Positions 1 to 64,000 of a stretch of DNA of 64,000 bases are shown here, piece by piece. The notes beneath the pieces were generated by a model. It worked only from the letters and a program-made list of their open reading frames with translations. It did not search any database and had not been told where the DNA came from. Positions within the stretch are counted from its first letter, which is position 1. Every line of letters starts with the position of its first letter. Location: contig JAFXEB010000002.1 in NCBI GenBank assembly GCA_017521025.1, positions 20,232 to 84,231 on the forward strand. Direction: 5' to 3'. The DNA is from Clostridia bacterium (GTDB taxonomy: Bacteria > Bacillota > Clostridia > Oscillospirales > CAG-382). Both the position numbers and the translations under genes were made by a program.

Positions 1-1
1 T

Positions 2-2095
2 TTAGGCTTTGGCAAAAAAGATGTAAAGGCCATGGTCGATAGCTATTTTGAGACCCTTGACGAACAGCTTGGCGCGGCTAAAACAAAGTTTATTGAGGCT
101 CTTTGCGTTTTCGCCTTTATAAGAGTGCGTGATAGGCTTGCAGCCCTTATTGATGAATACGAAGCTTTCTTTGACGGACTCGACGAATTTATAGTAAAAG
201 CTTATTCTGCTACTGTTGGTAGCGAGAATTTCCATGACGGAAGCAAGGGCGCTGTATATGTGTGCGCAAGTGCAGAGATAAAGAAAATGATGTACGAAAA
301 CGTAAACAGAGACATAGACACGCAGACAGGCGAAATCGCCAGCAGTGTAAGTCAGTCGCTGTTTACCGCAATGCGTGACAGAATAAGTACTTCTAACAAG
401 AAACAAAAGATGCATATCAAGGAAAAGATCAAGGGCATCGAGGGTCTTTTCAACAGTGTATCCGATATAGTTACCGAGGGTCTTAAGTATATCCATAGTA
501 TTCAGCGTGCTGTTGATAGGAATGTTTTCCAGGCTATCCTTTATGAATTTAAGCTTTTGAATCCCGGCAAGGAGAACTACGAAGGGAAATACAATGGTAG
601 TAACGAAGCTAAGAACTTGATCGATCAGTTTGTGAGCGGAAAATTTGTTGCTGCGTCGAGGATGGCAGCTCCTTGTCTAGTGTATGATACAAAGGATCCC
701 TATAGTGGAATGTTCAAGAACAGCAAGAATGAAACTCCCAGAAGTGTTTCCAATGCTTACAGGTATTTTGCAAACAATCCGGAGGTTGATGAGAGTATAA
801 AGGGACTTATTAAGAGCGGTTCCGCAAACGACTTGTTTGATACCATGGCTCCGACCTTACCTCTCGATACAGATAACCAGACGGTTGCCGTTAAGCATGT
901 TTGCAGCGACAAGGTAGATTCCTACAGCATACTCTGCTATTCTACCGTTCACTGTCTGCAGCCTTATCAGATAAAGGCGTTTGACGAGATAAATGGCGGA
1001 GTGTACTATGACCATTATTCCAAGCGCATTATCGAGATGGAAAAGGTACAGAAGTACTCCCTTTCTCCTCATATAGACAAGCGTTGGCACAAGCACGGCG
1101 TTATGCCTTACATCAACGTTTCCAAGGAGATAGAAAAGCGTCTTGACCTGGGCAAGGCATTCCTTTACTCTTTGCTTGGCGGCAAGATAGGCTACAGCAA
1201 GGTAGACAACGAGGTTAAGCTCGTATTCGGTGATGCCAGCATTAACCGTGCTCCTGAGCTTATGTATAACAAGGGACGCTCCGTAACCTACAGAAACGCT
1301 CACCGTGCAATGTATTGGCTGGTAAACGAGGAGGCTCTTGTTGAGAGATATTCCAGTGCATTTGACAGATACATCGAGGCAGAGATAGAAAAGCTTGCAG
1401 ACTACTCTGATTCTGTTGGCGAGTACAAGGCGAGAGTTTCTAACTACAGCAAGGTGCTTAAGATGTTCTTAGGCCGTGTTATCGGTCACAAGCCTTTGAC
1501 CAGTACCACCGGCGGCAAGGTTGAAAAGAATCCGCTTAGCGAGAACATCGGCGTTTTAGAGCTTGCGTACAAGCTTCACAAGTCTGAGGAGAAGGAGACC
1601 GACAAGGATTACGGCGAGCTTGTTGTGGCTGTTCTTTGCGACATAATCAAAAAATACAGCAAGGCTCCCTTTAACGCAGACGATATTGCAAGTAAGGATA
1701 AGGGCAAGGCATCTTATTTGGGTTATCTTGATGTTTATTCTCATATCCTTGAGCGCTTCCTCGAGGAGCTTGCTATGGATATTCAGTATCCTGCAAGGAA
1801 GGCAGATCCCAACAGAAAGCCCAGCACAGACGAAAAGGTTAAAGCAAAGGCTAAGGCAGAAATCGAGGCTGCTTTGTCCGAGACCGACGATGAGAACGCA
1901 CTGTTTATAGATAGCGGCAGAGACAGCTTTGGCAGGGCTGATGCAGAGGGTAATATCGGTGAAAACTCCGCAGAGGCAGAGGACGGAAAGGAAAAGGATC
2001 TCTTCACCATCAATCCTAAGGTGAATTCCGAAGTTGCTAAGGACGAGGTATATGCTTGGGTTTACGGCGAGATCATTAAGAACCTGAACGACTAA
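2..2095 (+). CDS. Large hypothetical protein, 5'-truncated by the window edge; possibly the C-terminal part of a tubulin-like (Tubulin_2) domain protein
   Basis: The frame is open from base 2 (LGFGKKDVKAM...), so the ATG at 32 is probably internal. The protein is helical with an acidic tail. The YYDHY...SPHIDKRWH...MPY segment recalls C-termini of clostridial tubulin-like proteins (from memory). No GTPase motif lies inside the window. Confidence 0.55.
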   Translation, partial: LGFGKKDVKAMVDSYFETLDEQLGAAKTKFIEALCVFAFIRVRDRLAALIDEYEAFFDGLDEFIVKAYSATVGSENFHDGSKGAVYVCASAEIKKMMYENVNRDIDTQTGEIASSVSQSLFTAMRDRISTSNKKQKMHIKEKIKGIEGLFNSVSDIVTEGLKYIHSIQRAVDRNVFQAILYEFKLLNPGKENYEGKYNGSNEAKNLIDQFVSGKFVAASRMAAPCLVYDTKDPYSGMFKNSKNETPRSVSNAYRYFANNPEVDESIKGLIKSGSANDLFDTMAPTLPLDTDNQTVAVKHVCSDKVDSYSILCYSTVHCLQPYQIKAFDEINGGVYYDHYSKRIIEMEKVQKYSLSPHIDKRWHKHGVMPYINVSKEIEKRLDLGKAFLYSLLGGKIGYSKVDNEVKLVFGDASINRAPELMYNKGRSVTYRNAHRAMYWLVNEEALVERYSSAFDRYIEAEIEKLADYSDSVGEYKARVSNYSKVLKMFLGRVIGHKPLTSTTGGKVEKNPLSENIGVLELAYKLHKSEEKETDKDYGELVVAVLCDIIKKYSKAPFNADDIASKDKGKASYLGYLDVYSHILERFLEELAMDIQYPARKADPNRKPSTDEKVKAKAKAEIEAALSETDDENALFIDSGRDSFGRADAEGNIGENSAEAEDGKEKDLFTINPKVNSEVAKDEVYAWVYGEIIKNLND

Positions 2096-2150
2096 TCATT
2101 TTTTGATTATTATTAAGGCGAATTTATAGACAAAGGGGACGTTTTACAGG

Positions 2151-4451
2151 ATGAGAACTATAGTAGTGAATACCTCTAAGGAAGCGAAGGAGACAAGGCT
2201 CAGACTCTTGTTCAGCGCCCCCTTTGACAGCAGTAGCCTGCTTTATTTCAACAGCACCCTGCCTAAAATAGGCGAGGTTGCGGCGCAGATAAAGCAAAAA
2301 CTGATTACGGACACTGATACGGTTGACAGGGACTATAATATTATAGTCCTTGTTGATCTGTATACATTTCCCCGAGGCAACGAGCAGGACGCAGCAAGGC
2401 TTTACAAATATCTGCTTGAAAAATATATAGCCACTTCTTTTCTCAGCAAGCTGTACAGGGACTATGGCTTGAATCCTTTGGGCGTGTCCCTTTATTTTGT
2501 CGACTCGTCCTCTAAGGTAAGCAATTTCGATGACGGCAGATTCACGGCTAAAAACCCCGAGGAGCAAAGGCTGGAGGAGCGCAGAAAGCAGGAGGCGGCC
2601 GAGCAAGCGGAGCAGGCTATGTTGGATTCTGACGGTGATTCGTTTATCGGAGAGGTAGACGAGGTTCATATCGCCTCTCCCGAAAACAATCAGCACCGCG
2701 CAGAAAGAAAGCATCAGCTTATGATGGAACTTTTTGGATGGAGCGCTGACGCAAAAGCAGATGCGATTGGGTGGAAGCTTAAGTGTGCGGCAGGCGAGGA
2801 CGGATTTATCGACCTTAAAGAAACCTTCAGCGCCACAGTCAAGGAGATAGAGAACTCCTCTGAGGGCGTCCCCGTGCTCGATTTAGCGCTTGCGGTTGTT
2901 AAGGATCTGGAGCTTGGCACGGATATCGACCGCATCAGCACCTTTACGGAGCGAGATATGGACGTTTTGAAGGGTAGCTCCGTATACAGTCTGGTGTGTA
3001 GGTTTGAGCGAGAAAACGAGCAGGATCTTGTAGAGGGATTTTTTAACGTTTTTGCCAATATTTTTTGTTGCGTTCAGAACAAAAAGCTGAGCAGAGGCGT
3101 TGTTAATTACGGCAAGGACGAGATAAAGGCGCTTTTGATACACGCTCTTAAAAAGTATAGATTCTATTCCGAGGAAAAGAATTTGCCCGTAGAATTTGAG
3201 GTGGTAAGCCTTGTTTTTGAGGAGGGCGATGCCATTTGCAGGCAGTGGTCAAGCGCTCAGAAAAAGCCTTATAAAGCGAATGACGACAAGGATTTGCTTG
3301 CACAGATAAGCGCTGATGTGCAGAAAGCATACAGCGGCGATGCAAGCGAAAGCAGTGTCGACAAGTTTGCCGAGGAGATCGTAAAGGAGGAATCGGCGCA
3401 TAAGCTCAAGGGGTTGGACAAACAGGTCTACGACACTGTAAAGGAGATACTCCTCAATTATGACGAGGAGCTGATAAAGAGGCAGAACCGCATCTTTTTG
3501 AAAAAGTGTAGGGAAAGCGTCTGGGATTGGCGTGATAAGCAGACCGAAAAGGAGTTTTCTGACGTGGTAGCGGCAAAGGTGGCTGAGGTCGCTTCGAAAA
3601 AGACGGGCGACGTTAAGGATTCGGTCGGCACCATCGTTATCAATGAAGAAGGCAAAGCAAAAAAGACAACAAGAGACAGCATTGATTTTATTAAGGACGA
3701 AAACGAGAAGAAGCACGGCGACCTTGTAGCGGCAGTGACAGAGACTCAGCACAAGCTTGCTTCCAACAACAACGTTTTGGTGGAAACAAAGAATATCCTT
3801 ATAAAGTACAGCGACCTTATGAAGAAGAGCAAATGGTACAGGATAGCTTTTGTGGGTGCCATAGTCGCAATAATCATCGCAGTGCTACCATACATATACA
3901 TTCAGTTCAATTCCAACAGCGAGAACGCTATACACAGGGCGCTGTACGTCCTGTTTACCGCAGGCTTTGCTTTGCTGTACAGTGCCGCATCGAGCATATA
4001 TATAGGTAAGCTCAGCAAGAAAAAGCGTGCGCTTAAGGCAGAGCTCGACGCTCTGAAGGAAAAGAGCGTAAACGAGCGCAGGCAAAGCATTATTGCGTTG
4101 TATAATTATTACACAGATATAATTGTCAGGACTGAAAGCCATGGGCTGTTGTGGCGTGAGATATTGAAAAGAGACAGAGAAAACGCCAGACTCGGCATCA
4201 AGAGAAATACGCATATACGAAAGCTTAACAGGCTCGCAAAAACCGTTGAAGGCGTTATGACAAAGCTTAAGCTTGATGTATACGATACGGCTATGAACCC
4301 CGGCGAGGAAGAGCTTAAGCAATTTTCCGAGTGCAGGTTGGTTGTAGAAGAGGCTTATTGCAGCGACAATAACAGAAGGATATACGGTGTTTTACCCATA
4401 GAAAGTGATGAAGCAGTAAACGAAAATAAAGCGGAAGGGGGAGACAAATAA
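2151..4451 (+). CDS. Hypothetical coiled-coil protein with a C-terminal two-TM hairpin
   Basis: 766-aa ORF with SD-like aaagggga. Charged helical stretches and two hydrophobic segments (IAFVGAIVAIIIAVLPYIYI; ALYVLFTAGFALLYSAASSIYI). The stop codon abuts the next ATG. Confidence 0.75.
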   Translation: MRTIVVNTSKEAKETRLRLLFSAPFDSSSLLYFNSTLPKIGEVAAQIKQKLITDTDTVDRDYNIIVLVDLYTFPRGNEQDAARLYKYLLEKYIATSFLSKLYRDYGLNPLGVSLYFVDSSSKVSNFDDGRFTAKNPEEQRLEERRKQEAAEQAEQAMLDSDGDSFIGEVDEVHIASPENNQHRAERKHQLMMELFGWSADAKADAIGWKLKCAAGEDGFIDLKETFSATVKEIENSSEGVPVLDLALAVVKDLELGTDIDRISTFTERDMDVLKGSSVYSLVCRFERENEQDLVEGFFNVFANIFCCVQNKKLSRGVVNYGKDEIKALLIHALKKYRFYSEEKNLPVEFEVVSLVFEEGDAICRQWSSAQKKPYKANDDKDLLAQISADVQKAYSGDASESSVDKFAEEIVKEESAHKLKGLDKQVYDTVKEILLNYDEELIKRQNRIFLKKCRESVWDWRDKQTEKEFSDVVAAKVAEVASKKTGDVKDSVGTIVINEEGKAKKTTRDSIDFIKDENEKKHGDLVAAVTETQHKLASNNNVLVETKNILIKYSDLMKKSKWYRIAFVGAIVAIIIAVLPYIYIQFNSNSENAIHRALYVLFTAGFALLYSAASSIYIGKLSKKKRALKAELDALKEKSVNERRQSIIALYNYYTDIIVRTESHGLLWREILKRDRENARLGIKRNTHIRKLNRLAKTVEGVMTKLKLDVYDTAMNPGEEELKQFSECRLVVEEAYCSDNNRRIYGVLPIESDEAVNENKAEGGDK

Positions 4452-7400
4452 ATGGCGTGGGTCTTACTAAAAATAATAGCCATAATAGCAATACTTTTGC
4501 TGATGTGCCTTCCGTTCTTCCCTGCAAAATTCAGCTTTTCTCTTGCGTCTAAGAGCTATGACGGCAAGGAGCGTTGGAAGAATCTGTGGTTTGTTATTGA
4601 GACGGCTATAGTAAGCGTTTTCCTTGTTACCTTTGCCCCGTATATAAAGAACGCTCTTGAAGCTTTCTTTAACTTAGGCTTTATGCAGTGGTTAAAGGAT
4701 CTGTTGCCCGAGCGCTTTGTTTACAGCATTGACGTTGTAGTCCTTATAGCAGTAAACCTTGGTATATGCTTTTTGTTTTTGTTTTTCAAAAAGCTTCTTC
4801 GTATAGTTTTGGACAGATTGATCCGCACCGGAGGAGGCAGCAGTAACCTCGGCACGGGCAAAAACAAAGGCAACCAAAAGCAGTTTTCCCCCAATAAAAA
4901 GACGGGCGGCAAGGACGTTTCAGACAAGCGACTGAGGATACTGAGAAAGAATTCGGTATTAGTGTTTGGTAAAGGTAAAAAGGATGTAAAAGGACAGACA
5001 GCCAAGCTCGGCGATTATACCGCAGTCAAAAAGGACGGCGAAAAACAAAAGACTAAAAAGAAAAAGTCAAACGCTGTAAAGAGCGAGGAGTCGGTATCCT
5101 TCGCCTCGCTGTTCAAGTATGCATATAATAAGCTTGTGGCTGTTTTTTACGATGAGGAGGACGAGTTTGAATACGTAAAGCCCGGTACCTACCGTTGGGC
5201 AAAGGAAATGAAAAGCTTTATGTTCCTTATGTCCTGTCTTTATTTGCTGGTTTGCCTTGCCGTATTGCTCCCCGTTTTCTTTTCCTTCAGTTGGTTCCCC
5301 TATTTCTACACCATAGCAGAGTGGCTTATAGACAACACCTATATGTATCCAATGCTTTCTTTGGTGATGTTGTTTGAGATATTGTGGTTTATCGACGGTG
5401 AATATAAGTATTCTGAGGAGGTTGCGGCGCCCTATATGACCTTTGTTTCGGGCGTTAATTCCGACAAAGAGGAAAATCTTTCAGAGTCACGTAATGCGTT
5501 TCTGAATAAGTACGGTCAAAGCTATAACATAAAGAATTTTGAAAGCACTGCTATGGGTGGTAAAGGCACCTATACGCTGGAGGAAAAATCCCGTGCCATA
5601 CAGAATATGGCTAAAGCCATAAGGGCTAGCAAGGGCTTTGTCAATGGCGACTATATGCAAGGCGTTGAACATATGTTTGACGGCAAGCATGTTTTGTTTG
5701 ACACCTCTCTCTATTCTTCTCTCGGTGAATACATAGTGCACTATCTGTTTGTGGTTATGTCCTTTGGTACCCGTGTCCTGTTTATATGCAAGGACAAGAA
5801 GGAGATTGAAAATGCGTCGGCTTTTCTTGAAAAATCCTTTAAGGAGATAACTAAAACCGATATGGTTTTGTGGCGCATTAGCACATATGAGAGATTGCAC
5901 GAGGGCGAGACCCCTGATATCCTGCTTCTTACGCCCGACCAATTTCTTGAAAGAGGTCTGCAATCTGACGGTAAAAGCTTTTTCGAGGAGCTTGTAGACG
6001 TTTTTGTTCTTGATACTGATAAAATCATCACCGAAAATAACTACTACTGTTTGATCATGGCAAAGACCTTGGAGAAGGCAACCACCTTTTTCGGCGAAGA
6101 CAGAGACTTTGATGCCGATTCTTCAATAGCGGTTGAAAAGCGCATAAGATATCGCTTTCTTTCAAGCGGTCACATTCAGGCTCTCGATAACAGTATCCGC
6201 CAGTTCTTTAATCTTGAGGATGCACGTCTTGAGACCTTCCACACCTTTGGTCTCGCTTCTAAGACCGAGGTCTTCCTGTGGCGTACGGGCATGTCGTCTA
6301 CTATGTACGTAGACAACGGCGCAAACCAGGTGGCGCTGGAGGTGCAGATAGCGAAGGAGGCACGCAGTCACGGTATAACCCATATCAGTCTCATATCCGA
6401 TGCTGCGGTTTACAGCAGTCAGCTCAACGAAATATCGGGTCTTACTATAAATTGCTGTGACCTTTCCGATAACTCCACAGGCTATGTTATTGTGGCTGAC
6501 GATTGCTTCAACCTTCCCAACGCAATATATAACTTCTCCCGTTTCTCGGGCAGAAAATCTACTGTTCTGCACGTGGTGAGCAAGCCTTATCTGCTTCGTG
6601 AGTACTTTGCATCCCGTGCTGAAAGCTACGCCTCTCATTTTGAGCTTATCGGCAAGACTATGTCCGAGCACGCAGACGTAAAAAAGGTCAATATTATCAA
6701 TCTGCTTTGCGATGCGGTAAACGGCATGGAGCGCTCACTGTTTATTCAGCGTGCTTCTGAATTTTTGGGCGACACCCCTGCAGATAACAGCGAAGTCATC
6801 GACAAAGAACCCGATGAGAAGGAGCTTGAGCGTTTCGTACAGCGTTGCTATGACGTAGCTTTTGGGGAGGGGCATGACTACGAGCCTCGATTCACCATTA
6901 AGAAGGAGCAAAGCTCCCAGCTTGAATACAAGACTTTTGTATATCTCGTTGTTCCGGCAAGGCTGTTTAAAAAACTGCTTGAAAGCACAAGAACGGTCAG
7001 GCTTGAATACGTTAATACCCAGAATTCTGAATACCTTTCCGTATTTAAGGATGAGATGGCACAGCATTTTGTTCCGGGTCAGGTAATGATGCGGAACAAC
7101 AGGTGCTACACCATCAAGGCTATGGACAAAGAGAACGGCGTTCTCACTCTTGATGATACGGGCCCAAGCGTCAATGTTCCGATGGATTATATCCAGACAA
7201 GACATTACGAGATAAAGAACGCCGAGCTTGACAGGAGCTTTGGTCATCATTACAGAGCGCTCAACAGTGTTGTTAATCACGTTGGCTACAGTATATACGA
7301 TGCCGACGTCTCCGTTGATACAGTGGGCTATTACTCCATAGAAAAGGCTGTTCAGACGGTGGATCTTGTAAAGCCCAACTTTGCAAAGTATGTGGATCTC

Positions 7401-9665
7401 AGTGGCGACCAAAAGCTTATAAAAAAGCTGAGAAGAGATATAAAAACAAAGGTGCTGTTGGTTGAGCTTGATTCTGCCGTGGAGTGTGAGCCCTCCGTCA
7501 CCTATTCACTCTCGGTCATACTGGGCGAGTTTATGAAAACTCTGTTCCCTCAGCAGTACAGGTGCGTATCCGTTTGTCCCATCTTTGACGAGGGCGTGGA
7601 GGAGCAATTCTTTGAGGGTAACACCGCCATACGTGACCTGTATCCTCGCATTGTAGACTCTTTTGGCAGGGGAGAGGGTGAGAACGATAAAAAACGCATT
7701 CGTTTTGCAGTTATAGAGGACATAGACGGCGGCAACGGTGTTGTTGAGACCCTCGTTGACGGTAACGGCATAATGGTCACAAACCTGCTGCATGTTGTTG
7801 CCGACTTCCTTGCTTGGATCAATTCTCCCGTAGGCCAGGGCTTCAGGTATCTGCACTTCGGCTACGATGCTTGCCCTGCTGTTTTCGATTTTGCCAAGCT
7901 TGACGAGATAGTCAAGCAGTTCCGTCAGGATGTAGAGCGTTCAGAGCTTGTCCGTATACATGACGATAACACTTGCTTCTTCTGTCATAAGCAGGTGGAG
8001 GACGAGGAGCTTCAGGAGCTTGAGGACGGAAGGGCGATATGCCGTTCCTGCTCGGAAAGCTCGGTTGGCACCTTCGAGGGATTGGAGGAGTGCTTCAAAG
8101 CGGTGTTTGATGCATTAAAGGCAAATACCTCTGTTCCGGAGACCTTCCCCTCTGAAATAAAGGCGGATTTCGTATCCACAAAGGAGCTGAGAGAGCGTTT
8201 CGGTGACGTTGAGGAAGTACTCCCCATAGCATATTGCAACCACCTGGACAACAGCATTTATTTGGAATACGGCTTGCCCAAGGCGGCTTTGTGCGGCGCT
8301 ATTGCCAGAATGATAACAGAGCTGTGGCAGGACAACAACGTATCCAATGACGGCTCTGCTATATACGGCGGTCATCTCGACCTTGTGGAGCTTCAGGCGC
8401 TTTTGTGGCTGAAATACGGCAACGAGGCTAATCTGCTTCGCAATTATTATCAGGGCAGAGAGGGGCTTGCAGCGCTTGAACAGGCACTTAAGGAGTTTGG
8501 CAGTCAGGATAGCTTTGCTTATTTCCTTGGCAAGTCAGGCATTAAAAACGGGGAGAAGCCCGGTGAGGATGAGGAGGACATACCCTTTATCGCAGAGCGT
8601 GACCCCAAGACTCTTCCCAGATTCCTGTACAGTCTGCTTTCCGAGGACGAAAAGGCGATCTATGACCAGATTTGCACTGCTGTATGTCAACATCAGGAAA
8701 GCACGGGCGAGCTTTGCAGACCTATAGTTGCTGAAAGATGCAGAGAGATACTCTATATGGTAAAATGGGATAATCCCCATATTATCTGGTGTGCTCATTC
8801 CTTTGGTACCGTTATGAGGAATAGCGAGAATATGGCGGTAAACGTTGTATTCAAGTATGTTCTTAGCCCGTCTGAGGCGCAAAAACGGGTAAAAAAGATC
8901 GAAAAATCCATAAAGCCGTTTCTCAAGGGTATCAAACCTTATATGAGCGATTACGAGGTTGCTTTGCGTGCTCATGAGAATATAGTAAGCCTTATAGATT
9001 ACGATTCGATAAGTCTTGATATACAGGACAATGACCCCGAGTTTGATAACAAGCCCGACAACCTGCGTTCTGTATATGGCGTTTTCGTAGAGAAAAAGGC
9101 TGTTTGCGCAGGCTATGCTGTGGCTTTCCAGTACCTGCTTCATCGCATGGGTATCGAGTGCGCTTACGTCAGAGGCCCGTGCCATGACGGTGAGTGGCAC
9201 GCCTGGAACCTTGTGAAGCTTGAGGGTGAGTACTACTACGTAGACGTAACCTTTGACGACCATACCAATACCGACATTAGGAAGAACGGCAGTGCAGAGA
9301 TATCCTATGACTATTTTGATATTACTACAGCCGAGCTTCTTAAATCGAGAAACATCCAAAACGCCGAGATCTATCCCGAGTGCAAGGCTGTTAAATGCAA
9401 CTATTTTGTGCGTAGCAATATGTTCTTCGAGGGCTATAATGCAAAGCAGGTTGCCAAGATAGTCAAAAACGCCTTGAAGGCGGGCAAAAAGGAGGTAGCT
9501 CTCAAGGCTGCTTCTCCCGAGGTTTTGGCCGTTATCAGGCGTAAGCTTATCAGCGAGGGAGGAATAAACGATATACTTTCCTCTCTGAATGAAAAGAAAA
9601 AATGCACTATATATAGTTATCTTAATGAGGAGCTGAATATATTGCACATTATTCTTGATAAATAG
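4452..9665 (+). CDS. Multidomain membrane protein: N-terminal TMs, degenerate SF2 (DEAD/DEAH, DUF1998-type) helicase, CxxC Zn finger, degenerate DA1-like domain, transglutaminase-like domain
   Basis: About 5 N-terminal TMs. Helicase-like motifs GKHVLFDTSLYSSLGE, RVLFIC, PDILLLTPDQF, VFVLDTD. DUF1998-like IEDIDGGNG. CFFC...CRSC. Intact triad CAGYA/HAWN/YVDVTFDD. Confidence 0.75.
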   Translation: MAWVLLKIIAIIAILLLMCLPFFPAKFSFSLASKSYDGKERWKNLWFVIETAIVSVFLVTFAPYIKNALEAFFNLGFMQWLKDLLPERFVYSIDVVVLIAVNLGICFLFLFFKKLLRIVLDRLIRTGGGSSNLGTGKNKGNQKQFSPNKKTGGKDVSDKRLRILRKNSVLVFGKGKKDVKGQTAKLGDYTAVKKDGEKQKTKKKKSNAVKSEESVSFASLFKYAYNKLVAVFYDEEDEFEYVKPGTYRWAKEMKSFMFLMSCLYLLVCLAVLLPVFFSFSWFPYFYTIAEWLIDNTYMYPMLSLVMLFEILWFIDGEYKYSEEVAAPYMTFVSGVNSDKEENLSESRNAFLNKYGQSYNIKNFESTAMGGKGTYTLEEKSRAIQNMAKAIRASKGFVNGDYMQGVEHMFDGKHVLFDTSLYSSLGEYIVHYLFVVMSFGTRVLFICKDKKEIENASAFLEKSFKEITKTDMVLWRISTYERLHEGETPDILLLTPDQFLERGLQSDGKSFFEELVDVFVLDTDKIITENNYYCLIMAKTLEKATTFFGEDRDFDADSSIAVEKRIRYRFLSSGHIQALDNSIRQFFNLEDARLETFHTFGLASKTEVFLWRTGMSSTMYVDNGANQVALEVQIAKEARSHGITHISLISDAAVYSSQLNEISGLTINCCDLSDNSTGYVIVADDCFNLPNAIYNFSRFSGRKSTVLHVVSKPYLLREYFASRAESYASHFELIGKTMSEHADVKKVNIINLLCDAVNGMERSLFIQRASEFLGDTPADNSEVIDKEPDEKELERFVQRCYDVAFGEGHDYEPRFTIKKEQSSQLEYKTFVYLVVPARLFKKLLESTRTVRLEYVNTQNSEYLSVFKDEMAQHFVPGQVMMRNNRCYTIKAMDKENGVLTLDDTGPSVNVPMDYIQTRHYEIKNAELDRSFGHHYRALNSVVNHVGYSIYDADVSVDTVGYYSIEKAVQTVDLVKPNFAKYVDLSGDQKLIKKLRRDIKTKVLLVELDSAVECEPSVTYSLSVILGEFMKTLFPQQYRCVSVCPIFDEGVEEQFFEGNTAIRDLYPRIVDSFGRGEGENDKKRIRFAVIEDIDGGNGVVETLVDGNGIMVTNLLHVVADFLAWINSPVGQGFRYLHFGYDACPAVFDFAKLDEIVKQFRQDVERSELVRIHDDNTCFFCHKQVEDEELQELEDGRAICRSCSESSVGTFEGLEECFKAVFDALKANTSVPETFPSEIKADFVSTKELRERFGDVEEVLPIAYCNHLDNSIYLEYGLPKAALCGAIARMITELWQDNNVSNDGSAIYGGHLDLVELQALLWLKYGNEANLLRNYYQGREGLAALEQALKEFGSQDSFAYFLGKSGIKNGEKPGEDEEDIPFIAERDPKTLPRFLYSLLSEDEKAIYDQICTAVCQHQESTGELCRPIVAERCREILYMVKWDNPHIIWCAHSFGTVMRNSENMAVNVVFKYVLSPSEAQKRVKKIEKSIKPFLKGIKPYMSDYEVALRAHENIVSLIDYDSISLDIQDNDPEFDNKPDNLRSVYGVFVEKKAVCAGYAVAFQYLLHRMGIECAYVRGPCHDGEWHAWNLVKLEGEYYYVDVTFDDHTNTDIRKNGSAEISYDYFDITTAELLKSRNIQNAEIYPECKAVKCNYFVRSNMFFEGYNAKQVAKIVKNALKAGKKEVALKAASPEVLAVIRRKLISEGGINDILSSLNEKKKCTIYSYLNEELNILHIILDK

Positions 9666-9686
9666 TATCAAATCTATTGGTGTTAT

Positions 9687-9722
9687 GACAGGGCAGAGCT
9701 TTTGCTTTGCCTTGTCTTTTTT
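9687..9722 (+). terminator. Intrinsic terminator closing the three-gene operon
   Basis: gacagggcagagc-tttt-gctttgccttgtc followed by a T run. Confidence 0.75.
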
Positions 9723-9871
9723 GAGTCGATCTCTTGCGAAAAATACGTCATATGAATAGTTATATACATTGAGGGGAACTATCCCAAAGCTTGAGCGCTT
9801 TGGCAAGCGACGGGTGAAGTTTACTGAAAGGAGGGGCTTTATGCCGTAAGGCGGCATTTTGCTGTTGTGAT

Positions 9872-10471
9872 ATGATATATTTTACGGGAGACCTGCATTT
9901 TGAGCAGAGGGCGTTGCTTAAATGGCGTCGCCGTTTTGCCACCGTGGAGGAGATGGACAAAACGCTTATAGATGGCTGGAACGCCACTGTGGGCGAGAAT
10001 GACACAGTTTACGTGCTGGGGGACCTGTTTCACGACGAAAAGGTATCTGCCCGCAAGTACCTTAACAGGCTGAGTGGGAGAATCGTCCTTATAAAGGGCA
10101 ACCATGATGCCTTATGGCTTGATACTCTGAGCGATAGGGAGAAGAAAGGGTATTTCAGTGGGATATATGACCTGCACGGTATTGAAAAGGATGGAGCAAA
10201 GCTGCGCTTCTGTCACTATCCCATGATATCGTGGGACGGCTCACGCTCCGGCAGTGTTCTTATATGCGGACATCTGCACGGCAGGGATGACAATAACGAG
10301 TACAGACTTTTTCGGCGTGTGCCCCTTATGTTCAACGCAGGAGTGGACGTAAACGGCTTTAAGCCGGTGTGCTTTTCCGAGCTTGTGGCGAACAACGATG
10401 TCTTCTACAAGCGCAGAAGGACTAAGGAGGAGATTGAGGTGCTTGAAAGGATGGTAAGGGTATATGGATAA
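9872..10471 (+). CDS. Calcineurin-like metallophosphoesterase
   Basis: Motifs DLH, LGD, GNHD, CHYP, GHLH, NAGVD. Confidence 0.88.
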   Translation: MIYFTGDLHFEQRALLKWRRRFATVEEMDKTLIDGWNATVGENDTVYVLGDLFHDEKVSARKYLNRLSGRIVLIKGNHDALWLDTLSDREKKGYFSGIYDLHGIEKDGAKLRFCHYPMISWDGSRSGSVLICGHLHGRDDNNEYRLFRRVPLMFNAGVDVNGFKPVCFSELVANNDVFYKRRRTKEEIEVLERMVRVYG

Positions 10472-10934
10472 GGGTTTTATATGGCAGAGCAAAAACGGCA
10501 CCGTGAGCACCGACTCTGACAGACTTGCGGCGGCACTTGCGGAGCTACAGAGGGGAGTGGTTGCACTTGACGGCCCCACCACCTGCGGTAAGACCTATGT
10601 ATTGCGAAGGCTTGATGCTATCGATGGGCGCAGTGTTCATATAAGGAGCTACAGAGAGTGGGCAGAGGAGACCGTACTGCCTTACCTTGAGAGGGGAGAG
10701 GACGTGACGGAGCTTGAAGCAGAGGAGGGGCAGGTCTTTTGCGTGGAGGACGCCGATTATCTTTGGGGAAAGCACACGCTTCAGCTATGTATGGCAGGTA
10801 TGCTCCACACTCTGGCAAAGAAAAACCTTGTAATAATAACGGGTACCGAGCTTGATAAAAAGACGCCTCTTTTGTTGGCGAGGCTGAGACCGCTTGATAA
10901 ATACTATGCTAAAAGCCGATGTGCCAAAGAATAA
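10464..10934 (+). CDS. Small P-loop NTPase-like protein
   Basis: Walker A GPTTCGKT and Walker B-like FCVEDAD; overlaps the upstream stop codon. Confidence 0.65.
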   Translation: MDKGFIWQSKNGTVSTDSDRLAAALAELQRGVVALDGPTTCGKTYVLRRLDAIDGRSVHIRSYREWAEETVLPYLERGEDVTELEAEEGQVFCVEDADYLWGKHTLQLCMAGMLHTLAKKNLVIITGTELDKKTPLLLARLRPLDKYYAKSRCAKE

Positions 10935-10939
10935 ACAGA

Positions 10940-10977
10940 AACACCGCTTACACGGGGTCGCCCGTGTAAGCGGTGTT
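10940..10977. terminator. Bidirectional terminator between convergent genes
   Basis: Perfect 17-bp stem aacaccgcttacacggg-gtcg-cccgtgtaagcggtgtt with A/T-rich flanks. Confidence 0.85.
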
Positions 10978-11006
10978 CTTTGTGTTTTTATGCTATGTAG
11001 CCTCGG

Positions 11007-13571
11007 TTATCTTGCCAACGCCAGCTTTATAAGGATACAGTCGGCAGAATCGGTGGTGTTGTTGCCGTTCATATCTGCGGCGATGAAGTATGCGCCCGTA
11101 AAGCTCAGCGCTTTCTTGATAGAAGTAGTCAGCGCAAGATAATCGAGAGAGGAGATGTCTGCGTCACCGTTGATGTCACCCTGAAGAACGGCGATACAGC
11201 TCTCGTCCCCACAGCTTACAGTGTAGCCTGTGCCTACACTGTTGCCGTCCGCTACAGCGGTGCCGCTGTTGTCGGTTATGGTGACCTCGTATTTAAACAG
11301 CGTTTTAAGAGCGGTGCCCGTGGTGCCAACCGCAAAGCCGCTGAAATATTCGTTAAGGCTGTAGCTGCCGCTTGCCGCTGCGGCGTCGGTCAGCTCAAGC
11401 TTTGCCGCCGAGACCACAGTGAACGGGGCGCTCAGTACGGTATGAGTCTTGGGAGAGGAGCCGTTTATGGTCTGCATCTGCACCGTGTAGGTATAGCTGC
11501 CTATGGGCAGTGTTGAAATATTGATATCAGCGTTTGCAGCAGACAGGTCATAGCTTGTAGTGTATGGGCTTGAGGTATGAGTGGCGACCGCAGTGCCTGC
11601 CGAGTTCAGCACCGAAACGCTGACATTGTATAAACCTGTGTCGGTATTGAGGGTGCCGCCCAGCGTAAACGCCTCACCCACCGTGTGTTCGGTAGGATAT
11701 TTGCCGTTATCCACCTTCGCCCATGCGGCGTAGAAGGTGACAATATCCCTGTCAGTGGAGGAGGAGGCAGAAATAGAGCAGCCGTCTGTATAGGTCTTAA
11801 GGAAATAGCCGGTGGTGTCTGTACCGGGAGCCAGCCACTTGTCAGCGAGGGTAGAGGTATTCTTGTAGCACCAGGTGTTATCAGAGCGCCTGAAGGCTGT
11901 CCAGCCAACGAAGGTGTAGCCCTCACGGGTGAAGGCGTTGGAGGTAATGGCGGTGGATGTGCCGTATACTATCTTCTGCTGTGCCATGGTGCCCGTGCCG
12001 CCGTTGGCATCGTACTGGATGTAGTAGGATTTTGTGCCTGTGGAGTTGGGGGTCCACTGAGCATAGCAGGTTACGGTGTCGCCGTCTACCGAGGTAAGGG
12101 CGGATACAGAGCGCTTATCCTCGTAAAGGGCGAGCACTGCGGTAGCAGGCTGAGAGCCCTTGGTGTACCAAGTGGGATTGCCGCTCTCAGTGAAATAAAG
12201 CCACTTGCCGTCCGACTTGCGGGTGAGATACCAGCCTGCAAAGGTATAGCCGCTATAGGTGAAATAGTTGGGACGCAGGTTGGTGGATACGCCCTTTATA
12301 TGAATGGTACTGCTCATCTTATAGTTGCCCGAGCTGGAGTTGGTGCCGCTGTCGGTGCCGCCGTTTGCGTTGTACTTTACGGTATACACAACGGCACTGT
12401 CATCAACCATAGGAGTGAAATCGCCGGTGCCGCTCTTATAGCTCATGGAATATACGCCCTCAAAGCTTGCCACGGGAGAAGCGTTGGCGTTGATGTACAT
12501 CTTAAGGTCGCCTGTGGTGCCCTGACCCGTGCGGAAGCCCACAGACTCTATCTCCAGATCATTGCAGGAGGAGCTGGTGGCAGAGGCGGTCAGATAGAAG
12601 TTGGTCTTTGTGGGGTGAACAAGCGTGGTCTTGTTAGTGGAGAAATCCATCAATGCATCAGTGAGCACCTTGCTTACGTTATAGGTGAGTATTACGTTGG
12701 TGGTAATGGGGCTGGCGGGCTTGAACATGGGCACGTAGATGGTCTGCTCCAGAGAGTTGTAGTAAAAGCCCTGATTGACCCAAGTCTCCATATTGGCGTA
12801 GGTACCTGCAGAGGAGTTGCTCTTTGCAAATATAGCGTTCCTCTTGTCGATGGTGAAGATCTTGTAGCAGGTCACCTTGGTAGGGTTGGAGGCGGTGCCG
12901 CCGGTGGCAGTATCCGCTATCTTGCAGTAATAAAAGGTCTCGCCGTTCTTGAGTAGCAGGTAGAAATAGCCGCCCGAGTGCTTGTACTGACGCACGCTGG
13001 AGACGGTCATAGAGGTACCGCTTGTATTAACGGTATCAAAATATCCGGTGAAATACAGGTTTGTGCCCGATATCTTCATCCTCGACAAGGAGTTCCCCTT
13101 AATGCTCGTGGCAACCAGCATATAATTTACGTCATTTGCAGTTACTACCTGAAGGTCGTTTGCGTGACCGCAGGTGTCACAGCCGCTGGTAGAGGTAGCC
13201 GAGGTACTCGAATAGTAGTTCATATAGGAGACCGAGCCCGAGGAAATAGTAGTACGTGCTATGGAAACGTAGGTGTCACTGCTGTTGCGCTTGGCGGTGT
13301 AGATATAGGTGGTGCCTACGTTCATGCCCTGCATAGAGGTGCAGGAGGTACCGCCCACGGTCTTGTTTGCGTGGATGGAAAGAAGGCTTGCCTCGCCCAT
13401 AGTGTGGGTAACGTAGCCATTGTAGGAGTAGGCAGAGGGACTTACACCGCTATCCCCGATAACAGCCTTTACCGTCGCACCGAGATCTGCCTCCACGGCG
13501 GTAACGGCGAGGGCGGGGGACAGCATACACAGACAAAGAAGAAGTGATATCATGCTGAGTAGCTTTTTCAT
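11007..13571 (-). CDS. Secreted protein: probable beta-propeller domain, two InlB-B/Listeria-Bacteroides-type repeats, C-terminal type I dockerin
   Basis: Start MKKLLSMISLLL at 13571 after SD aaaggtg, with a signal peptide. Repeats Y(N/D)ANGGT...GYTF.GW. Dockerin GDINGDADISSLDY...ADMNGNNTTDSADC. Confidence 0.8.
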   Translation of the reverse strand: MKKLLSMISLLLCLCMLSPALAVTAVEADLGATVKAVIGDSGVSPSAYSYNGYVTHTMGEASLLSIHANKTVGGTSCTSMQGMNVGTTYIYTAKRNSSDTYVSIARTTISSGSVSYMNYYSSTSATSTSGCDTCGHANDLQVVTANDVNYMLVATSIKGNSLSRMKISGTNLYFTGYFDTVNTSGTSMTVSSVRQYKHSGGYFYLLLKNGETFYYCKIADTATGGTASNPTKVTCYKIFTIDKRNAIFAKSNSSAGTYANMETWVNQGFYYNSLEQTIYVPMFKPASPITTNVILTYNVSKVLTDALMDFSTNKTTLVHPTKTNFYLTASATSSSCNDLEIESVGFRTGQGTTGDLKMYINANASPVASFEGVYSMSYKSGTGDFTPMVDDSAVVYTVKYNANGGTDSGTNSSSGNYKMSSTIHIKGVSTNLRPNYFTYSGYTFAGWYLTRKSDGKWLYFTESGNPTWYTKGSQPATAVLALYEDKRSVSALTSVDGDTVTCYAQWTPNSTGTKSYYIQYDANGGTGTMAQQKIVYGTSTAITSNAFTREGYTFVGWTAFRRSDNTWCYKNTSTLADKWLAPGTDTTGYFLKTYTDGCSISASSSTDRDIVTFYAAWAKVDNGKYPTEHTVGEAFTLGGTLNTDTGLYNVSVSVLNSAGTAVATHTSSPYTTSYDLSAANADINISTLPIGSYTYTVQMQTINGSSPKTHTVLSAPFTVVSAAKLELTDAAAASGSYSLNEYFSGFAVGTTGTALKTLFKYEVTITDNSGTAVADGNSVGTGYTVSCGDESCIAVLQGDINGDADISSLDYLALTTSIKKALSFTGAYFIAADMNGNNTTDSADCILIKLALAR

Positions 13572-13629
13572 AATATACCGCACCTTTCTTGTATAAATAC
13601 ACATAATCATTGCCTATATTATATAATAA

Positions 13630-13658
13630 AGTATAGCAAAAAGGCTTCTTTTTGTCAA
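13630..13658 (-). promoter_or_regulatory. sigmaA promoter of the dockerin protein gene
   Basis: TTGACA-17 bp-TATACT on the minus strand. Confidence 0.75.
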
Positions 13659-13706
13659 TCTATCAATAATATACAATATAATGCGCTGATGTTTATGCAA
13701 CATAAA

Positions 13707-13749
13707 CAAAAACGGGGCGGCTCAAGTCGAAAAAGACGAGCCGCCCCGT
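13707..13749 (-). terminator. Terminator of the GH31-radical SAM unit
   Basis: 12-bp stem acggggcggctc/gagccgccccgt with a T run on the minus strand. Confidence 0.75.
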
Positions 13750-13754
13750 GTTCT

Positions 13755-14603
13755 CTATTTCCTCGGCAGCCTTGTGTGTGCAAAGCCGCAACGCAGACAA
13801 AGGGGCTCTGTCACCCTGCGGTTTTCAAAGGACGTCTTCAGGCAGACCGCTCTGTCAGAGCACAGTATCTCCTCAAGGGGAGCGTCATAGATGTTGCCAA
13901 GGGCTATCTGCCCCTCCGCATCAAGACAGCAGGGCACTACCGTGCCGTCACACAGTACCCCTACCTGATTCCTCAGTCCGTAGCAGGCGATGCGCCCGCC
14001 CATATCGGGTGCGCTCATATCGGGCCACTCAAAGCTCTCGCCCCACTCAAGGTATAGCCTCTCCCTCAGCTTATAGCTCTTCTCTCTGCTTGCCGCTTCG
14101 GGAAGCACACCGAAACGATCCTCGGTCATACCGAGTATTCTTCCGTTAAGCTCCTCCTTGCCTCCAATATTCCACAGCCGCAATACTGTTATTATCCCTG
14201 CGGCGGCACTGTCTGCGGCAAAATCAAAGCTGTTTTGCAGATATTCCTCCAAGGGGTAGGGCAGAGCGTTTGCCTCATAGGCGTGGAGGGATATGCTTAT
14301 CTTGTGGAGCGAGCCTGCCCCAAGCAGTCCCTCACGCCTTTCGTAAAGCAGTGTACCGTTGGTGGTCAGTATCACCTTAAAGCCAAGCTCCCCAGCTATG
14401 TCCATAAACCGCCCCAGCAGTGGGTGCAGCAGGGGCTCACCCATCAGATGAAAATACAGATACTCGCAAAAGGGACGTAGCCTTGTGGCGGCAAGAGCGA
14501 ACTCCTCCTCATTCATAAAGCGTGCCGCCCTTTTTGTGCCGTGGCAAAAGCTACAGCTTAAATTGCAGACGTTGGTTATCTCAAGATATGCCTTGTTGCC
14601 CAT
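13755..14603 (-). CDS. Radical SAM protein with SPASM/twitch domain
   Basis: CNLSCSFC, MGEPLLHP, TTNG; C-terminal CYGL...VVPCCLD...CLRC. Start MGNK follows gaggga. Confidence 0.88.
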   Translation of the reverse strand: MGNKAYLEITNVCNLSCSFCHGTKRAARFMNEEEFALAATRLRPFCEYLYFHLMGEPLLHPLLGRFMDIAGELGFKVILTTNGTLLYERREGLLGAGSLHKISISLHAYEANALPYPLEEYLQNSFDFAADSAAAGIITVLRLWNIGGKEELNGRILGMTEDRFGVLPEAASREKSYKLRERLYLEWGESFEWPDMSAPDMGGRIACYGLRNQVGVLCDGTVVPCCLDAEGQIALGNIYDAPLEEILCSDRAVCLKTSFENRRVTEPLCLRCGFAHTRLPRK

Positions 14604-14610
14604 ATGTCCC

Positions 14611-17091
14611 TCAGTCCTCAAACTCGTCCTTCGTCAACGTAAGCAGCTCCCTTATCGCCTTTACCGTATGGTAGCTCTCGGGTGAGCTGTTGCCAAGCCT
14701 GAATATTTTTTCGTGCAGGTCAGGCTCCTCCTTGCAGGCGGTGTTATAGTAGTGGTTTTTCAGCTCAAAGGTGATGTTTGCCTTGACCAATAATGCGTAT
14801 ATGCGCTCGTAAACGTCGCTGTTGTCATGAACAAGTCTGTCACCGCTGATAATGACCTCTATGTCCTCGCTCACAGGCGCAGTCAGCTCTACCGTCAGTG
14901 TGTTTTGCCCGTGGTTGTAGTGGCTGCTTGCCTCAGCACTCTTGCCTCCTACCGTTACAGCCGCACCCACGCATCTGTGAAAGCCTCTGAATGAAAGCGT
15001 GTATCGGCGCTCCTTGGGCAGCAGTGAGAGGTCACCCCTTGCTCCGCTCAGCACAAAACGTGCGCTGTCGCCCCACTCAAGGCGCATATCGGTAAGGGCA
15101 AAGGCGCCTTCTTTGTAGTCCTGACCCTCGCCTCCGTCCTCGTATAAGGTGAAGGCACCGTCGGCGCAAGGGAATACCAATATCTCAAGGTCCTTGCCGC
15201 AGGCAGGCACGTTGTCCCTCTCCCTGTGTATACAAAGGGGTACTATCGCCCCCGCCTTGGCTAATACGGGGTAGCTGTGTATGTCACGGAAAAGCTCCGT
15301 CCGTCTGCTTTGCTTGCTGTGATAGTGTAGTCCCGTCTCAAGGTCAAACAAATCGCCTGCAGGCAGCCATGCCTCCGCCCTGCCAAGTCCGTCGGCGGCA
15401 CCGTTTGGCTCGGTAATTGGGCATACCATAAGCTCACTGCCAAACATAAATTGATTTTTCACCTCGTAGGCGGCGGAGCACTTGGGATAGGAGTAATACA
15501 TAGGCTCCACAAGAGGGGCAAGCTCCTTGTGACAGCGGTAATTCATAGTGTATATATATGGGAACAGCCTGTGGCGCAGTCTCAGCCATTTGCGTATGGC
15601 TTCGCCGGCTTCACCCCCGTAGTGCCACGCCTCCTTCAGCTGAAAACGGTTGCTGGTGCTGTGCAGGCGGTTGATAGGGGAGAATACCCCAAGCTGTATC
15701 CAACGGGTCATAAGACAGTCGTCACGGTAGCCGTGCATGTGACCGCCTATATCGTGGCTCCACCAACAGTAGCCGATATTGGATGCCGTGGCGGTAAAGT
15801 AAGGCTGAAACTCAAGGGCGTCCCAGGAGACCCTCGTATCCCCTGAAAAGCCTACGGGATAGCGGTGGCTGCCTGCCCCCGCAAAGCGGGAGAAGAACAT
15901 AGGTCTTTTGCCGTTACGTGATATGTCAAGTATATGCAGGTGGTTCAGCATCCACAGTGGGTCAAGCCTCTCACGGGGGTCGGCAAGCACGCCGCCCACG
16001 TTGCGCTCGTGTATCCACCAATAGTCTGTGCCCTGTTGCCAGTCCATCCACCAAAAGTCCACACCGTCCTCCTCATAGGGGTGGTGCAGTATATCAAAAT
16101 AGTCAGCCATAGCCTTGGGTGACAGCACGTTAAGGGGTATGCGCCTGCCGCTTTTGGGGTCGATGCCTGCGGCGACAGCCGCCCTTTCGTACATTGCCTC
16201 GTGCCGTCTCACACCTTGAGCAGGGTGCAGGTTAAGGGCGGTCTTTAGCCCCCTTGCCTTAAGCTCTGCAAGAAAAGCCTTGTAGTCGGGAAACAGCTCC
16301 TCGTTCCAGGTATAGCCCGTCCAGCCGCTTTCAAAGCCCTCCTCGGTCTCCCTCAGCTCCTCGGGGATGTTTACTATGTGCCAGTCCATATCTATAACGC
16401 CCACGGAAAAGGGAACGTCCTCCTCCTTGAAACGGTCCATGAGCGCAGTATATTCCTCTGCGGTATACTTGTGGTATCTGCTCCACCAGTTGCCAAGGGC
16501 GTAGGCAGGCAGTAGAGGCGGTGCGCCCGTTATGCGGAAATAGTCACTTACCGCCGCCCTGTAGTCATAGCCGTAGCCGAAAAAGTAAAGGTCAAGGCTG
16601 CCCTCACTGCGGGTCTCTATCCAGCCGTCCTCACCCAAAACCATAGTATCCGTATCGTCCAGCACGGAAAAACCAAAGCGTGAGCATACGCCTCTGCCAA
16701 GGGGCAGTGCTCCGTCGGTAACGTCAAGGGTGCGTGCCGTGCCGCCAAGGTCCTCAAAATCCTCACCGTAGTACCATGTGCTCCCCGGCTCGTTCACAAG
16801 CCGTACGCTGAGACTGTCACGGCTGAAGGGCTCGCCCTCCTTGTAGCGCAGTACAAGCTCTGCGGTGCAAAGAGTGAGAACGCCATCCTCCCTTTTCGCA
16901 TCGTGGTCCACTGCGCCAAGGTCTCTGTAAAAAACGGACTGGCTCGCCCTGTCCTCGGCACTGCCGTCGCCGAAATGCTCAAGCCTTATAAGCCTTGGGG
17001 TGATAAGGGTAAAGCGGTAACCCTTGCCCTCTACGGTATTGCCCGGGTGGGCGTTGGGAGCTACCTTCCATTTAAAGCGGTCGTATGCCAT
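14611..17091 (-). CDS. Glycoside hydrolase family 31 (alpha-glucosidase/alpha-xylosidase-like)
   Basis: GNWWSRY, VIDMDWH, FWWMDWQQG (nucleophile), FSGDT (acid/base), SHDIGG, RLHS. Confidence 0.92.
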   Translation of the reverse strand: MAYDRFKWKVAPNAHPGNTVEGKGYRFTLITPRLIRLEHFGDGSAEDRASQSVFYRDLGAVDHDAKREDGVLTLCTAELVLRYKEGEPFSRDSLSVRLVNEPGSTWYYGEDFEDLGGTARTLDVTDGALPLGRGVCSRFGFSVLDDTDTMVLGEDGWIETRSEGSLDLYFFGYGYDYRAAVSDYFRITGAPPLLPAYALGNWWSRYHKYTAEEYTALMDRFKEEDVPFSVGVIDMDWHIVNIPEELRETEEGFESGWTGYTWNEELFPDYKAFLAELKARGLKTALNLHPAQGVRRHEAMYERAAVAAGIDPKSGRRIPLNVLSPKAMADYFDILHHPYEEDGVDFWWMDWQQGTDYWWIHERNVGGVLADPRERLDPLWMLNHLHILDISRNGKRPMFFSRFAGAGSHRYPVGFSGDTRVSWDALEFQPYFTATASNIGYCWWSHDIGGHMHGYRDDCLMTRWIQLGVFSPINRLHSTSNRFQLKEAWHYGGEAGEAIRKWLRLRHRLFPYIYTMNYRCHKELAPLVEPMYYSYPKCSAAYEVKNQFMFGSELMVCPITEPNGAADGLGRAEAWLPAGDLFDLETGLHYHSKQSRRTELFRDIHSYPVLAKAGAIVPLCIHRERDNVPACGKDLEILVFPCADGAFTLYEDGGEGQDYKEGAFALTDMRLEWGDSARFVLSGARGDLSLLPKERRYTLSFRGFHRCVGAAVTVGGKSAEASSHYNHGQNTLTVELTAPVSEDIEVIISGDRLVHDNSDVYERIYALLVKANITFELKNHYYNTACKEEPDLHEKIFRLGNSSPESYHTVKAIRELLTLTKDEFED

Positions 17092-17267
17092 ATCCGTCTC
17101 CTCCGTTTGCCTTGTTTTTACCTTCTGTATCCGACTGTAATACGATTATAAAATATACCTCGGCATAAATCAAGGGAAAAACGTTTTTTTGGCTGTCCGA
17201 AAAGCCCTTGGATTTTCGGTATATTCACTAAAAACTGCAAAAATATGCTAAAATGCTAAATTTGCTA

Positions 17268-17296
17268 TTGTAAAATAAATAAAATAGGTATATAAT
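17268..17296 (+). promoter_or_regulatory. sigmaA promoter of the lic cluster
   Basis: TTGTAA-17 bp-TATAAT. Confidence 0.65.
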
Positions 17297-17396
17297 GTAA
17301 TTTATTAAATAACGAAAATATTTTTCCTGAGAGTATTTTTTTGTTGGTGCGCCATATATCTCGGGTGCGGTTTTATAAATGCAAAGGATGAGGCTT

Positions 17397-18266
17397 ATGT
17401 ACAAGGTAGATAATGCGGTAATAATGGCGGCAGGCGCCTCTTCACGCTTTGCCCCTCTCTCCTACGAGCTGCCCAAGGCGCTTATCACCGTAAAGGGTGA
17501 GGTGCTTATCGAGCGGCAGATAGCTCAGCTCAAGGCGGCGGGGATAGAGGATATTTACGTGGTGGTTGGCTATAAGGGCGATATGTTCTCGTACCTTGAG
17601 GAAAAGCTTGGGGTGCATATCGTCGAAAACCCCGACTATCTCACAAGAAACAACAATGCCAGCATCTATGCGGTGCGCCATATTCTGAAAAACACATATA
17701 TCTGCTCAGCAGACAACTATTTTTCCGAAAACCCCTTTGAGTCTCAGGTGGACGGCAGCTACTACGCCGCCGTTTATGCCGAGGGCGACACCAAGGAGTG
17801 GTGTATGGATTGCGATGAGGACGGGGTGATAAGCAGTGTGCGCATCGGCGGCAGAGACGCCTGGTATATGCTCGGTCACACCTTCTGGGATGAGGAGTTC
17901 AGCAAGGGCTTTCTCCGTATACTGGAGGCAGAGTATGACCGCCCCGAAACGGCGGACAAGCTGTGGGAGAGCATTTATATGGAGCATCTTGACAGCCTTA
18001 AGATGAAGATGCGCAGGTATGAGGACGGCGTTATTTTTGAGTTTGACACTCTGGATGAGCTTAGGGAGTTTGACGAGAGCTACCGTGAGGATACCCGTTC
18101 TGCCATTCTCAAGACTATAGCGGCAGAGCTTTCCTGTAAAGAGAGGGATATTACAGACCTTAAGGCATACAGGGGTGACAGTAACGATGCGGCAGGCTTT
18201 ACCTTTACCGCCTGCGGCAAGGGGTACCGTTACTCCTACAGCGACAGTAAGATAAAGGAGAACTGA
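17397..18266 (+). CDS. licC: CTP:phosphocholine cytidylyltransferase (LicC-like NTP transferase)
   Basis: NAVIMAAGASSRFAPLS...PKAL, RNN..SI, ICSADNY, EFDTLDELR; next to a choline kinase. Confidence 0.85.
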   Translation: MYKVDNAVIMAAGASSRFAPLSYELPKALITVKGEVLIERQIAQLKAAGIEDIYVVVGYKGDMFSYLEEKLGVHIVENPDYLTRNNNASIYAVRHILKNTYICSADNYFSENPFESQVDGSYYAAVYAEGDTKEWCMDCDEDGVISSVRIGGRDAWYMLGHTFWDEEFSKGFLRILEAEYDRPETADKLWESIYMEHLDSLKMKMRRYEDGVIFEFDTLDELREFDESYREDTRSAILKTIAAELSCKERDITDLKAYRGDSNDAAGFTFTACGKGYRYSYSDSKIKEN

Positions 18267-18269
18267 TTT

Positions 18270-19169
18270 ATGGCAAGAGAGATAATTAAGGAAGATATAC
18301 CTAAGATAAAAGCGTTGCTTGAGAAGGCACTTGGCGTTTCGGACTATGAGAGCCTTGCCCGTATGGGTGGACTCACCAACCACACCTACAGGGTGAGCCT
18401 TGCCGACGGCAGTGAGTATGCTTTGCGCCTCCCCGGTGAGGGCACTGAGGAGATGATCGTCCGTGGTGACGAGAAAAAGAGCACGGTGCTCGCCTGCGAC
18501 CTTGGCATAGATGCTGAGCTTTTGTATTTCGGCGATGACGGCTCCAAGGTGACAGCCTACATAAAGAACGCCGAGACCATGTCTGCCGACACCATAAAGG
18601 ACCCTCTTCGCATAAAGCAGGTGGCAGAAATTTATAAAAAGCTTCATTCCTGCGGTGTCGACACGGGCGTGCCCTTCGAGGTCTTCGATATGGCGGCAGG
18701 CTATAAGAAGATAATAGAGGACAAGAGCGTGCCTATGTTTGAAGATTACGACGGTATCGAGGCGGCTGTTATGGAGATAAAGGCGGAGACAGATGCCGCA
18801 GTATCACCCAAAAAGGTTCCCTGCCACAACGACCCTCTCTGTGAGAACTGGGTGGTTGGCGATGGGCGTATGTACCTTATAGATTGGGAGTACGCCGGTA
18901 TGAACGACGGTATGTGGGATCTGGCTGACATTTCTATAGAGGCGTGCTTTGACGGGGAGTGTGACAGGGCGCTTCTCACCGCATATCTGGGCAAGGAGCC
19001 TGATAAGGACGAGATGAAGCATTTCCTTGCCAGCAAGATATACGTGGATTATCTCTGGACCCTTTGGGCAAAGGCGAGGGTTCCCTATGACGGTCAGCCT
19101 ATGGAGGATTGGGCTGTGGAGCGTTATAACAGGCTTAAGGGCTTTATTGAAGAATACAGAAGCCTTTAG
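18270..19169 (+). CDS. licA: Choline/ethanolamine kinase (LicA-like)
   Basis: GGLTN, LRLPG, Brenner motif CHNDPLCEN, LIDWEYAG. Confidence 0.9.
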   Translation: MAREIIKEDIPKIKALLEKALGVSDYESLARMGGLTNHTYRVSLADGSEYALRLPGEGTEEMIVRGDEKKSTVLACDLGIDAELLYFGDDGSKVTAYIKNAETMSADTIKDPLRIKQVAEIYKKLHSCGVDTGVPFEVFDMAAGYKKIIEDKSVPMFEDYDGIEAAVMEIKAETDAAVSPKKVPCHNDPLCENWVVGDGRMYLIDWEYAGMNDGMWDLADISIEACFDGECDRALLTAYLGKEPDKDEMKHFLASKIYVDYLWTLWAKARVPYDGQPMEDWAVERYNRLKGFIEEYRSL

Positions 19170-19211
19170 ATAATTACCAAATAAAACTTTACCGAAAATG
19201 GAGGATCTACT

Positions 19212-20156
19212 ATGTTTTCAGGCGTATTAGCAGGCATAACCTGGGCGGTGGAAACCGTAGTTCTGGGCATAGCTCTGGCTATGAGTCCCTTCTGCTCTAC
19301 CGAGCAGGCTATCTTTCTTGCACCCTTTGTAAGCACCTTTTTGCACGATTTTTGCTCCGCACTGTGGGCAACCATATATAACGCCGTAAAGGGCAATACC
19401 AAAAACGTTTGGCGTGCTCTCAAGACCAAAAGCGGTAAATGGGTCGTTGCGGCGGCAGTCATCGGCGGTCCCGTGGGTATGACGGGCTATGTGCTTGCAG
19501 TTAACTATATGGGCGCATCCATAGGCGCTGTGGCAAGCGCTATTTTCCCCGCTATCGGCTCTATTCTCGCATACATCTTCCTTAAAGAGCGGATGAAGTG
19601 GTATCAGTGGATATTCCTTGTATTCACTTTGCTGGGTGTTTACGGCCTTAGCTATTCTCCCGACCTTAATATCGAAAACTTCTGGCTCGGTCTTTTGGGT
19701 GCGGCTATGTGCGCCTTTGGCTGGGGCATCGAGGCTGTTGTCCTTGCAAAATGCCTTACCGACCCCGAGGTTACCGATGAGTACGCTCTGCAGATACGTC
19801 AGACCACCTCTGCCATCGTTTACGGCGCAATCATACTGCCCGTGCTCGGCGGCTGGGGCTTTACCGTTGACCTGTTCACCGCAGGTACAGGCTGGCTCCT
19901 CCCCACCATCGCTATAGCGGGTCTCTTTGCTACCGTGTCCTATCTCTTCTATTACAAGGCAATAGCAAAGATAGGCGCATCCAAGGCTATGGCGCTCAAC
20001 GTTACATACTGCGCTTGGGCTATCCTCTTTACGGTGCTCATTTTGGGCGACACCTCCGTGCTTACTCCCACTACTATTATCTGTGCTATCGTGGTTCTGG
20101 TTTGCGGTATCTTTGCGGCGGCAGACTTTAAGGAGATACTCGGTAAAAAGAAATAG
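19212..20156 (+). CDS. licB: DMT/EamA-family transporter, LicB-like choline permease
   Basis: About 10 TMs, GGPVGMTGY motif, position after licCA. Confidence 0.8.
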   Translation: MFSGVLAGITWAVETVVLGIALAMSPFCSTEQAIFLAPFVSTFLHDFCSALWATIYNAVKGNTKNVWRALKTKSGKWVVAAAVIGGPVGMTGYVLAVNYMGASIGAVASAIFPAIGSILAYIFLKERMKWYQWIFLVFTLLGVYGLSYSPDLNIENFWLGLLGAAMCAFGWGIEAVVLAKCLTDPEVTDEYALQIRQTTSAIVYGAIILPVLGGWGFTVDLFTAGTGWLLPTIAIAGLFATVSYLFYYKAIAKIGASKAMALNVTYCAWAILFTVLILGDTSVLTPTTIICAIVVLVCGIFAAADFKEILGKKK

Positions 20157-20167
20157 TCGCCTTGCTA

Positions 20168-20196
20168 TTGCGTAAAGGCTGATATTGTGCTATGAT
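20168..20196 (+). promoter_or_regulatory. Possible internal sigmaA promoter before the CPBP/TagF/YidC-fusion genes
   Basis: TTGCGT-17 bp-TATGAT with extended TG; hairpin aggcggcg...cgccgcct downstream. Confidence 0.45.
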
Positions 20197-20272
20197 TGAT
20201 AGGCGGCGTCCTTACATTAAGGTGCGCCGCCTTACGGATTTTAAAATAAAGGCTGAGAAACGGTATCCTTAT

Positions 20273-20932
20273 ATGATATTCTTTTTCATTATACTGTACG
20301 GTCTGCTGCTCGGTGCAGGCGACTTGCTTGCCCATCTGTCACCTATAGTCCCTCTGCTCACCGCCCTTGGGGTGCTGGTGTATTGCCGCCTTATGCTTGC
20401 GTGGGTAAAGCGCAGCGGTCAGGGTGCAGAGATAGGGCTCGTCCTACCTGATATAAAGGGTGCGGGAGACTGCGCTTTGCTTTTGCCGTTGCTGCTCTTG
20501 CCCGTGCTTAACGTTTTCCTTTTCGGGCTTACGTTGCCCACCCTTTCCTCGGTGCTCCTTATGTTTGGCGTTTCCGTGGCAGAGGAGGTGTTTTTCCGTG
20601 GTTTTCTTCTCCGTTTTCTCGGCTCTCTTGGCAGATACGGTGCGCCCCTTATGGCATCGTTCTTTTTCGGACTTTTCCATTTCATAAACCTTGCGGGCGG
20701 TGCCGACCCCGTATATACCGTGCTGCAGGCGTTCTGTGCCTTCGGGACAGGGCTCGCCTTTTGCGGTGTCAGACGCAGGTTAAAGAGCCTTGTGCCCTCC
20801 ATCGCCGCTCATTTTCTGATAAACCTTACAGGCGCCGCTTCTTCGGTATCTGCGGCGGTATCCGGTTCCTTGCTTATCTGCGGCGGCATTATGGCGGTCT
20901 ACGGACTGTGGCTCTGCGGTGAAAAACAGTAA
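20273..20932 (+). CDS. CPBP (Abi/CAAX) family intramembrane metalloprotease
   Basis: EEVFFRG, FGLFH, AAHFLIN. Start moved to 20273 because ATG 20192 overlaps the -10 box. Confidence 0.85.
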   Translation: MIFFFIILYGLLLGAGDLLAHLSPIVPLLTALGVLVYCRLMLAWVKRSGQGAEIGLVLPDIKGAGDCALLLPLLLLPVLNVFLFGLTLPTLSSVLLMFGVSVAEEVFFRGFLLRFLGSLGRYGAPLMASFFFGLFHFINLAGGADPVYTVLQAFCAFGTGLAFCGVRRRLKSLVPSIAAHFLINLTGAASSVSAAVSGSLLICGGIMAVYGLWLCGEKQ

Positions 20933-20947
20933 AACAGGAGTGTTTTT

Positions 20948-22183
20948 ATGAAGCTTTATATCGACCCCGGTACGGGGAGTATGCTCTTTACCATTCTCAT
21001 AGGCGTTCTCGGCGCCGCCTTCTATTCTCTGCGTATGCTTTTCGTCAAGCTAAAGTTCAAGATAAGCGGCGGTAAGGCAAAGGCTATGGATACCACCATC
21101 CCCTTCGCCGTGTTCTCGGATGACAAGCGTTATTTCAAGATCTTTGAGCCCGTACTGCGTGAGCTTGGTCGCAGGGGTAAGGAGGTCGTGTATATGACCG
21201 CCTCCGAGGATGACCCCGCCTTCCGCTGTGATATCCCCGGCGTGAGGGCAGAGTTCATAGGTAAGGGCAACAAGGCGTTTTCAAAGCTGAATTTCCTTAA
21301 CGCTACCGTGCTGCTCTCCACCACCCCCGGTCTTGACGTTTATCAGTGGAAACGCTCCAAGGGCGTTAAGTATTACGTTCACATACCCCACGCCGCCAGC
21401 GAGATAGTGCTTTACAGGATGTTCGGCATCGACTATTACGATGCGGTGCTCCTCTCCGGCGATTATCAGGAGAAGGATATCAGAGACCTTGAGGTGATGC
21501 GCAAGCTTCCTGAAAAGGAGCTTTACAAGATAGGCATCCCCTATATGGATGAGATGGCGGCAAGGCTTGAGCGTGAGGGCACAGGGGCAGCGCACCCTCT
21601 TACCGTGCTTCTTGCTCCCTCCTGGGGCAGCAGTGCCATATTCAGCGTTTACGGCGGCAGGATACTTGATGTACTGCTAAAAACGGGCTACCACGTTATA
21701 GTCCGCCCCCATCCTCAGTCCTTCGCTTCCGAGACCGAGCTTATTGAGGGGCTTATGAAAAAATATCCCCCCTCCGAAAAGCTTGAGTGGAACAGAGATA
21801 CCGATAATTTTGACGTGCTTCGCCGCTCAGACATACTTATATCCGACTTTTCGGGCGTTATCTTTGATTTTGCCCTGATATATGACAAGCCTATAATCTA
21901 TACCGACCCCCGTTTTGACCTCGGTCCTTACGATGCGTGGTGGCTTGACAGACCCCTTTGGACTGCCTCCGCCCTGCCCAGATTGGGTATGCAGCTTACG
22001 GAGGAGAATATGGAGGGACTCGGCGAGCTTGTTGACCGCTGTCTCAGCGACCCACGCTACAGCGAGGGCAGGCGTCAGGTTAAGGATGAAACATGGGCAT
22101 ACTTCGGCGAGGGAGCCGCAAGAGCGGCTGATTACCTCATAAATAAGTATGACGAGCTTCAAAAGGTGAAAGAGGAAAAGTGA
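20948..22183 (+). CDS. CDP-glycerol glycerophosphotransferase (TagF/TagB) family protein with N-terminal TM
   Basis: HIPHA, LLAPSWG, RPHPQ, ILISDFSGVIFDF; N-terminal YIDPGTGS plus TM; SD aggag. Confidence 0.85.
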   Translation: MKLYIDPGTGSMLFTILIGVLGAAFYSLRMLFVKLKFKISGGKAKAMDTTIPFAVFSDDKRYFKIFEPVLRELGRRGKEVVYMTASEDDPAFRCDIPGVRAEFIGKGNKAFSKLNFLNATVLLSTTPGLDVYQWKRSKGVKYYVHIPHAASEIVLYRMFGIDYYDAVLLSGDYQEKDIRDLEVMRKLPEKELYKIGIPYMDEMAARLEREGTGAAHPLTVLLAPSWGSSAIFSVYGGRILDVLLKTGYHVIVRPHPQSFASETELIEGLMKKYPPSEKLEWNRDTDNFDVLRRSDILISDFSGVIFDFALIYDKPIIYTDPRFDLGPYDAWWLDRPLWTASALPRLGMQLTEENMEGLGELVDRCLSDPRYSEGRRQVKDETWAYFGEGAARAADYLINKYDELQKVKEEK

Positions 22184-22184
22184 T

Positions 22185-24995
22185 ATGTCGTTTTTTGAGA
22201 TCCTTGGTAACGTGCTCATAGGACCGTTAAAGCTGGTTTTTGAGCTTATATACGGTGCCGCATATAGGTTTGTTGACCATCCCGGCATCGCTATCATATT
22301 TTTAAGCCTTGTTATGAACATCCTTGTATTGCCTCTTTACAGGCGTGCTGACGCTATGCAGGAGGAGGCGAGGGATACCGAGGCGAGACTGCGCCCCGGT
22401 GTAGAGCATATCAAAAAGACCTTCTCCGGTGACGAGCGCATGATGATAATGCAGGCGTACTACCGTCAGGAGGGCTATAAGCCCACCAGTGGTCTTAAAG
22501 GCTCTGTGTCCCTGCTGCTTGAGATACCCTTCTTTATGGCGGCGTATCAGTTTTTGTCAAGCCTCAGTATATTGAACGGCGTGCCCTTCGGCCCTATCGC
22601 CGATCTGGGCAAGCCTGACGGCCTTTTGGTTATCGGCTCTCTCAGCATAAACCTTTTGCCCGTGCTGATGACCCTTATCAACTGCGTGTCCAGCTATCTG
22701 TATCTGAAGGGCTTTCCCCTTAAGACAAAGATACAGCTTTACGCTATGGCGTTGTTTTTCCTTGTGTTCCTTTATACGTCTCCCTCGGCGCTTGTATTTT
22801 ACTGGACGCTGAACAATCTGTTCTCCCTTGTAAAGACCATATTCTATAAGCTTAAAAACCCTATGGCGGTCATCCGTATAATTACCTCTGTGGCAGGTCT
22901 TGCGCTGATCGCCTACGGTGCGCTGTCGGATATAGGTATCAACAACAGCATAATTATTATGGCGATAGGTCTGGGACTTGAGATTCCTCTTCTCGGCCGT
23001 ATCCTCGACAAGAAAAACGAAGGCAAAGCGGAGGCAGACAGTGAAAAGCAGACCGAAAAGGCAAAGGCGGTAAAGGCATCTTCAAAGCCTGATAAAAAGC
23101 TGTTTGTGCTTGGCTCTCTTTTCCTGACCCTGCTTGTAGGCGTGCTTATACCCTCGGCGTATATCGCCGCATCTCCACAGGAGTTTGTGGATATGGGTTA
23201 TTACCACAACCCTCTCTGGTACGTGGTCAGCGCCCTCTGCCTTGCCGCAGGTACCTTTATGGTCTGGGTAAGGGTGTTCTATTGGCTGGCAAGCGATAGT
23301 GCAAAGCGTGTGTTTGAAAAGCTTGTCTGGGTGCTTTGCGGCGTTGCCTTCATAAACTATATGTTTTTCGGCACAGGTCTTGGCGTTATCTCCTCTACTC
23401 TGAAGTATGAGGAGGGTATGCACTTTTCCGTGTCCGAGCAGGTGCTCAACGCTGTTGCGGTGATAGCTCTTGCGGCAGTGATGCTTCTGGTCATCTCTAA
23501 GTGGAGGCGTGTTGTGTCCTCGGTGCTTGCCCTTGCCATAGTCGCCTCTGTAGGTATGTCTGTATGGAATGTAGTGGGCATCAAGAGCGACGTGGACGAG
23601 ATACACCTTGGCTCTGACTCCTCCTCGGGTGCGCCTTTATATACCCTCAGCGAGGACGGCAAAAACGTAGTGGTCATAATGCTCGACCGTGCTATGGGTG
23701 AGTACGTGCCCTTTATGTTTGCCGAAAAACCCGAGCTTGCCGATATGTTCGCAGGCTTTACCTATTACGATAACGTGGTTTCCTTCGGCGGCTTCACAAA
23801 TATGGGCGTACCTGCTCTCCTCGGCGGCTACGAGTATACGCCCGTTGAAATGAATAAGAGGGCAGAGGAGGCGTTGGTCTCCAAGCATAACGAGGCGCTT
23901 AAGGTCATGCCCACGCTCTTTGCCGACAGTGGCTATGACGTTACGGTTTGTGACCCCACCTACGCCAACTATAAGTGGATACCCGACCTTTCAATATTCG
24001 ATGACAACCCCGATATAAAGACCTATATCACCAAGGGCAAGTTCGGCGACCCCGAGCAGAAAAAGGCTGTTGTCTCCAACAACCGCCGCAACTTTTTCCT
24101 GTTCAGCCTTATGAAATCCCTGCCCCTGATGCTACAGCGCTCTATGTATAACGGCGGCAGGTATAACCAGTTGGTGTATGAAGACGGCGTTGTCAGCTAT
24201 GGCACTCAGGCTCTTGAGAGCACCTCCAAGGCGCAGGGGATGTCTGTCAGCTTTATGGACCCCTATAACGTGCTGGCGAGTATGTCCTATATAACCGATA
24301 CCACCAAGGGCAAGGGCAGCTTTATCTTCCTTTCCAACGATGCCTGCCACGAGCCGATGCTTTTGCAGACCCCCGATTACGTGCCTGCCGAGAAGGTGGA
24401 TAACACCGTGTACGAGGCAGAGCGTGGCGGCAGCGTGAAGCTTGGTGACAGAGAGCTGCTTGTGGATACCGACGTGCGTATGATACACTATCACGCTAAT
24501 ATGGCGTCCTTCCTTCAGCTTGGCAAGTGGTTCGATACTCTGCGTGAAAAGGGCGTTTACGATAATACAAGGATAATTCTCGTGTCTGACCACGGCAGAT
24601 ACCTGGGGCAGACCAAGGAGCTTGTTATGGATAACGGCTCTGACAAATACAAGAACGCATCTATGTATTTCCCCCTGCTTATGGTCAAGGATTTCGACAG
24701 CAAGACCTTTACCACCTCCCACGAGTTTATGACCAACGCAGACGTGCCTACCCTTGCTACCGCAGGGCTTATCGATTCCCCCGTGAACCCCTTTACGGGC
24801 AAGGCGATAAACAGCAGTGAAAAAACTGCCCACGAGCAGTTTATTTCCCTCTCGGGTCAGTGGGACGTTAAGATAAATAACGGCAACACCTTTATGGAGG
24901 GTAAATGGGCAAGCGTGAAGGACGATATCTGGGTAAAGGATAACTGGACCTTCTATAGCGGCAAGACCGTGCTTGACGAGCATAAGGCACCCTAA
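22185..24995 (+). CDS. Fusion of a YidC/Oxa1-like domain, extra TMs and a C-terminal LtaS/sulfatase-like (alkaline phosphatase superfamily) domain
   Basis: YidC-like GIAIIFLSLVMNILVLPL, LLEIPFF, PSALVFYWTLNNLFS. C-terminal NVVVIMLD, GFTN, CHEP, ILVSDHG, NADVPT. Confidence 0.82.
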   Translation: MSFFEILGNVLIGPLKLVFELIYGAAYRFVDHPGIAIIFLSLVMNILVLPLYRRADAMQEEARDTEARLRPGVEHIKKTFSGDERMMIMQAYYRQEGYKPTSGLKGSVSLLLEIPFFMAAYQFLSSLSILNGVPFGPIADLGKPDGLLVIGSLSINLLPVLMTLINCVSSYLYLKGFPLKTKIQLYAMALFFLVFLYTSPSALVFYWTLNNLFSLVKTIFYKLKNPMAVIRIITSVAGLALIAYGALSDIGINNSIIIMAIGLGLEIPLLGRILDKKNEGKAEADSEKQTEKAKAVKASSKPDKKLFVLGSLFLTLLVGVLIPSAYIAASPQEFVDMGYYHNPLWYVVSALCLAAGTFMVWVRVFYWLASDSAKRVFEKLVWVLCGVAFINYMFFGTGLGVISSTLKYEEGMHFSVSEQVLNAVAVIALAAVMLLVISKWRRVVSSVLALAIVASVGMSVWNVVGIKSDVDEIHLGSDSSSGAPLYTLSEDGKNVVVIMLDRAMGEYVPFMFAEKPELADMFAGFTYYDNVVSFGGFTNMGVPALLGGYEYTPVEMNKRAEEALVSKHNEALKVMPTLFADSGYDVTVCDPTYANYKWIPDLSIFDDNPDIKTYITKGKFGDPEQKKAVVSNNRRNFFLFSLMKSLPLMLQRSMYNGGRYNQLVYEDGVVSYGTQALESTSKAQGMSVSFMDPYNVLASMSYITDTTKGKGSFIFLSNDACHEPMLLQTPDYVPAEKVDNTVYEAERGGSVKLGDRELLVDTDVRMIHYHANMASFLQLGKWFDTLREKGVYDNTRIILVSDHGRYLGQTKELVMDNGSDKYKNASMYFPLLMVKDFDSKTFTTSHEFMTNADVPTLATAGLIDSPVNPFTGKAINSSEKTAHEQFISLSGQWDVKINNGNTFMEGKWASVKDDIWVKDNWTFYSGKTVLDEHKAP

Positions 24996-25017
24996 GACAA
25001 TACGAAATACAAAAAGG

Positions 25018-25047
25018 AGGGCAGAGAAGCGGTTTCTCTGCCCTTTA
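25018..25047. terminator. Terminator between convergent genes
   Basis: agggcagagaa-gcggt-ttctctgccct. Confidence 0.7.
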
Positions 25048-25058
25048 ACATTCTGTTT

Positions 25059-25547
25059 TTACAGCTCAATATAGTAGGGACAAATATCCTCGTATCTGCC
25101 GTCATCAAGCCTGAAGCCACGGGGTATCACGCCAAGAGGTACAAAGCCAAGCCGCTCATAAAGCCGCCTTGCCCTTTGGTTTGACGCTACCACCGCATTG
25201 AATTGCAGTATGGTAAAGCCGCAGTCCTTGCCCCTTTTCAGACAGTCACGCACAAGCCTCTCGCCTATTCCGCCGCCTCTGTGGGCAGAGGCTACGGCAT
25301 AGCTTGCGTTGCAGATGTGGCCGCAGCGCCCCACGTTGTTTGGGTGCAGGATATAAAGCCCCAGCACCTGACCGCTGTCGCCGTCGAGGGCAACACAGCT
25401 ACAGGTCTGCTCCTTGAAAAAGGCTCTGCCACTTTCTTTGTCAAGCGGCTCTGTTTGCGGAAAGGCAAGCCCCTCCCTCACTACCTCGTTCCATATCTCC
25501 ACCATGCTGTCAAGGTGCTTCTCCTCATAGGGTATGACCGATATCAT
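25059..25547 (-). CDS. GNAT family N-acetyltransferase
   Basis: Start MISVIPYEE overlaps the upstream stop (ATGA); NASYAV..HRGGGIG, FNAVVASN..A..LYERLGF. Confidence 0.88.
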   Translation of the reverse strand: MISVIPYEEKHLDSMVEIWNEVVREGLAFPQTEPLDKESGRAFFKEQTCSCVALDGDSGQVLGLYILHPNNVGRCGHICNASYAVASAHRGGGIGERLVRDCLKRGKDCGFTILQFNAVVASNQRARRLYERLGFVPLGVIPRGFRLDDGRYEDICPYYIEL

Positions 25548-27316
25548 CCTTGTATGCTCTCCCTTTTCTTTGTCACTGCGGCAAGACCTGCGGCAGCCAG
25601 TACCCCAAGGATGCACCATACGGCTATGCCACCGTCCCCTGTGGGAGGCGTGGTGCCCTCGGCAGGTGCTTTATCCACTACGGTCATCCTGCCCTCACCC
25701 TCGGGCTTGCCGTACTGCTCTTCGCTGATAAGACCGCCAAGGGTCTCGGTAAAGTATGCGATAAGCATCTCTGCGTCGGTACTTAGACCTTCTTTTTCTA
25801 CTATTTCGCACTCTTTCAGCATAGTATAGTCACTGAGCAAAAGCATATATTCACTGCCCGCCAGTGTGTATACGGCATCCTCGTCTATGGGCACACCGCC
25901 AACCTTAACGTTCCTTACACGTCTGGGCGCACCCTCCTTTACGGAAACAAAGGTGCCGTAGCCGTCCACTACCACAGGGCTCTCCACATAGGTGTGCACC
26001 TCAAAGCTCAGACCTGCTGTGTGAGGGAAGCTGCCGTGAGCTACGGGCATAAGCGATACACCAAACTCCAAGGCGTCAAGTATCTGTCTGCCCCTTGCCT
26101 TTATAACACACATGGCGTTGGACCAAGGGTTCACGTTCATCAGGTCGGTGCGTGTGATATCGCCTGCCTTCAGCTCCGCACGGACGCCACCGCCGTTTAC
26201 CATGGCGATATCAGCCCCCGTGATGCTCTTGTATGCGTCTGCAACAAAGTTGCCAAGGTTGGTCTCGCCTGCTCTTATTATCCAGTTGCCCTGAGCATCG
26301 TTCTCGGTAAGCAATACCTCAGAGCTGCCTATGACCTCGTACAGATACTCGTGCTTGGCGTTGTAGCCGTCGATTATGTCCTTTACGTTGCCGTGTGCCT
26401 TCTTTGCGCCGTCGGACAGACTGCCGATGTCGATGTCCTCGGGCTTTATAAGCTCTGTTGTGATGCTGCCGTCACTGCCTATGGTGAGCTTGCCAAAATA
26501 CTCAAGCTTTGTGCCGGTGGAGGAGAGGGCAACGTCCTCACCGCCATCGTTTTTGTAGTCTGCGCTCTCGATTACCTCGTGAGCATGAGCGTCAAGAAAA
26601 GCGTCTATGCCGTGGGTGTTTGCAATAAGGTCGGTAGAGCGCCAGCCCTCGGTAACGGCGGCGATGCCCAAGTGACCTATTGCAATGACTGTTTCCGCTC
26701 CCTTGGCTATAGCCTCGTCAACAGCGGACTGCACCGTGGCGTAAAGCTCGTCTGCAGAGAAACCGTATATGTAGTTGCCGTTTTCGTCCTGAAAATAGGT
26801 GGGCGTGGTCTTTGTATAGGTCTCGGGCGTGGCAATACCCACAAAGGCGATCTTCTTGCCGTCTGCCTCTGCTATTGCGTAGGGGGCAAAAACCAGCCTG
26901 TCCTCAGGTATGTAACGGAAATTTGCGCAGAGGTATTCGTACTCCGCCTTCTCGGCAAGCGCCATAAGACCGTCTACCGTATAGTCAAACTCATGGTTGC
27001 CTATGGCGGCATAATCATAACCCACTGCGTTCATTATCTCAACAATGGCACCACCCTCGGTAAGCGCACCTATTACCTCGCCCTGCACGGCGTCACCTGC
27101 ATCAACGGTGAACACCCTGTGCCCCTGCTCTATAAGCGAGGCTCTGTACGCCGCAAGTATGGGATAGCCGTCAGTGCCGCAGTGTACGTCGTTGGTGTAC
27201 AGCACGATAATGTCGCCCTCTGCCCCCTCTGCGTGTACTGCAGATACCGAGGCACAGCCAAGAAGTATAATGGCTGTCAGTATAGCAGATAAAAGTTTGA
27301 GACTTGTCTTTTTCAC
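25544..27316 (-). CDS. Cell-wall-anchored 5'-nucleotidase / UDP-sugar hydrolase
   Basis: GTG start after aggaggt; signal peptide; TNDVH, DAGD, GNHEFD, GH; NGGGVRA C-domain; PPTGD + TM + KKR sortase signal. Confidence 0.9.
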   Translation of the reverse strand: MKKTSLKLLSAILTAIILLGCASVSAVHAEGAEGDIIVLYTNDVHCGTDGYPILAAYRASLIEQGHRVFTVDAGDAVQGEVIGALTEGGAIVEIMNAVGYDYAAIGNHEFDYTVDGLMALAEKAEYEYLCANFRYIPEDRLVFAPYAIAEADGKKIAFVGIATPETYTKTTPTYFQDENGNYIYGFSADELYATVQSAVDEAIAKGAETVIAIGHLGIAAVTEGWRSTDLIANTHGIDAFLDAHAHEVIESADYKNDGGEDVALSSTGTKLEYFGKLTIGSDGSITTELIKPEDIDIGSLSDGAKKAHGNVKDIIDGYNAKHEYLYEVIGSSEVLLTENDAQGNWIIRAGETNLGNFVADAYKSITGADIAMVNGGGVRAELKAGDITRTDLMNVNPWSNAMCVIKARGRQILDALEFGVSLMPVAHGSFPHTAGLSFEVHTYVESPVVVDGYGTFVSVKEGAPRRVRNVKVGGVPIDEDAVYTLAGSEYMLLLSDYTMLKECEIVEKEGLSTDAEMLIAYFTETLGGLISEEQYGKPEGEGRMTVVDKAPAEGTTPPTGDGGIAVWCILGVLAAAGLAAVTKKRESIQG

Positions 27317-27483
27317 GGTAAGTACCTCCTTTTATGACAATTATCACTATAACCATTATAAAGCTCATACCGCTAAAATGCAATACTAATTAATTGTGTG
27401 AAAAATTTTAAAAAAATAGTGCAATTATTCGCAAGATATGCTATAATGTATACGGATAAACGCAATAAGGGGGGTAATATGCC

Positions 27484-27780
27484 TTGCGGTGCGCTGACGA
27501 GGGCAAGGGCTTTGTCTTAAGCCTGCTTTTCAATATGCTTCTCAATCTGCACGGGGCTTTGCCTGCGGTGGTATTGCTGGTGCTCCATTTTGTGCTGGGT
27601 TGGTCGCCCTATTGGGCGCTTATCGCCTTTGTGCTGTGGCTTGGCCGCATAGTTGTCTGGATGGTGCTTGTGCGACTTGCGAGCCGTGCGGGGAACAGCA
27701 GGGTCTATACCGAAAACAAAAACCCTTATTCCAAAAAGAAGGATGAAAGGGAGAACAAAAACCCTTATTCCGCAAAATAA
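27484..27780 (+). CDS. Small membrane protein with a duplicated ENKNPYS tail
   Basis: TTG start, two to three hydrophobic segments, TATAAT at 27442-27447. Confidence 0.6.
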   Translation: MRCADEGKGFVLSLLFNMLLNLHGALPAVVLLVLHFVLGWSPYWALIAFVLWLGRIVVWMVLVRLASRAGNSRVYTENKNPYSKKKDERENKNPYSAK

Positions 27781-27842
27781 GGGCGTATATCACAGCTTAT
27801 TAAAACAAAAAATACATTTTGATTAAAGAAAGGAAAAAAGTT

Positions 27843-29273
27843 ATGGGACTTATTAAAGCAGGAATAGGCGCATTGGGCGGCGTAATGGCTGACCAGTGGA
27901 AGGAGTTTTTCTATTGTGATGCACTGAGCACTGACGTGCTTGTAAAGAAGGGGCAGAAGCGCACCAGTGACCGTTCCTCCAACACCAAGGGCGAGGATAA
28001 CATAATTTCCAACGGCTCGGGTATTGCCGTAGCCGACGGTCAGTGTATGATCATAGTAGAGCAGGGAAAGGTAGTAGAGGTATGTGCCGAGCCCGGCGAG
28101 TTTACATATGACACCTCTACAGAGCCTTCTATATTTGCAGGCAGCCTCGGCCAGAGCATACTTAACACCTTCAAGGCAATCGGTAAGCGTTTCACCTATG
28201 GCGGCGACACGGGCAAGGACCAGAGGGTGTACTATTTCAACACCAAGGAGATAATGGGCAACAAGTTCGGCACTAAGAACCCCATTATGTTCGAGGTAGT
28301 CAACAAGCGTCTCGGTATGAGCAGAACCGTACAGGTAAGATGTAACGGTATCTACTCCTACGTGATAAGCAACCCCCTTCTTTTCTATACCAAGGTCTGC
28401 GGTAACGTAGAGAACGAGTATAGAAGGGACCAGATAGACGAGCAGCTTAAGACCGAGTTTATAAGCGCACTTCAGCCTGCCCTGGGTGCTCTTACCGAGC
28501 TTGAGCTTCGCCCCGCACAGATACCCGCTAAGGTAAACGAGCTTAAGGCGGCAATGAACGAAGCGCTGAGAGCAGAGTGGATAGACAGCCGTGGTATAAC
28601 TGTAGAGAAGATAGCCATCAACCCCATCACCCTCACCGAGGAGGATATGAAGAAGATCAACCAGATGGAAGATGCGGCAACAATGGGCAGCAATCCTTTC
28701 ATGATGGCAGGCAGAATGACCGATGCTACCGCAAACGCTATGGAGGCCGCCGCTGCTAACGAGGCCGGCGCTATGACAGGCTTTATGGGCCTTGGTATGG
28801 CAGGCGGCGCAATGGGTGGCGGCTTTAACGCAGCACAGAGTCTGTATGGCGCAGGCGTTCAGGCGCAGGCAGCACAGGCACAGGCGCAGGCTGCACAGGC
28901 TGCACAGGCTCCTGCGGCAGAGGGCTGGAAATGTGCCTGCGGCGCAACTGCGACGGGCAAATTCTGTACCGAGTGCGGCGCAAAGAAGCCTGAGCCTGTA
29001 GCGGCAGGGGGCTGGAAGTGCGCTTGCGGCGCAACCGCAACGGGTAAGTTCTGCACCGAGTGCGGCGCAAAGAAGCCTGAGGCAGATGGCTGGACCTGCT
29101 CCTGCGGTGCGGTAAACAAGGGCAAGTTCTGTCCTAACTGCGGTGCCAAGAAGCCTGCAGGTGTACCTCAGTACAAGTGCGATAATTGCGGCTGGGAGCC
29201 TGAAAAGGGCGTGACCCCTCCCAAGTTCTGCCCTGAGTGCGGTGACCCCTTTGATGACGGCGATATAATCTAA
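27843..29273 (+). CDS. SPFH/band-7 domain protein with C-terminal zinc-ribbon repeats (YdjI-like)
   Basis: MGLIKAG...ADQWKEFF start after aaagga; SPFH core; three GWxCxCG...KFCxxCG repeats plus CDNC/CPEC. Confidence 0.88.
   Translation: MGLIKAGIGALGGVMADQWKEFFYCDALSTDVLVKKGQKRTSDRSSNTKGEDNIISNGSGIAVADGQCMIIVEQGKVVEVCAEPGEFTYDTSTEPSIFAGSLGQSILNTFKAIGKRFTYGGDTGKDQRVYYFNTKEIMGNKFGTKNPIMFEVVNKRLGMSRTVQVRCNGIYSYVISNPLLFYTKVCGNVENEYRRDQIDEQLKTEFISALQPALGALTELELRPAQIPAKVNELKAAMNEALRAEWIDSRGITVEKIAINPITLTEEDMKKINQMEDAATMGSNPFMMAGRMTDATANAMEAAAANEAGAMTGFMGLGMAGGAMGGGFNAAQSLYGAGVQAQAAQAQAQAAQAAQAPAAEGWKCACGATATGKFCTECGAKKPEPVAAGGWKCACGATATGKFCTECGAKKPEADGWTCSCGAVNKGKFCPNCGAKKPAGVPQYKCDNCGWEPEKGVTPPKFCPECGDPFDDGDII
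28921..29160 (+). repeat. Intragenic tandem repeat encoding zinc ribbons
   Basis: GWKCACGATATGKFCTECGAKKPE twice (87-nt spacing) plus a diverged third copy. Confidence 0.85.
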
Positions 29274-29342
29274 TATATTTTACGGTAATAAAAGCCCCAC
29301 TGACCCTATTGGGTCGGTGGGGTAAAAACGAGGAGGGAATAT

Positions 29343-30428
29343 ATGGCTGAGCTTCAGGAATATAAATGCCCATGCTGTGGCGGCGGCATAGAGTTTGACA
29401 GCGACATACAAAAGATGAAATGTCCCTACTGCGATACAGAGTTCGAGATGGAGGCTCTTGCCGCCTATGACGAGGACCTTAAGGCGGACAGAGACGACGA
29501 TATGAGCTGGGAGACAGCCGCAGGCTCTGATTGGCAGGAGGGAGAGGCTGACGGACTGCGCATCTATGTGTGTGAGTCCTGCGGCGGCGAGATAGTGGGT
29601 GACGAGACCCTTGCCGCAACTGCGTGTCCTTTCTGCGATAACCCCGTGGTTATGAAGGGTCAGTTTGCAGGCGACCTTAAGCCTGATTACGTAATCCCCT
29701 TCAAGCTTGATAAGGAGGCTGCCAAGGCGGCGCTCAGAAAGCACTACGAGGGTAAGAGGCTGCTTCCCAAGGTTTTCAAAAAGGAAAACCATATAGACGA
29801 GATAAAGGGTATATATGTGCCCTTTTGGCTCTTTGATACGGATGCGGATGCCAACCTCAGATACAAGGCTACCCGTGTCAGGACGTGGAGCGATTCCAAC
29901 TATTACTATACCGAGACTAGCTTCTTTTCCGTAAGGCGTGCAGGTACAATCGGCTTTGAGCGTGTGCCTGTAGACGGCTCCGTTAAGATGGATGACGCTT
30001 TGATGGAGTCGCTTGAGCCCTTCAATTTTAAGGACGCTGTTGACTTTCAGACCGCATATCTTTCGGGATATCTGGCTGACAGATATGACGTTGATTCGGA
30101 AAAGAGCATAGAGCGTGCCAACGTGCGCATTAAAAAGAGCACTGAAAACACCTTTGCCTCCACCGTTCAGGGCTACGCTACCATAGTGCCCGAGGCGACC
30201 AATATCCAGCTTAAAAACGGCAAGGCTAAGTATGCACTCTATCCCGTATGGCTGCTTAATACCAAGTGGAGAGGGAACCAATATGTCTTTGCCATGAACG
30301 GTCAGACCGGTAAGATGGCAGGCAATTTGCCTATGGACAAGGGTATTTTCAGACGTTGGCTGTTTGGACTTTGGGGCGGCGTTTCTGCCGCAGTCCTTGC
30401 GGTGCTCTACCTTTTGTGGTTGCTTTAA
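29343..30428 (+). CDS. Zinc-ribbon protein with C-terminal TM (YdjG-like)
   Basis: CPCC, CPYC, CESC, CPFC; PDYVIPF, YVPFWLF, LYPVW, NGQTGK. Confidence 0.85.
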   Translation: MAELQEYKCPCCGGGIEFDSDIQKMKCPYCDTEFEMEALAAYDEDLKADRDDDMSWETAAGSDWQEGEADGLRIYVCESCGGEIVGDETLAATACPFCDNPVVMKGQFAGDLKPDYVIPFKLDKEAAKAALRKHYEGKRLLPKVFKKENHIDEIKGIYVPFWLFDTDADANLRYKATRVRTWSDSNYYYTETSFFSVRRAGTIGFERVPVDGSVKMDDALMESLEPFNFKDAVDFQTAYLSGYLADRYDVDSEKSIERANVRIKKSTENTFASTVQGYATIVPEATNIQLKNGKAKYALYPVWLLNTKWRGNQYVFAMNGQTGKMAGNLPMDKGIFRRWLFGLWGGVSAAVLAVLYLLWLL

Positions 30429-30440
30429 GGAGGTGGCGTT

Positions 30441-31187
30441 ATGAAGAACAGAGTTGTTGCCTTGCTTCTTTGCCTTATCCTCGGCACCCTATTTACCCTC
30501 AGCGTTTCCGCCGAGGCTGACCGTCTGTATGACGGTGCTGAGCTGCTTACGGCTTCTGAGGAGGCTTCTGTCCGCACAAAGCTTGACAGCGTAAGCGAGA
30601 AATATGACATCGACGTGGTAGTGGTAACGGTAAACGGCACCGAGGGCGAGAGCGTCCGTGATTTCGCCGACGATTATTTTGACTACGGCGGCTACGGCTA
30701 TGACGGCGTATTGCTGCTTATCAGCATGGAGGACAGGGACTGGTACATAAGCACGAGTGGCGAGTGTATGGATGCCTTCTCCGACAGCGATATCGACAGC
30801 ATCGGTGACCTTATGTCAGGCGACCTCGGTGACGGTGACTATGCCGAAGCCTTTCTTACCTTCGCCAAGGAATGTGATAGCTATATGGACATCCATATTA
30901 ACGGCGAGCCTTTTTCGTGGTTCAGCTCCGTGGTTATCGCTCTTATTATCGGCCTTATCGTTGCTCTTATCGCTACAGGTGTTATGAAGGGCAAGCTTAA
31001 GTCTGTAAGCTTCCAGTCTGCGGCGGCTAACTACGTCAGGGCGGGCAGCTTTAAGGTGACCGAGTCCAGAGACTCCTTCCTTTACAGCACGGTAAGCCGC
31101 AGGGCAAAGCCCAAGCAGTCCTCGAGCAGCTCAAGACACGTCTCCTCCTCGGGCAGAAGCCACGGTGGCGGTGGCGGCAAGTTTTAG
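30441..31187 (+). CDS. TPM-domain protein (YdjH-like)
   Basis: Signal peptide, D.AELL, DGVLLLISM.DR, TM, SSSGRSHGGGGGKF tail. Confidence 0.88.
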   Translation: MKNRVVALLLCLILGTLFTLSVSAEADRLYDGAELLTASEEASVRTKLDSVSEKYDIDVVVVTVNGTEGESVRDFADDYFDYGGYGYDGVLLLISMEDRDWYISTSGECMDAFSDSDIDSIGDLMSGDLGDGDYAEAFLTFAKECDSYMDIHINGEPFSWFSSVVIALIIGLIVALIATGVMKGKLKSVSFQSAAANYVRAGSFKVTESRDSFLYSTVSRRAKPKQSSSSSRHVSSSGRSHGGGGGKF

Positions 31188-31208
31188 CACGGGAGGAAAG
31201 AGCGGTTT

Positions 31209-31988
31209 ATGGCATATATAGATTTAAGGTTTTACAGCGAGGTGCTGGGTATGCAGACCGAGGCTACGGTCATCATCCCTCAGCGCTCCACCGTAGGACA
31301 GATAGGGGTGGACACCAACGCCAAGCAGGGCGCTTACAAGTGTCTTTACCTGCTTCACGGTCTGGGCGGTGACGCTATGTCGTGGATGCGACTTTCCTCT
31401 ATCGAGCGCTATGCCCTTAAATACGGTATCTGCGTGGTAATGCCCCGTGCAGATAAAAGCTATTATTGCAATATGCGCCACGGGCTCAACTATTACGACC
31501 ATATCGCAAAAGAGGTGCCTGCCACCGTTTGCGACCTGCTCAACATCTCCTCAAAGCGGGAGGACAGCTTTATAGCAGGTCTCTCTATGGGCGGCTACGG
31601 TGCCTTGAAGATAGCTCTGAGAGAGGAAGGGCGCTTTGCCGCAGGCGCAGGGCTCTCTCCCTGCGGTGATATCAGGTCGCTCAAGGGCTTCCGTAAGGAG
31701 TTCCTTCCCATATTCGGTGAGGATGAGCTTATTCCCGACGAGGATGATGTTTTGTATCTGGCGGAAAAGTATAAGGACGCCCCCTTGAAGCCAAGGCTTT
31801 ATATGGGTATCGGCACCGAGGATTTTCTGTATGAAAACGCTAACAACCTGCGCCGAAGGATAGAGGAGTGCGGCTATGACTTCACCTACCGTGAGAGTGC
31901 GGGCACCCATAACTGGGATTTCTGGGACGAGTACATACAGTACGTTTTTGAGTGGCTGGAGGAGCAGATAAAGGGCTCGGCACAGTAA
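31209..31988 (+). CDS. Esterase family (alpha/beta hydrolase; tributyrin/acetyl esterase-like)
   Basis: LYLLHGL, GLSMGGYGA, GTEDFL, HNWDFWD. Confidence 0.9.
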   Translation: MAYIDLRFYSEVLGMQTEATVIIPQRSTVGQIGVDTNAKQGAYKCLYLLHGLGGDAMSWMRLSSIERYALKYGICVVMPRADKSYYCNMRHGLNYYDHIAKEVPATVCDLLNISSKREDSFIAGLSMGGYGALKIALREEGRFAAGAGLSPCGDIRSLKGFRKEFLPIFGEDELIPDEDDVLYLAEKYKDAPLKPRLYMGIGTEDFLYENANNLRRRIEECGYDFTYRESAGTHNWDFWDEYIQYVFEWLEEQIKGSAQ

Positions 31989-32013
31989 AACGGACACAAT
32001 AGTATTTTTTGCA

Positions 32014-32053
32014 CCCCGTCGGGAGCGCTTGCCGCATCCGACGGGGCTTTTTT
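32014..32053 (+). terminator. Intrinsic terminator
   Basis: ccccgtcgg...ccgacgggg followed by a T run. Confidence 0.75.
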
Positions 32054-32116
32054 GTTCAGCTACTGCCTTCTGTGCCGCTTTTTTTGATTTCTGACAAAAA
32101 AGTTTGTAAAAACCCC

Positions 32117-32176
32117 TTTACAAAAGGAATAAAATAGGTTATAATACATAAGTCGGCACTTTAGCTAATTAAAGTG
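32117..32176 (+). promoter_or_regulatory. Promoter and palindromic operator of the amino-acid ABC operon
   Basis: TTTACA-17-TATAAT, then CACTTTA-gctaat-TAAAGTG at 32157-32176. Confidence 0.6.
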
Positions 32177-32196
32177 GACAAGAAAGGAACTATATT

Positions 32197-33021
32197 ATGA
32201 AGAGAATTATCACACTTATGCTTGCCGTAGTTTTCGTTCTTTCCATGGCAGTAAGCTTTTCCGCCTGTGGCGAAAAGAGCGATTGGGAAACCGTTAAGGA
32301 GCAGGGCTATTTCGTATGCGGTATTACCGTTTATGCACCTATGAACTATTTTGATGATGACGGCAACCTTACCGGCTTTGATACCGAGTTTGCTGAGGCT
32401 GTTGCCAAGGAGCTTGGCGTTGAGGCTAAGTTTCAGGTTATAAGCTGGCCCAACAAGTATATGGAGCTTGACAGCGGCGCTATCGACCTTATATGGAACG
32501 GCTTTACCTACGGTCTTGAGAGTGACGGCGTTGCCCGTACCGAGTACGTTGACTTCACCTACTCCTACCTCGAGAACCGTCAGTGCCTCGTAACCAAGGC
32601 TGACAGGGTTGAAGAGCTTAATTCTGCCGACGCCCTCAAGGGTAAGAAGGCAGTTGCAGAGGGCGGCTCCTCCGGCGAGGGCGTTGCTAATGAGCTTACC
32701 GGCGAGGACAACGTTACCACCTTCACCTCTCAGGCATCCGCTCTTATGGAGCTTATCGCAGGCAACGCTGATTTTGCAGTAATCGACTATCAGATGGCTA
32801 ACGCAATGGTAGGCAAGGGCGACTATGCAAGCCTTTCCATCAACAACGCAATAGAGCCTGAGTCTGAGGTTTACGCTATCGGCTGCCGCAAGGGCAGTGA
32901 CCTTACCGCAAAGATCAACGAGGCTATAAAGACCCTTTACGAAAACGGCACTATGGCTACCATCGCCGCTAAGTACAAGCTTACCAACGACCTCGTTACC
33001 GACCTCGGTGCGGCTGAATAA
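32197..33021 (+). CDS. Polar amino-acid ABC transporter substrate-binding lipoprotein
   Basis: Lipobox FSAC; YAPM, GFDTE, IDLIWNG. Confidence 0.92.
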   Translation: MKRIITLMLAVVFVLSMAVSFSACGEKSDWETVKEQGYFVCGITVYAPMNYFDDDGNLTGFDTEFAEAVAKELGVEAKFQVISWPNKYMELDSGAIDLIWNGFTYGLESDGVARTEYVDFTYSYLENRQCLVTKADRVEELNSADALKGKKAVAEGGSSGEGVANELTGEDNVTTFTSQASALMELIAGNADFAVIDYQMANAMVGKGDYASLSINNAIEPESEVYAIGCRKGSDLTAKINEAIKTLYENGTMATIAAKYKLTNDLVTDLGAAE

Positions 33022-33680
33022 TGAATTTTTGGGATATCAGCGTAAAGCTGCTTGACGGCTTTGGCATTACCTGTCTGCTGTTTATTCTGACCTTGGTTTT
33101 TTCGCTGCCTCTTGGACTTATCATTTCCTTTGGCTCTATGTCAAAATTCAAGCCTCTGTCATGGCTTTGCCGCACAGTGGTTTGGATAATCAGGGGCACA
33201 CCCCTTATGCTTCAGCTTTTTGTGGTGTTTTACGTGCCCGGTATGCTTTTTGGCGTAAGGCTTTTCACGGGGGATGACGGTCGCTTTTTGGCGGCACTTG
33301 TGGCGTTTGTCATTAACTACGCCTGCTACTTCTCCGAGATATTCCGTGGCGGTATCGAGAGCATTCCCAAGGGACAGTATGAGGCGGCACAGGTTTTGGG
33401 TATGACCGCAAGGGAGACCTTTTTCACCGTTATTATGATGCAGGTGGTAAAGCGTATACTTGCACCCATAAGCAACGAGGTAATAACCCTTGTAAAGGAT
33501 ACCTCACTGGCGAGAGTTATAGCCGTGGGCGAGATATTCTTCGTAAACGAGATGGATTTCCTCTCCCGTGGACTTGTATGGCCGCTGTTCTATATTGCGG
33601 TGTTCTTCCTCGTGTTCGTAGGCGTGCTCACCCTCCTCTTTGGCTGGTGTGAGAAAAAGCTGTCCTACTACAAGGTGTGA
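33021..33680 (+). CDS. Polar amino-acid ABC transporter permease
   Basis: [32 protein letters not shown]. Confidence 0.93.
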
Positions 33681-33688
33681 GGTGGACT

Positions 33689-34480
33689 ATGGCATATCTT
33701 GAAATACGCAACCTTAAAAAGCAGTTTGGCAACACCCGTGTTCTGCACGGCATCGACTTTTCTATGGAAAAGGGCGAGGTGGTGGCAGTCATCGGCTCCT
33801 CCGGCGGAGGCAAGACCACCTTTCTTCGCTGTCTCAACTTCCTTGAGATGGCAAACGAGGGTACTATCGACTTTGCCGACGGCTTCCGTTTTGATGCCGC
33901 AAAAACCTACAAGAGCAAAGAGATAAGGGAAATGAGGCTTAAGATGGGACTTGTGTTCCAGTCCTTTAACCTGTTCCCCCAGTATACCGCCCTTGAAAAC
34001 GTCTACATACCGCTGTTTCTCCGTTCCAAGGAGCGCATAAAGGCAAGCCTCCCCTTCGGTAAGGAAAGGCGTGCCGCTATAAAGGCGGCAGGCGATGGGG
34101 ACATGCAAAGGGCAGAGGCGCTTTTGCAGGAGGTAGGACTTGCCGATAAGATGGGCAACTATCCTTGCCAGCTTTCCGGCGGTCAGCAGCAGCGTGTGGC
34201 TATTGCCAGAGCCTTGGCTCAGGACCCTGCGGTGCTTTGCTTTGATGAGCCTACCAGTGCCCTCGACCCCGAGCTTACGGGTGAGGTGCTGCGTGTTATC
34301 TCTGAGCTAAAGAACAAGGGGCGCACGATGCTTGTAGTCACCCACGAGATGGAGTTTGCCCGTAACGTGGCAGACCGTGTCATCTTTTTTGCAGACGGTC
34401 TTATAGAGGAGGAGGGCACTCCCGAGCAGATCTTTTGCTCGCCCAAGTCCCCTAAGACGGCGTCGTTCTTAAAGCATTAA
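33689..34480 (+). CDS. Polar amino-acid ABC transporter ATP-binding protein
   Basis: [29 protein letters not shown]. Confidence 0.93.
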
Positions 34481-34566
34481 AGTAATTTGCGAGACCTCTT
34501 AGGGATAAGGGGTCTCGCAGTTCTGTTAATATGAGCACCGAACACAGTTAAAGGAGGCAGGGCTTG

Positions 34567-34929
34567 ATGGATAAATACAAGCTTGAGGAGTATATAGCCG
34601 ACACCTATGGAGTAGAGGCGGATTACCCGTGGCAGAGCACGCCCGAATACGCCGTATACCGCCACTCAGACAGTCGAAAGTGGTTTGCCGTGGTGATGGA
34701 TATACCTAAACGGTATTTAGGACTTGCCGAGGACGGCAGGATAGATATTATGAACATCAAGTGCCCCTACGCCACCATATCCACCTTACTTGGTGAAGAG
34801 GGCTTTTATCCCGCCTATCATATGAACAAGTATTGCTGGATAAGCGTTGCTCTTGACGGCAGGGTGGGAGCTGAGACTGTAAAAGAGCTGTTGGAGTTAA
34901 GCCATAGCCTTACTTCAAACAAAAAATGA
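34567..34929 (+). CDS. MmcQ/YjbR family protein
   Basis: KWFA, NIKC, PAYHMNK..WIS; SD aaggagg. Confidence 0.88.
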   Translation: MDKYKLEEYIADTYGVEADYPWQSTPEYAVYRHSDSRKWFAVVMDIPKRYLGLAEDGRIDIMNIKCPYATISTLLGEEGFYPAYHMNKYCWISVALDGRVGAETVKELLELSHSLTSNKK

Positions 34930-34997
34930 AAGAAACAAAAAATAAAATATGGGGCTATCTCAAATGCATTTTTGCATTGAGACAGCCCCACCGTTTT

Positions 34998-36356
34998 TTA
35001 TACCGATATTTCTTTTTTCAGTTTTCGCCAATAGGGCAAAAACAGTACAAGCGCCGTGCACATTGCCAGCATATCAGATATGGGTGTTGCCCAAGGGATA
35101 CCGTTTACACCTGCAAGGCGGTCCATTATAAACATAAAGGGGACGTCAAAGCCGCCCTTGCGGAAGATGGATAAAACCATAGGCTTTGCCTTCTGCCCCG
35201 TCGCCTGAAAGATGGATATAGTCATCATAGTGACGGAAATAGCAGGGCAGGTGATACATATCGTCTTTAGAAAATGCTGACCGTATTCCACCGTCTCCTT
35301 ATCGTCGATAAAAAAGCGCAAAACTGGCACGGCACCCACGAAAAGGAACACTGCGCCTGCCGTAGCAACTATCAGGCTATAGCCAAAGGCGGTCTTTATG
35401 GCAGAGCGCATACGGACGTAGTTCCTTGCGGCGTAGTTGTAGCCGATAAGAGGCAGTACGCCCTGCGTCATCCCGTTAGCAATGGCAAAGGCGAGCATAT
35501 CTATCTTTTTTGCTATCCCCATACCTGCTATAGCTTGGTTGGAGTAGGATACCACCATCTTGTTCAGCACAAGGTTTGAGAAGGTGCCCATCAGTATCAA
35601 TATAAAGCTGGGGAAGCCTACAAGCAGTGTCTCCTTAGGTACTCCGTGCTTCAGCGAATAGTTCTTTGGCGTGAATTTAATAACGGTGCTGTTGCCGTTT
35701 TTGCTAAGAAGCCATATAAAGTAGCCAAGGGCGATAAGGTTTGACAGCATGGTTGCTACAGCCGCGCCGGCAACGCCCAAACCCAGGGGGAATATAAATA
35801 AAGGGTCAAGCAATATGTTAAGCACGCCACCAAGAGCGATACCAAGGCTTGCCTCCTTAGCGTAGCCCTCAGCCCGCACAAGGTGGGCAAGGCAAGCGTT
35901 AAGCACCGTAGGAACCGCACCTATGCCGATAGTCCACAGCACGTAGTCTGAGCAGAAGCCGTAGGTGGCACTGTCAGTACCCAAAAGCGGAAACAGCACA
36001 GGTCGTAGCAGGTACATAAGCAGTCCGTACACAAAGGCAACGGCAGTGGCAGTCCAAATGCTGAAGGCGGCACAGCGCTTTGCTCTGTCCCTGTCACCTG
36101 CACCGAGACTGCGTGAGATAAGGCTTGAGCCGCCTATGCCGAAAAGGTTGGCAATACCCGTCAGCATAACAAAGGGCGGCATAGCAAGGGTGGCGGCTGC
36201 AACCTGATTCGGGTCATCCATCTGCCCTATAAAAAAGGTGTCAGCCATATTATATACCACCGTTACCATCTGGCTTATTACGGTGGGTATTACAAGCTTT
36301 ATTACAGAGCGCCTCACGGGCAACCTCTCAAAAAGCTCAGTATTATCGGTCTTCAA
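34998..36356 (-). CDS. MATE family efflux transporter
   Basis: YNMADTFFIG, NILLDPLFIF..GVAGAA.AT, about 12 TMs; TTG start after gagggg. Confidence 0.92.
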   Translation of the reverse strand: MKTDNTELFERLPVRRSVIKLVIPTVISQMVTVVYNMADTFFIGQMDDPNQVAAATLAMPPFVMLTGIANLFGIGGSSLISRSLGAGDRDRAKRCAAFSIWTATAVAFVYGLLMYLLRPVLFPLLGTDSATYGFCSDYVLWTIGIGAVPTVLNACLAHLVRAEGYAKEASLGIALGGVLNILLDPLFIFPLGLGVAGAAVATMLSNLIALGYFIWLLSKNGNSTVIKFTPKNYSLKHGVPKETLLVGFPSFILILMGTFSNLVLNKMVVSYSNQAIAGMGIAKKIDMLAFAIANGMTQGVLPLIGYNYAARNYVRMRSAIKTAFGYSLIVATAGAVFLFVGAVPVLRFFIDDKETVEYGQHFLKTICITCPAISVTMMTISIFQATGQKAKPMVLSIFRKGGFDVPFMFIMDRLAGVNGIPWATPISDMLAMCTALVLFLPYWRKLKKEISV

Positions 36357-36384
36357 AACAGATCCCCTCTTTTCACAAGGGAAG

Positions 36385-36413
36385 ATTATACAACTCACAG
36401 CCTCCTTTGTCAA
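36385..36413 (-). promoter_or_regulatory. sigmaA promoter of the MATE gene
   Basis: Consensus TTGACA-17-TATAAT. Confidence 0.85.
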
Positions 36414-36460
36414 GCATACTAAAGTCTTTTAAGGTTTTTCCGTCAGTATGAAATAAGCAT

Positions 36461-36480
36461 AAAAAAACGCCCCGTGGGCG
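36461..36480 (-). terminator. Intrinsic terminator of an upstream minus-strand transcript
   Basis: cgccc-acg-gggcg followed by T7 on the minus strand. Confidence 0.65.
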
Positions 36481-37218
36481 CAGTCAATGCTTAATAAACA
36501 ATAAAGCCGTATACAAGCCTATAAAATAAGAATAACCCTTGGCTCGCTTCCCCTTTCTTTGGGAAGTTTACGAAGCCAAGGGTTATTCTTCTATCTCCTT
36601 GATATCCAACATCATTGGTTACCTCACTTTCTCGGATATTGCGGTGACTTACGTGTTCTCCGTAAAAAGCCTTTGCGATACACGCCCTGCCGCCTCGCTT
36701 TCCTGACGCTTATCCCGACAATCTATATAAACCTTTGGTTTTTCTCCTTAAGCGGAGCATCTGTCGGTAAGGGAATGCTTGGTACGACTGTCGCCTGCCG
36801 TAACTGCTTTTTGCCTTGCTGTCACCATCCGTTGTTAGTTTTTGAAATTAAGAAGTGTTAATGTAAAATTTGTGGAGGTAAATTAATTTAAGAAAAATCG
36901 GTTAATTTAGGAAAAATCAGTTTGTTGTTCCGGAAATATTACTGTGTTAAGAAAAATTGTAGAAATATTATGTCTGTAGGATGAAAAATTGAAAGAACAC
37001 TTTCGCTTTTGTTACGCTGTCTTTTAAAACAACGCTCAAACTATGCTTCTGCTCACTTTATCAACAGCCGTTTTACTGCCTTGCTTTTTTCTTTACCGTC
37101 TGAGCCCTGACACCTCGGTGTGTGGACTTAAGACCTTGATTGTACAATGGACTCACTCCTCTCAGTTATTTTCTCAGATACTTTAGAATGAACATTTAAA
37201 TCATCCTTCCTTCCTGTG
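36461..37218 (-). ncRNA. Candidate ~750-nt non-coding or micro-ORF transcript of unknown family
   Basis: Bounded by a promoter (37224-37252) and a terminator (36461-36480); no long ORF; long hairpin at 36528-36590. Confidence 0.4.
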
Positions 37219-37223
37219 GCTTT

Positions 37224-37252
37224 ATATTACCACATTCAAAGGGAGATTTCAA
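37224..37252 (-). promoter_or_regulatory. sigmaA promoter firing into the ORF-poor region
   Basis: TTGAAA-17 bp-TAATAT with extended -10 TG. Confidence 0.6.
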
Positions 37253-37337
37253 TACACAAATTATACAAATTACACAACAAATTTCTGTGCAAAGGGCAGA
37301 AAGTTGGTGATTGTGCCCCTGAATGTGCAAAAAGCTA

Positions 37338-37367
37338 TTGACATATAGCAGGGCATTGTGTTACACT
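37338..37367 (+). promoter_or_regulatory. Promoter of the fucO-like gene
   Basis: TTGACA-18 bp-TACACT. Confidence 0.55.
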
Positions 37368-37468
37368 GAATACGTTGGGGTGTATGTGGACGGGGGCATA
37401 ATTCTTTCGCCCTCACATCAAAACTGCTATACTGCTCATAATAAGGCATATATATAGGAGGAAAAACT

Positions 37469-38611
37469 ATGGCTAACAGATTTGTATCCAATCCCATCTC
37501 TTATCACGGCAAGGGCGCTATCGCTGAGATACCCGCTATCGTTGCCGCAAAGGGCTTTAAAAAGGCGTTCATCGCTACCGACCCCGACCTTGTAAGGTTT
37601 GGTGTGACCAAAAAGGTAACCGATATACTTGACGGTGCGGGTATGGCATACGAGATATATTCCGATATAAAGCCTAATCCCACTATCGAAAATGTACAGT
37701 CCGGCGTTGCCGCATACAAGGCATCGGGCGCAGATTATATGATAGCCGTAGGCGGCGGCTCATCTATGGACACAGGCAAGGCCATAGGTATTATCGTCAA
37801 TAATCCCGAGTTTGCTGACGTCCGCAGTCTTGAGGGCGTAGCTCCCACCAAAAACCGCACCGTATATACCATTGCCGTACCCACCACTGCAGGCACTGCG
37901 GCAGAGGCTACCATAAACTACGTTATCACCGATGTGGAGAGAAAGCGTAAGTTTGTTTGTGTTGACGTTAACGATATACCCGACGTAGCTCTTGTTGACC
38001 CTGATATGATGTCCACTATGCCTAAGGGGCTTACCGCTGCCACCGGTATGGATGCGCTGACTCACGCTATCGAGGGCTACACCACCAAGGGCGCATGGGC
38101 GCTTCCCGACTGTCTCAACCTTGAGGCTATCCGTCTTATCGCAAAGAGCCTCCGTGGCGCTGTTGAGAACGATCCCGAGGGTAGAGAGGGCATGGCGCTC
38201 GGTCAGTTTGTAACGGGTATGGCGTTCTCTAACGTAGGTCTCGGCATCGCTCACTCCGTTGCACATACCCTCGGCGCAGTATATGACACGGCTCACGGCG
38301 TTGCCTGCGCTATGATGCTGCCTATCGTTATGGAGTATAACGCAGACTGCACGGGTGAAAAGTACAAGGCAATTGCCGAGGCTATGGGTGTTGACACTGC
38401 CGGTATGTCCGTTGAGGAGTATCGCAGGGCGGCTGTAGATGCTGTACGTCAGCTCAGTATCGACGTTGGCATCCCCACGAAGCTTGCAGGTCTTAAGGAG
38501 GAGGATCTTGAGTTCCTTGCTCAGTCTGCTTATGCTGATGCCTGCGCTCCCGGCAACCCCAAGGCAGCGTCTGTGGAGGATATAAAGGCGCTTATCAGAA
38601 AGCTTATGTAA
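37469..38611 (+). CDS. fucO: Iron-containing alcohol dehydrogenase, lactaldehyde reductase-like
   Basis: GGGSSMD, PTTAGTAAE, DALTHAIEGY, HSVAH, HGVA; MANRF N-terminus. Confidence 0.85.
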   Translation: MANRFVSNPISYHGKGAIAEIPAIVAAKGFKKAFIATDPDLVRFGVTKKVTDILDGAGMAYEIYSDIKPNPTIENVQSGVAAYKASGADYMIAVGGGSSMDTGKAIGIIVNNPEFADVRSLEGVAPTKNRTVYTIAVPTTAGTAAEATINYVITDVERKRKFVCVDVNDIPDVALVDPDMMSTMPKGLTAATGMDALTHAIEGYTTKGAWALPDCLNLEAIRLIAKSLRGAVENDPEGREGMALGQFVTGMAFSNVGLGIAHSVAHTLGAVYDTAHGVACAMMLPIVMEYNADCTGEKYKAIAEAMGVDTAGMSVEEYRRAAVDAVRQLSIDVGIPTKLAGLKEEDLEFLAQSAYADACAPGNPKAASVEDIKALIRKLM

Positions 38612-38633
38612 TATTTGGGCAATCGTTTATTGT

Positions 38634-38663
38634 GCGAGGCGGCAGTATGCCGCCTCGTTTTTT
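38634..38663 (+). terminator. Terminator after fucO
   Basis: gcgaggcggc-agtat-gccgcctcgt followed by a T run. Confidence 0.8.
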
Positions 38664-38787
38664 GCAGGTGTATACAAATTAACGTACAAAAAACGTTGCA
38701 ATTTGGGTGAGTTTGTGTATAATATACCTTGTATAAGTATTTTTTAGCGCATCCTGCACTGAAATGTGTTTTTTGGGGATTTTGGCT

Positions 38788-38919
38788 ATGAAAAAAACTG
38801 CTATGCGCTTTTTAAGTGTACTGTTATCCCTTTCCTTCGTTACCGTCCTTGACGGTAACGGCTATCTCAGCAGCGTTGACTGTCTAACCGAGGTGCTGCG
38901 CACAAAGCTTGGAAAATAG
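38788..38919 (+). pseudogene. 43-aa ORF: signal-peptide-like start fused to half a dockerin (probable internally deleted gene)
   Basis: MKKTAMRFLSVLLSLSFVTVL-DGNGYLSSVDCLTEVLRTKLGK*; own promoter TTGCAA-16-TATAAT at 38696-38723. Confidence 0.5.
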
Positions 38920-39015
38920 GCAGTGATACAGTATTGATTTGAGGAAAAACCTATGCTATAATCAAGTAAAATAAAACAGCAAAATATGATCCATTTTGGG
39001 AAAGGAACGGCTTTT

Positions 39016-40572
39016 ATGAAAAAGATTCTTGTAATGCTCCTTGCTTTCACCCTTGTTCTGTCAACGGTGTGCTTTGTAAAAGGCACAGAGGTAAAGGCGG
39101 CTAATGTGGAGACATACATAGGCGACCTTAAGCTGACTAAGATCAATGGCATCTGGAGTGACCCCACCACTAATACTATGATACTGCTCACCCCCGGTCA
39201 AAGTCTTAACGCACTGTATTATGCAAGGCTCTGCGCCGTATATGACAGTGCGGCAGGCTGTTATGTGGTTACCGAAAAGATAGCCACCCATTGCTCAAGC
39301 TCAACCACCATTCCTACGGGGGGCATAGGGCTTGCCTTCAACTATGCGCCTATTTCGGGCAACAGCTATTCCAACGCCTTTGCCAAGGCAAACTGGCTTG
39401 TATGGGATAAGATACGTGTGGGCGATAAGCTTACCCTGAGCGGCGTTGACCTTACAAACAAGACCCTTTCCGTAAGCGGCACATGGGCGTCGGCAAGCTT
39501 TGTTTCCAACGCTCTCGTAAAGGTCACTACCGTCCGTGACGATGCTGCACCCAAGACCCCCTTTACGGGTAAAAAGATAGTATGTATGGGCGACAGCGTT
39601 ACCGTGGGCGGCGGCTGGACCGAGGCTATCAGCAATACCTTCAATACCGAGGTCATCAACAGCGGCTTCGGCGGCGATACCTCAACCAACTACTACAACT
39701 ACCGCTACCAGACCCACGTTGCGGCTCATAATCCCGATATTGTTTTCGTTGAGTTCGGCATAAACGATGCCCTCACCTACAAGGGCACCGCCGCAGGCAT
39801 CGAGACCTATAGAAACACCCTGCGCAATATCTATCAGAAGAATACCGCTATGGGCGCAACCACTATCTTTATGACCCCCAATAACATAAACATCTCTATG
39901 TATGACGGCTCCTCCTACAGCGCTTACGGCGGCTTGCAGGGCTATCTGGATGCCTTCCTTCAGGCTATGGAGGACGTAGCCAATGAGTACGGCTGTCACT
40001 TTATCAATATTTACGAGATGTGGCGCACCAACAACTATGCCCCTACATATCTTATCGACGGCACCCACCCCACCAGCTACGGCTATGCAAGGAATATCGA
40101 AAAGATACTGGCTTATCTTGAGGAGAATAAGTACGATATCTGCGGCGTGTCCGCCGACCCTACCGAGCTTACCGTTAAAAGCGGCAGCGGCATCTCTATT
40201 GAAGGCTCCCTGCTTACGGGCGTAGGTGAGAGCGTGAGCGTTGACAGCCTTAAGGCTCAGTTCAACGAGGATGCAGGCTATATCTCCGTAAGGAATGCCG
40301 GTGGCGCCGAGATAACAAGCGGTACCGTAGGCACTACCTTTACCGTAAACCTCGTGGTAGGCGGCTCTGTGATAAAGAGCTATAGCGTGGTAATAGCAGG
40401 TGACGTAACGGGTGACGGCGTAGTGTCCGGCGCAGACTATATACTTGTCAAAAGCGCTATCAGCGGCACCGTCAGCCTTAACACCCCCTGCGTGAAGGCG
40501 GCAGACTTTGACGGCTCCGGCGACGTTTCCAGCTCCGACTATATGTATATAAGGACGTTGCTCTCAAAATAA
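39016..40572 (+). CDS. Secreted SGNH/GDSL hydrolase with C-terminal dockerin
   Basis: Signal peptide; GDSVT, NSGFGGD, FGIND, DGTHP; dockerin GDVTGDGVVSGADY...ADFDGSGDVSSSDY; promoter TTGATT-17-TATAAT at 38934-38962. Confidence 0.88.
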   Translation: MKKILVMLLAFTLVLSTVCFVKGTEVKAANVETYIGDLKLTKINGIWSDPTTNTMILLTPGQSLNALYYARLCAVYDSAAGCYVVTEKIATHCSSSTTIPTGGIGLAFNYAPISGNSYSNAFAKANWLVWDKIRVGDKLTLSGVDLTNKTLSVSGTWASASFVSNALVKVTTVRDDAAPKTPFTGKKIVCMGDSVTVGGGWTEAISNTFNTEVINSGFGGDTSTNYYNYRYQTHVAAHNPDIVFVEFGINDALTYKGTAAGIETYRNTLRNIYQKNTAMGATTIFMTPNNINISMYDGSSYSAYGGLQGYLDAFLQAMEDVANEYGCHFINIYEMWRTNNYAPTYLIDGTHPTSYGYARNIEKILAYLEENKYDICGVSADPTELTVKSGSGISIEGSLLTGVGESVSVDSLKAQFNEDAGYISVRNAGGAEITSGTVGTTFTVNLVVGGSVIKSYSVVIAGDVTGDGVVSGADYILVKSAISGTVSLNTPCVKAADFDGSGDVSSSDYMYIRTLLSK

Positions 40573-40595
40573 GCCTTGATACACGGTTAATGCGC

Positions 40596-40628
40596 AAAAA
40601 CGCCATTCTTCGGGATGGCGTTTTTTTA
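40596..40628 (+). terminator. Intrinsic terminator
   Basis: aaaaacgccat-tcttcggg-atggcg followed by a T run. Confidence 0.8.
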
Positions 40629-40660
40629 TGCATTTGCCATTAAAAAACTTGATTTTACCA

Positions 40661-40689
40661 TTGATTTAGGAAGTATAATGTGGTAAAAT
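40661..40689 (+). promoter_or_regulatory. Promoter of the polysaccharide locus
   Basis: TTGATT-17-TAAAAT with extended TG; a second TATAAT at 40674-40679. Confidence 0.55.
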
Positions 40690-40750
40690 CAACTCAGAAT
40701 GGGTAAGTTTAAGAAAAATGCATTAGCATCGTAAAGCAAGGTATGTAAAA

Positions 40751-41962
40751 ATGGAAATTAAGGCTTTTGAAAAGAAAATATATTTGTCCTCTCCCACCAT
40801 GCACGGGGACGAGATGTTGTATATGAACAAGGCTTATGAGACTAACTGGATGTCTACCGTAGGCGAGAATATAAATGCGGTCGAGGGCCTTATGTGTGAT
40901 TACACGGGCACTGCCCATTCTGTCGCCCTCTCCAGCGGCACTGCTGCTCTCCATCTCGCTATGAAGCTGGCAGGCGTTAAGCGTGGGGACAGGGTCTTTT
41001 GCAGTGATATGACCTTTGCCGCAACGGTAAATCCCGTTGTGTATGAGGGCGGTATACCTATTTTTATCGACAGCGAGCGTGATACGTGGAATATGGACCC
41101 CGTGGCTCTGGAAAAGGCATTCGAGCTTTATCCCGAGGTGAAGGTTGTGGTTGCCGTGAACCTTTACGGTACCCCTGCAAAGCTTGACGAGCTTTGCGCT
41201 GTTTGCGAAAAGCACGGTGCAGTGCTTGTGGAGGATGCAGCCGAGTCTCTCGGTGCCTCCTATAAGGGCAGGCAGACGGGCTCCTTCGGTACATATAACG
41301 TTATTTCCTTCAACGGCAACAAGATAATTACAGGCTCCTCAGGCGGTGTCTTGCTGTCTGATGACGGAGCCGCTATAGACAGTGCACGCAAATGGTCTAC
41401 CCAGAGCAGAGAGGACGCCCCTTGGTATCAGCATACCGAGCTTGGCTACAACTACCGTATGAGCAATGTGGTCGCAGGCGTGGTAAGAGGACAAATGCCC
41501 TATATAGATAAGCATATCGCACAGAAAAAGGCGATATACGAGCGCTACAGAGAGGGACTAAAGGACCTGCCCGTGACTATGAATCCTTATGACGGCAACT
41601 TGTGTGAGCCTAATTTCTGGCTTTCCTGCCTTTTGATTGACGAGGCTGCAATGTGCCCCCAGCACAGGACGGATACAGGCAGCACCTACACTCCCGAGAA
41701 GGGCAAGAGCTGTCCCGATATGATAATAGAGCGGCTGGCTAAGTATAATGCGGAGGCACGCCCTATATGGAAGCCTATGCACCTACAGCCCTTCTACAGC
41801 GATTGCGCCTTTGTCACAGCCAAGGGCGAGGGCAGAAATGCCGCAAATGTTGACACGGATATATTCACCAGGGGACTTTGTCTCCCCAGCGATAATAAAA
41901 TGACTAAGGATGAGCAGGACATGGTTATAGAAATAATAAGATCCTGCTTCAGAGGTTATTGA
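40751..41962 (+). CDS. DegT/DnrJ/EryC1 sugar aminotransferase (PglE/EpsN-like)
   Basis: SGTAALHLA, EDAAESLG, SFNGNKIIT (PLP lysine), GYNYRMSN, RPIWKPMH. Confidence 0.92.
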   Translation: MEIKAFEKKIYLSSPTMHGDEMLYMNKAYETNWMSTVGENINAVEGLMCDYTGTAHSVALSSGTAALHLAMKLAGVKRGDRVFCSDMTFAATVNPVVYEGGIPIFIDSERDTWNMDPVALEKAFELYPEVKVVVAVNLYGTPAKLDELCAVCEKHGAVLVEDAAESLGASYKGRQTGSFGTYNVISFNGNKIITGSSGGVLLSDDGAAIDSARKWSTQSREDAPWYQHTELGYNYRMSNVVAGVVRGQMPYIDKHIAQKKAIYERYREGLKDLPVTMNPYDGNLCEPNFWLSCLLIDEAAMCPQHRTDTGSTYTPEKGKSCPDMIIERLAKYNAEARPIWKPMHLQPFYSDCAFVTAKGEGRNAANVDTDIFTRGLCLPSDNKMTKDEQDMVIEIIRSCFRGY

Positions 41963-42606
41963 TGTATTCCGCTTTTATAAAAAGATTTCTTGATTTTTGC
42001 ATTTCCCTTGTGGCTGTTGCAGTTCTGTCACCCGTGCTTCTGCTTTTGACGGTTGCAGGCGCAGTGGCTATGGGCGGAAACCCCTTTTTCGTGCAGAAAC
42101 GCCCGGGAAGGATACGGAAAAGCACGGGGGAGGAGAAAATATTCAGGCTGATAAAATTCCGCACAATGAATAACCGTCGGGATAAGAACGGTGAGCTTTT
42201 GCCCGATGCTGAGCGCCTTAACCGCTACGGGCGAATATTGCGCTCTACGTCTCTGGATGAGTTGCCCGAGCTTATCAATATATTAAAGGGCGATATGTCC
42301 ATAGTGGGGCCAAGACCGTTACTTGTTAAGTATCTGCCCTTGTACAGCAAGGAACAGCGCCGTCGGCACCGGGTGCGCCCCGGCCTTACGGGACTTGCAC
42401 AGATAAACGGGCGGAACGCTATTTCGTGGCAGCAGCGTTTTGCTTTGGATGTAAGATATGTTGACAGCGTAAGCTTTGCCACGGATATTAAAATAATCGT
42501 TGGAACTTTTTCTGCCGTGTTAAAGAGTAAGGGCATCAGCTCTGCTACCAACGTCACGATGGAGGAGTTCAGAGGCAACGAAACTGAAGAAAAGGTTTGT
42601 TTGTAG
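41962..42606 (+). CDS. Initiating phosphoglycosyl transferase (PglC/EpsL-like)
   Basis: KRFLD, KFRTM, SLDELPEL.N..KGDMS.VGPRP, RPGLTGLAQ. Confidence 0.92.
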   Translation: MYSAFIKRFLDFCISLVAVAVLSPVLLLLTVAGAVAMGGNPFFVQKRPGRIRKSTGEEKIFRLIKFRTMNNRRDKNGELLPDAERLNRYGRILRSTSLDELPELINILKGDMSIVGPRPLLVKYLPLYSKEQRRRHRVRPGLTGLAQINGRNAISWQQRFALDVRYVDSVSFATDIKIIVGTFSAVLKSKGISSATNVTMEEFRGNETEEKVCL

Positions 42607-42610
42607 ATCA

Positions 42611-43240
42611 ATGGACGTAAAGAAACAGCTTTTGATAATCGGTGCAGGCGGTCACGGGCGAGTGGTTGCCGATATTGCAAAACTCAGGGGCTATGAAAAC
42701 GTAGGCTTTCTGGACGACCGTTCGGATGGCGGAGCGGTGGACGGATACCCCGTTTTGGGCGACACCAACGCTTTTGAGGCGTATAAGGAAAACTGCGCTT
42801 TTATTGTAGCTATAGGTGACAACTGCGCAAGGCGTAGGCTGTACGAAAAGCTTCGCCTCGGCGGCGGGGAGACTGTTTCTCTTTGCCATCCCAATGCGGT
42901 GGTGGCAGAAGGAGTGCAGATAGGTAAGGGTACCGTTATTATGGCAGGCGCTGTAGTAAACACGGGCGCAAGCATAGGTAACGGCGTCATACTTAACACC
43001 TGTTGTTCCGTAGACCACGACTGCGTTGTCGGTGATTTCTGTCACGTTTCTGTTGGAGCTCACCTTGCGGGGACTGTAAATCTGGGTGAAAATGTCCTTG
43101 TAGGCGCAGGTGCTACCGTGATACAAAATGTGGACATTTGCGCCGATTGCGTTATAGGCGCAGGGGCGGTGGTTATAAAGGACGTAAAGGAAAGCGGAAC
43201 ATATCTGGGCGTTCCTGCCCTTTTGAAGACGAGGGGGTAG
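42611..43240 (+). CDS. NeuD/PglD-family sugar acetyltransferase
   Basis: IIGAGGHG, VAIGDN, HPNA, hexapeptide repeats, VDHDC. Confidence 0.9.
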   Translation: MDVKKQLLIIGAGGHGRVVADIAKLRGYENVGFLDDRSDGGAVDGYPVLGDTNAFEAYKENCAFIVAIGDNCARRRLYEKLRLGGGETVSLCHPNAVVAEGVQIGKGTVIMAGAVVNTGASIGNGVILNTCCSVDHDCVVGDFCHVSVGAHLAGTVNLGENVLVGAGATVIQNVDICADCVIGAGAVVIKDVKESGTYLGVPALLKTRG

Positions 43241-43252
43241 CGCAATAATAGA

Positions 43253-44467
43253 ATGAACGTATTGTTTTTGACTATCGGCAGGATAAACAGCTTGGATGAC
43301 GGTACTATCTACTCCGACTTGCTTAAGGCTTTTGTGAAAAATGGGCACAGGGTTTTTGCGGTAAGCCCCAACGAGCGCCGCTACAAAGCAAAAACCGCTT
43401 TTTCCACCGACGGAGATTTTGGTCTGCTTAAGGTAAGGACGGGTAACCTGCAAAAATGTAATTTCATTGAAAAAGGCATAGCCACCTTGCTTGTGGAGCG
43501 ACAGTATATAAGAGCCATAAAAAAGTATCTTTCAAACGTGGTTTTCGATTTGGTTATTTATTCTACTCCTCCCATTACCTTCGCTAATGCGGTAAATTAC
43601 GTAAAAAAGCGTGATAACGCCAAAACTTATCTTTTGCTTAAGGATATATTCCCCCAAAACGCTGTCGATATCGGTGTATTGAAGAAGAACGGCATAAAGG
43701 GATTTTTATACCGTTATTTCAGAAAAAAAGAGAAAAAGCTATATGCTTTTTCTGACCGTATCGGCTGTATGTCCGAAGCCAATCGTAAATATTTGCTTGC
43801 TAACAACCCCGAAATCCCCTATGAAAAGGTCGAGATATGCCCGAACTCCATAGAGGTGAGGGATTTACAGCTTGATGCTGCAGAAAAAAGCGAAATTCGC
43901 AAACGCTACGGTATACCCGAAAATGCTACGGTATTTGTATATGGCGGTAATCTCGGCAAACCCCAAGGGATAGGGTTTATTGCAGACTGTTTGCGCAAGG
44001 CAAAATGCGTTGACAATGTTTTCTTTTTGATCGTAGGTAGCGGCACGGAGTATCACAGGCTTGAACAGTTTGTTGAGGCGGAGAGGCCATCAAATGTTTT
44101 GCTGATGAAAAGCATACCTAAGTGCGATTATGACAAGATGATAGTTGCTTGTGACGTGGGACTTATATTCTTGGACTATAGGTTTTCGATCCCCAATTTT
44201 CCGTCGAGATTGCTTTCGTATATGCAGGCGAAAATACCGATACTTGCCTGTGTTGACCCCAATACAGATGTAGGTGCCGTGGTCGAAGCGGCAGGTGCGG
44301 GGTACTGCTGTCTTAGTAACGATGTTGACGGCTTTGTAAATGCGGTAAAAAAACTGTGCGTATGCGACCGTGCAAAAATGGGAGAGAATGCGTGGCGGTA
44401 TCTGAATGATAATTACACCGCAGAGCAAGGCTACCGTATAATAACAAAAAACCAAAAAATAAAATAA
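43253..44467 (+). CDS. GT4 glycosyltransferase (WbuB/Cap5L-like, probable L-FucNAc transferase)
   Basis: YSTPPIT, KDIFPQNAVD, YGGNLGKPQG, PNFPSRLLSYM; fnlABC are in the same locus. Confidence 0.85.
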   Translation: MNVLFLTIGRINSLDDGTIYSDLLKAFVKNGHRVFAVSPNERRYKAKTAFSTDGDFGLLKVRTGNLQKCNFIEKGIATLLVERQYIRAIKKYLSNVVFDLVIYSTPPITFANAVNYVKKRDNAKTYLLLKDIFPQNAVDIGVLKKNGIKGFLYRYFRKKEKKLYAFSDRIGCMSEANRKYLLANNPEIPYEKVEICPNSIEVRDLQLDAAEKSEIRKRYGIPENATVFVYGGNLGKPQGIGFIADCLRKAKCVDNVFFLIVGSGTEYHRLEQFVEAERPSNVLLMKSIPKCDYDKMIVACDVGLIFLDYRFSIPNFPSRLLSYMQAKIPILACVDPNTDVGAVVEAAGAGYCCLSNDVDGFVNAVKKLCVCDRAKMGENAWRYLNDNYTAEQGYRIITKNQKIK

Positions 44468-44484
44468 AAAAAGGAGACAAAAAC

Positions 44485-47400
44485 ATGAAGAACACCAGCA
44501 GAATTCTGTCCGCATTGCTTTGCTTCGTGATGATAGTGGGTATATTCCCCGCATCTGTAATCGGTGCAAGTGCGGCTGAAGTGAACGGCAAGTTTGCAAA
44601 CTCGAGTCTTACCGTGGCTACAGAGAAAAACTCAACTCTGGCTCCCGGTATAACTCAGGATGCATACACCGTCTATGACAGCAACGGCGATCAGGTAAAG
44701 ATGTTCATTACTACCGCTGATATGAGCGTTGATACCGTAAAGCTGTTTGCATCCTATAAGGATATGGACCCTACCAATTACGGTATGTCCAAGCTCACTC
44801 AGCAGGTCGAGGCCTTTAACAAGAAGGCTGCGGCAGGCGACGAGTATTATCAGGGCACCGTGGTAGCGGGCATCAATGCATCATATTACAATATGATAAA
44901 CGGTAAGCCTACGGGTACCTTTGTTATGAACGGTATAGACGTTACCACCGAGAGCGAGGGTAACGCTTACGGTTATTTTGCCGTTATGAAGGACGGCTCC
45001 GTAAAGATAGGCAACAAGGGCGATTATTCCGCAGATAAGGGCAACATCCGTGAGGCTATCGGCATTTACACCATGCTTATAGTTGACGGTCAGATCTGTG
45101 CAGGACTCAACACCGTACAGAAGTATCCCCGTCAGACCATAGGTATCACTGCTGACGGCAACGTTATCCTTATGACTGCCGACGGTAATCAGGCACCTAA
45201 GTCCATCGGTCTTACCGTGCTTGAGCAGGCTCAGGTAATGCTTGACCTTGGCTGTGTATGGGCAGGTCATCTCGACGGCGGCGGCTCCTGCACTTACGCC
45301 GCAAAGCCCGAGGGCTCCAACGATTTTTCCATCGCAAACAGCCCCTCCGACGGCTCTGAGCGTTCCGTATCCAACGGCTTCCTTATCGTTTCCACCGCAG
45401 TAAGCGACGGCAAGCTTGCCAGCGCCTCTCTTGTAGCTGAGAGCGAGTACGTTACTCCCGGCTCTGCCGTAAAGCTCAGCGCAACGGGTGTTGACTCTGC
45501 AGGCGGCCCTGCCGAGATCCCCGAAGACGCAACATGGCAGCTTGAAGACAGCTCCTACGGCACCGTAGCAGACGGCGTGTTTACCTCTACCGGCAAGTGC
45601 GGCGGTGCAGTGGTACAGCTTGCGGTTGGCGGAAAGGTAGTGGGCGAGGCTACCGTTAACGTAGTTATTCCCGATACCGTAAAGTTTTTAAGCTCTGAAA
45701 TGGTCGTTCCTTACGGCAAGTCCGTAAAGCTTGAGCTTATTGCTACCTACGGTCCCAAGGACGTTGTAGTAAAGGCATCTGACTTTAACTTTGTATTTGA
45801 CAACCCCGCAGTGGGTACTATAGACGGCTTCAGCTTTACCGCCTGCGAGGAGAACGCAGCAGTAACCGGCAGCAACCTTACTGCCACACTCGTTTATGAC
45901 GAGACCGTTGTTGCAACCACCAAGCTTACCCTCGGTAAGGGTTCTGAAGTGGTTTACGACTTTGAGGACGGTACCAACCAAAACGTATACATTAACGAGA
46001 CTCCCGGCACTAAGTACAACTACGTATGGCCCGAGGTAACTCAGCAGGTTGTGAACGGCGAAAACGGCAAGGTGCACGGCGGTTCCTTTGCACTCGGCGC
46101 AGATATAGACTACAGCAACTCTCTCGAGTCCGGCTATATGAAGACGAGTATTTACGCTACCGAGACCAGGGTGTTCGAGAATGCCGTACGTGTTGGTGCG
46201 TGGATATATGTTTCCGATGAGTGGGTAGGTCTGTGGATCCGTTGGACTCTCAGATCCGTCACAGGCTACAATCCCGACGGTACTCCAATCTTTGCCAGCG
46301 GCACTATCAACGGTAACAATATGGATACCGGTGCCGGCGGCACGGGCGTTGTGTACAGCTTTGACGAGCCCGGCTGGCATTACCTCCACGTTGACACCTC
46401 TGCATATTCTGCTGTCGGCTGGTCTGCCAACGGCGCCATGATGCAGCTTTATATTTCCGACCGTGACGGCTCCGCATACGATTACGTAGCCTCCGAAAAC
46501 AGCAACATCCCCTCTAAATTCAGATTCTATATCGATGACATAACCGTTGACTATTCCACGGCAGTTGATGACCGTGAGGCACCCGTGTTCTCCGATATCA
46601 CTTACGCTGTTGAGGGTATGGCAGACGCAGCGGTTCTTAACAACCAGACCGTAAGCAGCAATAAGGTGACCTTCGGCACCTCTGTTGATGACTATATGGA
46701 TAAGAGCAACTTTACCGGTATCGACGCTTCCACCGTTAAGGCGTATATAGACGGCGTTGAGGTTGAGTGCGCTTATGCCAACGGGCTCGTGTCCGTAAGC
46801 GACGCTGTTCTTGATAACGGCAAGCATACCGTTAAGTTCAGCGCCTGCGATAAAATGGGTAACTACGGCTGTGCTTACGGCTACATTACCGTAAACTCTG
46901 CAGACAGCAACAGTACTGTTAAGCTCGTCCCCACCAACCCCGAGCTTGACCGCATACTTTTAGGCTCCATTTACAATATGGATCTGGTAGCTACCGCTAT
47001 TGAAGATGTTCAGAGCGTTAAGGTTACCATCGACCTTGATAACAACAGCACCTGGCAGCTTGACCATATGACCCTTGCAGAGGGCTTTGAGGCGAAATAC
47101 GCCATTGACGCTACCGAGAATATAGCCGTTATTGAGATCACCCGTGTGGGCGAGAACGCTGAGACAGGGGAAAAGGCTATTGCCACCCTTCCTGTACGTG
47201 TATGGTCTCTCAAGACCGGTTACGTTTACGCTAACGGCACCAAGCAGGGCGCACAGGCTTTTACCTACGCTCAATTCAAGTCTATGGGCGAGTTCTGGAG
47301 AATGTCCGTTATCGCAAATGTAGAGTGCGGCGTTCTTACCCGAGTTGACGGCTCTGTTTCCACCTTCACCGGTGAGAGAGTTTTCTGTGATACCGAGATG

Positions 47401-49122
47401 TGGGCCAATAAGGCAAATATGACAGCAACTGCAGACGGTCTTGCATATTTCAATGCATGGAACGGCGGTCACGTCCATTCCGCAGAGGCTATGGATGATC
47501 AGGCTCCCACCTGTACCGAAAACGGCTACACCGGCAGAACGTATTGTGAAGGCTGTGCCTCCGTTGCAGATTGGGGCACCACCGTTGACGCAACGGGTCA
47601 TACCTATGAGCTTAGCGACGGCGTGGTTAAGTGCCACTGCGGCGCTTTGCTGAACGGTGTACATACCGATGGCAAGACCTATGTTGACGGCGTGATTATC
47701 GCCGACGGTTGGACCGAGAGCTATGAGTATTATATGAACGGCGTTAAGCTTATCGGTCTTAACGAGATAGACGGCTACTACTACGACTTCGGCGACGAGG
47801 GCGTTTGCGAGAACAAGGCACGTCTTGACGGTTTCTATTACGACAAGAGCTCTTCCTCCTACAGATATTTCACCGCAGGTAAGATAACCACCGGCGAAGT
47901 CACCATCTTCCCCGAGGTTTACTTCTATGACGCAAATGGCTATGCCGTAAGCGGCAAGGTCGATGTACTGGGCTACACCTGCTATTTCGACGAGAAGGGT
48001 GCTTTTGCCTACTCTGATGACGCAAGCGTTGTTGATGCAGGCTATAGCGGCACCAATATCCAATACGTACTCCTCTCCGACGGTACCCTTAAGGTGGACG
48101 GCGATGGAGTTATGAAGGACTATTCCTCCAGCGGTCTGTACCCTGCCTGGGTTATTCAGAATGATGCAACTGCCATTACCTCTCTCGTTGTAGGTAACGG
48201 TATCACCAAGATAGGTAAATTCGGATTCTACAAGAATGCACATCTCAAAGCCGTAAGCTTTGAAGAGAATTCTTCCCTTGAAACAATTGGCTGGGGCGCA
48301 TTTGGTCACTGCTGGCGTCTTGCCGCCGTTACCATTCCCGCAAGCGTTAAGGTGCTTGAGGAGTATGCGTTCTACGAGTGCGGTGCGCTCAAGAGCTTCA
48401 GCGTTGAGGAGGGCAGCCAGCTTACCACTATCAAGGATTACGCTTTCCAGCACGATATCGGTATAGAAACTGCATATATTCCCGATTCTGCCACCAATCT
48501 CGGCGTCGGTATCTTTGTAAAGGCAAACGCAAGCCTTGTTATCAGCGTTGTTGAAAACTCTGTAGCAGAGTATTACGCTATAGCAAACGGCATTAAATAC
48601 GAGACCAGAGCAGGCAACGTATATCCCGCACACAGCGGTTACTGTAACAGCACTGTTGCTTGGGAGCTTTATCCGGACGGCACTCTCCGTATCGACGGTA
48701 CGGGTGCTATGCCTGATTACACCAATTACGCACAGCAGCCTTGGGCAAACTACCGTCATCTTATCAAGAAGATAGTTATAGGCAAGGATATTACTGCTAT
48801 CGGCAATTATAATTTCGCCTACACCCAGGGAGTTGAAAGCATATACTTTGAGGACGGTAGCGCTCTCGAAAGCATAGGCGTACTCTCCTTCTTCAATTGC
48901 CCTAAGGTAGTAAGCGTAGTTCTTCCCGAAAGCATCAAGACCATAGGCAGTTATGCGTTTGCAGAATGCTTCAATCTTGAAACCGTATATATCCCCGAAG
49001 GCGTTAGCATGATATATCACAACGCATTCAACAACTCTGCCAAGGTCGTTCTTAACGTAAAAGGCGGCAGCTTTGGCGAGGATTTTGCAATAACCAACAA
49101 AATAGGCTACACCGCAAGATAG
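44485..49122 (+). CDS. Large secreted protein: phosphodiester glycosidase (NAGPA-like) domain, Ig-like/beta-sandwich domains, BspA-type leucine-rich repeats
   Basis: SD aaggag; signal peptide; GINASYY, PRQTIG, LDGGGS, PSDGSERSVSNG; C-terminal I...AF..C..L..V.IP repeats. Confidence 0.85.
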   Translation: MKNTSRILSALLCFVMIVGIFPASVIGASAAEVNGKFANSSLTVATEKNSTLAPGITQDAYTVYDSNGDQVKMFITTADMSVDTVKLFASYKDMDPTNYGMSKLTQQVEAFNKKAAAGDEYYQGTVVAGINASYYNMINGKPTGTFVMNGIDVTTESEGNAYGYFAVMKDGSVKIGNKGDYSADKGNIREAIGIYTMLIVDGQICAGLNTVQKYPRQTIGITADGNVILMTADGNQAPKSIGLTVLEQAQVMLDLGCVWAGHLDGGGSCTYAAKPEGSNDFSIANSPSDGSERSVSNGFLIVSTAVSDGKLASASLVAESEYVTPGSAVKLSATGVDSAGGPAEIPEDATWQLEDSSYGTVADGVFTSTGKCGGAVVQLAVGGKVVGEATVNVVIPDTVKFLSSEMVVPYGKSVKLELIATYGPKDVVVKASDFNFVFDNPAVGTIDGFSFTACEENAAVTGSNLTATLVYDETVVATTKLTLGKGSEVVYDFEDGTNQNVYINETPGTKYNYVWPEVTQQVVNGENGKVHGGSFALGADIDYSNSLESGYMKTSIYATETRVFENAVRVGAWIYVSDEWVGLWIRWTLRSVTGYNPDGTPIFASGTINGNNMDTGAGGTGVVYSFDEPGWHYLHVDTSAYSAVGWSANGAMMQLYISDRDGSAYDYVASENSNIPSKFRFYIDDITVDYSTAVDDREAPVFSDITYAVEGMADAAVLNNQTVSSNKVTFGTSVDDYMDKSNFTGIDASTVKAYIDGVEVECAYANGLVSVSDAVLDNGKHTVKFSACDKMGNYGCAYGYITVNSADSNSTVKLVPTNPELDRILLGSIYNMDLVATAIEDVQSVKVTIDLDNNSTWQLDHMTLAEGFEAKYAIDATENIAVIEITRVGENAETGEKAIATLPVRVWSLKTGYVYANGTKQGAQAFTYAQFKSMGEFWRMSVIANVECGVLTRVDGSVSTFTGERVFCDTEMWANKANMTATADGLAYFNAWNGGHVHSAEAMDDQAPTCTENGYTGRTYCEGCASVADWGTTVDATGHTYELSDGVVKCHCGALLNGVHTDGKTYVDGVIIADGWTESYEYYMNGVKLIGLNEIDGYYYDFGDEGVCENKARLDGFYYDKSSSSYRYFTAGKITTGEVTIFPEVYFYDANGYAVSGKVDVLGYTCYFDEKGAFAYSDDASVVDAGYSGTNIQYVLLSDGTLKVDGDGVMKDYSSSGLYPAWVIQNDATAITSLVVGNGITKIGKFGFYKNAHLKAVSFEENSSLETIGWGAFGHCWRLAAVTIPASVKVLEEYAFYECGALKSFSVEEGSQLTTIKDYAFQHDIGIETAYIPDSATNLGVGIFVKANASLVISVVENSVAEYYAIANGIKYETRAGNVYPAHSGYCNSTVAWELYPDGTLRIDGTGAMPDYTNYAQQPWANYRHLIKKIVIGKDITAIGNYNFAYTQGVESIYFEDGSALESIGVLSFFNCPKVVSVVLPESIKTIGSYAFAECFNLETVYIPEGVSMIYHNAFNNSAKVVLNVKGGSFGEDFAITNKIGYTAR

Positions 49123-49220
49123 CCTAAAAGTCTTTTGACTTTTGATAGGTAACAGAACGGGTGGTTGCGACCGAAAATCGCAGCCACCCGACATCTGATA
49201 ATGATATTATCGAGTTTGTT

Positions 49221-50333
49221 ATGAGAGTATTATTTATTAATTCCGTCTGCGGTATCCGCAGTACGGGACGTATCGTTACGGATCTTGCCGACGTATATAT
49301 GGCAGACGGCCATCAATGCAAGATCGCTTACGGCAGGGAAAACGCCCCCGCCGAATATATGGATATTGCCTACAGGATAGGCACGGACACAAGCGTTAAG
49401 ATAAACGCTCTCAAGACCCGTATTTTTGATAACGATGCCTTTTGCGCAAAAGGCGCAACCAAAAGGCTTATTGAATTTGCAGACAATTATGATCCCGACC
49501 TGTTGTGGCTTCACAACCTACACGGGTATTATATTAATATAGAGTTGTTGTTTGAATGGATAAAAAGCAGGCCGCAGATGGAGGTCAGGTGGACTCTTCA
49601 TGACTGTTGGGCATTTACCGGTCATTGCGCCCATTTTTCCGCCATTGGCTGTGAGGGCTGGCGCAGTGGCTGCGGGGATTGTCCACAGAAGGGTGAATAT
49701 CCCAAAAGCATTGTTTTCGACAACAGCAAAAGTAATTACGCAAGGAAGAAAAACGCCTTTCTCGGCGTGAATAATATGACTCTTGTCACCCCCTCTCATT
49801 GGTTGGCTGACCTCGTAAAGCAAAGCTTTCTTGGCGCTTATCCGACGGAGGTGGTGCACAACACCATAGACGTAGACGTTTTTGTGCCCACTAAAGGTGA
49901 CTTCAGAGAAAGGCACGGGCTCGGCAAGACCTTTGTCGTGTTGGGCGTTGCCTCAGCCTGGAGCGAAAAAAAGGGACTTTCCGACTTTGTAAGGCTTTCG
50001 CTCCTGCTCGGTGAGGGCTTCAGGGTGGTGTTGGTAGGGCTTACTAAAAAGCAGATAAAAACCATGCCGCACGGCATACTGTGCATAGAAAGAACCAATT
50101 CAAAGAAGGAGCTGGCGGAGATATATACCGCCGCAGATGCTTTCGTAAACCTGACTTATGAGGATACGTACCCAACGGTGAACCTGGAGGCCACCGCCTG
50201 CGGCACTCCCTGCATTACATATCGCACCGGCGGTAGCGTGGAAAGTGTCCCGGAGGAAAACGTGGCAGAGCAGGGTGATGTTGAAGCCGTTGCAAGGATG
50301 CTTAAAGGGATGAAAGCAGATAAAAGTCAATGA
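49221..50333 (+). CDS. GT4 glycosyltransferase (WcaC-like)
   Basis: STGRI, LHNLHG, WTLHDCWAFTGHC, EDTYPTVNLEA.ACGTP. Confidence 0.88.
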   Translation: MRVLFINSVCGIRSTGRIVTDLADVYMADGHQCKIAYGRENAPAEYMDIAYRIGTDTSVKINALKTRIFDNDAFCAKGATKRLIEFADNYDPDLLWLHNLHGYYINIELLFEWIKSRPQMEVRWTLHDCWAFTGHCAHFSAIGCEGWRSGCGDCPQKGEYPKSIVFDNSKSNYARKKNAFLGVNNMTLVTPSHWLADLVKQSFLGAYPTEVVHNTIDVDVFVPTKGDFRERHGLGKTFVVLGVASAWSEKKGLSDFVRLSLLLGEGFRVVLVGLTKKQIKTMPHGILCIERTNSKKELAEIYTAADAFVNLTYEDTYPTVNLEATACGTPCITYRTGGSVESVPEENVAEQGDVEAVARMLKGMKADKSQ

Positions 50334-51541
50334 ATATCTTATATTTCGGCACCGTTTGCGATGCCAAAAATTATGACAATCTACTAAAAGGCTGTAAGGC
50401 AAAGCCATCGGTCGCTCCGCTGGTTTTTGAAAGCTCCTTTCTTGACGGTATGAAGAAGAACGGAGCGGAGATGGAGATATACTCATTCCCAATGGTGCCT
50501 ACCTTTCCGAACTGCAAGCTTTTGCGTTTTGGCGGCTTTAAGGAAAAGCTTGAATGCGGCTATGAGTGCAGATGGCTGTACACCGTAAACCTGCCGGTGC
50601 TTAAGCAGCTTTCGAGAAAGCTCAGCGGCAGGCGTGCCATAAAGAGCTGGTGCAAGAAGAACAGGGGAGACGGACTTATACTTACCTATTCAGTGCCGCC
50701 CTTTCTCGTTGGGGATGTGCTGAAATACGGAAAAAAATACGGTGTCGGGACGGTCGCCATCATCCCCGATCTTTTGAGGGATATGTACGTAAACGAAAAG
50801 CCGTCCTTACTGACAAGGCTTAAAAATTTGTATATTCGGCCTGCACTCAAAAAGCAGAGCGGCTATGACGGGTACGTTTATCTGACCGAGGCTATGGCGG
50901 AGGTCGTCGCCCCCGACAAGCCCTATACGGTTATGGAGGGCATAGCCCTTTGTGAGAAAGACGCACGAGAGGAGCGACTCGAAAAAGCTTTTCCCTACGG
51001 GATAATGTATGCAGGAATGCTCCATGAGAAGTACGGCATCATAAACCTTATAGACGCCTTTGAAGCCTTGAAGCGTGAGGATGCAGAGCTGTGGCTTTTC
51101 GGGGACGGCAGCGCAAGGGCGGAGATAGAGCGGCGCGCCGCCGCAAACCCAAGTATCCGTTATTTCGGCACTGTGAGCCGAGGTGAAATACTGGAGTACG
51201 AGAAAAAAGCGACCCTGCTTATTAATCCGAGAGACCCTGACGAGGAGTTCACACAATACAGTTTTCCGTCCAAAACCGTCGAGTATATGCTGTCGGGCAC
51301 GCCTCTCATAACTACAAAGCTCAGGGGTATTCCTGACGAGTATTTCGGTTACACCTTCGCTTCCGACGGAAACAGCGTAGCTGAGCTTAAGTCCTTAATG
51401 GAGAAATGCCTGTCTCTTGCCGCTGAGGAGCTTTGCGCTTTCGGAAAAAAAGCATGCAGGTTCATCACGGAAGAAAAGAATTCAAAAAAGCAGGCATTAA
51501 AAGTAATCAATTTCCTAAAAGAGGTGCAGTATGACGCTTAG
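50330..51541 (+). CDS. GT4 glycosyltransferase
   Basis: YAGML..KYGI, INPR, YSFPSKT.EYM.SGTP. Confidence 0.88.
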   Translation: MNILYFGTVCDAKNYDNLLKGCKAKPSVAPLVFESSFLDGMKKNGAEMEIYSFPMVPTFPNCKLLRFGGFKEKLECGYECRWLYTVNLPVLKQLSRKLSGRRAIKSWCKKNRGDGLILTYSVPPFLVGDVLKYGKKYGVGTVAIIPDLLRDMYVNEKPSLLTRLKNLYIRPALKKQSGYDGYVYLTEAMAEVVAPDKPYTVMEGIALCEKDAREERLEKAFPYGIMYAGMLHEKYGIINLIDAFEALKREDAELWLFGDGSARAEIERRAAANPSIRYFGTVSRGEILEYEKKATLLINPRDPDEEFTQYSFPSKTVEYMLSGTPLITTKLRGIPDEYFGYTFASDGNSVAELKSLMEKCLSLAAEELCAFGKKACRFITEEKNSKKQALKVINFLKEVQYDA

Positions 51542-52739
51542 GATAAGTATAAACAAGCTCAGATATGCGCTTGTCTTTGCGTTGCTGTTTTTTGCGGCGA
51601 TGAATTTCAAAGCAAAATTTTTCTATTTTGTCTTTGCCGCTTTGATATCCTTAGGCATATTGCAGAGGAGGCTATTGATAAACGCAGGCTCGTTGGTCTA
51701 TTTAGCGCTGGGCGTGCTTATGGCAGTATATAACTATGACGAGGGCGTTCTGTCTATGGTACGTTGCCTCGCTCCTTTGTCGCTTTATTTGGTTGGATAC
51801 AATATTACGGCGATAATGGAGGGTAAAGCGCAGGACTTTGCTTTTGACGAGGATGCTGCGAAAAGAACAGGGTATTTTTTGCTTATATCAATATCTGCCG
51901 GCTCTTTCTTTCACTATATATTGAATTTTGCCACCAATTACAACAAGTTTCTGGGTAGAAACACTATTGATATATGGACAGGCAGCGTAATGGCGGCTAC
52001 GGGACAGGCAACTCTTGCCTGCCTTATGCTGGGACTTTCCGTGGCAATGATTTTTGCTCCGAAAAAAAGGTCACATCGCTGGATAGGAGCAATCAGTATT
52101 GTTTGTATGATTGCGTATAACCTTGTCCTTGCGGGAAGAACTTTGTTTGTAGTGCTGTTGGTGCTTTTTGCGGTGGCAATTTTGTATATGCGGAAAAGTC
52201 TTACCACCAAGGGAGGCAAGCTAAAGCTTTTTATCGGCTGTATAATGACGGTGCTTTCATTGGCGGTAGCGTATTTTTACAATCTGTTTGGACTTCGCAG
52301 TTATATATCACAATCGAATTTCTTCAACCGTTTTGGCGCCTCTCTTGATATGTTTGCCGAAGACTCCAGCAGGGCAAGCAGCAAATGGGCCTTCATAGTA
52401 AACAGTCTTGAATATCCTTTTGGCGGACTCAAGCTCAGAGAGCAGTATGGATATGCCCATGACCTTTTGCTTGACGGTTACGACGAATATGGACTTTTCG
52501 GCTTCTTACTTTTGGTTTCGGTGCTTGCGCTTGGCGTATGGGAGCTATATAAGTTTTTACGCTTTACAAGCTATTCCCATGAGCTGAAGCTTGCGTATCT
52601 GTGCGTTTACGTTTCGGTATTGCTGATATTCTGCGTGGAGCCTATTCTTGCAGGTATGCCATGGCTTTTTGCTTGTTATTGCCTGATAAACGGTTGCCTT
52701 ACCGGTATGAATATGGCGCATTTCTCAAAAAAACAGTGA
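51531..52739 (+). CDS. wzy: Probable polysaccharide polymerase
   Basis: About 11 TMs, GRT motif, external loop ending AHDLLLD...YG..G; position in the locus. Confidence 0.7.
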   Translation: MTLRISINKLRYALVFALLFFAAMNFKAKFFYFVFAALISLGILQRRLLINAGSLVYLALGVLMAVYNYDEGVLSMVRCLAPLSLYLVGYNITAIMEGKAQDFAFDEDAAKRTGYFLLISISAGSFFHYILNFATNYNKFLGRNTIDIWTGSVMAATGQATLACLMLGLSVAMIFAPKKRSHRWIGAISIVCMIAYNLVLAGRTLFVVLLVLFAVAILYMRKSLTTKGGKLKLFIGCIMTVLSLAVAYFYNLFGLRSYISQSNFFNRFGASLDMFAEDSSRASSKWAFIVNSLEYPFGGLKLREQYGYAHDLLLDGYDEYGLFGFLLLVSVLALGVWELYKFLRFTSYSHELKLAYLCVYVSVLLIFCVEPILAGMPWLFACYCLINGCLTGMNMAHFSKKQ

Positions 52740-52747
52740 GTGATTTT

Positions 52748-53950
52748 ATGAAAATACTTCAGGTTAACACAGTGTATGGCTATGGTAGCACAGGCATGAT
52801 AGCCAAGGAACTGCACGATACTTGCGTTGGAGAAGGGATCAAGTGTCTGTCTGCACACAGATGTGTGTCAAAGGGGCAAGAGGCGCTTGCGGACAGCATA
52901 GCAATAAGCTCCCCCGTTGATATGCGAATACACGGGGCTCTTTCACGTTTTACAATGCATAAGGGACTCTTTTCTTTCTTCAAAACAAGAGCGTTTATAA
53001 AAAAAGCAAAGAAATATCGCCCCGATATTATACATTTGCACAACCTGCATGGCAGTTATATTAATTTGCCGTTGCTGTTTAAGTATATAAAAAGTGAAAA
53101 CATACCTGTTGTGTGGACCCTTCATGACTGTTGGGCGTTTACGGGTATTTGCGCACATTTTTCTGCGGCAGGCTGTGACAGATGGACATACGGCTGCGGC
53201 GACTGCCCTCAAAGAAAAAAACTGTCCTCCTGTCCCTTCGACCTTTCTGCCCGTATGTATTCGTTGAAGAAAAAATGGTTTACGGGAGTGCAAAGGCTTA
53301 CTGTTGTAACGCCGTCAAGGTGGCTTTCGGAGCTTGTGCGTGGGTCGTTTCTTAAGGAGTACTCGGTTGAATGTATATATAATGGGGTAGACCTTGATGT
53401 TTTTCGCCCAAGCCGCTCTGATTTTCGGGAGAGGTACGGTCTCGCAGATAAAAAAATAGTGTTGGGTGTTGCCTTTGGCTGGAGCTACGAAAAGGGCTTA
53501 GACGTGTTTACCGAGCTGGCTTGCAGACTTCCGAAGGACTATGCGATAGTCCTTGTTGGCACTGACGATTCGGTTGACCGCAGTTTACCGCCTCGTATCA
53601 TCTCCATACATCGTACTGACAATACAGCCGAGCTTGCCTCTGTCTATACTGCTGCCGATGTGTTTGTGAACCCTACGAGGGAAGAAGTGTTGGGGCTTGT
53701 AAATATCGAGGCGCTTGCTTGCGGTACTCCCGTTGTCACGTTCAAGGCGGGGGGCAGTCCCGAGTGTATAGACGGCTCCTGCGGCGTTGCGGTAGACATA
53801 GACGACGTAGATGGGATCGAAAAGGAGATACTGCGTATTTGTACCGATGCTCCGTACAGCGTTGACGATTGTGTTAAGCGAGCAAGGATTTTTGATAAGA
53901 AAAAAATGCTTATGGAATATATTGATCTATACAAAAGCAAAAACGCCTGA
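52748..53950 (+). CDS. GT4 glycosyltransferase (WcaC-like), paralog of 49221-50333
   Basis: STGMI, LHNLHG, WTLHDCWAFTGIC, EEVLGLVNIEALACGTP. Confidence 0.88.
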   Translation: MKILQVNTVYGYGSTGMIAKELHDTCVGEGIKCLSAHRCVSKGQEALADSIAISSPVDMRIHGALSRFTMHKGLFSFFKTRAFIKKAKKYRPDIIHLHNLHGSYINLPLLFKYIKSENIPVVWTLHDCWAFTGICAHFSAAGCDRWTYGCGDCPQRKKLSSCPFDLSARMYSLKKKWFTGVQRLTVVTPSRWLSELVRGSFLKEYSVECIYNGVDLDVFRPSRSDFRERYGLADKKIVLGVAFGWSYEKGLDVFTELACRLPKDYAIVLVGTDDSVDRSLPPRIISIHRTDNTAELASVYTAADVFVNPTREEVLGLVNIEALACGTPVVTFKAGGSPECIDGSCGVAVDIDDVDGIEKEILRICTDAPYSVDDCVKRARIFDKKKMLMEYIDLYKSKNA

Positions 53951-53977
53951 GCGTAGAGGTTCTCAGAGGATGGTATT

Positions 53978-55138
53978 ATGAAATTTGCGTTTATATCAAA
54001 TTATTATACTCATCATCAAAAGCCTTTTTGTGAGGCTATGTATGCTTTAACCAAGGGTGATTTCAGATTTATCGCTACGGAGGATTTTTCGGGAGAGCGA
54101 AAGAGTCTGGGTTGGCGTGAAGAGGAGGGCGTTTCATACGTCGTCCAAAAAAACAAGGCGGTAGAAAGCTGTGCAGAAACGGTCAACAACGCAGACGCTG
54201 TTATTCTCGGCAGCGCACCTTTTTCCGATGTGCTTGGCAGACTTGAGAAGGGCGGCACCGTCTTTAAGTATTCCGAAAGAATATTCAAGGGCGGTTACAG
54301 CTATGTCAAATGGCTGCCCCGTGTGCTTCGGTATTATAGAACGTACGGCAGACATAAGGCTTTGTATCTTCTTTCCGCAGGGGCATACGCCGCAGGGGAT
54401 TTCGCCATTCACGGCGTGTTTCGCAATAAAAGCTATAAGTGGGGCTATTTCCCCGAGACAAGGCACTACAAGCCCGAAAGCCTTTTCGGCAGAAAAAACA
54501 CGAGGAGAATACTGTGGTGCGGTCGCCTTATAGGGTGGAAGCATCCTGAGTTGGCGATCAATATTGCCAAGCGCCTTGCAGATGACGGCGAAGAATTCTG
54601 CATGGATATAATCGGTAGCGGCGAGCTTGAGGCTGAGATAGCCAAACGCATAGCCGCTGAAAAGCTTTGTGACCGTGTCTGTCTTATGGGGGCGATGAGC
54701 TCTGAAAGTGTAAGAGATGAGATGGAAACGGCGGGGATATTTATATTCACCAGCGATTTTAACGAGGGCTGGGGTGCTGTGCTAAACGAGGCTATGAACA
54801 GCGGCTGTGCCGTTGTGGCAAGTCACGCCGCAGGTTCGGTACCTTATCTCATCAGCCAGGGTGAAAACGGATATATATATGAAAACGGGAATGAGGATGC
54901 ACTATACCGCAGGGTAAAACAGCTTTTGAATGACGAGGAAAAGCAAAGGCAGTTAGGTGAAGCGGCGTACAAAACCATTGTAGAGCTGTGGAACGGTGAG
55001 CTTGCGGCAAAGCGGCTTATCCATCTCACTGATGAAATAAATAAAAAGGGCTGTTTTGAGCCATATAAGAATGGGCCGTGCAGCAGAGCGGAAACAATGA
55101 CTAACGGTTGGTATAAAGAGGTTAGCTATGACGTTTAG
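53978..55138 (+). CDS. GT4 glycosyltransferase
   Basis: WCGRLIGWK, EGWGAVLNEAMNSG. Confidence 0.9.
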   Translation: MKFAFISNYYTHHQKPFCEAMYALTKGDFRFIATEDFSGERKSLGWREEEGVSYVVQKNKAVESCAETVNNADAVILGSAPFSDVLGRLEKGGTVFKYSERIFKGGYSYVKWLPRVLRYYRTYGRHKALYLLSAGAYAAGDFAIHGVFRNKSYKWGYFPETRHYKPESLFGRKNTRRILWCGRLIGWKHPELAINIAKRLADDGEEFCMDIIGSGELEAEIAKRIAAEKLCDRVCLMGAMSSESVRDEMETAGIFIFTSDFNEGWGAVLNEAMNSGCAVVASHAAGSVPYLISQGENGYIYENGNEDALYRRVKQLLNDEEKQRQLGEAAYKTIVELWNGELAAKRLIHLTDEINKKGCFEPYKNGPCSRAETMTNGWYKEVSYDV

Positions 55139-55628
55139 AGGGCTGAAGATCAGGTGGGTAAACCTGCGTGTCAATAAACATCTTGCCGGTACTAAAGAAA
55201 AGCATTTTGAAAAGAAAAGGCGTCTTCTTAACTCCATAGGTCACGATATAGGCGAGGGCACAAAAATAGTAGGCCCCGTTTATTGCACGGGTAAGCTTGT
55301 AGTGGGAAAAAGCTGTTGGATAGGCAGAAACCTTACCGTTAACGGAAACGGTACGGTAACCATAGGCGATAACTGCGATATTGCCCCTGACGTGGCATTT
55401 CAAACCGGCTCCCACGAAATAGGCGCTCCCGAAAGAAGGGCAGGCAAAGGTTATACAAAGGACGTTTCTGTTGGTAACGGCTGTTGGTTAGGGGCGCACA
55501 GCGTTGTGTTGGGCGGAGTGACCGTGGGAAACGGTTGTGTTGTAGCCGCTTGTGCCTGTGTTGTAAGGGACGTGGCGGAGAACACGCTTGTGGGTGGCGT
55601 GCCTGCGAAAGAAATAAGAAAGATCTGA
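55128..55628 (+). CDS. Hexapeptide-repeat O-acetyltransferase
   Basis: IGDNCDIAPDV, TGSHEIG, VGNGCWLG, VGGVPAK. Confidence 0.9.
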   Translation: MTFRGLKIRWVNLRVNKHLAGTKEKHFEKKRRLLNSIGHDIGEGTKIVGPVYCTGKLVVGKSCWIGRNLTVNGNGTVTIGDNCDIAPDVAFQTGSHEIGAPERRAGKGYTKDVSVGNGCWLGAHSVVLGGVTVGNGCVVAACACVVRDVAENTLVGGVPAKEIRKI

Positions 55629-55630
55629 CT

Positions 55631-56911
55631 ATGATAAGACGGTATTTAAAGAATGCCACCGTAAAAAATGCCGGGTGGCTCATCTTCGGTAAAATAGCAC
55701 AGATGCTTATCAGCCTTGCGGTGGGTCTGCTTACTGCAAGATATCTGGGACCGTCAAACTACGGTCTTATCAATTATGCAGGCGCATACGTCGCTTTTTT
55801 TATGGCGTTTTGCACGTTGGGCATAAACTCCGTTCTTGTAAAGGAATTTATCGACAATCCCGATGATGAGGGCAAGATAATCGGCTCTACCCTTGCGTTG
55901 AGAGCTGTATCAAGTCTGCTGTCTGCGGGAATGATAGTATGCTGTGTTTTGGTTTTAGAGTCGGACGAGCCTACCACCATAGCAGTTACCGCACTCAGCA
56001 CCATAGGGCTTTTATTCAGCATTTTTGAAACCTTTAATTATTGGTTTCAGGCAAAGCTGAAGTCAAAGGTTACCACAATTGTGAGCTTGATAGCTTATAT
56101 TGTGACCTCTGCTTACAGGATAGTATTGTTGGTTTTACAAAAAAGCGTTCAATGGTTTGCAATGGCGAGTGCCATTGATTACATTTGCATAAGCGTCTTG
56201 CTTTTTGTTTGCTATAAGCGTTGGGGTGGTAAACGCCTTTCTTTTTCACGGGATATAAGCAAACGCTTGCTTAGTAAAAGTGTTCACTTTATTTTACCTG
56301 CATTAATGGTTTCTATCTACGGTTACGCCGATAAGTTTATGCTTAAGCACATGCTTTCCGAAGCAGAGGTAGGGTATTATTCCACCGCCGTAACCCTTTG
56401 TACAATGTGGTGCTTCGTGCTGTCCGCTATCATAGATTCGGTGTATCCCTCTATTATGTCCTCTCACAAGGATGATAAGGCGCTTTTCGAAAAGCGCAAC
56501 CGTCAGCTTTATGCCACGGTATTTTATATCTCTGTGGCGGCTTCCGTGATATTTTGCATATTCGGCGGCTTTGCCGTAAAGCTGCTTTACGGTGCCGACT
56601 ACCTCCCTGCGGCTGCTCCCCTGAGGGTTATCACCTGGTACACAGCCTTTTCCTATCTCGGCGTGGCAAGAAACGCTTGGATAGTATGCGAAAACAAAGA
56701 AAAATATCTCAAATATATATATGTTTCTGCGGCTCTCGGCAATGTGGTACTGAATTTCGGGTTTATTCCTTTATGGGGAGCAACGGGTGCGGCACTGGCA
56801 TCCTTGGTGACACAGGTGCTCGCTACGGTGATAGTGCCCCTCTTTATAAAGGATATACGCCGCAATTCTGTGCTTATGCTTGAGGGTATATGCCTTAAGG
56901 GTGTCAGATAA
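55631..56911 (+). CDS. wzx: Polysaccharide flippase
   Basis: KNAGWL, ARYLGP.NYG, DKFML...EVGYYS, IP.WGATGAA.AS; about 12 TMs. Confidence 0.9.
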   Translation: MIRRYLKNATVKNAGWLIFGKIAQMLISLAVGLLTARYLGPSNYGLINYAGAYVAFFMAFCTLGINSVLVKEFIDNPDDEGKIIGSTLALRAVSSLLSAGMIVCCVLVLESDEPTTIAVTALSTIGLLFSIFETFNYWFQAKLKSKVTTIVSLIAYIVTSAYRIVLLVLQKSVQWFAMASAIDYICISVLLFVCYKRWGGKRLSFSRDISKRLLSKSVHFILPALMVSIYGYADKFMLKHMLSEAEVGYYSTAVTLCTMWCFVLSAIIDSVYPSIMSSHKDDKALFEKRNRQLYATVFYISVAASVIFCIFGGFAVKLLYGADYLPAAAPLRVITWYTAFSYLGVARNAWIVCENKEKYLKYIYVSAALGNVVLNFGFIPLWGATGAALASLVTQVLATVIVPLFIKDIRRNSVLMLEGICLKGVR

Positions 56912-56923
56912 GGCGGTTTTGTT

Positions 56924-58159
56924 ATGAAAGGTTTTATTCGGAATACAGCCTTCAGGCTCACTTCAAAGCGTATAGACGAAAGGGGCTTGCACCCCTTGCA
57001 CATACAAGTCCCTGCAGGTGAGCTGTGTTGCTTTGCCCTTTCCACCAACAGGATACTGTCATTCGTTTCGGAGGGAAAGCGGTACTATTTTAGGGAGTGC
57101 CCCGAGAGGCTTTCCAAAAAAGCGTTCTTCCGCCGAGGGGTAGAGGATTTCTTTGCTACCCTCGCCATGGGTGGTCTTGACAAGGACTGCTTTGGGCAGG
57201 AGCCCCCCATAAAAACAGAATTCCCCGAAAGCATCGTCTGCGCTTTCAACGGATACCTTGAAGCCAAGCTTGAAAAGGGCGGCTTGCTAAAAAGGCTTGC
57301 TTCGGCTGACAGTATAGGCGAAAGGCTTGGCTTTTCCATATGGAGCGGTAACACCTGTACAGCAGCCGTGCTGAAGGGGTTCGGGTTAGAGGATACGCCT
57401 GAGGCACTTTGGGAGATCGCAATATACTTTCTTTGGCGTATGCGCTCGGTGGCTGCGGATTACCGTAGGCTGGGTATTGCGGCGGGGCAAGGCTACTCTC
57501 ACTTCAACGCCGTAAGGGCGGTTGCATCAAGAATCGTCGCCGAGGAGCTTGGCGTGGCAGAGCTTGTAACCGACTCCGTATGGTGCGTTCTAAAGCCTGA
57601 TGGGGGCAGAGCTATGCTTGGTGTGCTTAGCGAGGCCGCCCGAGGAAGGCGAGCGGCAGATATTAAGCTATCGCCATGTGGAAGCCTTCAGAGAGAGCTT
57701 ATGGCGCTTAACGTTCTTGACGTGCTAACGGGTCAGCCTGACCACGGTCCAAACAACTACAACGTGTACGGGAAAGCCGAGGGTGGCTATGGAGTGTGCT
57801 CCTTTGATAACGATAATCCCCGCACCTTCTTTCCCTCCTGCTCAGTAAAAGCTTCTCTTGCAGGCTGCGCTCCGTTGGTAGGGCAGGACGGTATAATAAA
57901 CAGACCCTTTATGGACAGGGCTCTTGCGGAAAGGCTTAAGGCTGTGGATAGGGCAGCACTGAAAAGAAGGCTTTCCCCTTACTTGAATTCTTTGCAGATA
58001 CGCACTATAATAAAAAGACTTAACAAGCTTAACGCAGCCATCTGCCGCAGTGACCGTCTACACCTTATTGACGGGGACGCTTGGGGCGAGGCTACCGTAA
58101 AGCAGGAGACGGGCGGCGCATACGGTCTTACCTACCTGTGCAAAGCCTTAACTAAATAA
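56924..58159 (+). CDS. Hypothetical protein with an atypical kinase-like (HipA/PI3-4K/Fam20-type) C-terminal domain
   Basis: AVASRIVAEELG, LDVLTGQPDHGPNNY, SFDND resemble the catalytic loop and DFG-equivalent motifs. Confidence 0.55.
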   Translation: MKGFIRNTAFRLTSKRIDERGLHPLHIQVPAGELCCFALSTNRILSFVSEGKRYYFRECPERLSKKAFFRRGVEDFFATLAMGGLDKDCFGQEPPIKTEFPESIVCAFNGYLEAKLEKGGLLKRLASADSIGERLGFSIWSGNTCTAAVLKGFGLEDTPEALWEIAIYFLWRMRSVAADYRRLGIAAGQGYSHFNAVRAVASRIVAEELGVAELVTDSVWCVLKPDGGRAMLGVLSEAARGRRAADIKLSPCGSLQRELMALNVLDVLTGQPDHGPNNYNVYGKAEGGYGVCSFDNDNPRTFFPSCSVKASLAGCAPLVGQDGIINRPFMDRALAERLKAVDRAALKRRLSPYLNSLQIRTIIKRLNKLNAAICRSDRLHLIDGDAWGEATVKQETGGAYGLTYLCKALTK

Positions 58160-58172
58160 AGGAGTACCGACA

Positions 58173-59207
58173 ATGGGCCTTTTCGCAAACAAAACTCTTA
58201 TGATAACAGGTGGCACGGGCAGTTTTGGTAATGCAGTGCTGAACCGTTTTTTGAATACGGATATAGGTGAGATACGCATATTCTCCCGTGATGAGAAGAA
58301 GCAGGACGATATGAGGCACGAGTATCAGGTAAGGATGCCTGAGGTTGCCGATAAGATAAGGTTTTATATCGGTGACGTTCGTGATATCCAGTCGGTAAAA
58401 AACGCTATGCACGGCGTAGACTTTGTATTCCACGCAGCAGCGCTGAAGCAGGTGCCCTCTTGCGAGTTTTTTCCTATGGAGGCTGTAAAGACCAACGTCA
58501 TCGGCACCGAAAACGTACTGACTGCCGCTATTGAGGCAGGGGTAAAGAATGTGGTCTGCCTGTCCACGGACAAAGCGGCATATCCCGTTAACGCCATGGG
58601 CACCTCCAAGGCAATGATGGAGAAGGTCGTTGTTGCCAAGGCACGCATCAGCGAGACCACCAAAATATGCTGTACCCGTTACGGCAACGTAATGTGCTCC
58701 CGTGGGTCGGTTATCCCTCTTTGGATAGACCAGATACGCTCCGGTGCGCCTATTACCGTTACAGACCCGACTATGACCCGTTTTATTATGTCTCTCGATG
58801 AGGCGGTAGACTTGGTGCTTTTCGCCTTTGAGCACGGCGAGGCGGGGGATATATTGGTACAAAAGGCGCCTGCCTGCACCATACAGACTCAGGCCGAGGC
58901 GGTGTGCGAGCTTTTTGGCGGTGACAAGAGCAGCATAAAGATAATCGGCATCCGTCACGGTGAAAAAATGTACGAGACTCTTCTTACCAACGAGGAGTGT
59001 GCAAAGGCTATAGATCTGGGCGACTTTTATCGGGTTCCCTGCGATAAGCGTGGCTTGAATTATGATAAGTATTTCAGCAGGGGTGATGTCAGCCGCAACA
59101 CTCTTACCGAGTTTAACTCCAACAACACACGTCTTTTGAACGTTGAGGAGACTAAGGCAAAGATAGCTGCGTTGGATTACATCAAGGCAGAGCTTGCCAA
59201 TCAATGA
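58173..59207 (+). CDS. fnlA: UDP-GlcNAc 4,6-dehydratase/epimerase of the UDP-L-FucNAc pathway (FnlA/CapE/WbjB)
   Basis: TGGTGSFG, SRDEKKQDDMR, AALKQVPSCEFFP, STDKAAYP, RYGNVM. Confidence 0.92.
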   Translation: MGLFANKTLMITGGTGSFGNAVLNRFLNTDIGEIRIFSRDEKKQDDMRHEYQVRMPEVADKIRFYIGDVRDIQSVKNAMHGVDFVFHAAALKQVPSCEFFPMEAVKTNVIGTENVLTAAIEAGVKNVVCLSTDKAAYPVNAMGTSKAMMEKVVVAKARISETTKICCTRYGNVMCSRGSVIPLWIDQIRSGAPITVTDPTMTRFIMSLDEAVDLVLFAFEHGEAGDILVQKAPACTIQTQAEAVCELFGGDKSSIKIIGIRHGEKMYETLLTNEECAKAIDLGDFYRVPCDKRGLNYDKYFSRGDVSRNTLTEFNSNNTRLLNVEETKAKIAALDYIKAELANQ

Positions 59208-59229
59208 TGATTACAGGCAGGGAGAGATT

Positions 59230-60426
59230 ATGAACGTACTGATAACCGGCTCGTCGGGCTTTGTGGGGAAGAATCTTGTATGCGCTCTTAAAAACGTCCG
59301 TGACGGCAAGGACAGAACCCGCTGCGGACTCAGGATAGACGAGATATTCCAATATGATGTGGACACCCCTGAAGCCTTTCTGGCAGACTATGCGGAGAGG
59401 GCTGACTTTGTGTTTCATCTTGCCGGAGTAAACCGCCCAAAGGACGCCTCGGAGTTTATGGAGGGCAACCGTGATTTTACGGCATACCTTCTGGCTTTGC
59501 TTAAGGAAAAGGGCAACGCTTGCCCCGTAATGCTCTCCTCCTCCATACAGGCTACCTGTATCGGCAGGTATGACGGCGACTACGGAAGAAGCAAAAGGGC
59601 AGGGGAGGACTTGGTTTTCGCCTATGGAGAAGAGACGGGCGCCAAGGTAATGGTTTACCGCTTTCCCAACCTTTTCGGCAAGTGGTGCCGCCCCAACTAC
59701 AACAGCGCCGTGGCAACCTTTTGCCACAACGTAGCCAATGACCTGCCTATAACCGTAAACGACCCTGCGGTGCGTCTTGAGTTGCTGTATATAGACGACC
59801 TGATAGAGGAAATGTTCTGCGCTCTTGAGGGGAAGGAGCACAGGTGTGAGTTTGAGGGGATAGATACGGTGCTTTGCGAGGATGGGCGATATTGCGCCGC
59901 TCCCGTTACTCATAAGGTTACGCTTGGCGAGATAACGGGCTTGCTTGAGGGCTTCAAGGCTCAGCCGCAAACCTTGCTTATGCCTGAGATACCCCACGGC
60001 AGCTTTGAAAAAAAGCTGTATTCGACCTACCTTTCCTACCTTCCTGCCCACATGGCACGTTTCCCTCTTAAAATGAACTGCGACGAGAGAGGGAGCTTTA
60101 CCGAGCTTTTGAAGACCGCCGCCTGCGGTCAGTTCTCCGTAAACGTGTCAAAGCCGAGCATCACCAAGGGACAGCATTGGCACCACAGTAAATGGGAGCT
60201 TTTTATAGTGGTATCGGGCAACGCACTGATACAGCAGAGGAAGATAGGCACGGATGAGGTGCTTGACTTTTACGTTTCGGGCGAGAAGATCGAGGCGGTG
60301 CATATGCTGCCCGGCTATACTCACAACATCATAAATTTAAGCGACAGTGAGGACCTTGTGACCCTTATGTGGGCAAACGAGTGCTTTGACCCCGAGCATC
60401 CCGATACGTTTTTTGAGAAGGTGTAG
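59230..60426 (+). CDS. fnlB: Reductase/cupin protein of the UDP-L-FucNAc pathway (FnlB/CapF/WbjC)
   Basis: TGSSGFVG, HLAGVNRP, FGKWCRPNYNSAVATFC, DERGSFTE, KGQHWHH. Confidence 0.92.
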   Translation: MNVLITGSSGFVGKNLVCALKNVRDGKDRTRCGLRIDEIFQYDVDTPEAFLADYAERADFVFHLAGVNRPKDASEFMEGNRDFTAYLLALLKEKGNACPVMLSSSIQATCIGRYDGDYGRSKRAGEDLVFAYGEETGAKVMVYRFPNLFGKWCRPNYNSAVATFCHNVANDLPITVNDPAVRLELLYIDDLIEEMFCALEGKEHRCEFEGIDTVLCEDGRYCAAPVTHKVTLGEITGLLEGFKAQPQTLLMPEIPHGSFEKKLYSTYLSYLPAHMARFPLKMNCDERGSFTELLKTAACGQFSVNVSKPSITKGQHWHHSKWELFIVVSGNALIQQRKIGTDEVLDFYVSGEKIEAVHMLPGYTHNIINLSDSEDLVTLMWANECFDPEHPDTFFEKV

Positions 60427-60429
60427 ATT

Positions 60430-61617
60430 ATGAGCTTAAGGAAAGATTATACTGACGTTTCGTTTAAAAACAACGGTAAATTAAAGCTGCTTATTATCGT
60501 TGGTACACGCCCCGAGATAATACGCCTTGCGGCGGTGATAAAGAAATGCCGCTGTTATTTTGATACGATCCTCGCCCACACGGGTCAGAACTATGACTAC
60601 AGCCTTAACGGCATATTTTTCAAGGACCTTGGCCTTGAAGCCCCGGAGGTGTATATGGACGCCGTGGGTGACGATCTGGGCGAGACCGTCGGCAATATTA
60701 TCAACGCTTCATATAAGCTGATGAACAGCATAAAGCCTGATGCTCTTCTCATATTGGGTGACACTAATTCCTGCCTTTCCGCAATAGCGGCAAAGCGCCT
60801 GCATATCCCCATATTTCATATGGAGGCAGGTAATCGCTGTAAGGACGAATGCCTGCCCGAGGAGACCAACAGACGTATAGTGGATATTATCTCTGACGTG
60901 AATATGGCTTATTCCGAGCATGCAAGGCGCTATCTTCACGAATGCGGCTTGCCAAAGGAGCGTGTTTTTGTAACAGGCTCCCCTATGGCAGAGGTGCTTT
61001 CCGCAAACCTCGGCAGCATAGAAAACAGCGATATTTTAGGGCGTCTGGGGCTTGACGGCAAGAGGTATATCCTCCTTTCCGCTCACCGTGAGGAGAACAT
61101 TGACACGGAAAAGAACTTTCTGTCGCTGTTTACGGCTATAAATAAAATGGCAGAGAAATACGGCATGCCCATACTTTACTCCTGCCATCCACGCAGTAAA
61201 AAACGTCTGGAGGCAAGCGGATTTGTGTTGGACAGCCGTGTTATCTGCCACGAGCCTCTCGGATTCCACGATTATAATAAGCTTCAGATGAACGCTTTTG
61301 CAGTGGTGTCCGACAGTGGCACCTTACCTGAGGAGAGCAGCTTTTTCACAAGCATAGGCAAGCCCTTCCCTGCGGTCTGCATCCGCACCTCCACCGAGCG
61401 CCCCGAGGCCTTGGATAAGGCGTGCTTCGTGCTGGCGGGGATAGACGGACATTCACTGCTTCAGGCGGTGGATACCGCCGTAGCCATGACCGCCGCAGGG
61501 GATAACGGCACCCCCGTGCCCGATTACGTGGAGGAGAGTGTTTCAACCAAGGTCGTGAAGATAATCCAAAGCTATACGGGCATAGTAGACCGTATGGTGT
61601 GGCGCAAGGATAAATAA
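60430..61617 (+). CDS. fnlC: Non-hydrolysing UDP-sugar 2-epimerase (FnlC/CapG/WbjD)
   Basis: GTRPEIIRL, HTGQNYD, LGDTNS, HMEAGNR, SDSGTL.EE, TERPE. Confidence 0.92.
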   Translation: MSLRKDYTDVSFKNNGKLKLLIIVGTRPEIIRLAAVIKKCRCYFDTILAHTGQNYDYSLNGIFFKDLGLEAPEVYMDAVGDDLGETVGNIINASYKLMNSIKPDALLILGDTNSCLSAIAAKRLHIPIFHMEAGNRCKDECLPEETNRRIVDIISDVNMAYSEHARRYLHECGLPKERVFVTGSPMAEVLSANLGSIENSDILGRLGLDGKRYILLSAHREENIDTEKNFLSLFTAINKMAEKYGMPILYSCHPRSKKRLEASGFVLDSRVICHEPLGFHDYNKLQMNAFAVVSDSGTLPEESSFFTSIGKPFPAVCIRTSTERPEALDKACFVLAGIDGHSLLQAVDTAVAMTAAGDNGTPVPDYVEESVSTKVVKIIQSYTGIVDRMVWRKDK

Positions 61618-61626
61618 ATAATATGG

Positions 61627-61671
61627 GTGGAGCTTTGAAGGGCATTTTTCCTTTCAAGCTTCACCTTTTTT
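61627..61671 (+). terminator. Terminator of the polysaccharide locus
   Basis: ggtggagctttgaagg...cctttcaagcttcacc followed by a T run. Confidence 0.7.
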
Positions 61672-61749
61672 GCGCTTTGCCCCGCTTTTTTGTGAAAAAT
61701 GTAGCACTGAGGGGGCGTAAATAGATGTAAAATAGTATATCTGTATTAG

Positions 61750-61778
61750 TTGACAAACGGGCGGCTTTATGGTAAATT
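61750..61778 (+). promoter_or_regulatory. Promoter of pckA
   Basis: TTGACA-17-TAAATT with extended TG. Confidence 0.65.
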
Positions 61779-61907
61779 AATAATGTGTAGATTTTAAGAT
61801 GGCGGAGCGTGGAGTTTCGCAGGCTTAGGGTACGCACGGCAGGTCCTTTTCCGACCTGTGTAACAGGATAAATTCAATAATATAAACTATGAAAAGAGGA
61901 CACTACT

Positions 61908-63518
61908 ATGAGCAAACTTGATCTTACCAAGTACGGCATCACAGGCGTAACTGAGATTGTTCACAATCCTTCTTACGAAGAGCTGTTTGTTGCTGAGACC
62001 GACCCCTCCCTTGAAGGCTATGAAAAGGGCCAGCTTACTGAGCTTGGCGCAGTTAACGTAATGACCGGTATCTACACCGGCCGTTCCCCTAAAGACAAGT
62101 TCATCGTTATGGACGAGAACTCCAAGGACACCGTTTGGTGGACCTCTGATGAGTTTAAGAATGACAACCATCCTTGCAGCGAAGAAAGCTGGAAGGTTCT
62201 TAAGGACCTTGCTGTTAAGGAGCTTTCCAATAAGAAGCTTTACGTTGTAGACGTATTCTGCGGCGCAAACGCTGACTCCCGTATGGCTATCCGCTTCATT
62301 ATGGAAGTGGCTTGGCAGGCACATTTCGTAACCAATATGTTCATCGTTCCCACCGCTGAGGAGCTTGAGAACTTTGAGCCTGACTTTATCAGCTACAACG
62401 CATCCAAGGCAAAGGTTGAAAACTATAAGGAGCTTGGTCTTAACTCTGAGACCGCTGCTGTTTTCAACATTACCTCCCGTGAGCAGGTTATCCTTAACAC
62501 TTGGTACGGCGGCGAAATGAAGAAGGGTATGTTCTCTATGATGAACTACTACCTCCCCCTCAAGGGTATGGCTTCTATGCACTGCTCTGCCAACACCGAT
62601 ATGAACGGTGAGAACACCGCTCTCTTCTTCGGTCTCTCCGGCACCGGTAAGACCACCCTTTCCACCGACCCCAAGCGTCTCCTCATCGGTGACGACGAGC
62701 ACGGCTGGGATGACAAGGGCGTGTTCAACTTCGAGGGCGGCTGCTACGCTAAGGTTATCAACCTTGACAAGGATTCTGAGCCCGACATTTACAGAGCTAT
62801 TAAGAGAAACGCACTTCTTGAGAACGTAACCGTTGACGCTAACGGCGTTTGCGACTTTGCTGACGGCTCCGTTACCGAGAACACCCGTGTTTCCTATCCT
62901 ATCGACCACATCGAGAAGATCGTTCGTCCCGTTTCCGCAGCTCCCGATGCAAAGAACGTTATCTTCCTTTCTGCAGACGCTTTTGGCGTGCTTCCTCCCG
63001 TTTCCGTACTTACTCCCGATCAGGCTAAGTACTACTTCCTTTCCGGCTTCACCTCCAAGCTCGCAGGTACTGAGCGTGGCATAACTGAGCCTACTCCTAC
63101 TTTCTCCGCATGCTTTGGTCAGGCGTTCCTTGAGCTCCATCCCACCAAGTACGCAGAAGAGCTCGTTAAGAAGATGGAAAAGAGCGGTGCAAAGGCATAT
63201 CTCGTTAACACCGGCTGGAACGGCACCGGCAAGCGTATCTCCATCAAGGACACCCGTGGTATAATCGACGCTATCCTTGACGGCTCCATCCTTAAGGCTG
63301 ATACCAAGACCATTCCTTACTTCAACCTCGCAGTTCCCACCGCACTTCCCGGCGTTGATACCGGCATACTTGATCCTCGTGACACCTATGCTGACGCTGC
63401 AGAGTGGGATGCTAAGGCTAAGGATCTGGCCGGCAGATTTATCAAGAACTTTGTTAAGTACACCGGTAATGACGCAGGCAAGGCTCTCGTAGTTGCAGGC
63501 CCCCAGCTTGAGGACTAA
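61908..63518 (+). CDS. pckA: Phosphoenolpyruvate carboxykinase (ATP)
   Basis: [52 protein letters not shown]. Confidence 0.97.
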
Positions 63519-63543
63519 TTACATAGTATAACTCTTAAAATCA

Positions 63544-63588
63544 GGACTGTAAAGAAGCGTAAGCTTCTTTACAGTCCACGGTTTTTTT
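63544..63588 (+). terminator. Terminator after pckA
   Basis: Perfect 15-bp stem ggactgtaaagaagc-gtaa-gcttctttacagtcc, T7 shortly after. Confidence 0.8.
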
Positions 63589-63709
63589 AGCAACAACTGA
63601 GAGTTTTTGCGCTTTGAAGCGTCTTATTATACAAAAGGGCAGGGGCTTTGGGCTTGCCCACGCACCCATCGCCCCTGCATTTTGAACTAATAACAGGAGG
63701 TACGGTTCT

Positions 63710-64000
63710 ATGAAAAAACTTATCACAGCAATTCTCACGGCGGCTATGCTTTTGTGTACACCCGTGTTTGCCGCAGATAATACCTCGGTCGCACCGCCCA
63801 ATACTGCAGATGTGGTTTTTGTTAAGGCAGTGGCAGACGTAACGGGCGACGGTAAGGTCACCTCTCTTGACGCAGCGATAATACTCAGATACGATGCAGG
63901 ACTTGTTAAGAGCTTTGCCGGAAGGGACGAGACCGATTCCGCAGATTCAAACGGTGATGACGTTATCCCTTTGGGCGATGTAAACGCTGACGGGCGCATA
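63710..64000 (+). CDS. Secreted protein with an N-terminal dockerin (3'-truncated, absent from the ORF track)
   Basis: SD aggagg; MKKLITAILTAAMLLCTPVFA signal peptide; ADVTGDGKVTSLDAAIILRY...GDVNADGRI. Confidence 0.8.
   Translation, partial: MKKLITAILTAAMLLCTPVFAADNTSVAPPNTADVVFVKAVADVTGDGKVTSLDAAIILRYDAGLVKSFAGRDETDSADSNGDDVIPLGDVNADGRI

Follow-up and report, generated by a model that had tools for sequence, protein, structure and literature searches.

The locus described here appears, on balance, to be a choline-to-surface pathway that works without LicD, in which a TagF-like enzyme uses CDP-choline and, complexed with a YidC-alkaline phosphatase (YidC-AP) fusion protein, decorates the envelope. 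The two membrane enzymes form a conserved pair, and this pair probably places phosphocholine on the cell surface with no need for LicD. No published characterisation of this pair was found in the literature.

Layout of the locus and the lic genes

The window (the whole stretch of 64,000 nucleotides analysed) comes from a gut bacterium, whose genome assembly comprises 1.64 Mb and is 85.7% complete. A sequence-only reading of the window had claimed six plus-strand genes, and all six ORFs were found at their places, encoding LicC, LicA, LicB, a CPBP protein, a TagF-like protein and the YidC-AP fusion. The arrangement was found again in dozens of genomes, and a chance arrangement is therefore far-fetched. 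The features are as follows.

17268..17296, plus strand: promoter-like site upstream of licC, TTGTAA-17-TATAAT (consensus scan, 10/12 matches)
17379..18266, plus strand: licC, CTP:phosphocholine cytidylyltransferase-like (PF12804, NTP_transf_3, 1.9e-13)
18270..19169, plus strand: licA, choline kinase-like (PF01633, 66.7 bits, cut-off 29)
19212..20156, plus strand: licB, choline importer-like DMT/EamA permease (PF00892, two stretches)
20192..20932, plus strand: CPBP/Rce1-like intramembrane protease (PF02517, 62 bits, cut-off 22.4)
20948..22183, plus strand: TagF-family (Glyphos_transf) CDP-alcohol phosphotransferase-like enzyme (PF04464, 37.2 bits, cut-off 22.1)
22185..23009, plus strand: fusion residues 1-275, YidC/Oxa1-like domain, TM1-TM7, with cytoplasmic hairpin 56-99 (PF02096, 87.8 bits, cut-off 35)
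23010..23093, plus strand: fusion residues 276-303, Lys/Glu-rich cytoplasmic linker (8 K+R in 28 residues; pLDDT 52-66)
23094..23612, plus strand: fusion residues 304-476, five TM helices as in LtaS/EptA/PbgA-type proteins (AF2 model)
23640..24992, plus strand: fusion residues 486-936, extracytoplasmic AP-superfamily domain (PF00884, 1.5e-11)
25018..25044, no strand assigned (listed by the scan for the minus strand): GC-rich hairpin, 11-pair stem

The promoter-like site lies inside a 287-bp intergenic region that follows a divergent GH31 gene. Within the licC ORF, an in-frame ATG at 17397 follows the Shine-Dalgarno-like GGATGAGG and is probably the true start, as had been read earlier. The hairpin separates the convergent fusion and GNAT genes; its plus-strand tail is just moderately T-rich, and it is likely to be a two-way terminator. 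An internal promoter previously suggested at 20168-20196 was missing from the 13 sites reported by the scan, and its -10 element would overlap the CPBP start codon; this promoter is not supported. The CPBP protein carries EExxxR, FxxxH and HxxxN-type motifs. It had been counted as part of the system, but a homolog was present in just 11 of the 79 related loci, and the protease is thus an optional extra of the locus.

The best solved relative of LicC was pneumococcal LicC (1JYK, 2.3e-39, residues 12-236), LicA matched 3DXQ (1.8e-44) and the pneumococcal choline kinase 4R77 (3.9e-38), and for LicB the pneumococcal protein 7B0K (1.2e-32) was the only solved relative at E<=0.01. With pneumococcal proteins as the best or only solved relatives, the identification of licC-licA-licB as genuine lic genes was upheld. 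As shown by homology, LicB would import choline, LicA would phosphorylate it and LicC would make CDP-choline.

The TagF-like enzyme and the YidC-AP fusion

The AF2 model of the TagF-like protein (pLDDT 84.3) has a helix at residues 7-39 followed by two Rossmann-like halves, and predicts one N-terminal TM helix with a cytoplasmic GT-B body. The protein resembles TagF/TarF/TarL, Cps3D and Bcs3 in its PF04464 match over the cut-off (spanning profile positions 221-301 only), in having TagF (3L7I, 3.6e-13) as best Foldseek match, in donor-domain motifs in common with Cps3D and TarL (family profile matches at 0.0026 and 0.021, respectively) and in its cytoplasmic catalytic body. In VIA-align, UDP-GlcNAc 2-epimerases (Z 22.4) scored as high as TarL (20.8) and TagF (20.7). 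Unlike those enzymes, the window protein has a single N-terminal TM helix with the invariant start YIDPGTGSMLFT, is linked to licC in a genome where no CDP-glycerol source was found, and has a predicted docking site on a YidC-like hairpin. To our knowledge, no TagF-family enzyme uses CDP-choline as donor or diacylglycerol as acceptor. Public names of the family say CDP-glycerol.

The fusion protein (936 aa, 22185-24995, plus strand) has 60KD_IMP and Sulfatase matches and 12 TM helices. Its N-terminal part resembles YidC/Oxa1 insertases in exceeding the cut-offs of both PF02096 and TIGR03592 (84.6 against 84.3 for the latter), and in having five core helices and a cytoplasmic hairpin; the helices were drawn from the AF2 model, and K+R counts put loop 56-99 inside. 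In contrast to these insertases, the fusion is an extra paralog joined to an enzyme, and the predicted binding partner of its hairpin is the TagF-like enzyme, not a ribosome or nascent chain. A separate housekeeping YidC (480 aa) is encoded in the same genome and is 28% identical to the fusion over 92 residues. At the position of the groove Arg in E. coli YidC, the fusion has Asn and the genome's own YidC has Gln; since the latter also has no Arg, the Asn is not special to the fusion. Public annotation of the fusion reads YidC/Oxa1 insertase.

The second half of the fusion has the layout of LtaS, LtaP, EptA/MCR-1 and PbgA (5-TM) and of GacH (11-TM), that is, five TM helices (304-329, 344-368, 371-394, 416-439 and 441-476 in the AF2 model) followed by an AP domain placed outside by K+R counts. 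Foldseek matches included full-length EptA, MCR-1 and PbgA, the PbgA alignment beginning at model residue 301. Five residues of the AP domain (D501, T538, H722, D802 and H803) were invariant in 73 sequences, and D501, T538, D802 and H803 match the pattern E255/T300/D475/H476 that is quoted for LtaS and GacH. The domain had been called an LtaS/EptA-like exoplasmic transferase. Its outside location stood, but its fold could not be separated from other AP-superfamily branches: VIA-align gave Z 18.4-21.4 to phosphonate monoester hydrolases, sulfatases, choline sulfatase, PbgA, LtaP, EptC and LtaS, with up to 21.4 for the sulfatases and phosphonate monoester hydrolases and 18.4-19.3 for LtaS and LtaP. 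The added YidC-like domain also sets the fusion apart from LtaS/EptA-type proteins, and the NCBIfam LtaS and EptA models did not match it.

These fold scores, with the top Z values (20-21.4) going to phosphonate monoester hydrolases, sulfatases and choline sulfatase, would suit an outer domain that is a sulfatase, a phosphodiesterase or a phosphocholine-trimming esterase. The YidC-like part would then serve only to insert or fold this domain, in line with the public insertase annotation, and the TagF-like protein would be a client or unrelated. Type I sulfatases have the nucleophile motif Cys/Ser-x-Pro-x-Arg. In the fusion the nucleophile position is instead an invariant Thr in GGFTNMGVPALL, which favours a phosphotransferase; moreover, the five TM helices and outer domain are arranged as in lipid-head-group transferases, a housekeeping YidC is already present, and the pair is strictly coupled. 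That the fusion is mainly a hydrolase or a specialised insertase is therefore very improbable.

The TagF-like gene and the fusion look like an obligate pair. Of the 79 related loci, at least 73 had them side by side: in 68 the TagF-like gene was followed by a fusion in one ORF, and in five more by two to three fused paralogs; of the others, four were cut by contig ends, one was split and one had no fusion. In two loci (L024 and L040) the pair as a whole was duplicated. When 300 genomes of the class were scored, matches to the fusion (E<=1e-30) and to the TagF-like ortholog (E<=1e-120) fell in the same eight genomes, where the two genes were mostly adjacent and in either order.

Complex prediction for the two proteins gave a score of 0.71 (median of three runs), compared with 0.00 for the best of three controls, and passed. 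Of 80 solved complexes, 58 came up to that mark, as did 2 of 110 mismatched pairs; these are rough counts since custom alignments were used. The runs shared at least 33% of contacts, with a partner pLDDT of at least 80. The predicted interface joins fusion hairpin residues 75-95 to residues 130-133, 157-162, 185-187 and 326-331 of the TagF-like enzyme, and most of these residues fall in invariant or at least 90% conserved columns. We know of no solved YidC-TagF complex, and recall of such a complex by the model therefore seems unlikely. The earlier idea that the two genes belong together is borne out by the conserved pairing, the prediction supporting physical association, and the two proteins are likely to act as one complex.

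LicD, the lic genes and the identity of the donor

The absence of LicD from the window was confirmed, with no PF04991 match there, and none was found anywhere in the source genome, although a LicD could be missing from the incomplete assembly. LicD was present in 25 of 50 pair-bearing genomes overall, which counts against a LicD-free reading. Its distribution does not track lic, however, because it was absent from 18 of 36 pair-bearing genomes with choline kinase and present in 7 of 14 without. Two nearly complete genomes (G253, 98%; G379, 99%) contained lic and the pair without LicD; LicD is dispensable.

Co-occurrence of lic genes with the pair had been put forward as a check. Within 10 kb of the pair, lic genes were found in 48 of the 79 loci in at least three different arrangements: separate licC and licA in 36 (34 of them with licB; 22 upstream and 14 downstream), a fused LicC-LicA ORF in nine, and mixed forms in three more. 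The pair is therefore genetically linked to CDP-alcohol supply genes, mostly licCAB, but roughly one pair in three or four is not near lic, 27 loci, several of them with short flanks, having no lic gene within that distance. In one genome (G268) four pairs lie amid unrelated genes, with lic genes on another contig. The main lic-less clade has a different supply cassette: an MFS transporter of the organophosphate:phosphate antiporter family is accompanied by a LicC-like nucleotidyltransferase in six loci, and two more loci have one of the two.

Choline kinase was present in three of four pair-bearing genomes in the order sample (it was not found in the fourth, G127) compared with 8 of 147 other genomes, in all five pair-bearing genomes checked in the class sample, and in 36 of the 50 reached through loci. 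The remaining 14 had none over the cut-off, and seven of these carried a TagD-like gene, two of them over the cut-off. In neither protein did any residue distinguish, at the 90% level, the lic-linked orthologs from the lic-less ones, indicating either that the same donor is supplied by another route or that lic does not define the donor.

These last observations would fit a pair that uses another CDP-alcohol (glycerol, ribitol or other) for a teichoic-acid-like polymer, lic adjoining it since surface-decoration genes cluster. CDP-choline would then be used by LicD where present, or by a CDP-alcohol phosphatidyltransferase-family enzyme making phosphatidylcholine. The source genome has five genes of the latter family (PF01066), which could also use CDP-choline, and the CDP-glycerol names of the TagF-like family point the same way. 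Such a donor is nevertheless improbable: it would not account for the repeated proximity of lic in different arrangements or for the enrichment of choline kinase, which is otherwise rare in the order; the TagF-like gene is the only Glyphos_transf gene of the source genome, in which no TagD was found; and in the lic-less clade another importer and a LicC-like activating enzyme occupy the same position. The donor of the TagF-like enzyme is probably what the adjacent cytidylyltransferase makes, here CDP-choline.

Possible mechanism and related systems

If CDP-choline is the donor, the TagF-family enzyme would use it up at the inner membrane face, where the enzyme would be kept by its N-terminal helix and by docking on the YidC-like hairpin. 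In the most probable mechanism, phosphocholine would first be loaded onto a membrane lipid, candidates being diacylglycerol, which would yield a donor resembling phosphatidylcholine, and a glycolipid. The lipid head group would then cross the membrane, either alongside the YidC-like domain or through it, and the outward AP domain, with the acid-Thr-Asp-His set of phospho-group transferases, would accept phosphocholine on Thr and hand it to a surface glycan or protein. The relay through lipid to the outer domain, as first proposed, is compatible with the architecture and plausible, if tentative. E. coli YidC is described as scrambling phospholipids in vitro; that the YidC-like part is a flipping device nonetheless seems doubtful. 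The TagF-like enzyme would be a single-transfer enzyme rather than a polymerase, since choline has no free hydroxyl after transfer.

The TagF-like enzyme could instead do in one step what LicD does: phosphocholine would go straight onto a lipid-linked glycan precursor within the cell, and a Wzx-type flippase would export that glycan. The fusion would act separately, either transferring glycerol phosphate or phosphoethanolamine from an ordinary phospholipid onto the same polymer (in the manner of GacH and EptA) or inserting or holding the complex. At the inner face, TagF-family primases and polymerases work on lipid-linked glycans. The window also contains a Wzx-type polysaccharide locus 16 kb downstream, and some pairs have no lic genes nearby. 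A precedent is GacH, described as having 11 predicted TM helices and an AP domain and as decorating a wall polysaccharide from phosphatidylglycerol. We consider this one-step route unlikely, as it leaves three things unexplained: the two genes were never apart in the 300 sampled genomes, the pair is duplicated as a unit, and the complex prediction docks the cytoplasmic enzyme on the YidC-like hairpin.

In the lic1/lic2 pathway of Streptococcus pneumoniae and Haemophilus influenzae, LicB, LicA and LicC are followed by LicD. The first three steps are common to the window locus, whereas the TagF-family enzyme and the YidC-AP fusion take the expected place of the transferase, LicD not being found in the genome. 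The fold of LicD differs from that of TagF.

Two clostridial systems are related to the locus. The gut species Clostridium immunis also has licABC genes, which are reported to give its phosphocholine-bearing exopolysaccharide, a surface or secreted glycan, and for which the authors proposed horizontal spread; the available part of that report does not name the transferase or mention licD (bioRxiv 10.1101/2024.06.12.598703). The type A flagellin glycan locus of Clostridioides difficile 630 differs in that, according to the accessible text, no YidC-AP fusion is involved (PMC4441256). Like the window locus, it combines a LicC-like cytidylyltransferase gene (CD0242) with a glycerophosphotransferase-like gene (CD0244, whose role the authors leave open), and a non-glycerol phospho-alcohol group, phospho-N-methyl-threonine, is placed on a glycan, the GlcNAc of flagellin (PMC4441256).

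Gene content and surroundings of the lic locus

Between 17379 and 24995 the forward strand carried six ORFs arranged head to tail, and their strand and Pfam assignments bore out the six-gene arrangement proposed from the sequence alone. The features of the locus were as follows.

Features of the six-gene locus (ORF assignments from Pfam)
17268-17296: promoter-like site
17379-24995, + strand: six ORFs, head to tail
first ORF, + strand: NTP-transferase
second ORF, + strand: choline/ethanolamine kinase
third ORF, + strand: EamA permease
fourth ORF, + strand: Rce1-like CPBP protease
fifth ORF, + strand: Glyphos_transf (TagF-family) protein
sixth ORF, + strand: 936-aa fusion with a YidC domain (60KD_IMP, residues 34-221) and a Sulfatase-family domain (residues 493-855)
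25018-25044: GC-rich hairpin between the last gene of the locus and a convergent GNAT gene

An internal promoter had also been proposed at 20168-20196. It was absent from the sites reported by the scan, its -10 element would overlap the CPBP start codon, and the proposal was not upheld. An Rfam scan of 16800-25300 gave no family match and no riboswitch, only a snoRNA-like match below threshold. No RNA data sets containing this DNA were listed, and the DNA data sets that contain it are animal gut metagenomes. When synteny was compared with a genome of the same genus (G007), the island was not found there, both flanks lying at contig starts.

The 5' half of the locus is a classical lic pathway. 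LicC scored over the cut-offs of both PF12804 and PF00483, and its best match among all solved structures was pneumococcal LicC (1JYK, 2.3e-39, residues 12-236). LicA (PF01633, 66.7 bits against a cut-off of 29) matched solved choline kinases (3DXQ, 1.8e-44), including pneumococcal LicA (4R77, 3.9e-38). LicB contained PF00892 in two stretches, i.e. two EamA repeats, and its sole solved relative was the pneumococcal choline importer LicB (7B0K, 1.2e-32). These matches to the three pneumococcal proteins confirm that the lic genes are genuine, and the predicted synthesis of CDP-choline in the cytoplasm from imported choline is well supported by homology. The fourth protein (PF02517, 62 bits against a cut-off of 22.4) contains EEVFFR, FGLFH and HFLIN, corresponding to the three catalytic motifs of CPBP/Rce1-like proteases; profile and motifs together identify it as a predicted intramembrane protease of this type.

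About 16 kb downstream of the lic locus lies a Wzx-type surface polysaccharide locus, which is a possible source of the acceptor.

Features of the Wzx-type polysaccharide locus
40751-61617: whole locus, within which lie a DegT aminotransferase, six GT1/GT4 glycosyltransferases and epimerases
41959-42606: Bac_transf initiating transferase
44485-49122: 1545-aa NAGPA phosphodiester glycosidase with BspA-type LRRs
55484-56911: Polysacc_synt flippase

Type I dockerin domains were present on two secreted proteins of the window (11007-13610, - strand; 38986-40572, + strand), combined in one with Listeria-Bacteroides repeats and in the other with a GDSL lipase domain, which hints at an organism of the cellulosome type.

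The TagF-like protein and the YidC fusion

In the 3' half of the locus three known superfamilies are represented side by side, and the full-text literature searched gave no description of this arrangement. The TagF-like protein (20948-22183, + strand) scored above the family cut-off of PF04464 (TagF/Glyphos_transf; 37.2 bits against 22.1), but over profile positions 221-301 of 367 only. In its AlphaFold2 (AF2) model (pLDDT 84.3, pTM 0.80), residues 7-39 form an N-terminal helix and the body behind it has two domains of the GT-B type, and the basic residues following the helix strongly support a cytoplasmic location of this body. The best Foldseek match was TagF (3L7I, 3.6e-13, TM 0.57). By VIA-align, UDP-GlcNAc 2-epimerases (Z 22.4, rmsd 3.3, 314 aligned residues) ranked with TarL (20.8) and TagF (20.7); since generic GT-B proteins equal TagF in this comparison, membership of the TagF family rests on sequence. 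A profile of 51 orthologs matched the TagF-like capsule polymerase Cps3D (0.0026) and TarL (0.021), with the donor-domain motifs RPHP and SDFSG aligning with those of TarL and Cps3D. H145, H148 and H255 (the last in RPHP) were invariant in the 51 sequences, as were the first 15 residues, YIDPGTGSMLFT. The catalytic histidines of TagF itself are H444 and H584.

The fusion (22185-24995, + strand; AF2 model pLDDT 85.9, pTM 0.77) is predicted to have 12 TM helices, from the model and the K+R counts in loops, arranged as follows.

Predicted layout of the fusion protein
N-terminal: YidC-like part, which has two extra helices and, at residues 56-99, a cytoplasmic hairpin (AF2 and K+R counts)
residues 276-303: Lys/Glu-rich cytoplasmic linker (AF2 and K+R counts)
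residues 304-476: five TM helices (AF2)
residues 486-936: outward-facing domain (AF2 and K+R counts)

An outside location of the alkaline-phosphatase (AP)-type domain is strongly supported. The fusion shares the architecture of LtaS and GacH, i.e. five TM helices followed by an outer AP domain with a metal-binding acid, a Thr nucleophile, an Asp and a His. D501, T538, H722, D802 and H803 were invariant in 73 aligned sequences, and the set D501/T538/D802/H803 matches an acid-Thr-Asp-His pattern that has been described in LtaS and GacH. Type I sulfatases carry a Cys/Ser-x-Pro-x-Arg formylglycine motif at the nucleophile position; this motif was absent from the nucleophile segment of the fusion, GGFTNMGVPALLGG, which contains the invariant T538.

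The fold of the outer domain was compared by VIA-align and Foldseek.

VIA-align Z scores against the outer domain of the fusion
phosphonate monoester hydrolase: 21.4
choline sulfatase: 20.6
PbgA: 20.2
LtaP: 19.3
EptC: 18.6
LtaS: 18.4

The comparison of the modelled fold places the outer domain in the alkaline-phosphatase superfamily. Assignment to a single branch was dropped, all branches being tied at Z 18-21. EptA/MCR-type structures were matched in Foldseek with low TM scores (5FGN, 2.6e-07; 9NWW, 4.8e-07), no EptA-type match to the fusion was found at the sequence level, and there was no LtaS model among its NCBIfam matches. The label 'LtaS-like' used in the sequence-only reading is accordingly apt for the architecture and probable chemistry of the domain and putative as to its family membership, LtaS scoring 18.4 and other AP branches 18.6-21.4.

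The YidC-like core scored above the cut-offs of PF02096 (87.8 bits against 35) and TIGR03592 (84.6 against 84.3). N45, invariant in 73 sequences, aligns with the conserved groove arginine of E. coli YidC, R366. The housekeeping YidC of the same genome is a separate 480-aa protein (L080:1432-2874, contig C27), in which some 170 inserted residues part the two halves of the 60KD_IMP profile and Gln occupies the groove-Arg position; N45 was therefore dropped as a mark of a new YidC function.

Proteins of this kind were numerous. The fusion family comprises at least 3,960 clusters at 90% identity, and a search with the C-terminal part (five TM helices and AP domain) returned 920 clusters at 50% identity (E<=1e-30). 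Of these 920, 25 were sampled: 11 were proteins 825 aa or longer, 10 of them with a YidC domain, and among the 14 shorter ones a single protein had it. Public records name the fusion 'YidC/Oxa1 family membrane protein insertase' or 'hypothetical', and the cluster look-up for cultured carriers returned MAG records only. The domain fusion is widespread. Atlas clusters of YidC-domain proteins (870-950 aa) with Sulfatase or Phosphodiest domains, reported for Pseudomonadota and Campylobacterota, indicate that YidC-sulfatase fusions may occur beyond Bacillota. One TagF-like Atlas cluster was commonest in Spirochaetota. Both Atlas observations are leads only.

Adjacency, duplication and predicted binding of the two proteins

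Related loci were drawn from the best 80 of 393 matches; the resulting 79 are mutually related, so that counts among them are not independent, and they come mostly from Oscillospiraceae, Acutalibacteraceae, Faecousia and Fimenecus MAGs, with some Lachnospiraceae. In 68 of the 79 a single-ORF fusion came directly after the TagF-like gene, and in another five there were two or three fused paralogs in its place. Among the rest, four ended at contig ends, one had the fusion split into two ORFs, and one, with 831 bases left, had no fusion. In two loci (L024 and L040) the pair was duplicated as a unit. At locus L048 (6861-9592), the pair is immediately preceded by genes for an MBOAT acyltransferase and for an SGNH protein of the AlgX-like type; these form another envelope-polymer modification pair.

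In an even sample of the class, 300 genomes were scored, with cut-offs of E<=1e-30 for the fusion and E<=1e-120 for the TagF-like ortholog; the 8 genomes that had the one were exactly the 8 that had the other. The two genes were mostly adjacent, in either order, with up to four pairs per genome; four genomes of one genus (g157: G268, G353, G379 and G405) had two to four pairs each, in both gene orders. Two further weak TagF-family matches in this sample (25-26% identity) were set aside as other enzymes. Within the order of the window the pair is rare and patchy, being found in 4 of 151 genomes and in 0 of 7 of the family. Taken together, these data strongly support an obligate pairing of the TagF-like gene and the fusion.

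Physical association was addressed by folding the TagF-like protein together with fusion residues 1-480, with an alignment supplied for each. Three runs gave a median prediction score of 0.71, and the highest-scoring of three controls gave 0.00. Of 80 solved complexes 58 score this high, as do 2 of 110 mismatched pairs, a calibration that is only roughly valid here because custom alignments were used. Contacts agreed between runs in at least 33%, and partner pLDDT was at least 80. The predicted interface joins residues 75-95 of the YidC-like hairpin to residues 130-133, 157-162, 185-187 and 326-331 of the TagF-like protein, mostly in invariant or nearly invariant columns. We know of no solved complex of the YidC-TagF kind, so a pass from the memory of the model seems unlikely. 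The prediction supports binding of the two proteins.

Choline activation, LicD and the transfer step

Separate licC and licA genes were found in 36 of the 79 loci (34 of them with licB), all co-directional with the pair and lying upstream in 22 and downstream in 14. A LicC-LicA fused ORF, on either strand, occurred in nine loci and mixed forms in three, giving 48 lic-linked loci. Four had only a distant LicC-like gene (30-35% identity), and 27, several of them with short flanks, had no lic gene within 10 kb. The presence of choline kinase (PF01633) was also scored in whole genomes. In the order sample it was present in 11 of 151 genomes; 3 of the 4 with the pair had it, against 8 of the 147 without. 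All five pair-bearing genomes checked in the class sample (G405 and G430 were left out) had choline kinase and LicC-like genes, often a few kb from a pair. Among 50 genomes taken from the 79 loci and picked for long flanks, 36 had a kinase over the cut-off. The kinase was missing from the other 14 of these 50 pair-bearing genomes, which speaks against the choline reading; nearly all of the relatives are MAGs whose completeness is not known. Also against the choline reading, genome G127 lacks choline kinase, and in G268 four pairs lie amid unrelated housekeeping genes with lic on another contig.

When the TagF-like proteins were placed on a FastTree phylogeny, those of most lic-less loci grouped in a single Faecousia-rich clade, in which 17 of the 18 rows lacked lic. 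The neighbours of the pair in this clade included a 432-aa MFS transporter of the organophosphate:phosphate antiporter family (TIGR00881, 4e-49) in seven loci and a 246-aa nucleotidyltransferase, with LicC as its best solved relative (2e-08), in seven; six loci had both. This cassette takes the place of licCAB at L058 (7840-9890) and at six or seven further loci of the clade, and reads as a second supply of activated phospho-alcohol, imported already phosphorylated. No residue separated lic-linked from lic-less orthologs of either protein at 90% conservation, and only mild changes did so at 80%, which fits a shared donor and equally a donor that is not defined by lic.

The sequence-only reading had proposed that phosphocholine decoration proceeds here without LicD, the usual transferase. 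The genome of the window (1.64-Mb assembly, 36 contigs, 85.69% complete) gave no match to LicD (PF04991), with a Lactococcus control genome positive, and no TagD-type glycerol-3-phosphate cytidylyltransferase was found in this 85.7% complete assembly. Its only Glyphos_transf gene is the one in the window, and apart from the fusion it encodes a single Sulfatase-family protein, which is of the secreted kind and bears an F5/8 type C domain. CDP-choline may also be used by the products of five CDP-alcohol phosphatidyltransferase-family genes, all of which lie outside the window. A search of the genome for choline-binding repeats (PF01473) returned no match and carries no weight, as its control was likewise unmatched. 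LicD was found in 45 of 151 genomes of the order sample and in 25 of the 50 locus-derived genomes. As it was present in 18 of 36 kinase-positive and 7 of 14 kinase-negative genomes, LicD does not follow lic. No LicD was found in G253 (98% complete) or in G379 (99%), both of which carry lic genes together with the pair.

On this evidence the TagF-like enzyme is inferred to be the user of CDP-choline, which it would consume at the cytoplasmic side. The phosphocholine probably travels on a lipid, because catalysis on the outer face falls to an AP-type transferase alone, and such enzymes draw head groups from membrane lipids; a one-step action like that of LicD, with no lipid relay, is nevertheless a credible alternative. 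The relay, as originally proposed, fits the topology, the pairing and the predicted binding. Its carrier may simply be diacylglycerol. The YidC-like part would dock the TagF-like enzyme and may also pass the head group, since E. coli YidC has been described as scrambling lipids in vitro. Six loci (L025, L032, L050, L060, L068 and L075) combine one TagF-like gene with two or three fusions, which would fit one donor serving several acceptors.

A stronger form of the relay, which we consider rather improbable, would make the pair a self-contained machine that makes, flips and transfers. An enzyme of the TagF fold, seated on the hairpin that a YidC put to new use extends into the cytoplasm, would convert CDP-choline to a phosphocholine lipid, in the simplest form phosphatidylcholine from diacylglycerol, a reaction that to our knowledge has never been seen with a TagF-type fold. 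The YidC-like groove would carry the head group across the membrane, and the fused outer AP-type domain would move phosphocholine to surface glycans or proteins and return the lipid. One such core could be fed by varied supply cassettes, namely licCAB, LicC-LicA fusions, or an organophosphate importer with a LicC-like enzyme.

How natural antibodies, C-reactive protein and host receptors recognise bacteria is influenced by phosphocholine on the bacterial surface. The pair is a concrete candidate for the missing transferase step in many gut Clostridia without LicD and, if the proposal is true, would give abundant gut Clostridia a new means of displaying an epitope that mimics the host. It would also include the first insertase-family domain shown to be a dedicated lipid-head-group conduit within an enzyme, and carriage of head groups for the fused enzyme would give the scramblase activity reported for insertases a physiological use.

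The main texts of openly accessible papers searched described no TagF-family CDP-choline transferase, no LicD-independent route in Clostridia and no such fusion. A preprint on Clostridium immunis (bioRxiv 10.1101/2024.06.12.598703) reports that a gut clostridial licABC locus leads to a phosphocholine-bearing exopolysaccharide, that licABC alone is sufficient in C. symbiosum, and that locus and exopolysaccharide are tied to host metabolism; it names no transferase and does not mention licD. The flagellin locus of C. difficile (PMC4441256) is described as having a LicC-like gene and a glycerophosphotransferase-like gene, for another phospho-alcohol.

The LicC-LicA fused ORF of locus L025 (17063-18856) begins with an N-terminal winged-helix HTH_24 domain, and its neighbour is a cytosine/purine-type permease, not LicB. 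Similar ORFs of about 590-620 aa were present in L009, L036, G253, G268, G353 and G374.

Follow-up and report, generated by a model that had tools for sequence, protein, structure and literature searches.

The window, that is, the whole 64,000-nucleotide stretch of DNA analysed here, contains a run of six genes in the order licC, licA, licB, CPBP protease, TagF-like and, last, a gene in which a YidC-like domain is joined to an alkaline-phosphatase (AP)-superfamily domain (Table 1). The fusion ORF encodes 936 aa; an AGAGGA-type ribosome-binding site precedes it, and its first codon begins 1 nt past the stop of the upstream TagF-like gene. A hairpin located between the fusion gene and a convergent GNAT gene likely marks the operon end. 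The first-pass annotation, made from the DNA alone, had remarked that the gene is not in an rnpA/jag context, and the identities of the five upstream genes agree with this.

Table 1. Features of the operon and of the fusion gene, in window coordinates
Feature	Position	Strand	Basis
Sigma-70-like promoter candidate upstream of licC	17268..17296	+	consensus scan, 10/12 hexamer matches, pattern only
licC-like CTP:phosphocholine cytidylyltransferase	17379..18266	+	Pfam NTP_transf_3; phmmer S. pneumoniae LicC 1jyk E 2.3e-39
licA-like choline kinase	18270..19169	+	Pfam Choline_kinase E 2.8e-18; phmmer LicA 4r77 E 3.9e-38, 3dxq E 1.8e-44
licB-like choline permease (EamA/DMT)	19212..20156	+	Pfam EamA; phmmer LicB 7b0k E 1.2e-32
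CPBP/Rce1-like intramembrane protease	20192..20932	+	Pfam Rce1-like E 6.5e-17
TagF-like CDP-alcohol phosphotransferase (donor predicted), N-terminal TM anchor, YIDPGTGS motif	20948..22183	+	Pfam Glyphos_transf, AF2, Foldseek
Fusion ORF	22185..24995	+	
YidC-fold module, aa 1-222	22185..22850	+	Pfam, NCBIfam, PDB alignments, AF2, Foldseek
Asn45 codon AAC, at E. coli YidC Arg366 position	22317..22319	+	PDB-chain alignment
Glu113 codon GAG, at E. coli YidC Gln429 position	22521..22523	+	PDB-chain alignment
Linker, two extra TM helices and Lys-rich cytoplasmic helix, aa 226-300	22860..23084	+	hydropathy, AF2
Five-TM domain before catalytic domain, aa 304-480	23094..23624	+	hydropathy, AF2, Foldseek
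Extracytoplasmic AP-superfamily domain (predicted), aa 486-928	23640..24968	+	Pfam Sulfatase, conservation, Foldseek
AP key codon D501	23685-7	+	
AP key codon T538	23796-8	+	
AP key codon H722	24348-50	+	
AP key codons D802/H803	24588-93	+	
Hairpin, 11-bp stem	25018..25044	.	terminator-like scan; reported minus strand with T tail

Pfam searches recovered 60KD_IMP (PF02096) at residues 34-221 of the fusion protein (E 1e-24, 87.8 bits; cut-off 35) and Sulfatase at residues 493-855 (E 1.5e-11, 44.6 bits; cut-off 25). The fusion is neither a chance event nor an assembly artefact, because 3961 of 8000 scored candidates matched it, 1468 cluster representatives did so at E<=1e-30, and 144 of the best 150 relatives (cluster representatives) were 850-1010 aa long. 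Leads from the ESM Atlas likewise comprised YidC-AP fusions, for which the commonest phylum was Bacillota, Spirochaetota or Pseudomonadota, as well as unfused relatives of 596-709 aa. Our literature search returned no paper describing a YidC-AP fusion. In the whole-chain AF2 model (pLDDT 92.3, pTM 0.89), the protein is a three-part membrane protein with 12 TM helices and a predicted enzyme activity, made up of the YidC-fold module (aa 1-222), a linker (aa 226-300), and a third part (aa 304-936) that comprises five TM helices and the AP domain.

The YidC-like module and its groove

The YidC-fold module was modelled with five TM helices and, on the cytoplasmic side, a helical hairpin (AF2 helices 33-79, 82-95, 100-125, 157-173, 179-196, and 201-221), and Foldseek aligned it to E. 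coli YidC (6al2_A) over 229 columns with an rmsd of 4.8 and 24% identity. Two family profiles, PF02096 and TIGR03592, placed it with YidC/Oxa1/Alb3, the TIGR03592 score of 84.6 being barely above the cut-off of 84.3 and the scores for NCBIfam YidC equivalog models far under theirs (for example, 67.7 versus 891 bits). The layout is likewise that of the YidC/Oxa1/Alb3 family: five core TM helices, the first of which is followed by a coiled-coil hairpin in the cytoplasm. Nine hairpin residues (A55, D56, Q59, I76, F80, G82, E84, Y93, and Y98) were each present in at least 90% of sequences.

Groove residues were placed by HMMER alignments to solved YidC chains, with chain numbering as printed. These reproduced the earlier gapless alignment that had put Asn at the conserved Arg, and they paired Asn45 with the groove Arg in B. 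halodurans YidC2 as well. As to whether this loss is fixed, a question raised at the outset, the groove Arg of YidC/Oxa1/Alb3 proteins was absent throughout the fusion family: the column held Asn in 130, Ser in 10, Gln in 5, Cys in 2, and a gap in 3 of the 150 representatives, and neither Arg nor Lys in any of the 148 sequences aligned there (147 representatives plus the query). A search of the TM cores of the family for a relocated Lys or Arg found no other column with more than 20% of these residues. The further claim that the groove had changed from basic to acidic fared less uniformly, holding for the query and its close relatives, where the residue equivalent to Glu113 was Glu in 119 of 120, but not for the wider family, where it was Gln in 88 and Glu in 58 of 150. 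Along a tree of 151 sequences the two residues interchanged about 27 times. Because Glu113 is not conserved family-wide, the notion of an acidic groove suited to choline is weakened. The polar groove residues that were conserved are S41, N45, Q/E113, Y206, W207, N210, and N211, of which W207 corresponds to Y517 of E. coli YidC.

The available text of a study of the groove Arg (PMC8920935) calls this residue strictly conserved in all YidC homologues and reports that E. coli YidC is functional without it if residue 517 is hydrophilic or aromatic; Arg loss alone is therefore no proof of repurposing. According to the same text, an engineered S. mutans YidC can likewise dispense with the Arg as long as its groove remains hydrophilic, and S. 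mutans YidC2, whose native residue at the Y517 position is Trp, has no insertase activity once the Arg is missing (PMC8920935). Trp at this position together with no Arg is also the combination carried by the fusion.

Topology and the AP-superfamily domain

The linker was modelled as helices 226-247, 252-265, and 267-299, with a pLDDT of 58-62 around residues 280-300; 10 Lys and Arg residues lie within residues 275-305. The five TM helices that follow (304-329, 344-368, 371-394, 416-439, and 441-480) directly precede the predicted extracytoplasmic catalytic domain, the arrangement that characterises LtaS, EptA, and PbgA. The positive-inside pattern predicts that the AP domain is outside the cell. 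Additionally, a naturally occurring triple fusion (P0396) has no more than ~15 residues between the end of its AP domain and the one TM of its TagF-like part, so that the AP and TagF-like catalytic domains have to be on opposite membrane faces. The first-pass annotation had named homologues that keep the Arg, or a cytoplasmic C-terminal domain, as evidence against its proposal; no aligned relative had the Arg, and the positive-inside pattern, the AF2 model, and the triple fusion all predict an extracytoplasmic domain.

Pfam Sulfatase and Foldseek assigned the catalytic domain to the AP superfamily. The Foldseek search with the model gave 187 matches at E<=0.001, and those listed were AP-superfamily members except for E. 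coli YidC; they included alignments over 650-716 columns to full-length PbgA (6xlp), MCR-1 (9nww), and EptA (5fgn), as well as the LtaS and LtaP ectodomains. The set of alkaline-phosphatase-superfamily residues recognised in the first pass was present and conserved, D501, H722, D802, and H803 being invariant and T538 invariant or nearly so among 75-145 relatives. In the AF2 model, D501 comes after strand 494-500, T538 starts helix 538-547, and D802/H803 come after strand 795-800. Residue-by-residue alignment to solved AP enzymes covers the DH region only, and T538 is a candidate nucleophile, putatively equivalent to the Thr of LtaS and EptA, on the basis of its conservation and secondary-structure placement. 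The formylglycine motif Cys/Ser-x-Pro/Ala-x-Arg ([CS]x[PA]xR) of S1 sulfatases was absent throughout the 936 residues, the conserved residue at that place being Thr. The original description as LtaS-like stood for architecture and superfamily but not for sequence, in which the match of the AP domain to LtaS was weak (E 0.018) and the best match was a choline sulfatase (1.4e-5 over ~45 residues). No characterised transferase is close to the AP domain in sequence.

Choline genes, the TagF-like partner, and natural fusions

The operon contains the licA, licB, and licC genes of the Lic-1 pathway. Searches for LicD gave no family match in 41 scanned ORFs, a part of those in the window, and none in 94 flanking ORFs of 16 related loci. 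The choline link proposed in the first pass was strengthened both by these lic homologues in the same operon and by a natural fusion of a TagF-like protein with a choline kinase, found as 9 sequences on separate contigs. Across 19 related loci, lic genes were within the fetched flanks of 9 and in those of none of the other 10. The CPBP protease is a recurrent third partner that also adjoins the module in loci L006, L007, L009, L010, L014, and L015. EutH adjoins the module in L007 and L010, so that the alcohol could be ethanolamine or another in some lineages. A polysaccharide cluster of the Wzx type follows 16 kb downstream of the fusion gene. In a gut Clostridium, a phosphocholine-bearing exopolysaccharide is reported to need licABC, and the term licD appears nowhere in the available text of that preprint (10.1101/2024.06.12.598703).

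The TagF-like protein was identified by both the Glyphos_transf profile (PF04464, 37.2 bits; cut-off 22.1) and a TagF fold, its AF2 model (pLDDT 83.3) having TagF (3l7i; E 2e-13, TM 0.60) as best Foldseek match, followed by Cps3D, TarL, and Bcs3. TagF-family enzymes act on cytoplasmic, lipid-linked acceptors. Here the protein begins with an N-tail of 11 residues and a single TM whose C-flank is positive; N-terminal residues 4-14 and the YIDPGTGS motif were invariant in 17 sequences, and the triple fusion puts this N-terminus outside. Its gene adjoins the fusion gene in 16 of 19 related loci. Moreover, TagF-like and AP parts were found covalently joined in both orders. Specifically, YidC, AP, and TagF-like parts were combined in five full-length variants of 1283-1322 aa, and a single sequence, P0395 (hhalign probability 97.2), consisted of a TagF-like part, five TM helices, and an AP domain, with no YidC module. 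P0395 and the unfused Atlas relatives indicate that the chemistry can do without the YidC module. The N-terminal motif of the TagF-like part was kept in fusions without a YidC module (P0395, P0400-P0420). The strongest evidence added to the first-pass annotation comes from the conservation of the TagF-like partner, the lack of a licD among the ORFs scanned, and these Rosetta-stone fusions.

A possible relay and its alternatives

A licABC operon without a known phosphocholine transferase suggests that the fusion may belong to an undescribed route to surface phosphocholine. Our preferred reading, which we advance tentatively, is a LicD-independent lipid relay, in which the transport role is the conjectural part. 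Choline would be imported by LicB, phosphorylated by LicA, and converted to CDP-choline by LicC, as strong homology indicates. The membrane-anchored TagF-like enzyme might then transfer phosphocholine from CDP-choline to a lipid hydroxyl at the cytoplasmic face, the simplest acceptor being diacylglycerol, in which case phosphatidylcholine, kept as a small pool, would be the carrier. In the YidC-like module, a hydrophilic groove that is uncharged to acidic could pass the head group to the outer leaflet; purified E. coli YidC is reported to scramble phospholipids in vitro (PMC11047089, from the text available). By analogy with LtaS, GacH, and EptA, the AP domain would take phosphocholine onto Thr538 and deliver it to an extracellular glycopolymer, freeing the lipid for re-use. 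A bolder version, which we regard as rather doubtful, is that an Oxa1-superfamily fold has become a conduit specialised for lipid head groups, built in between a TagF-like enzyme that uses CDP-choline in the cytoplasm and a transferase of the LtaS/EptA type outside the cell, with diacylglycerol/phosphatidylcholine (or a similar lipid) as recycling carrier, and that it provides a LicD-independent route for attaching phosphocholine to surface polymers in many gut Clostridia and, by the Atlas leads, in some Spirochaetota and Pseudomonadota.

The YidC module might still be an insertase or chaperone, dedicated to the fused transferase or to the N-out anchor of the TagF-like protein, so that the chemistry would proceed without lipid transport. 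We judge this somewhat unlikely, although the full YidC core is kept with its cytoplasmic hairpin and hydrophilic groove, and the anchor, with its short tail, one TM, positive C-flank, and outward N-terminus in the triple fusion, has the form of a substrate: single-TM proteins with a short N-tail are classical YidC-only substrates. However, we know of no precedent for an N-terminal module that inserts the downstream helices of its own protein, the job would normally be that of the housekeeping YidC, and the TagF-like motif persists in the fusions that have no YidC module (P0395, P0400-P0420). The groove itself points both ways, since E. coli YidC and the engineered S. mutans YidC work without the Arg if the groove is hydrophilic, whereas Trp at the Y517 position without the Arg is inactive in S. 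mutans YidC2 (PMC8920935, as far as its text is available). It is less likely still that the fold is a static scaffold, its groove permanently occupied by a lipid substrate or by a TM helix such as the TagF-like anchor, and that it ties both enzymes together with nothing moved across. The gene pair conserved in 16 of 19 loci, the fusions in both orders, the invariant N-terminal motif of the partner, the highly conserved hairpin (nine residues at 90% or more), and the pTM of 0.89, which suggests a fixed domain arrangement, would all suit a scaffold, but the partner's motif is kept also where no YidC module is fused, and the conserved polar groove residues would be left unexplained.

Similarly improbable, in our view, is that the enzymes act separately, the TagF-like protein replacing LicD on a lipid-linked glycan in the cytoplasm and the AP domain, like GacH, LtaS, and EptA, drawing on a bulk phospholipid to add another group (for example, glycerol phosphate or phosphoethanolamine), with the YidC module incidental. 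The cytoplasmic, lipid-linked acceptors of the TagF family, the Wzx-type cluster 16 kb downstream, and the 10 of 19 loci with no lic genes in their flanks would fit such a division. Characterised members of the AP architecture also use bulk phosphatidylglycerol or phosphatidylethanolamine, as stated in the accessible parts of two reports (10.1101/337519; PMC10434233). Against this, covalent TagF-like/AP fusions in two arrangements argue for one coupled pathway, and a YidC-AP fusion retained by no fewer than 144 of the best 150 representatives, with Atlas leads in Bacillota, Spirochaetota, and Pseudomonadota, is hard to call incidental. Finally, the AP domain could be a hydrolase, either a phosphodiesterase trimming phosphocholine or teichoic acid or a sulfatase, rather than a transferase. 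The best sequence and Foldseek matches do include many S1 sulfatases, choline sulfatase, and phosphonate monoester hydrolases; however, the absent formylglycine motif, the Thr as conserved candidate nucleophile, the five-TM anchor typical of lipid-using transferases, and the fusion to or pairing with a predicted biosynthetic CDP-alcohol transferase make this very improbable.

Whichever role the module has, a large natural Arg-less YidC-type family (1468 representatives at E<=1e-30, with no Arg or Lys among the 150 examined) is a ready-made test of groove charge. With a YidC fold joined to a predicted lipid-using transferase and accompanied by a predicted CDP-alcohol transferase, the cellular relevance of the reported in vitro scrambling (PMC11047089, available text) becomes directly testable. 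The TagF-like and YidC-AP pair is also a specific candidate to supply the transferase step that is missing in licABC gut Clostridia, the phosphocholine-bearing polysaccharide of which is described as immunologically active in the available text of the preprint (10.1101/2024.06.12.598703). Should the module be an ordinary or dedicated insertase, the finding would shrink to a curious domain fusion.

Compared with YidC/Oxa1/Alb3 insertases (E. coli YidC, B. halodurans YidC2, and S. mutans YidC2), the fusion shares the five-TM core and cytoplasmic hairpin, Pro50, Pro115, and Tyr206 (fusion numbering), and a polar groove. It differs in that all relatives examined have Asn, Ser, Gln, or Cys at the position of the groove Arg, in its lack of a free C-terminal tail, in its seven additional TM helices and enzyme domain, and in its location outside the rnpA/jag context. 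LtaS, EptA/MCR-1, and PbgA, like the fusion, have five TM helices followed by an outward AP-fold domain (Foldseek E 1.7e-7 to 9e-6), with a DH metal-ligand pair and, as candidate nucleophile in the fusion, a Thr, but they are only 11-14% identical to it, and the YidC module is an addition in the fusion.

GacH and SccH of streptococcal rhamnose polysaccharides also resemble the fusion in combining a many-TM N-terminal part with an extracellular AP domain; GacH, in the available text, has 11 predicted TM helices ahead of this domain and uses a Thr nucleophile to decorate a wall polysaccharide from a lipid donor (10.1101/337519). AP-type transferases of such architecture draw on bulk phosphatidylglycerol or phosphatidylethanolamine, in the portions available of both sources (10.1101/337519; PMC10434233). 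The donor of GacH is bulk phosphatidylglycerol, and neither TagF-like nor lic genes accompany it. GacH was not among the Foldseek matches listed, and sequence searches gave no match to it. Its N-terminal part is presumably not YidC-like.

With the Lic-1 pathway, the operon has licA, licB, and licC in common, whereas licD was not found among the ORFs scanned and TagF-fold and AP-fold enzymes occupy its place. The closest parallel in logic is three-component extracytoplasmic glycosylation, exemplified by CsbB/GtcA/YfhO and ArnC/ArnEF/ArnT, in which cytoplasmic activation, lipid loading, and a flip are followed by transfer outside. Those systems move sugars on undecaprenyl phosphate and rely on small GtrA or SMR-type flippases and GT-C transferases. 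The proposed relay would follow the same logic with a phospho-alcohol, and all three folds differ.

The fusion gene, its operon and its surroundings

The first-pass annotation had described a YidC-like domain lacking the groove arginine and fused to an LtaS/sulfatase-like catalytic domain, and its account of the reading frame and of the groove residues proved correct on domain matches, HMMER alignments and codons (see table). The gene starts one base past the stop codon of its upstream neighbor, has an AGAGGA-type ribosome-binding site ahead of it, and ends a run of six genes on the same strand (17379 to 24995) with gaps of 1-42 nt. The first three genes are clearly homologous to pneumococcal LicC (1jyk, 2.3e-39), LicA (4r77, 3.9e-38) and LicB (7b0k, 1.2e-32), respectively, and are followed by a CPBP/Rce1-like intramembrane protease and then by a 411-aa Glyphos_transf protein, here termed the TagF-like neighbor. 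A LicD-family protein was found neither among the 41 window ORFs scanned, a subset of those present, nor among 94 flanking ORFs scanned at related loci.

Features of the fusion gene, its product and the adjoining sequence
Feature	Position	Evidence or equivalence
Promoter-like site	17268-17296	Pattern match
TagF-like neighbor	20948-22183 (+)	Directly upstream of the fusion gene
YIDPGTGSMLF motif of the TagF-like neighbor	20948-20990	Precedes N-terminal TM helix
Fusion gene	22185-24995 (+)	Product of 936 residues
Strong hairpin	25018-25044	3′ of the fusion gene
60KD_IMP (YidC family)	aa 34-221	Pfam, E 1e-24, 87.8 bits, cut-off 35
Sulfatase	aa 493-855	Pfam, E 1.5e-11, 44.6 bits, cut-off 25
N-terminal short helix pair		AlphaFold2, first element of the model
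YidC core, five TM and cytoplasmic hairpin	aa 33-79, 82-95, 100-125, 157-173, 179-196, 201-221	AlphaFold2
Two extra TM helices	aa 226-247, 252-265	AlphaFold2
Long Lys-rich helix	aa 267-299	AlphaFold2
Five further TM helices	aa 304-329, 344-368, 371-394, 416-439, 441-480	AlphaFold2
Alpha/beta domain	aa 486-928	AlphaFold2
Asn45	codon AAC 22317-22319	E. coli YidC Arg366, also groove Arg of B. halodurans YidC2
Glu113	codon GAG 22521-22523	E. coli YidC Gln429
Ser41		E. coli YidC Thr362, HMMER
Tyr206		E. coli YidC Tyr516, HMMER
Trp207		E. coli YidC Tyr517, HMMER
Asn210		E. coli YidC Ser520, HMMER
Asn211		E. coli YidC Asn521, HMMER

Elsewhere in the window, a polysaccharide biosynthesis cluster (40751-61614, +) encodes a DegT aminotransferase, a Bac_transf initiating transferase, a PglD-like acetyltransferase, several GT1/GT4 glycosyltransferases, epimerases and a Wzx-type flippase (55484-56908). 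Its product could be the polymer that accepts the decoration proposed below. Inside it lies a 1545-aa protein (44485-49119, +) that combines an NAGPA phosphodiester-glycosidase with BspA-type leucine-rich repeats. Two dockerin proteins (11007-13610, -; 38986-40569, +), one with Listeria-Bacteroides repeats and the other with a GDSL lipase, suggest a host among the cellulosome-type, fibre-degrading Clostridia. Additionally, an SPFH/Band-7 protein (27819-29273, +) carries several near-identical Cys-rich, zinc-ribbon-type repeats in the C-terminal third of its translation, and three large ORFs stand in succession at 32-9665 (+), the first two (687 and 766 aa) with no Pfam match and the third (1737 aa) matched by nothing except a transglutaminase core toward the C-terminal end. 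Rfam and tRNA scans over the window returned nothing.

Fold, topology and conserved residues

The AlphaFold2 model of the fusion protein, built on an alignment of 75 relatives, was of high confidence, with a mean pLDDT of 92.3 and a pTM of 0.89. Foldseek searches of the PDB with this model retrieved full-length PbgA (6xlp, E 1.7e-7, 716 columns), MCR-1 (9nww, 657 columns) and EptA (5fgn, 650 columns), the LtaS and LtaP ectodomains, many S1 sulfatases, and E. coli YidC (6al2, 229 columns, rmsd 4.8, 24% identity). The fusion protein thus shares the architecture and fold of LtaS/EptA/PbgA-type enzymes. Identity to the matches from the alkaline-phosphatase (AP) superfamily was 11-16% and the sequence profile reached LtaS only at E 0.018; therefore, "LtaS-like" is to be read as a statement about architecture. 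The outside placement of the AP domain, on which the earlier reading depended, also gained support, in that the distribution of K+R among the loops fits a predicted topology with the hairpin and linker in the cytoplasm and the catalytic domain outside.

Within the AP domain, D501, H722, D802 and H803 were invariant and T538 invariant or nearly so, and the model placed D501 at the end of the first strand, T538 at a helix start, and D802/H803 after a strand. Equivalence of these putative catalytic residues to those of LtaS/EptA/PbgA-type enzymes is likely. No Cys/Ser-x-Pro/Ala-x-Arg motif occurs anywhere in the fusion protein, which argues against a formylglycine sulfatase and for a Thr-based phosphotransferase; the sulfatase reading was rejected on this ground.

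The N-terminal part of the protein has the YidC profile and fold but lacks the conserved charge. NCBIfam returned the generic YidC core domain only (84.6 versus a cut-off of 84.3), with all YidC equivalog models far under their cut-offs. This part is better labelled a YidC-fold module than a YidC. Residue correspondences with E. coli YidC were taken from HMMER alignments to solved YidC chains, in the chain numbering as printed. The loss of the groove Arg, flagged from the single sequence, extends across the family alignment, with neither Arg nor Lys at this position in 150 representatives (130 Asn, 10 Ser, 5 Gln, 2 Cys, 3 gaps), 120 close relatives (all Asn) or 120 short fragments (all Asn). 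K/R exceeded 20% in no other column of the five TM cores except boundary positions 105, 122, 182 and 217, and therefore the groove charge has not simply been relocated.

The second substitution, Gln to Glu at position 113, had been thought to render the groove acidic. Glu occupied it in 119/120 close relatives, and all 17 of the related loci translated had it as well; fixation failed among the 150 representatives, where Gln (88) outnumbered Glu (58). On a FastTree reconstruction of 151 sequences, Glu and Gln interchanged approximately 27 times and the largest pure-Glu clade had six members, so Glu113 was discarded as the mark of a clean choline-specific clade. Asp or Glu occupied position 181 in 47/88 members of the Gln113 type, and a constant acid at either 113 or 181 was ruled out, being found in only 105/151. 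The groove was polar throughout the fusion family.

Distribution of the family and its TagF-like partner

Whole-protein matches to the fusion comprised 3961 of 8000 scored candidates; the 120 listed were 879-943 aa long, all with PF02096 and most also with PF00884. Searching the 50%-identity cluster representatives exhaustively gave 7680 matches at E<=0.001, of which 1468 reached E<=1e-30, and 144 of the best 150 were 850-1010 aa in length. Relatives, where named, were called "YidC/Oxa1 family membrane protein insertase" or "hypothetical", and came from Clostridia, Oscillospiraceae or Ruminococcaceae MAGs. As leads only, ESM Atlas clusters with the same architecture had Bacillota, Spirochaetota or Pseudomonadota as their commonest phylum, and the Atlas also contained unfused relatives of the C-terminal half (596-709 aa). 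The 120 matches listed for the YidC module by itself were mostly fusion-family fragments on short contigs, with no canonical YidC among them. A plasmid tblastn search gave no match.

We compared 19 related loci taken from species-representative genomes. The TagF-like gene adjoined the fusion gene in 16 of them, the remainder being two contigs of ~4 kb and locus L018. Genes of the lic pathway lay inside the fetched flanks at nine loci: licA, licB and licC together in L002, L004, L006, L007, L008 and L010, licA and licB in L012, and a fused licCA in L009 and L013. The CPBP gene was adjacent in L006, L007, L009, L010, L014 and L015. The CPBP/TagF-like/fusion module has a PHP-domain gene and an EutH ethanolamine permease immediately upstream of it in two loci, L007 (6167-8076) and L010 (5934-7828), and therefore the transferred alcohol may not always be choline. 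L007 also encodes a 1797-aa protein (714-6104, -) with TIR, SecA DEAD-like and SecA P-loop domains. The fusion gene was broken in L013 (10001-12756; labelled Eggerthellaceae, outside Bacillota) and L018 (9968-12651), with 19 and 11 stops in straight translation and with 60KD_IMP and Sulfatase on separate ORFs; these interruptions in MAG contigs could reflect frameshifts, pseudogenization or misassembly.

The sequence of the TagF-like neighbor had no significant match in the PDB, and its TagF fold is assigned solely via its model (pLDDT 83.3), for which the best match was TagF (3l7i, E 2e-13, TM 0.60), followed by Cps3D, TarL and Bcs3. The motif ahead of its N-terminal TM helix was invariant in 17 sequences and present in every longer fusion form, even those without the YidC module.

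Querying longer proteins with the TagF-like neighbor gave 29 matches at E<=0.001 among 8000 candidates. The triple fusion P0396 and its relatives (five full-length variants, 1283-1322 aa, from NCBI, Logan and ENA assemblies) have the order YidC module, AP module (five TM and AP domain), TagF-like. P0396 shares 41% identity with residues 1-922 of the fusion protein and 52% with the TagF-like neighbor; in place of the groove Arg it has Asn, and residue 113 is Gln. Its AP domain reaches the YIDPGTGS motif, predicted to lie on the outer membrane face, and the single TagF-like TM within ~15 residues, and the AP and nucleotide-using TagF domains must therefore sit on opposite sides of the membrane; this topology independently supports an outside AP domain. 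A single 1024-aa protein, P0395, joins TagF-like to the five TM and AP domain without the YidC module (hhalign probability 97.2, E 3.8e-11), and P0397 (723 aa; nine sequences on separate contigs) joins TagF-like to a choline kinase. Long TagF-like proteins of the P0400 type were not significant against the family profile (hhalign, E 0.044). Through these natural fusions, the TagF-like enzyme, the AP-type enzyme and choline metabolism are linked as parts of a single pathway. P0395 together with the unfused Atlas relatives also shows that this pathway can do without the YidC module.

Proposed role and comparison with known systems

The fusion protein is probably an extracytoplasmic phospho-alcohol transferase that acts in partnership with the TagF-like enzyme to decorate the surface. 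More tentatively, and with somewhat less than an even chance of being right in full, we infer a LicD-independent relay of phosphocholine onto a lipid, across the membrane and to an outer polymer. CDP-choline would be synthesized in the cytoplasm, and the TagF-like enzyme would place phosphocholine on a lipid hydroxyl, with diacylglycerol as the simplest acceptor. The head group would then cross through the polar groove of the YidC-like module, and the AP domain would hand phosphocholine via Thr538 to an extracellular polymer.

The first-pass annotation had proposed that the insertase fold was repurposed, either as a lipid flippase or scramblase with an acidic groove suited to choline, or to couple membrane protein insertion with modification; this interpretation is supported in part, and the TagF-like partner and natural fusions sharpen it. 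Indirect support for the transport step comes from the lipid scrambling described in vitro for E. coli YidC and other Oxa1-family proteins (PMC11047089), from the family-wide polar groove, and from the combination of Trp207 with no Arg, since S. mutans YidC2, when it lacks the Arg and carries Trp at the Tyr517 position, is inactive as an insertase (PMC8920935). The step is weakened by the tolerance of E. coli YidC to Arg loss when residue 517 is aromatic or hydrophilic, as given in the same paper, and by the lack of the YidC module in some related arrangements. We see a real chance, though well below even, that this is a new use of the insertase fold.

A full-text literature search found no published YidC-sulfatase or YidC-LtaS fusion, and a term search of PMC6697681 and PMC2706819 found none mentioned. 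Relative to the Lic-1 pathway, licCAB is present here while LicD was not found among the scanned ORFs; PMC10434233 notes that Lic-1 and AP-superfamily phosphocholine transferases are not known to occur together. The phosphocholine polysaccharide of a gut Clostridium is shown to be licABC-dependent in a preprint whose text has zero occurrences of licD (10.1101/2024.06.12.598703). The closest working analogue is GacH, which 10.1101/337519 presents as an outward-facing protein with many TM helices that decorates wall polysaccharide in a Thr-dependent manner.
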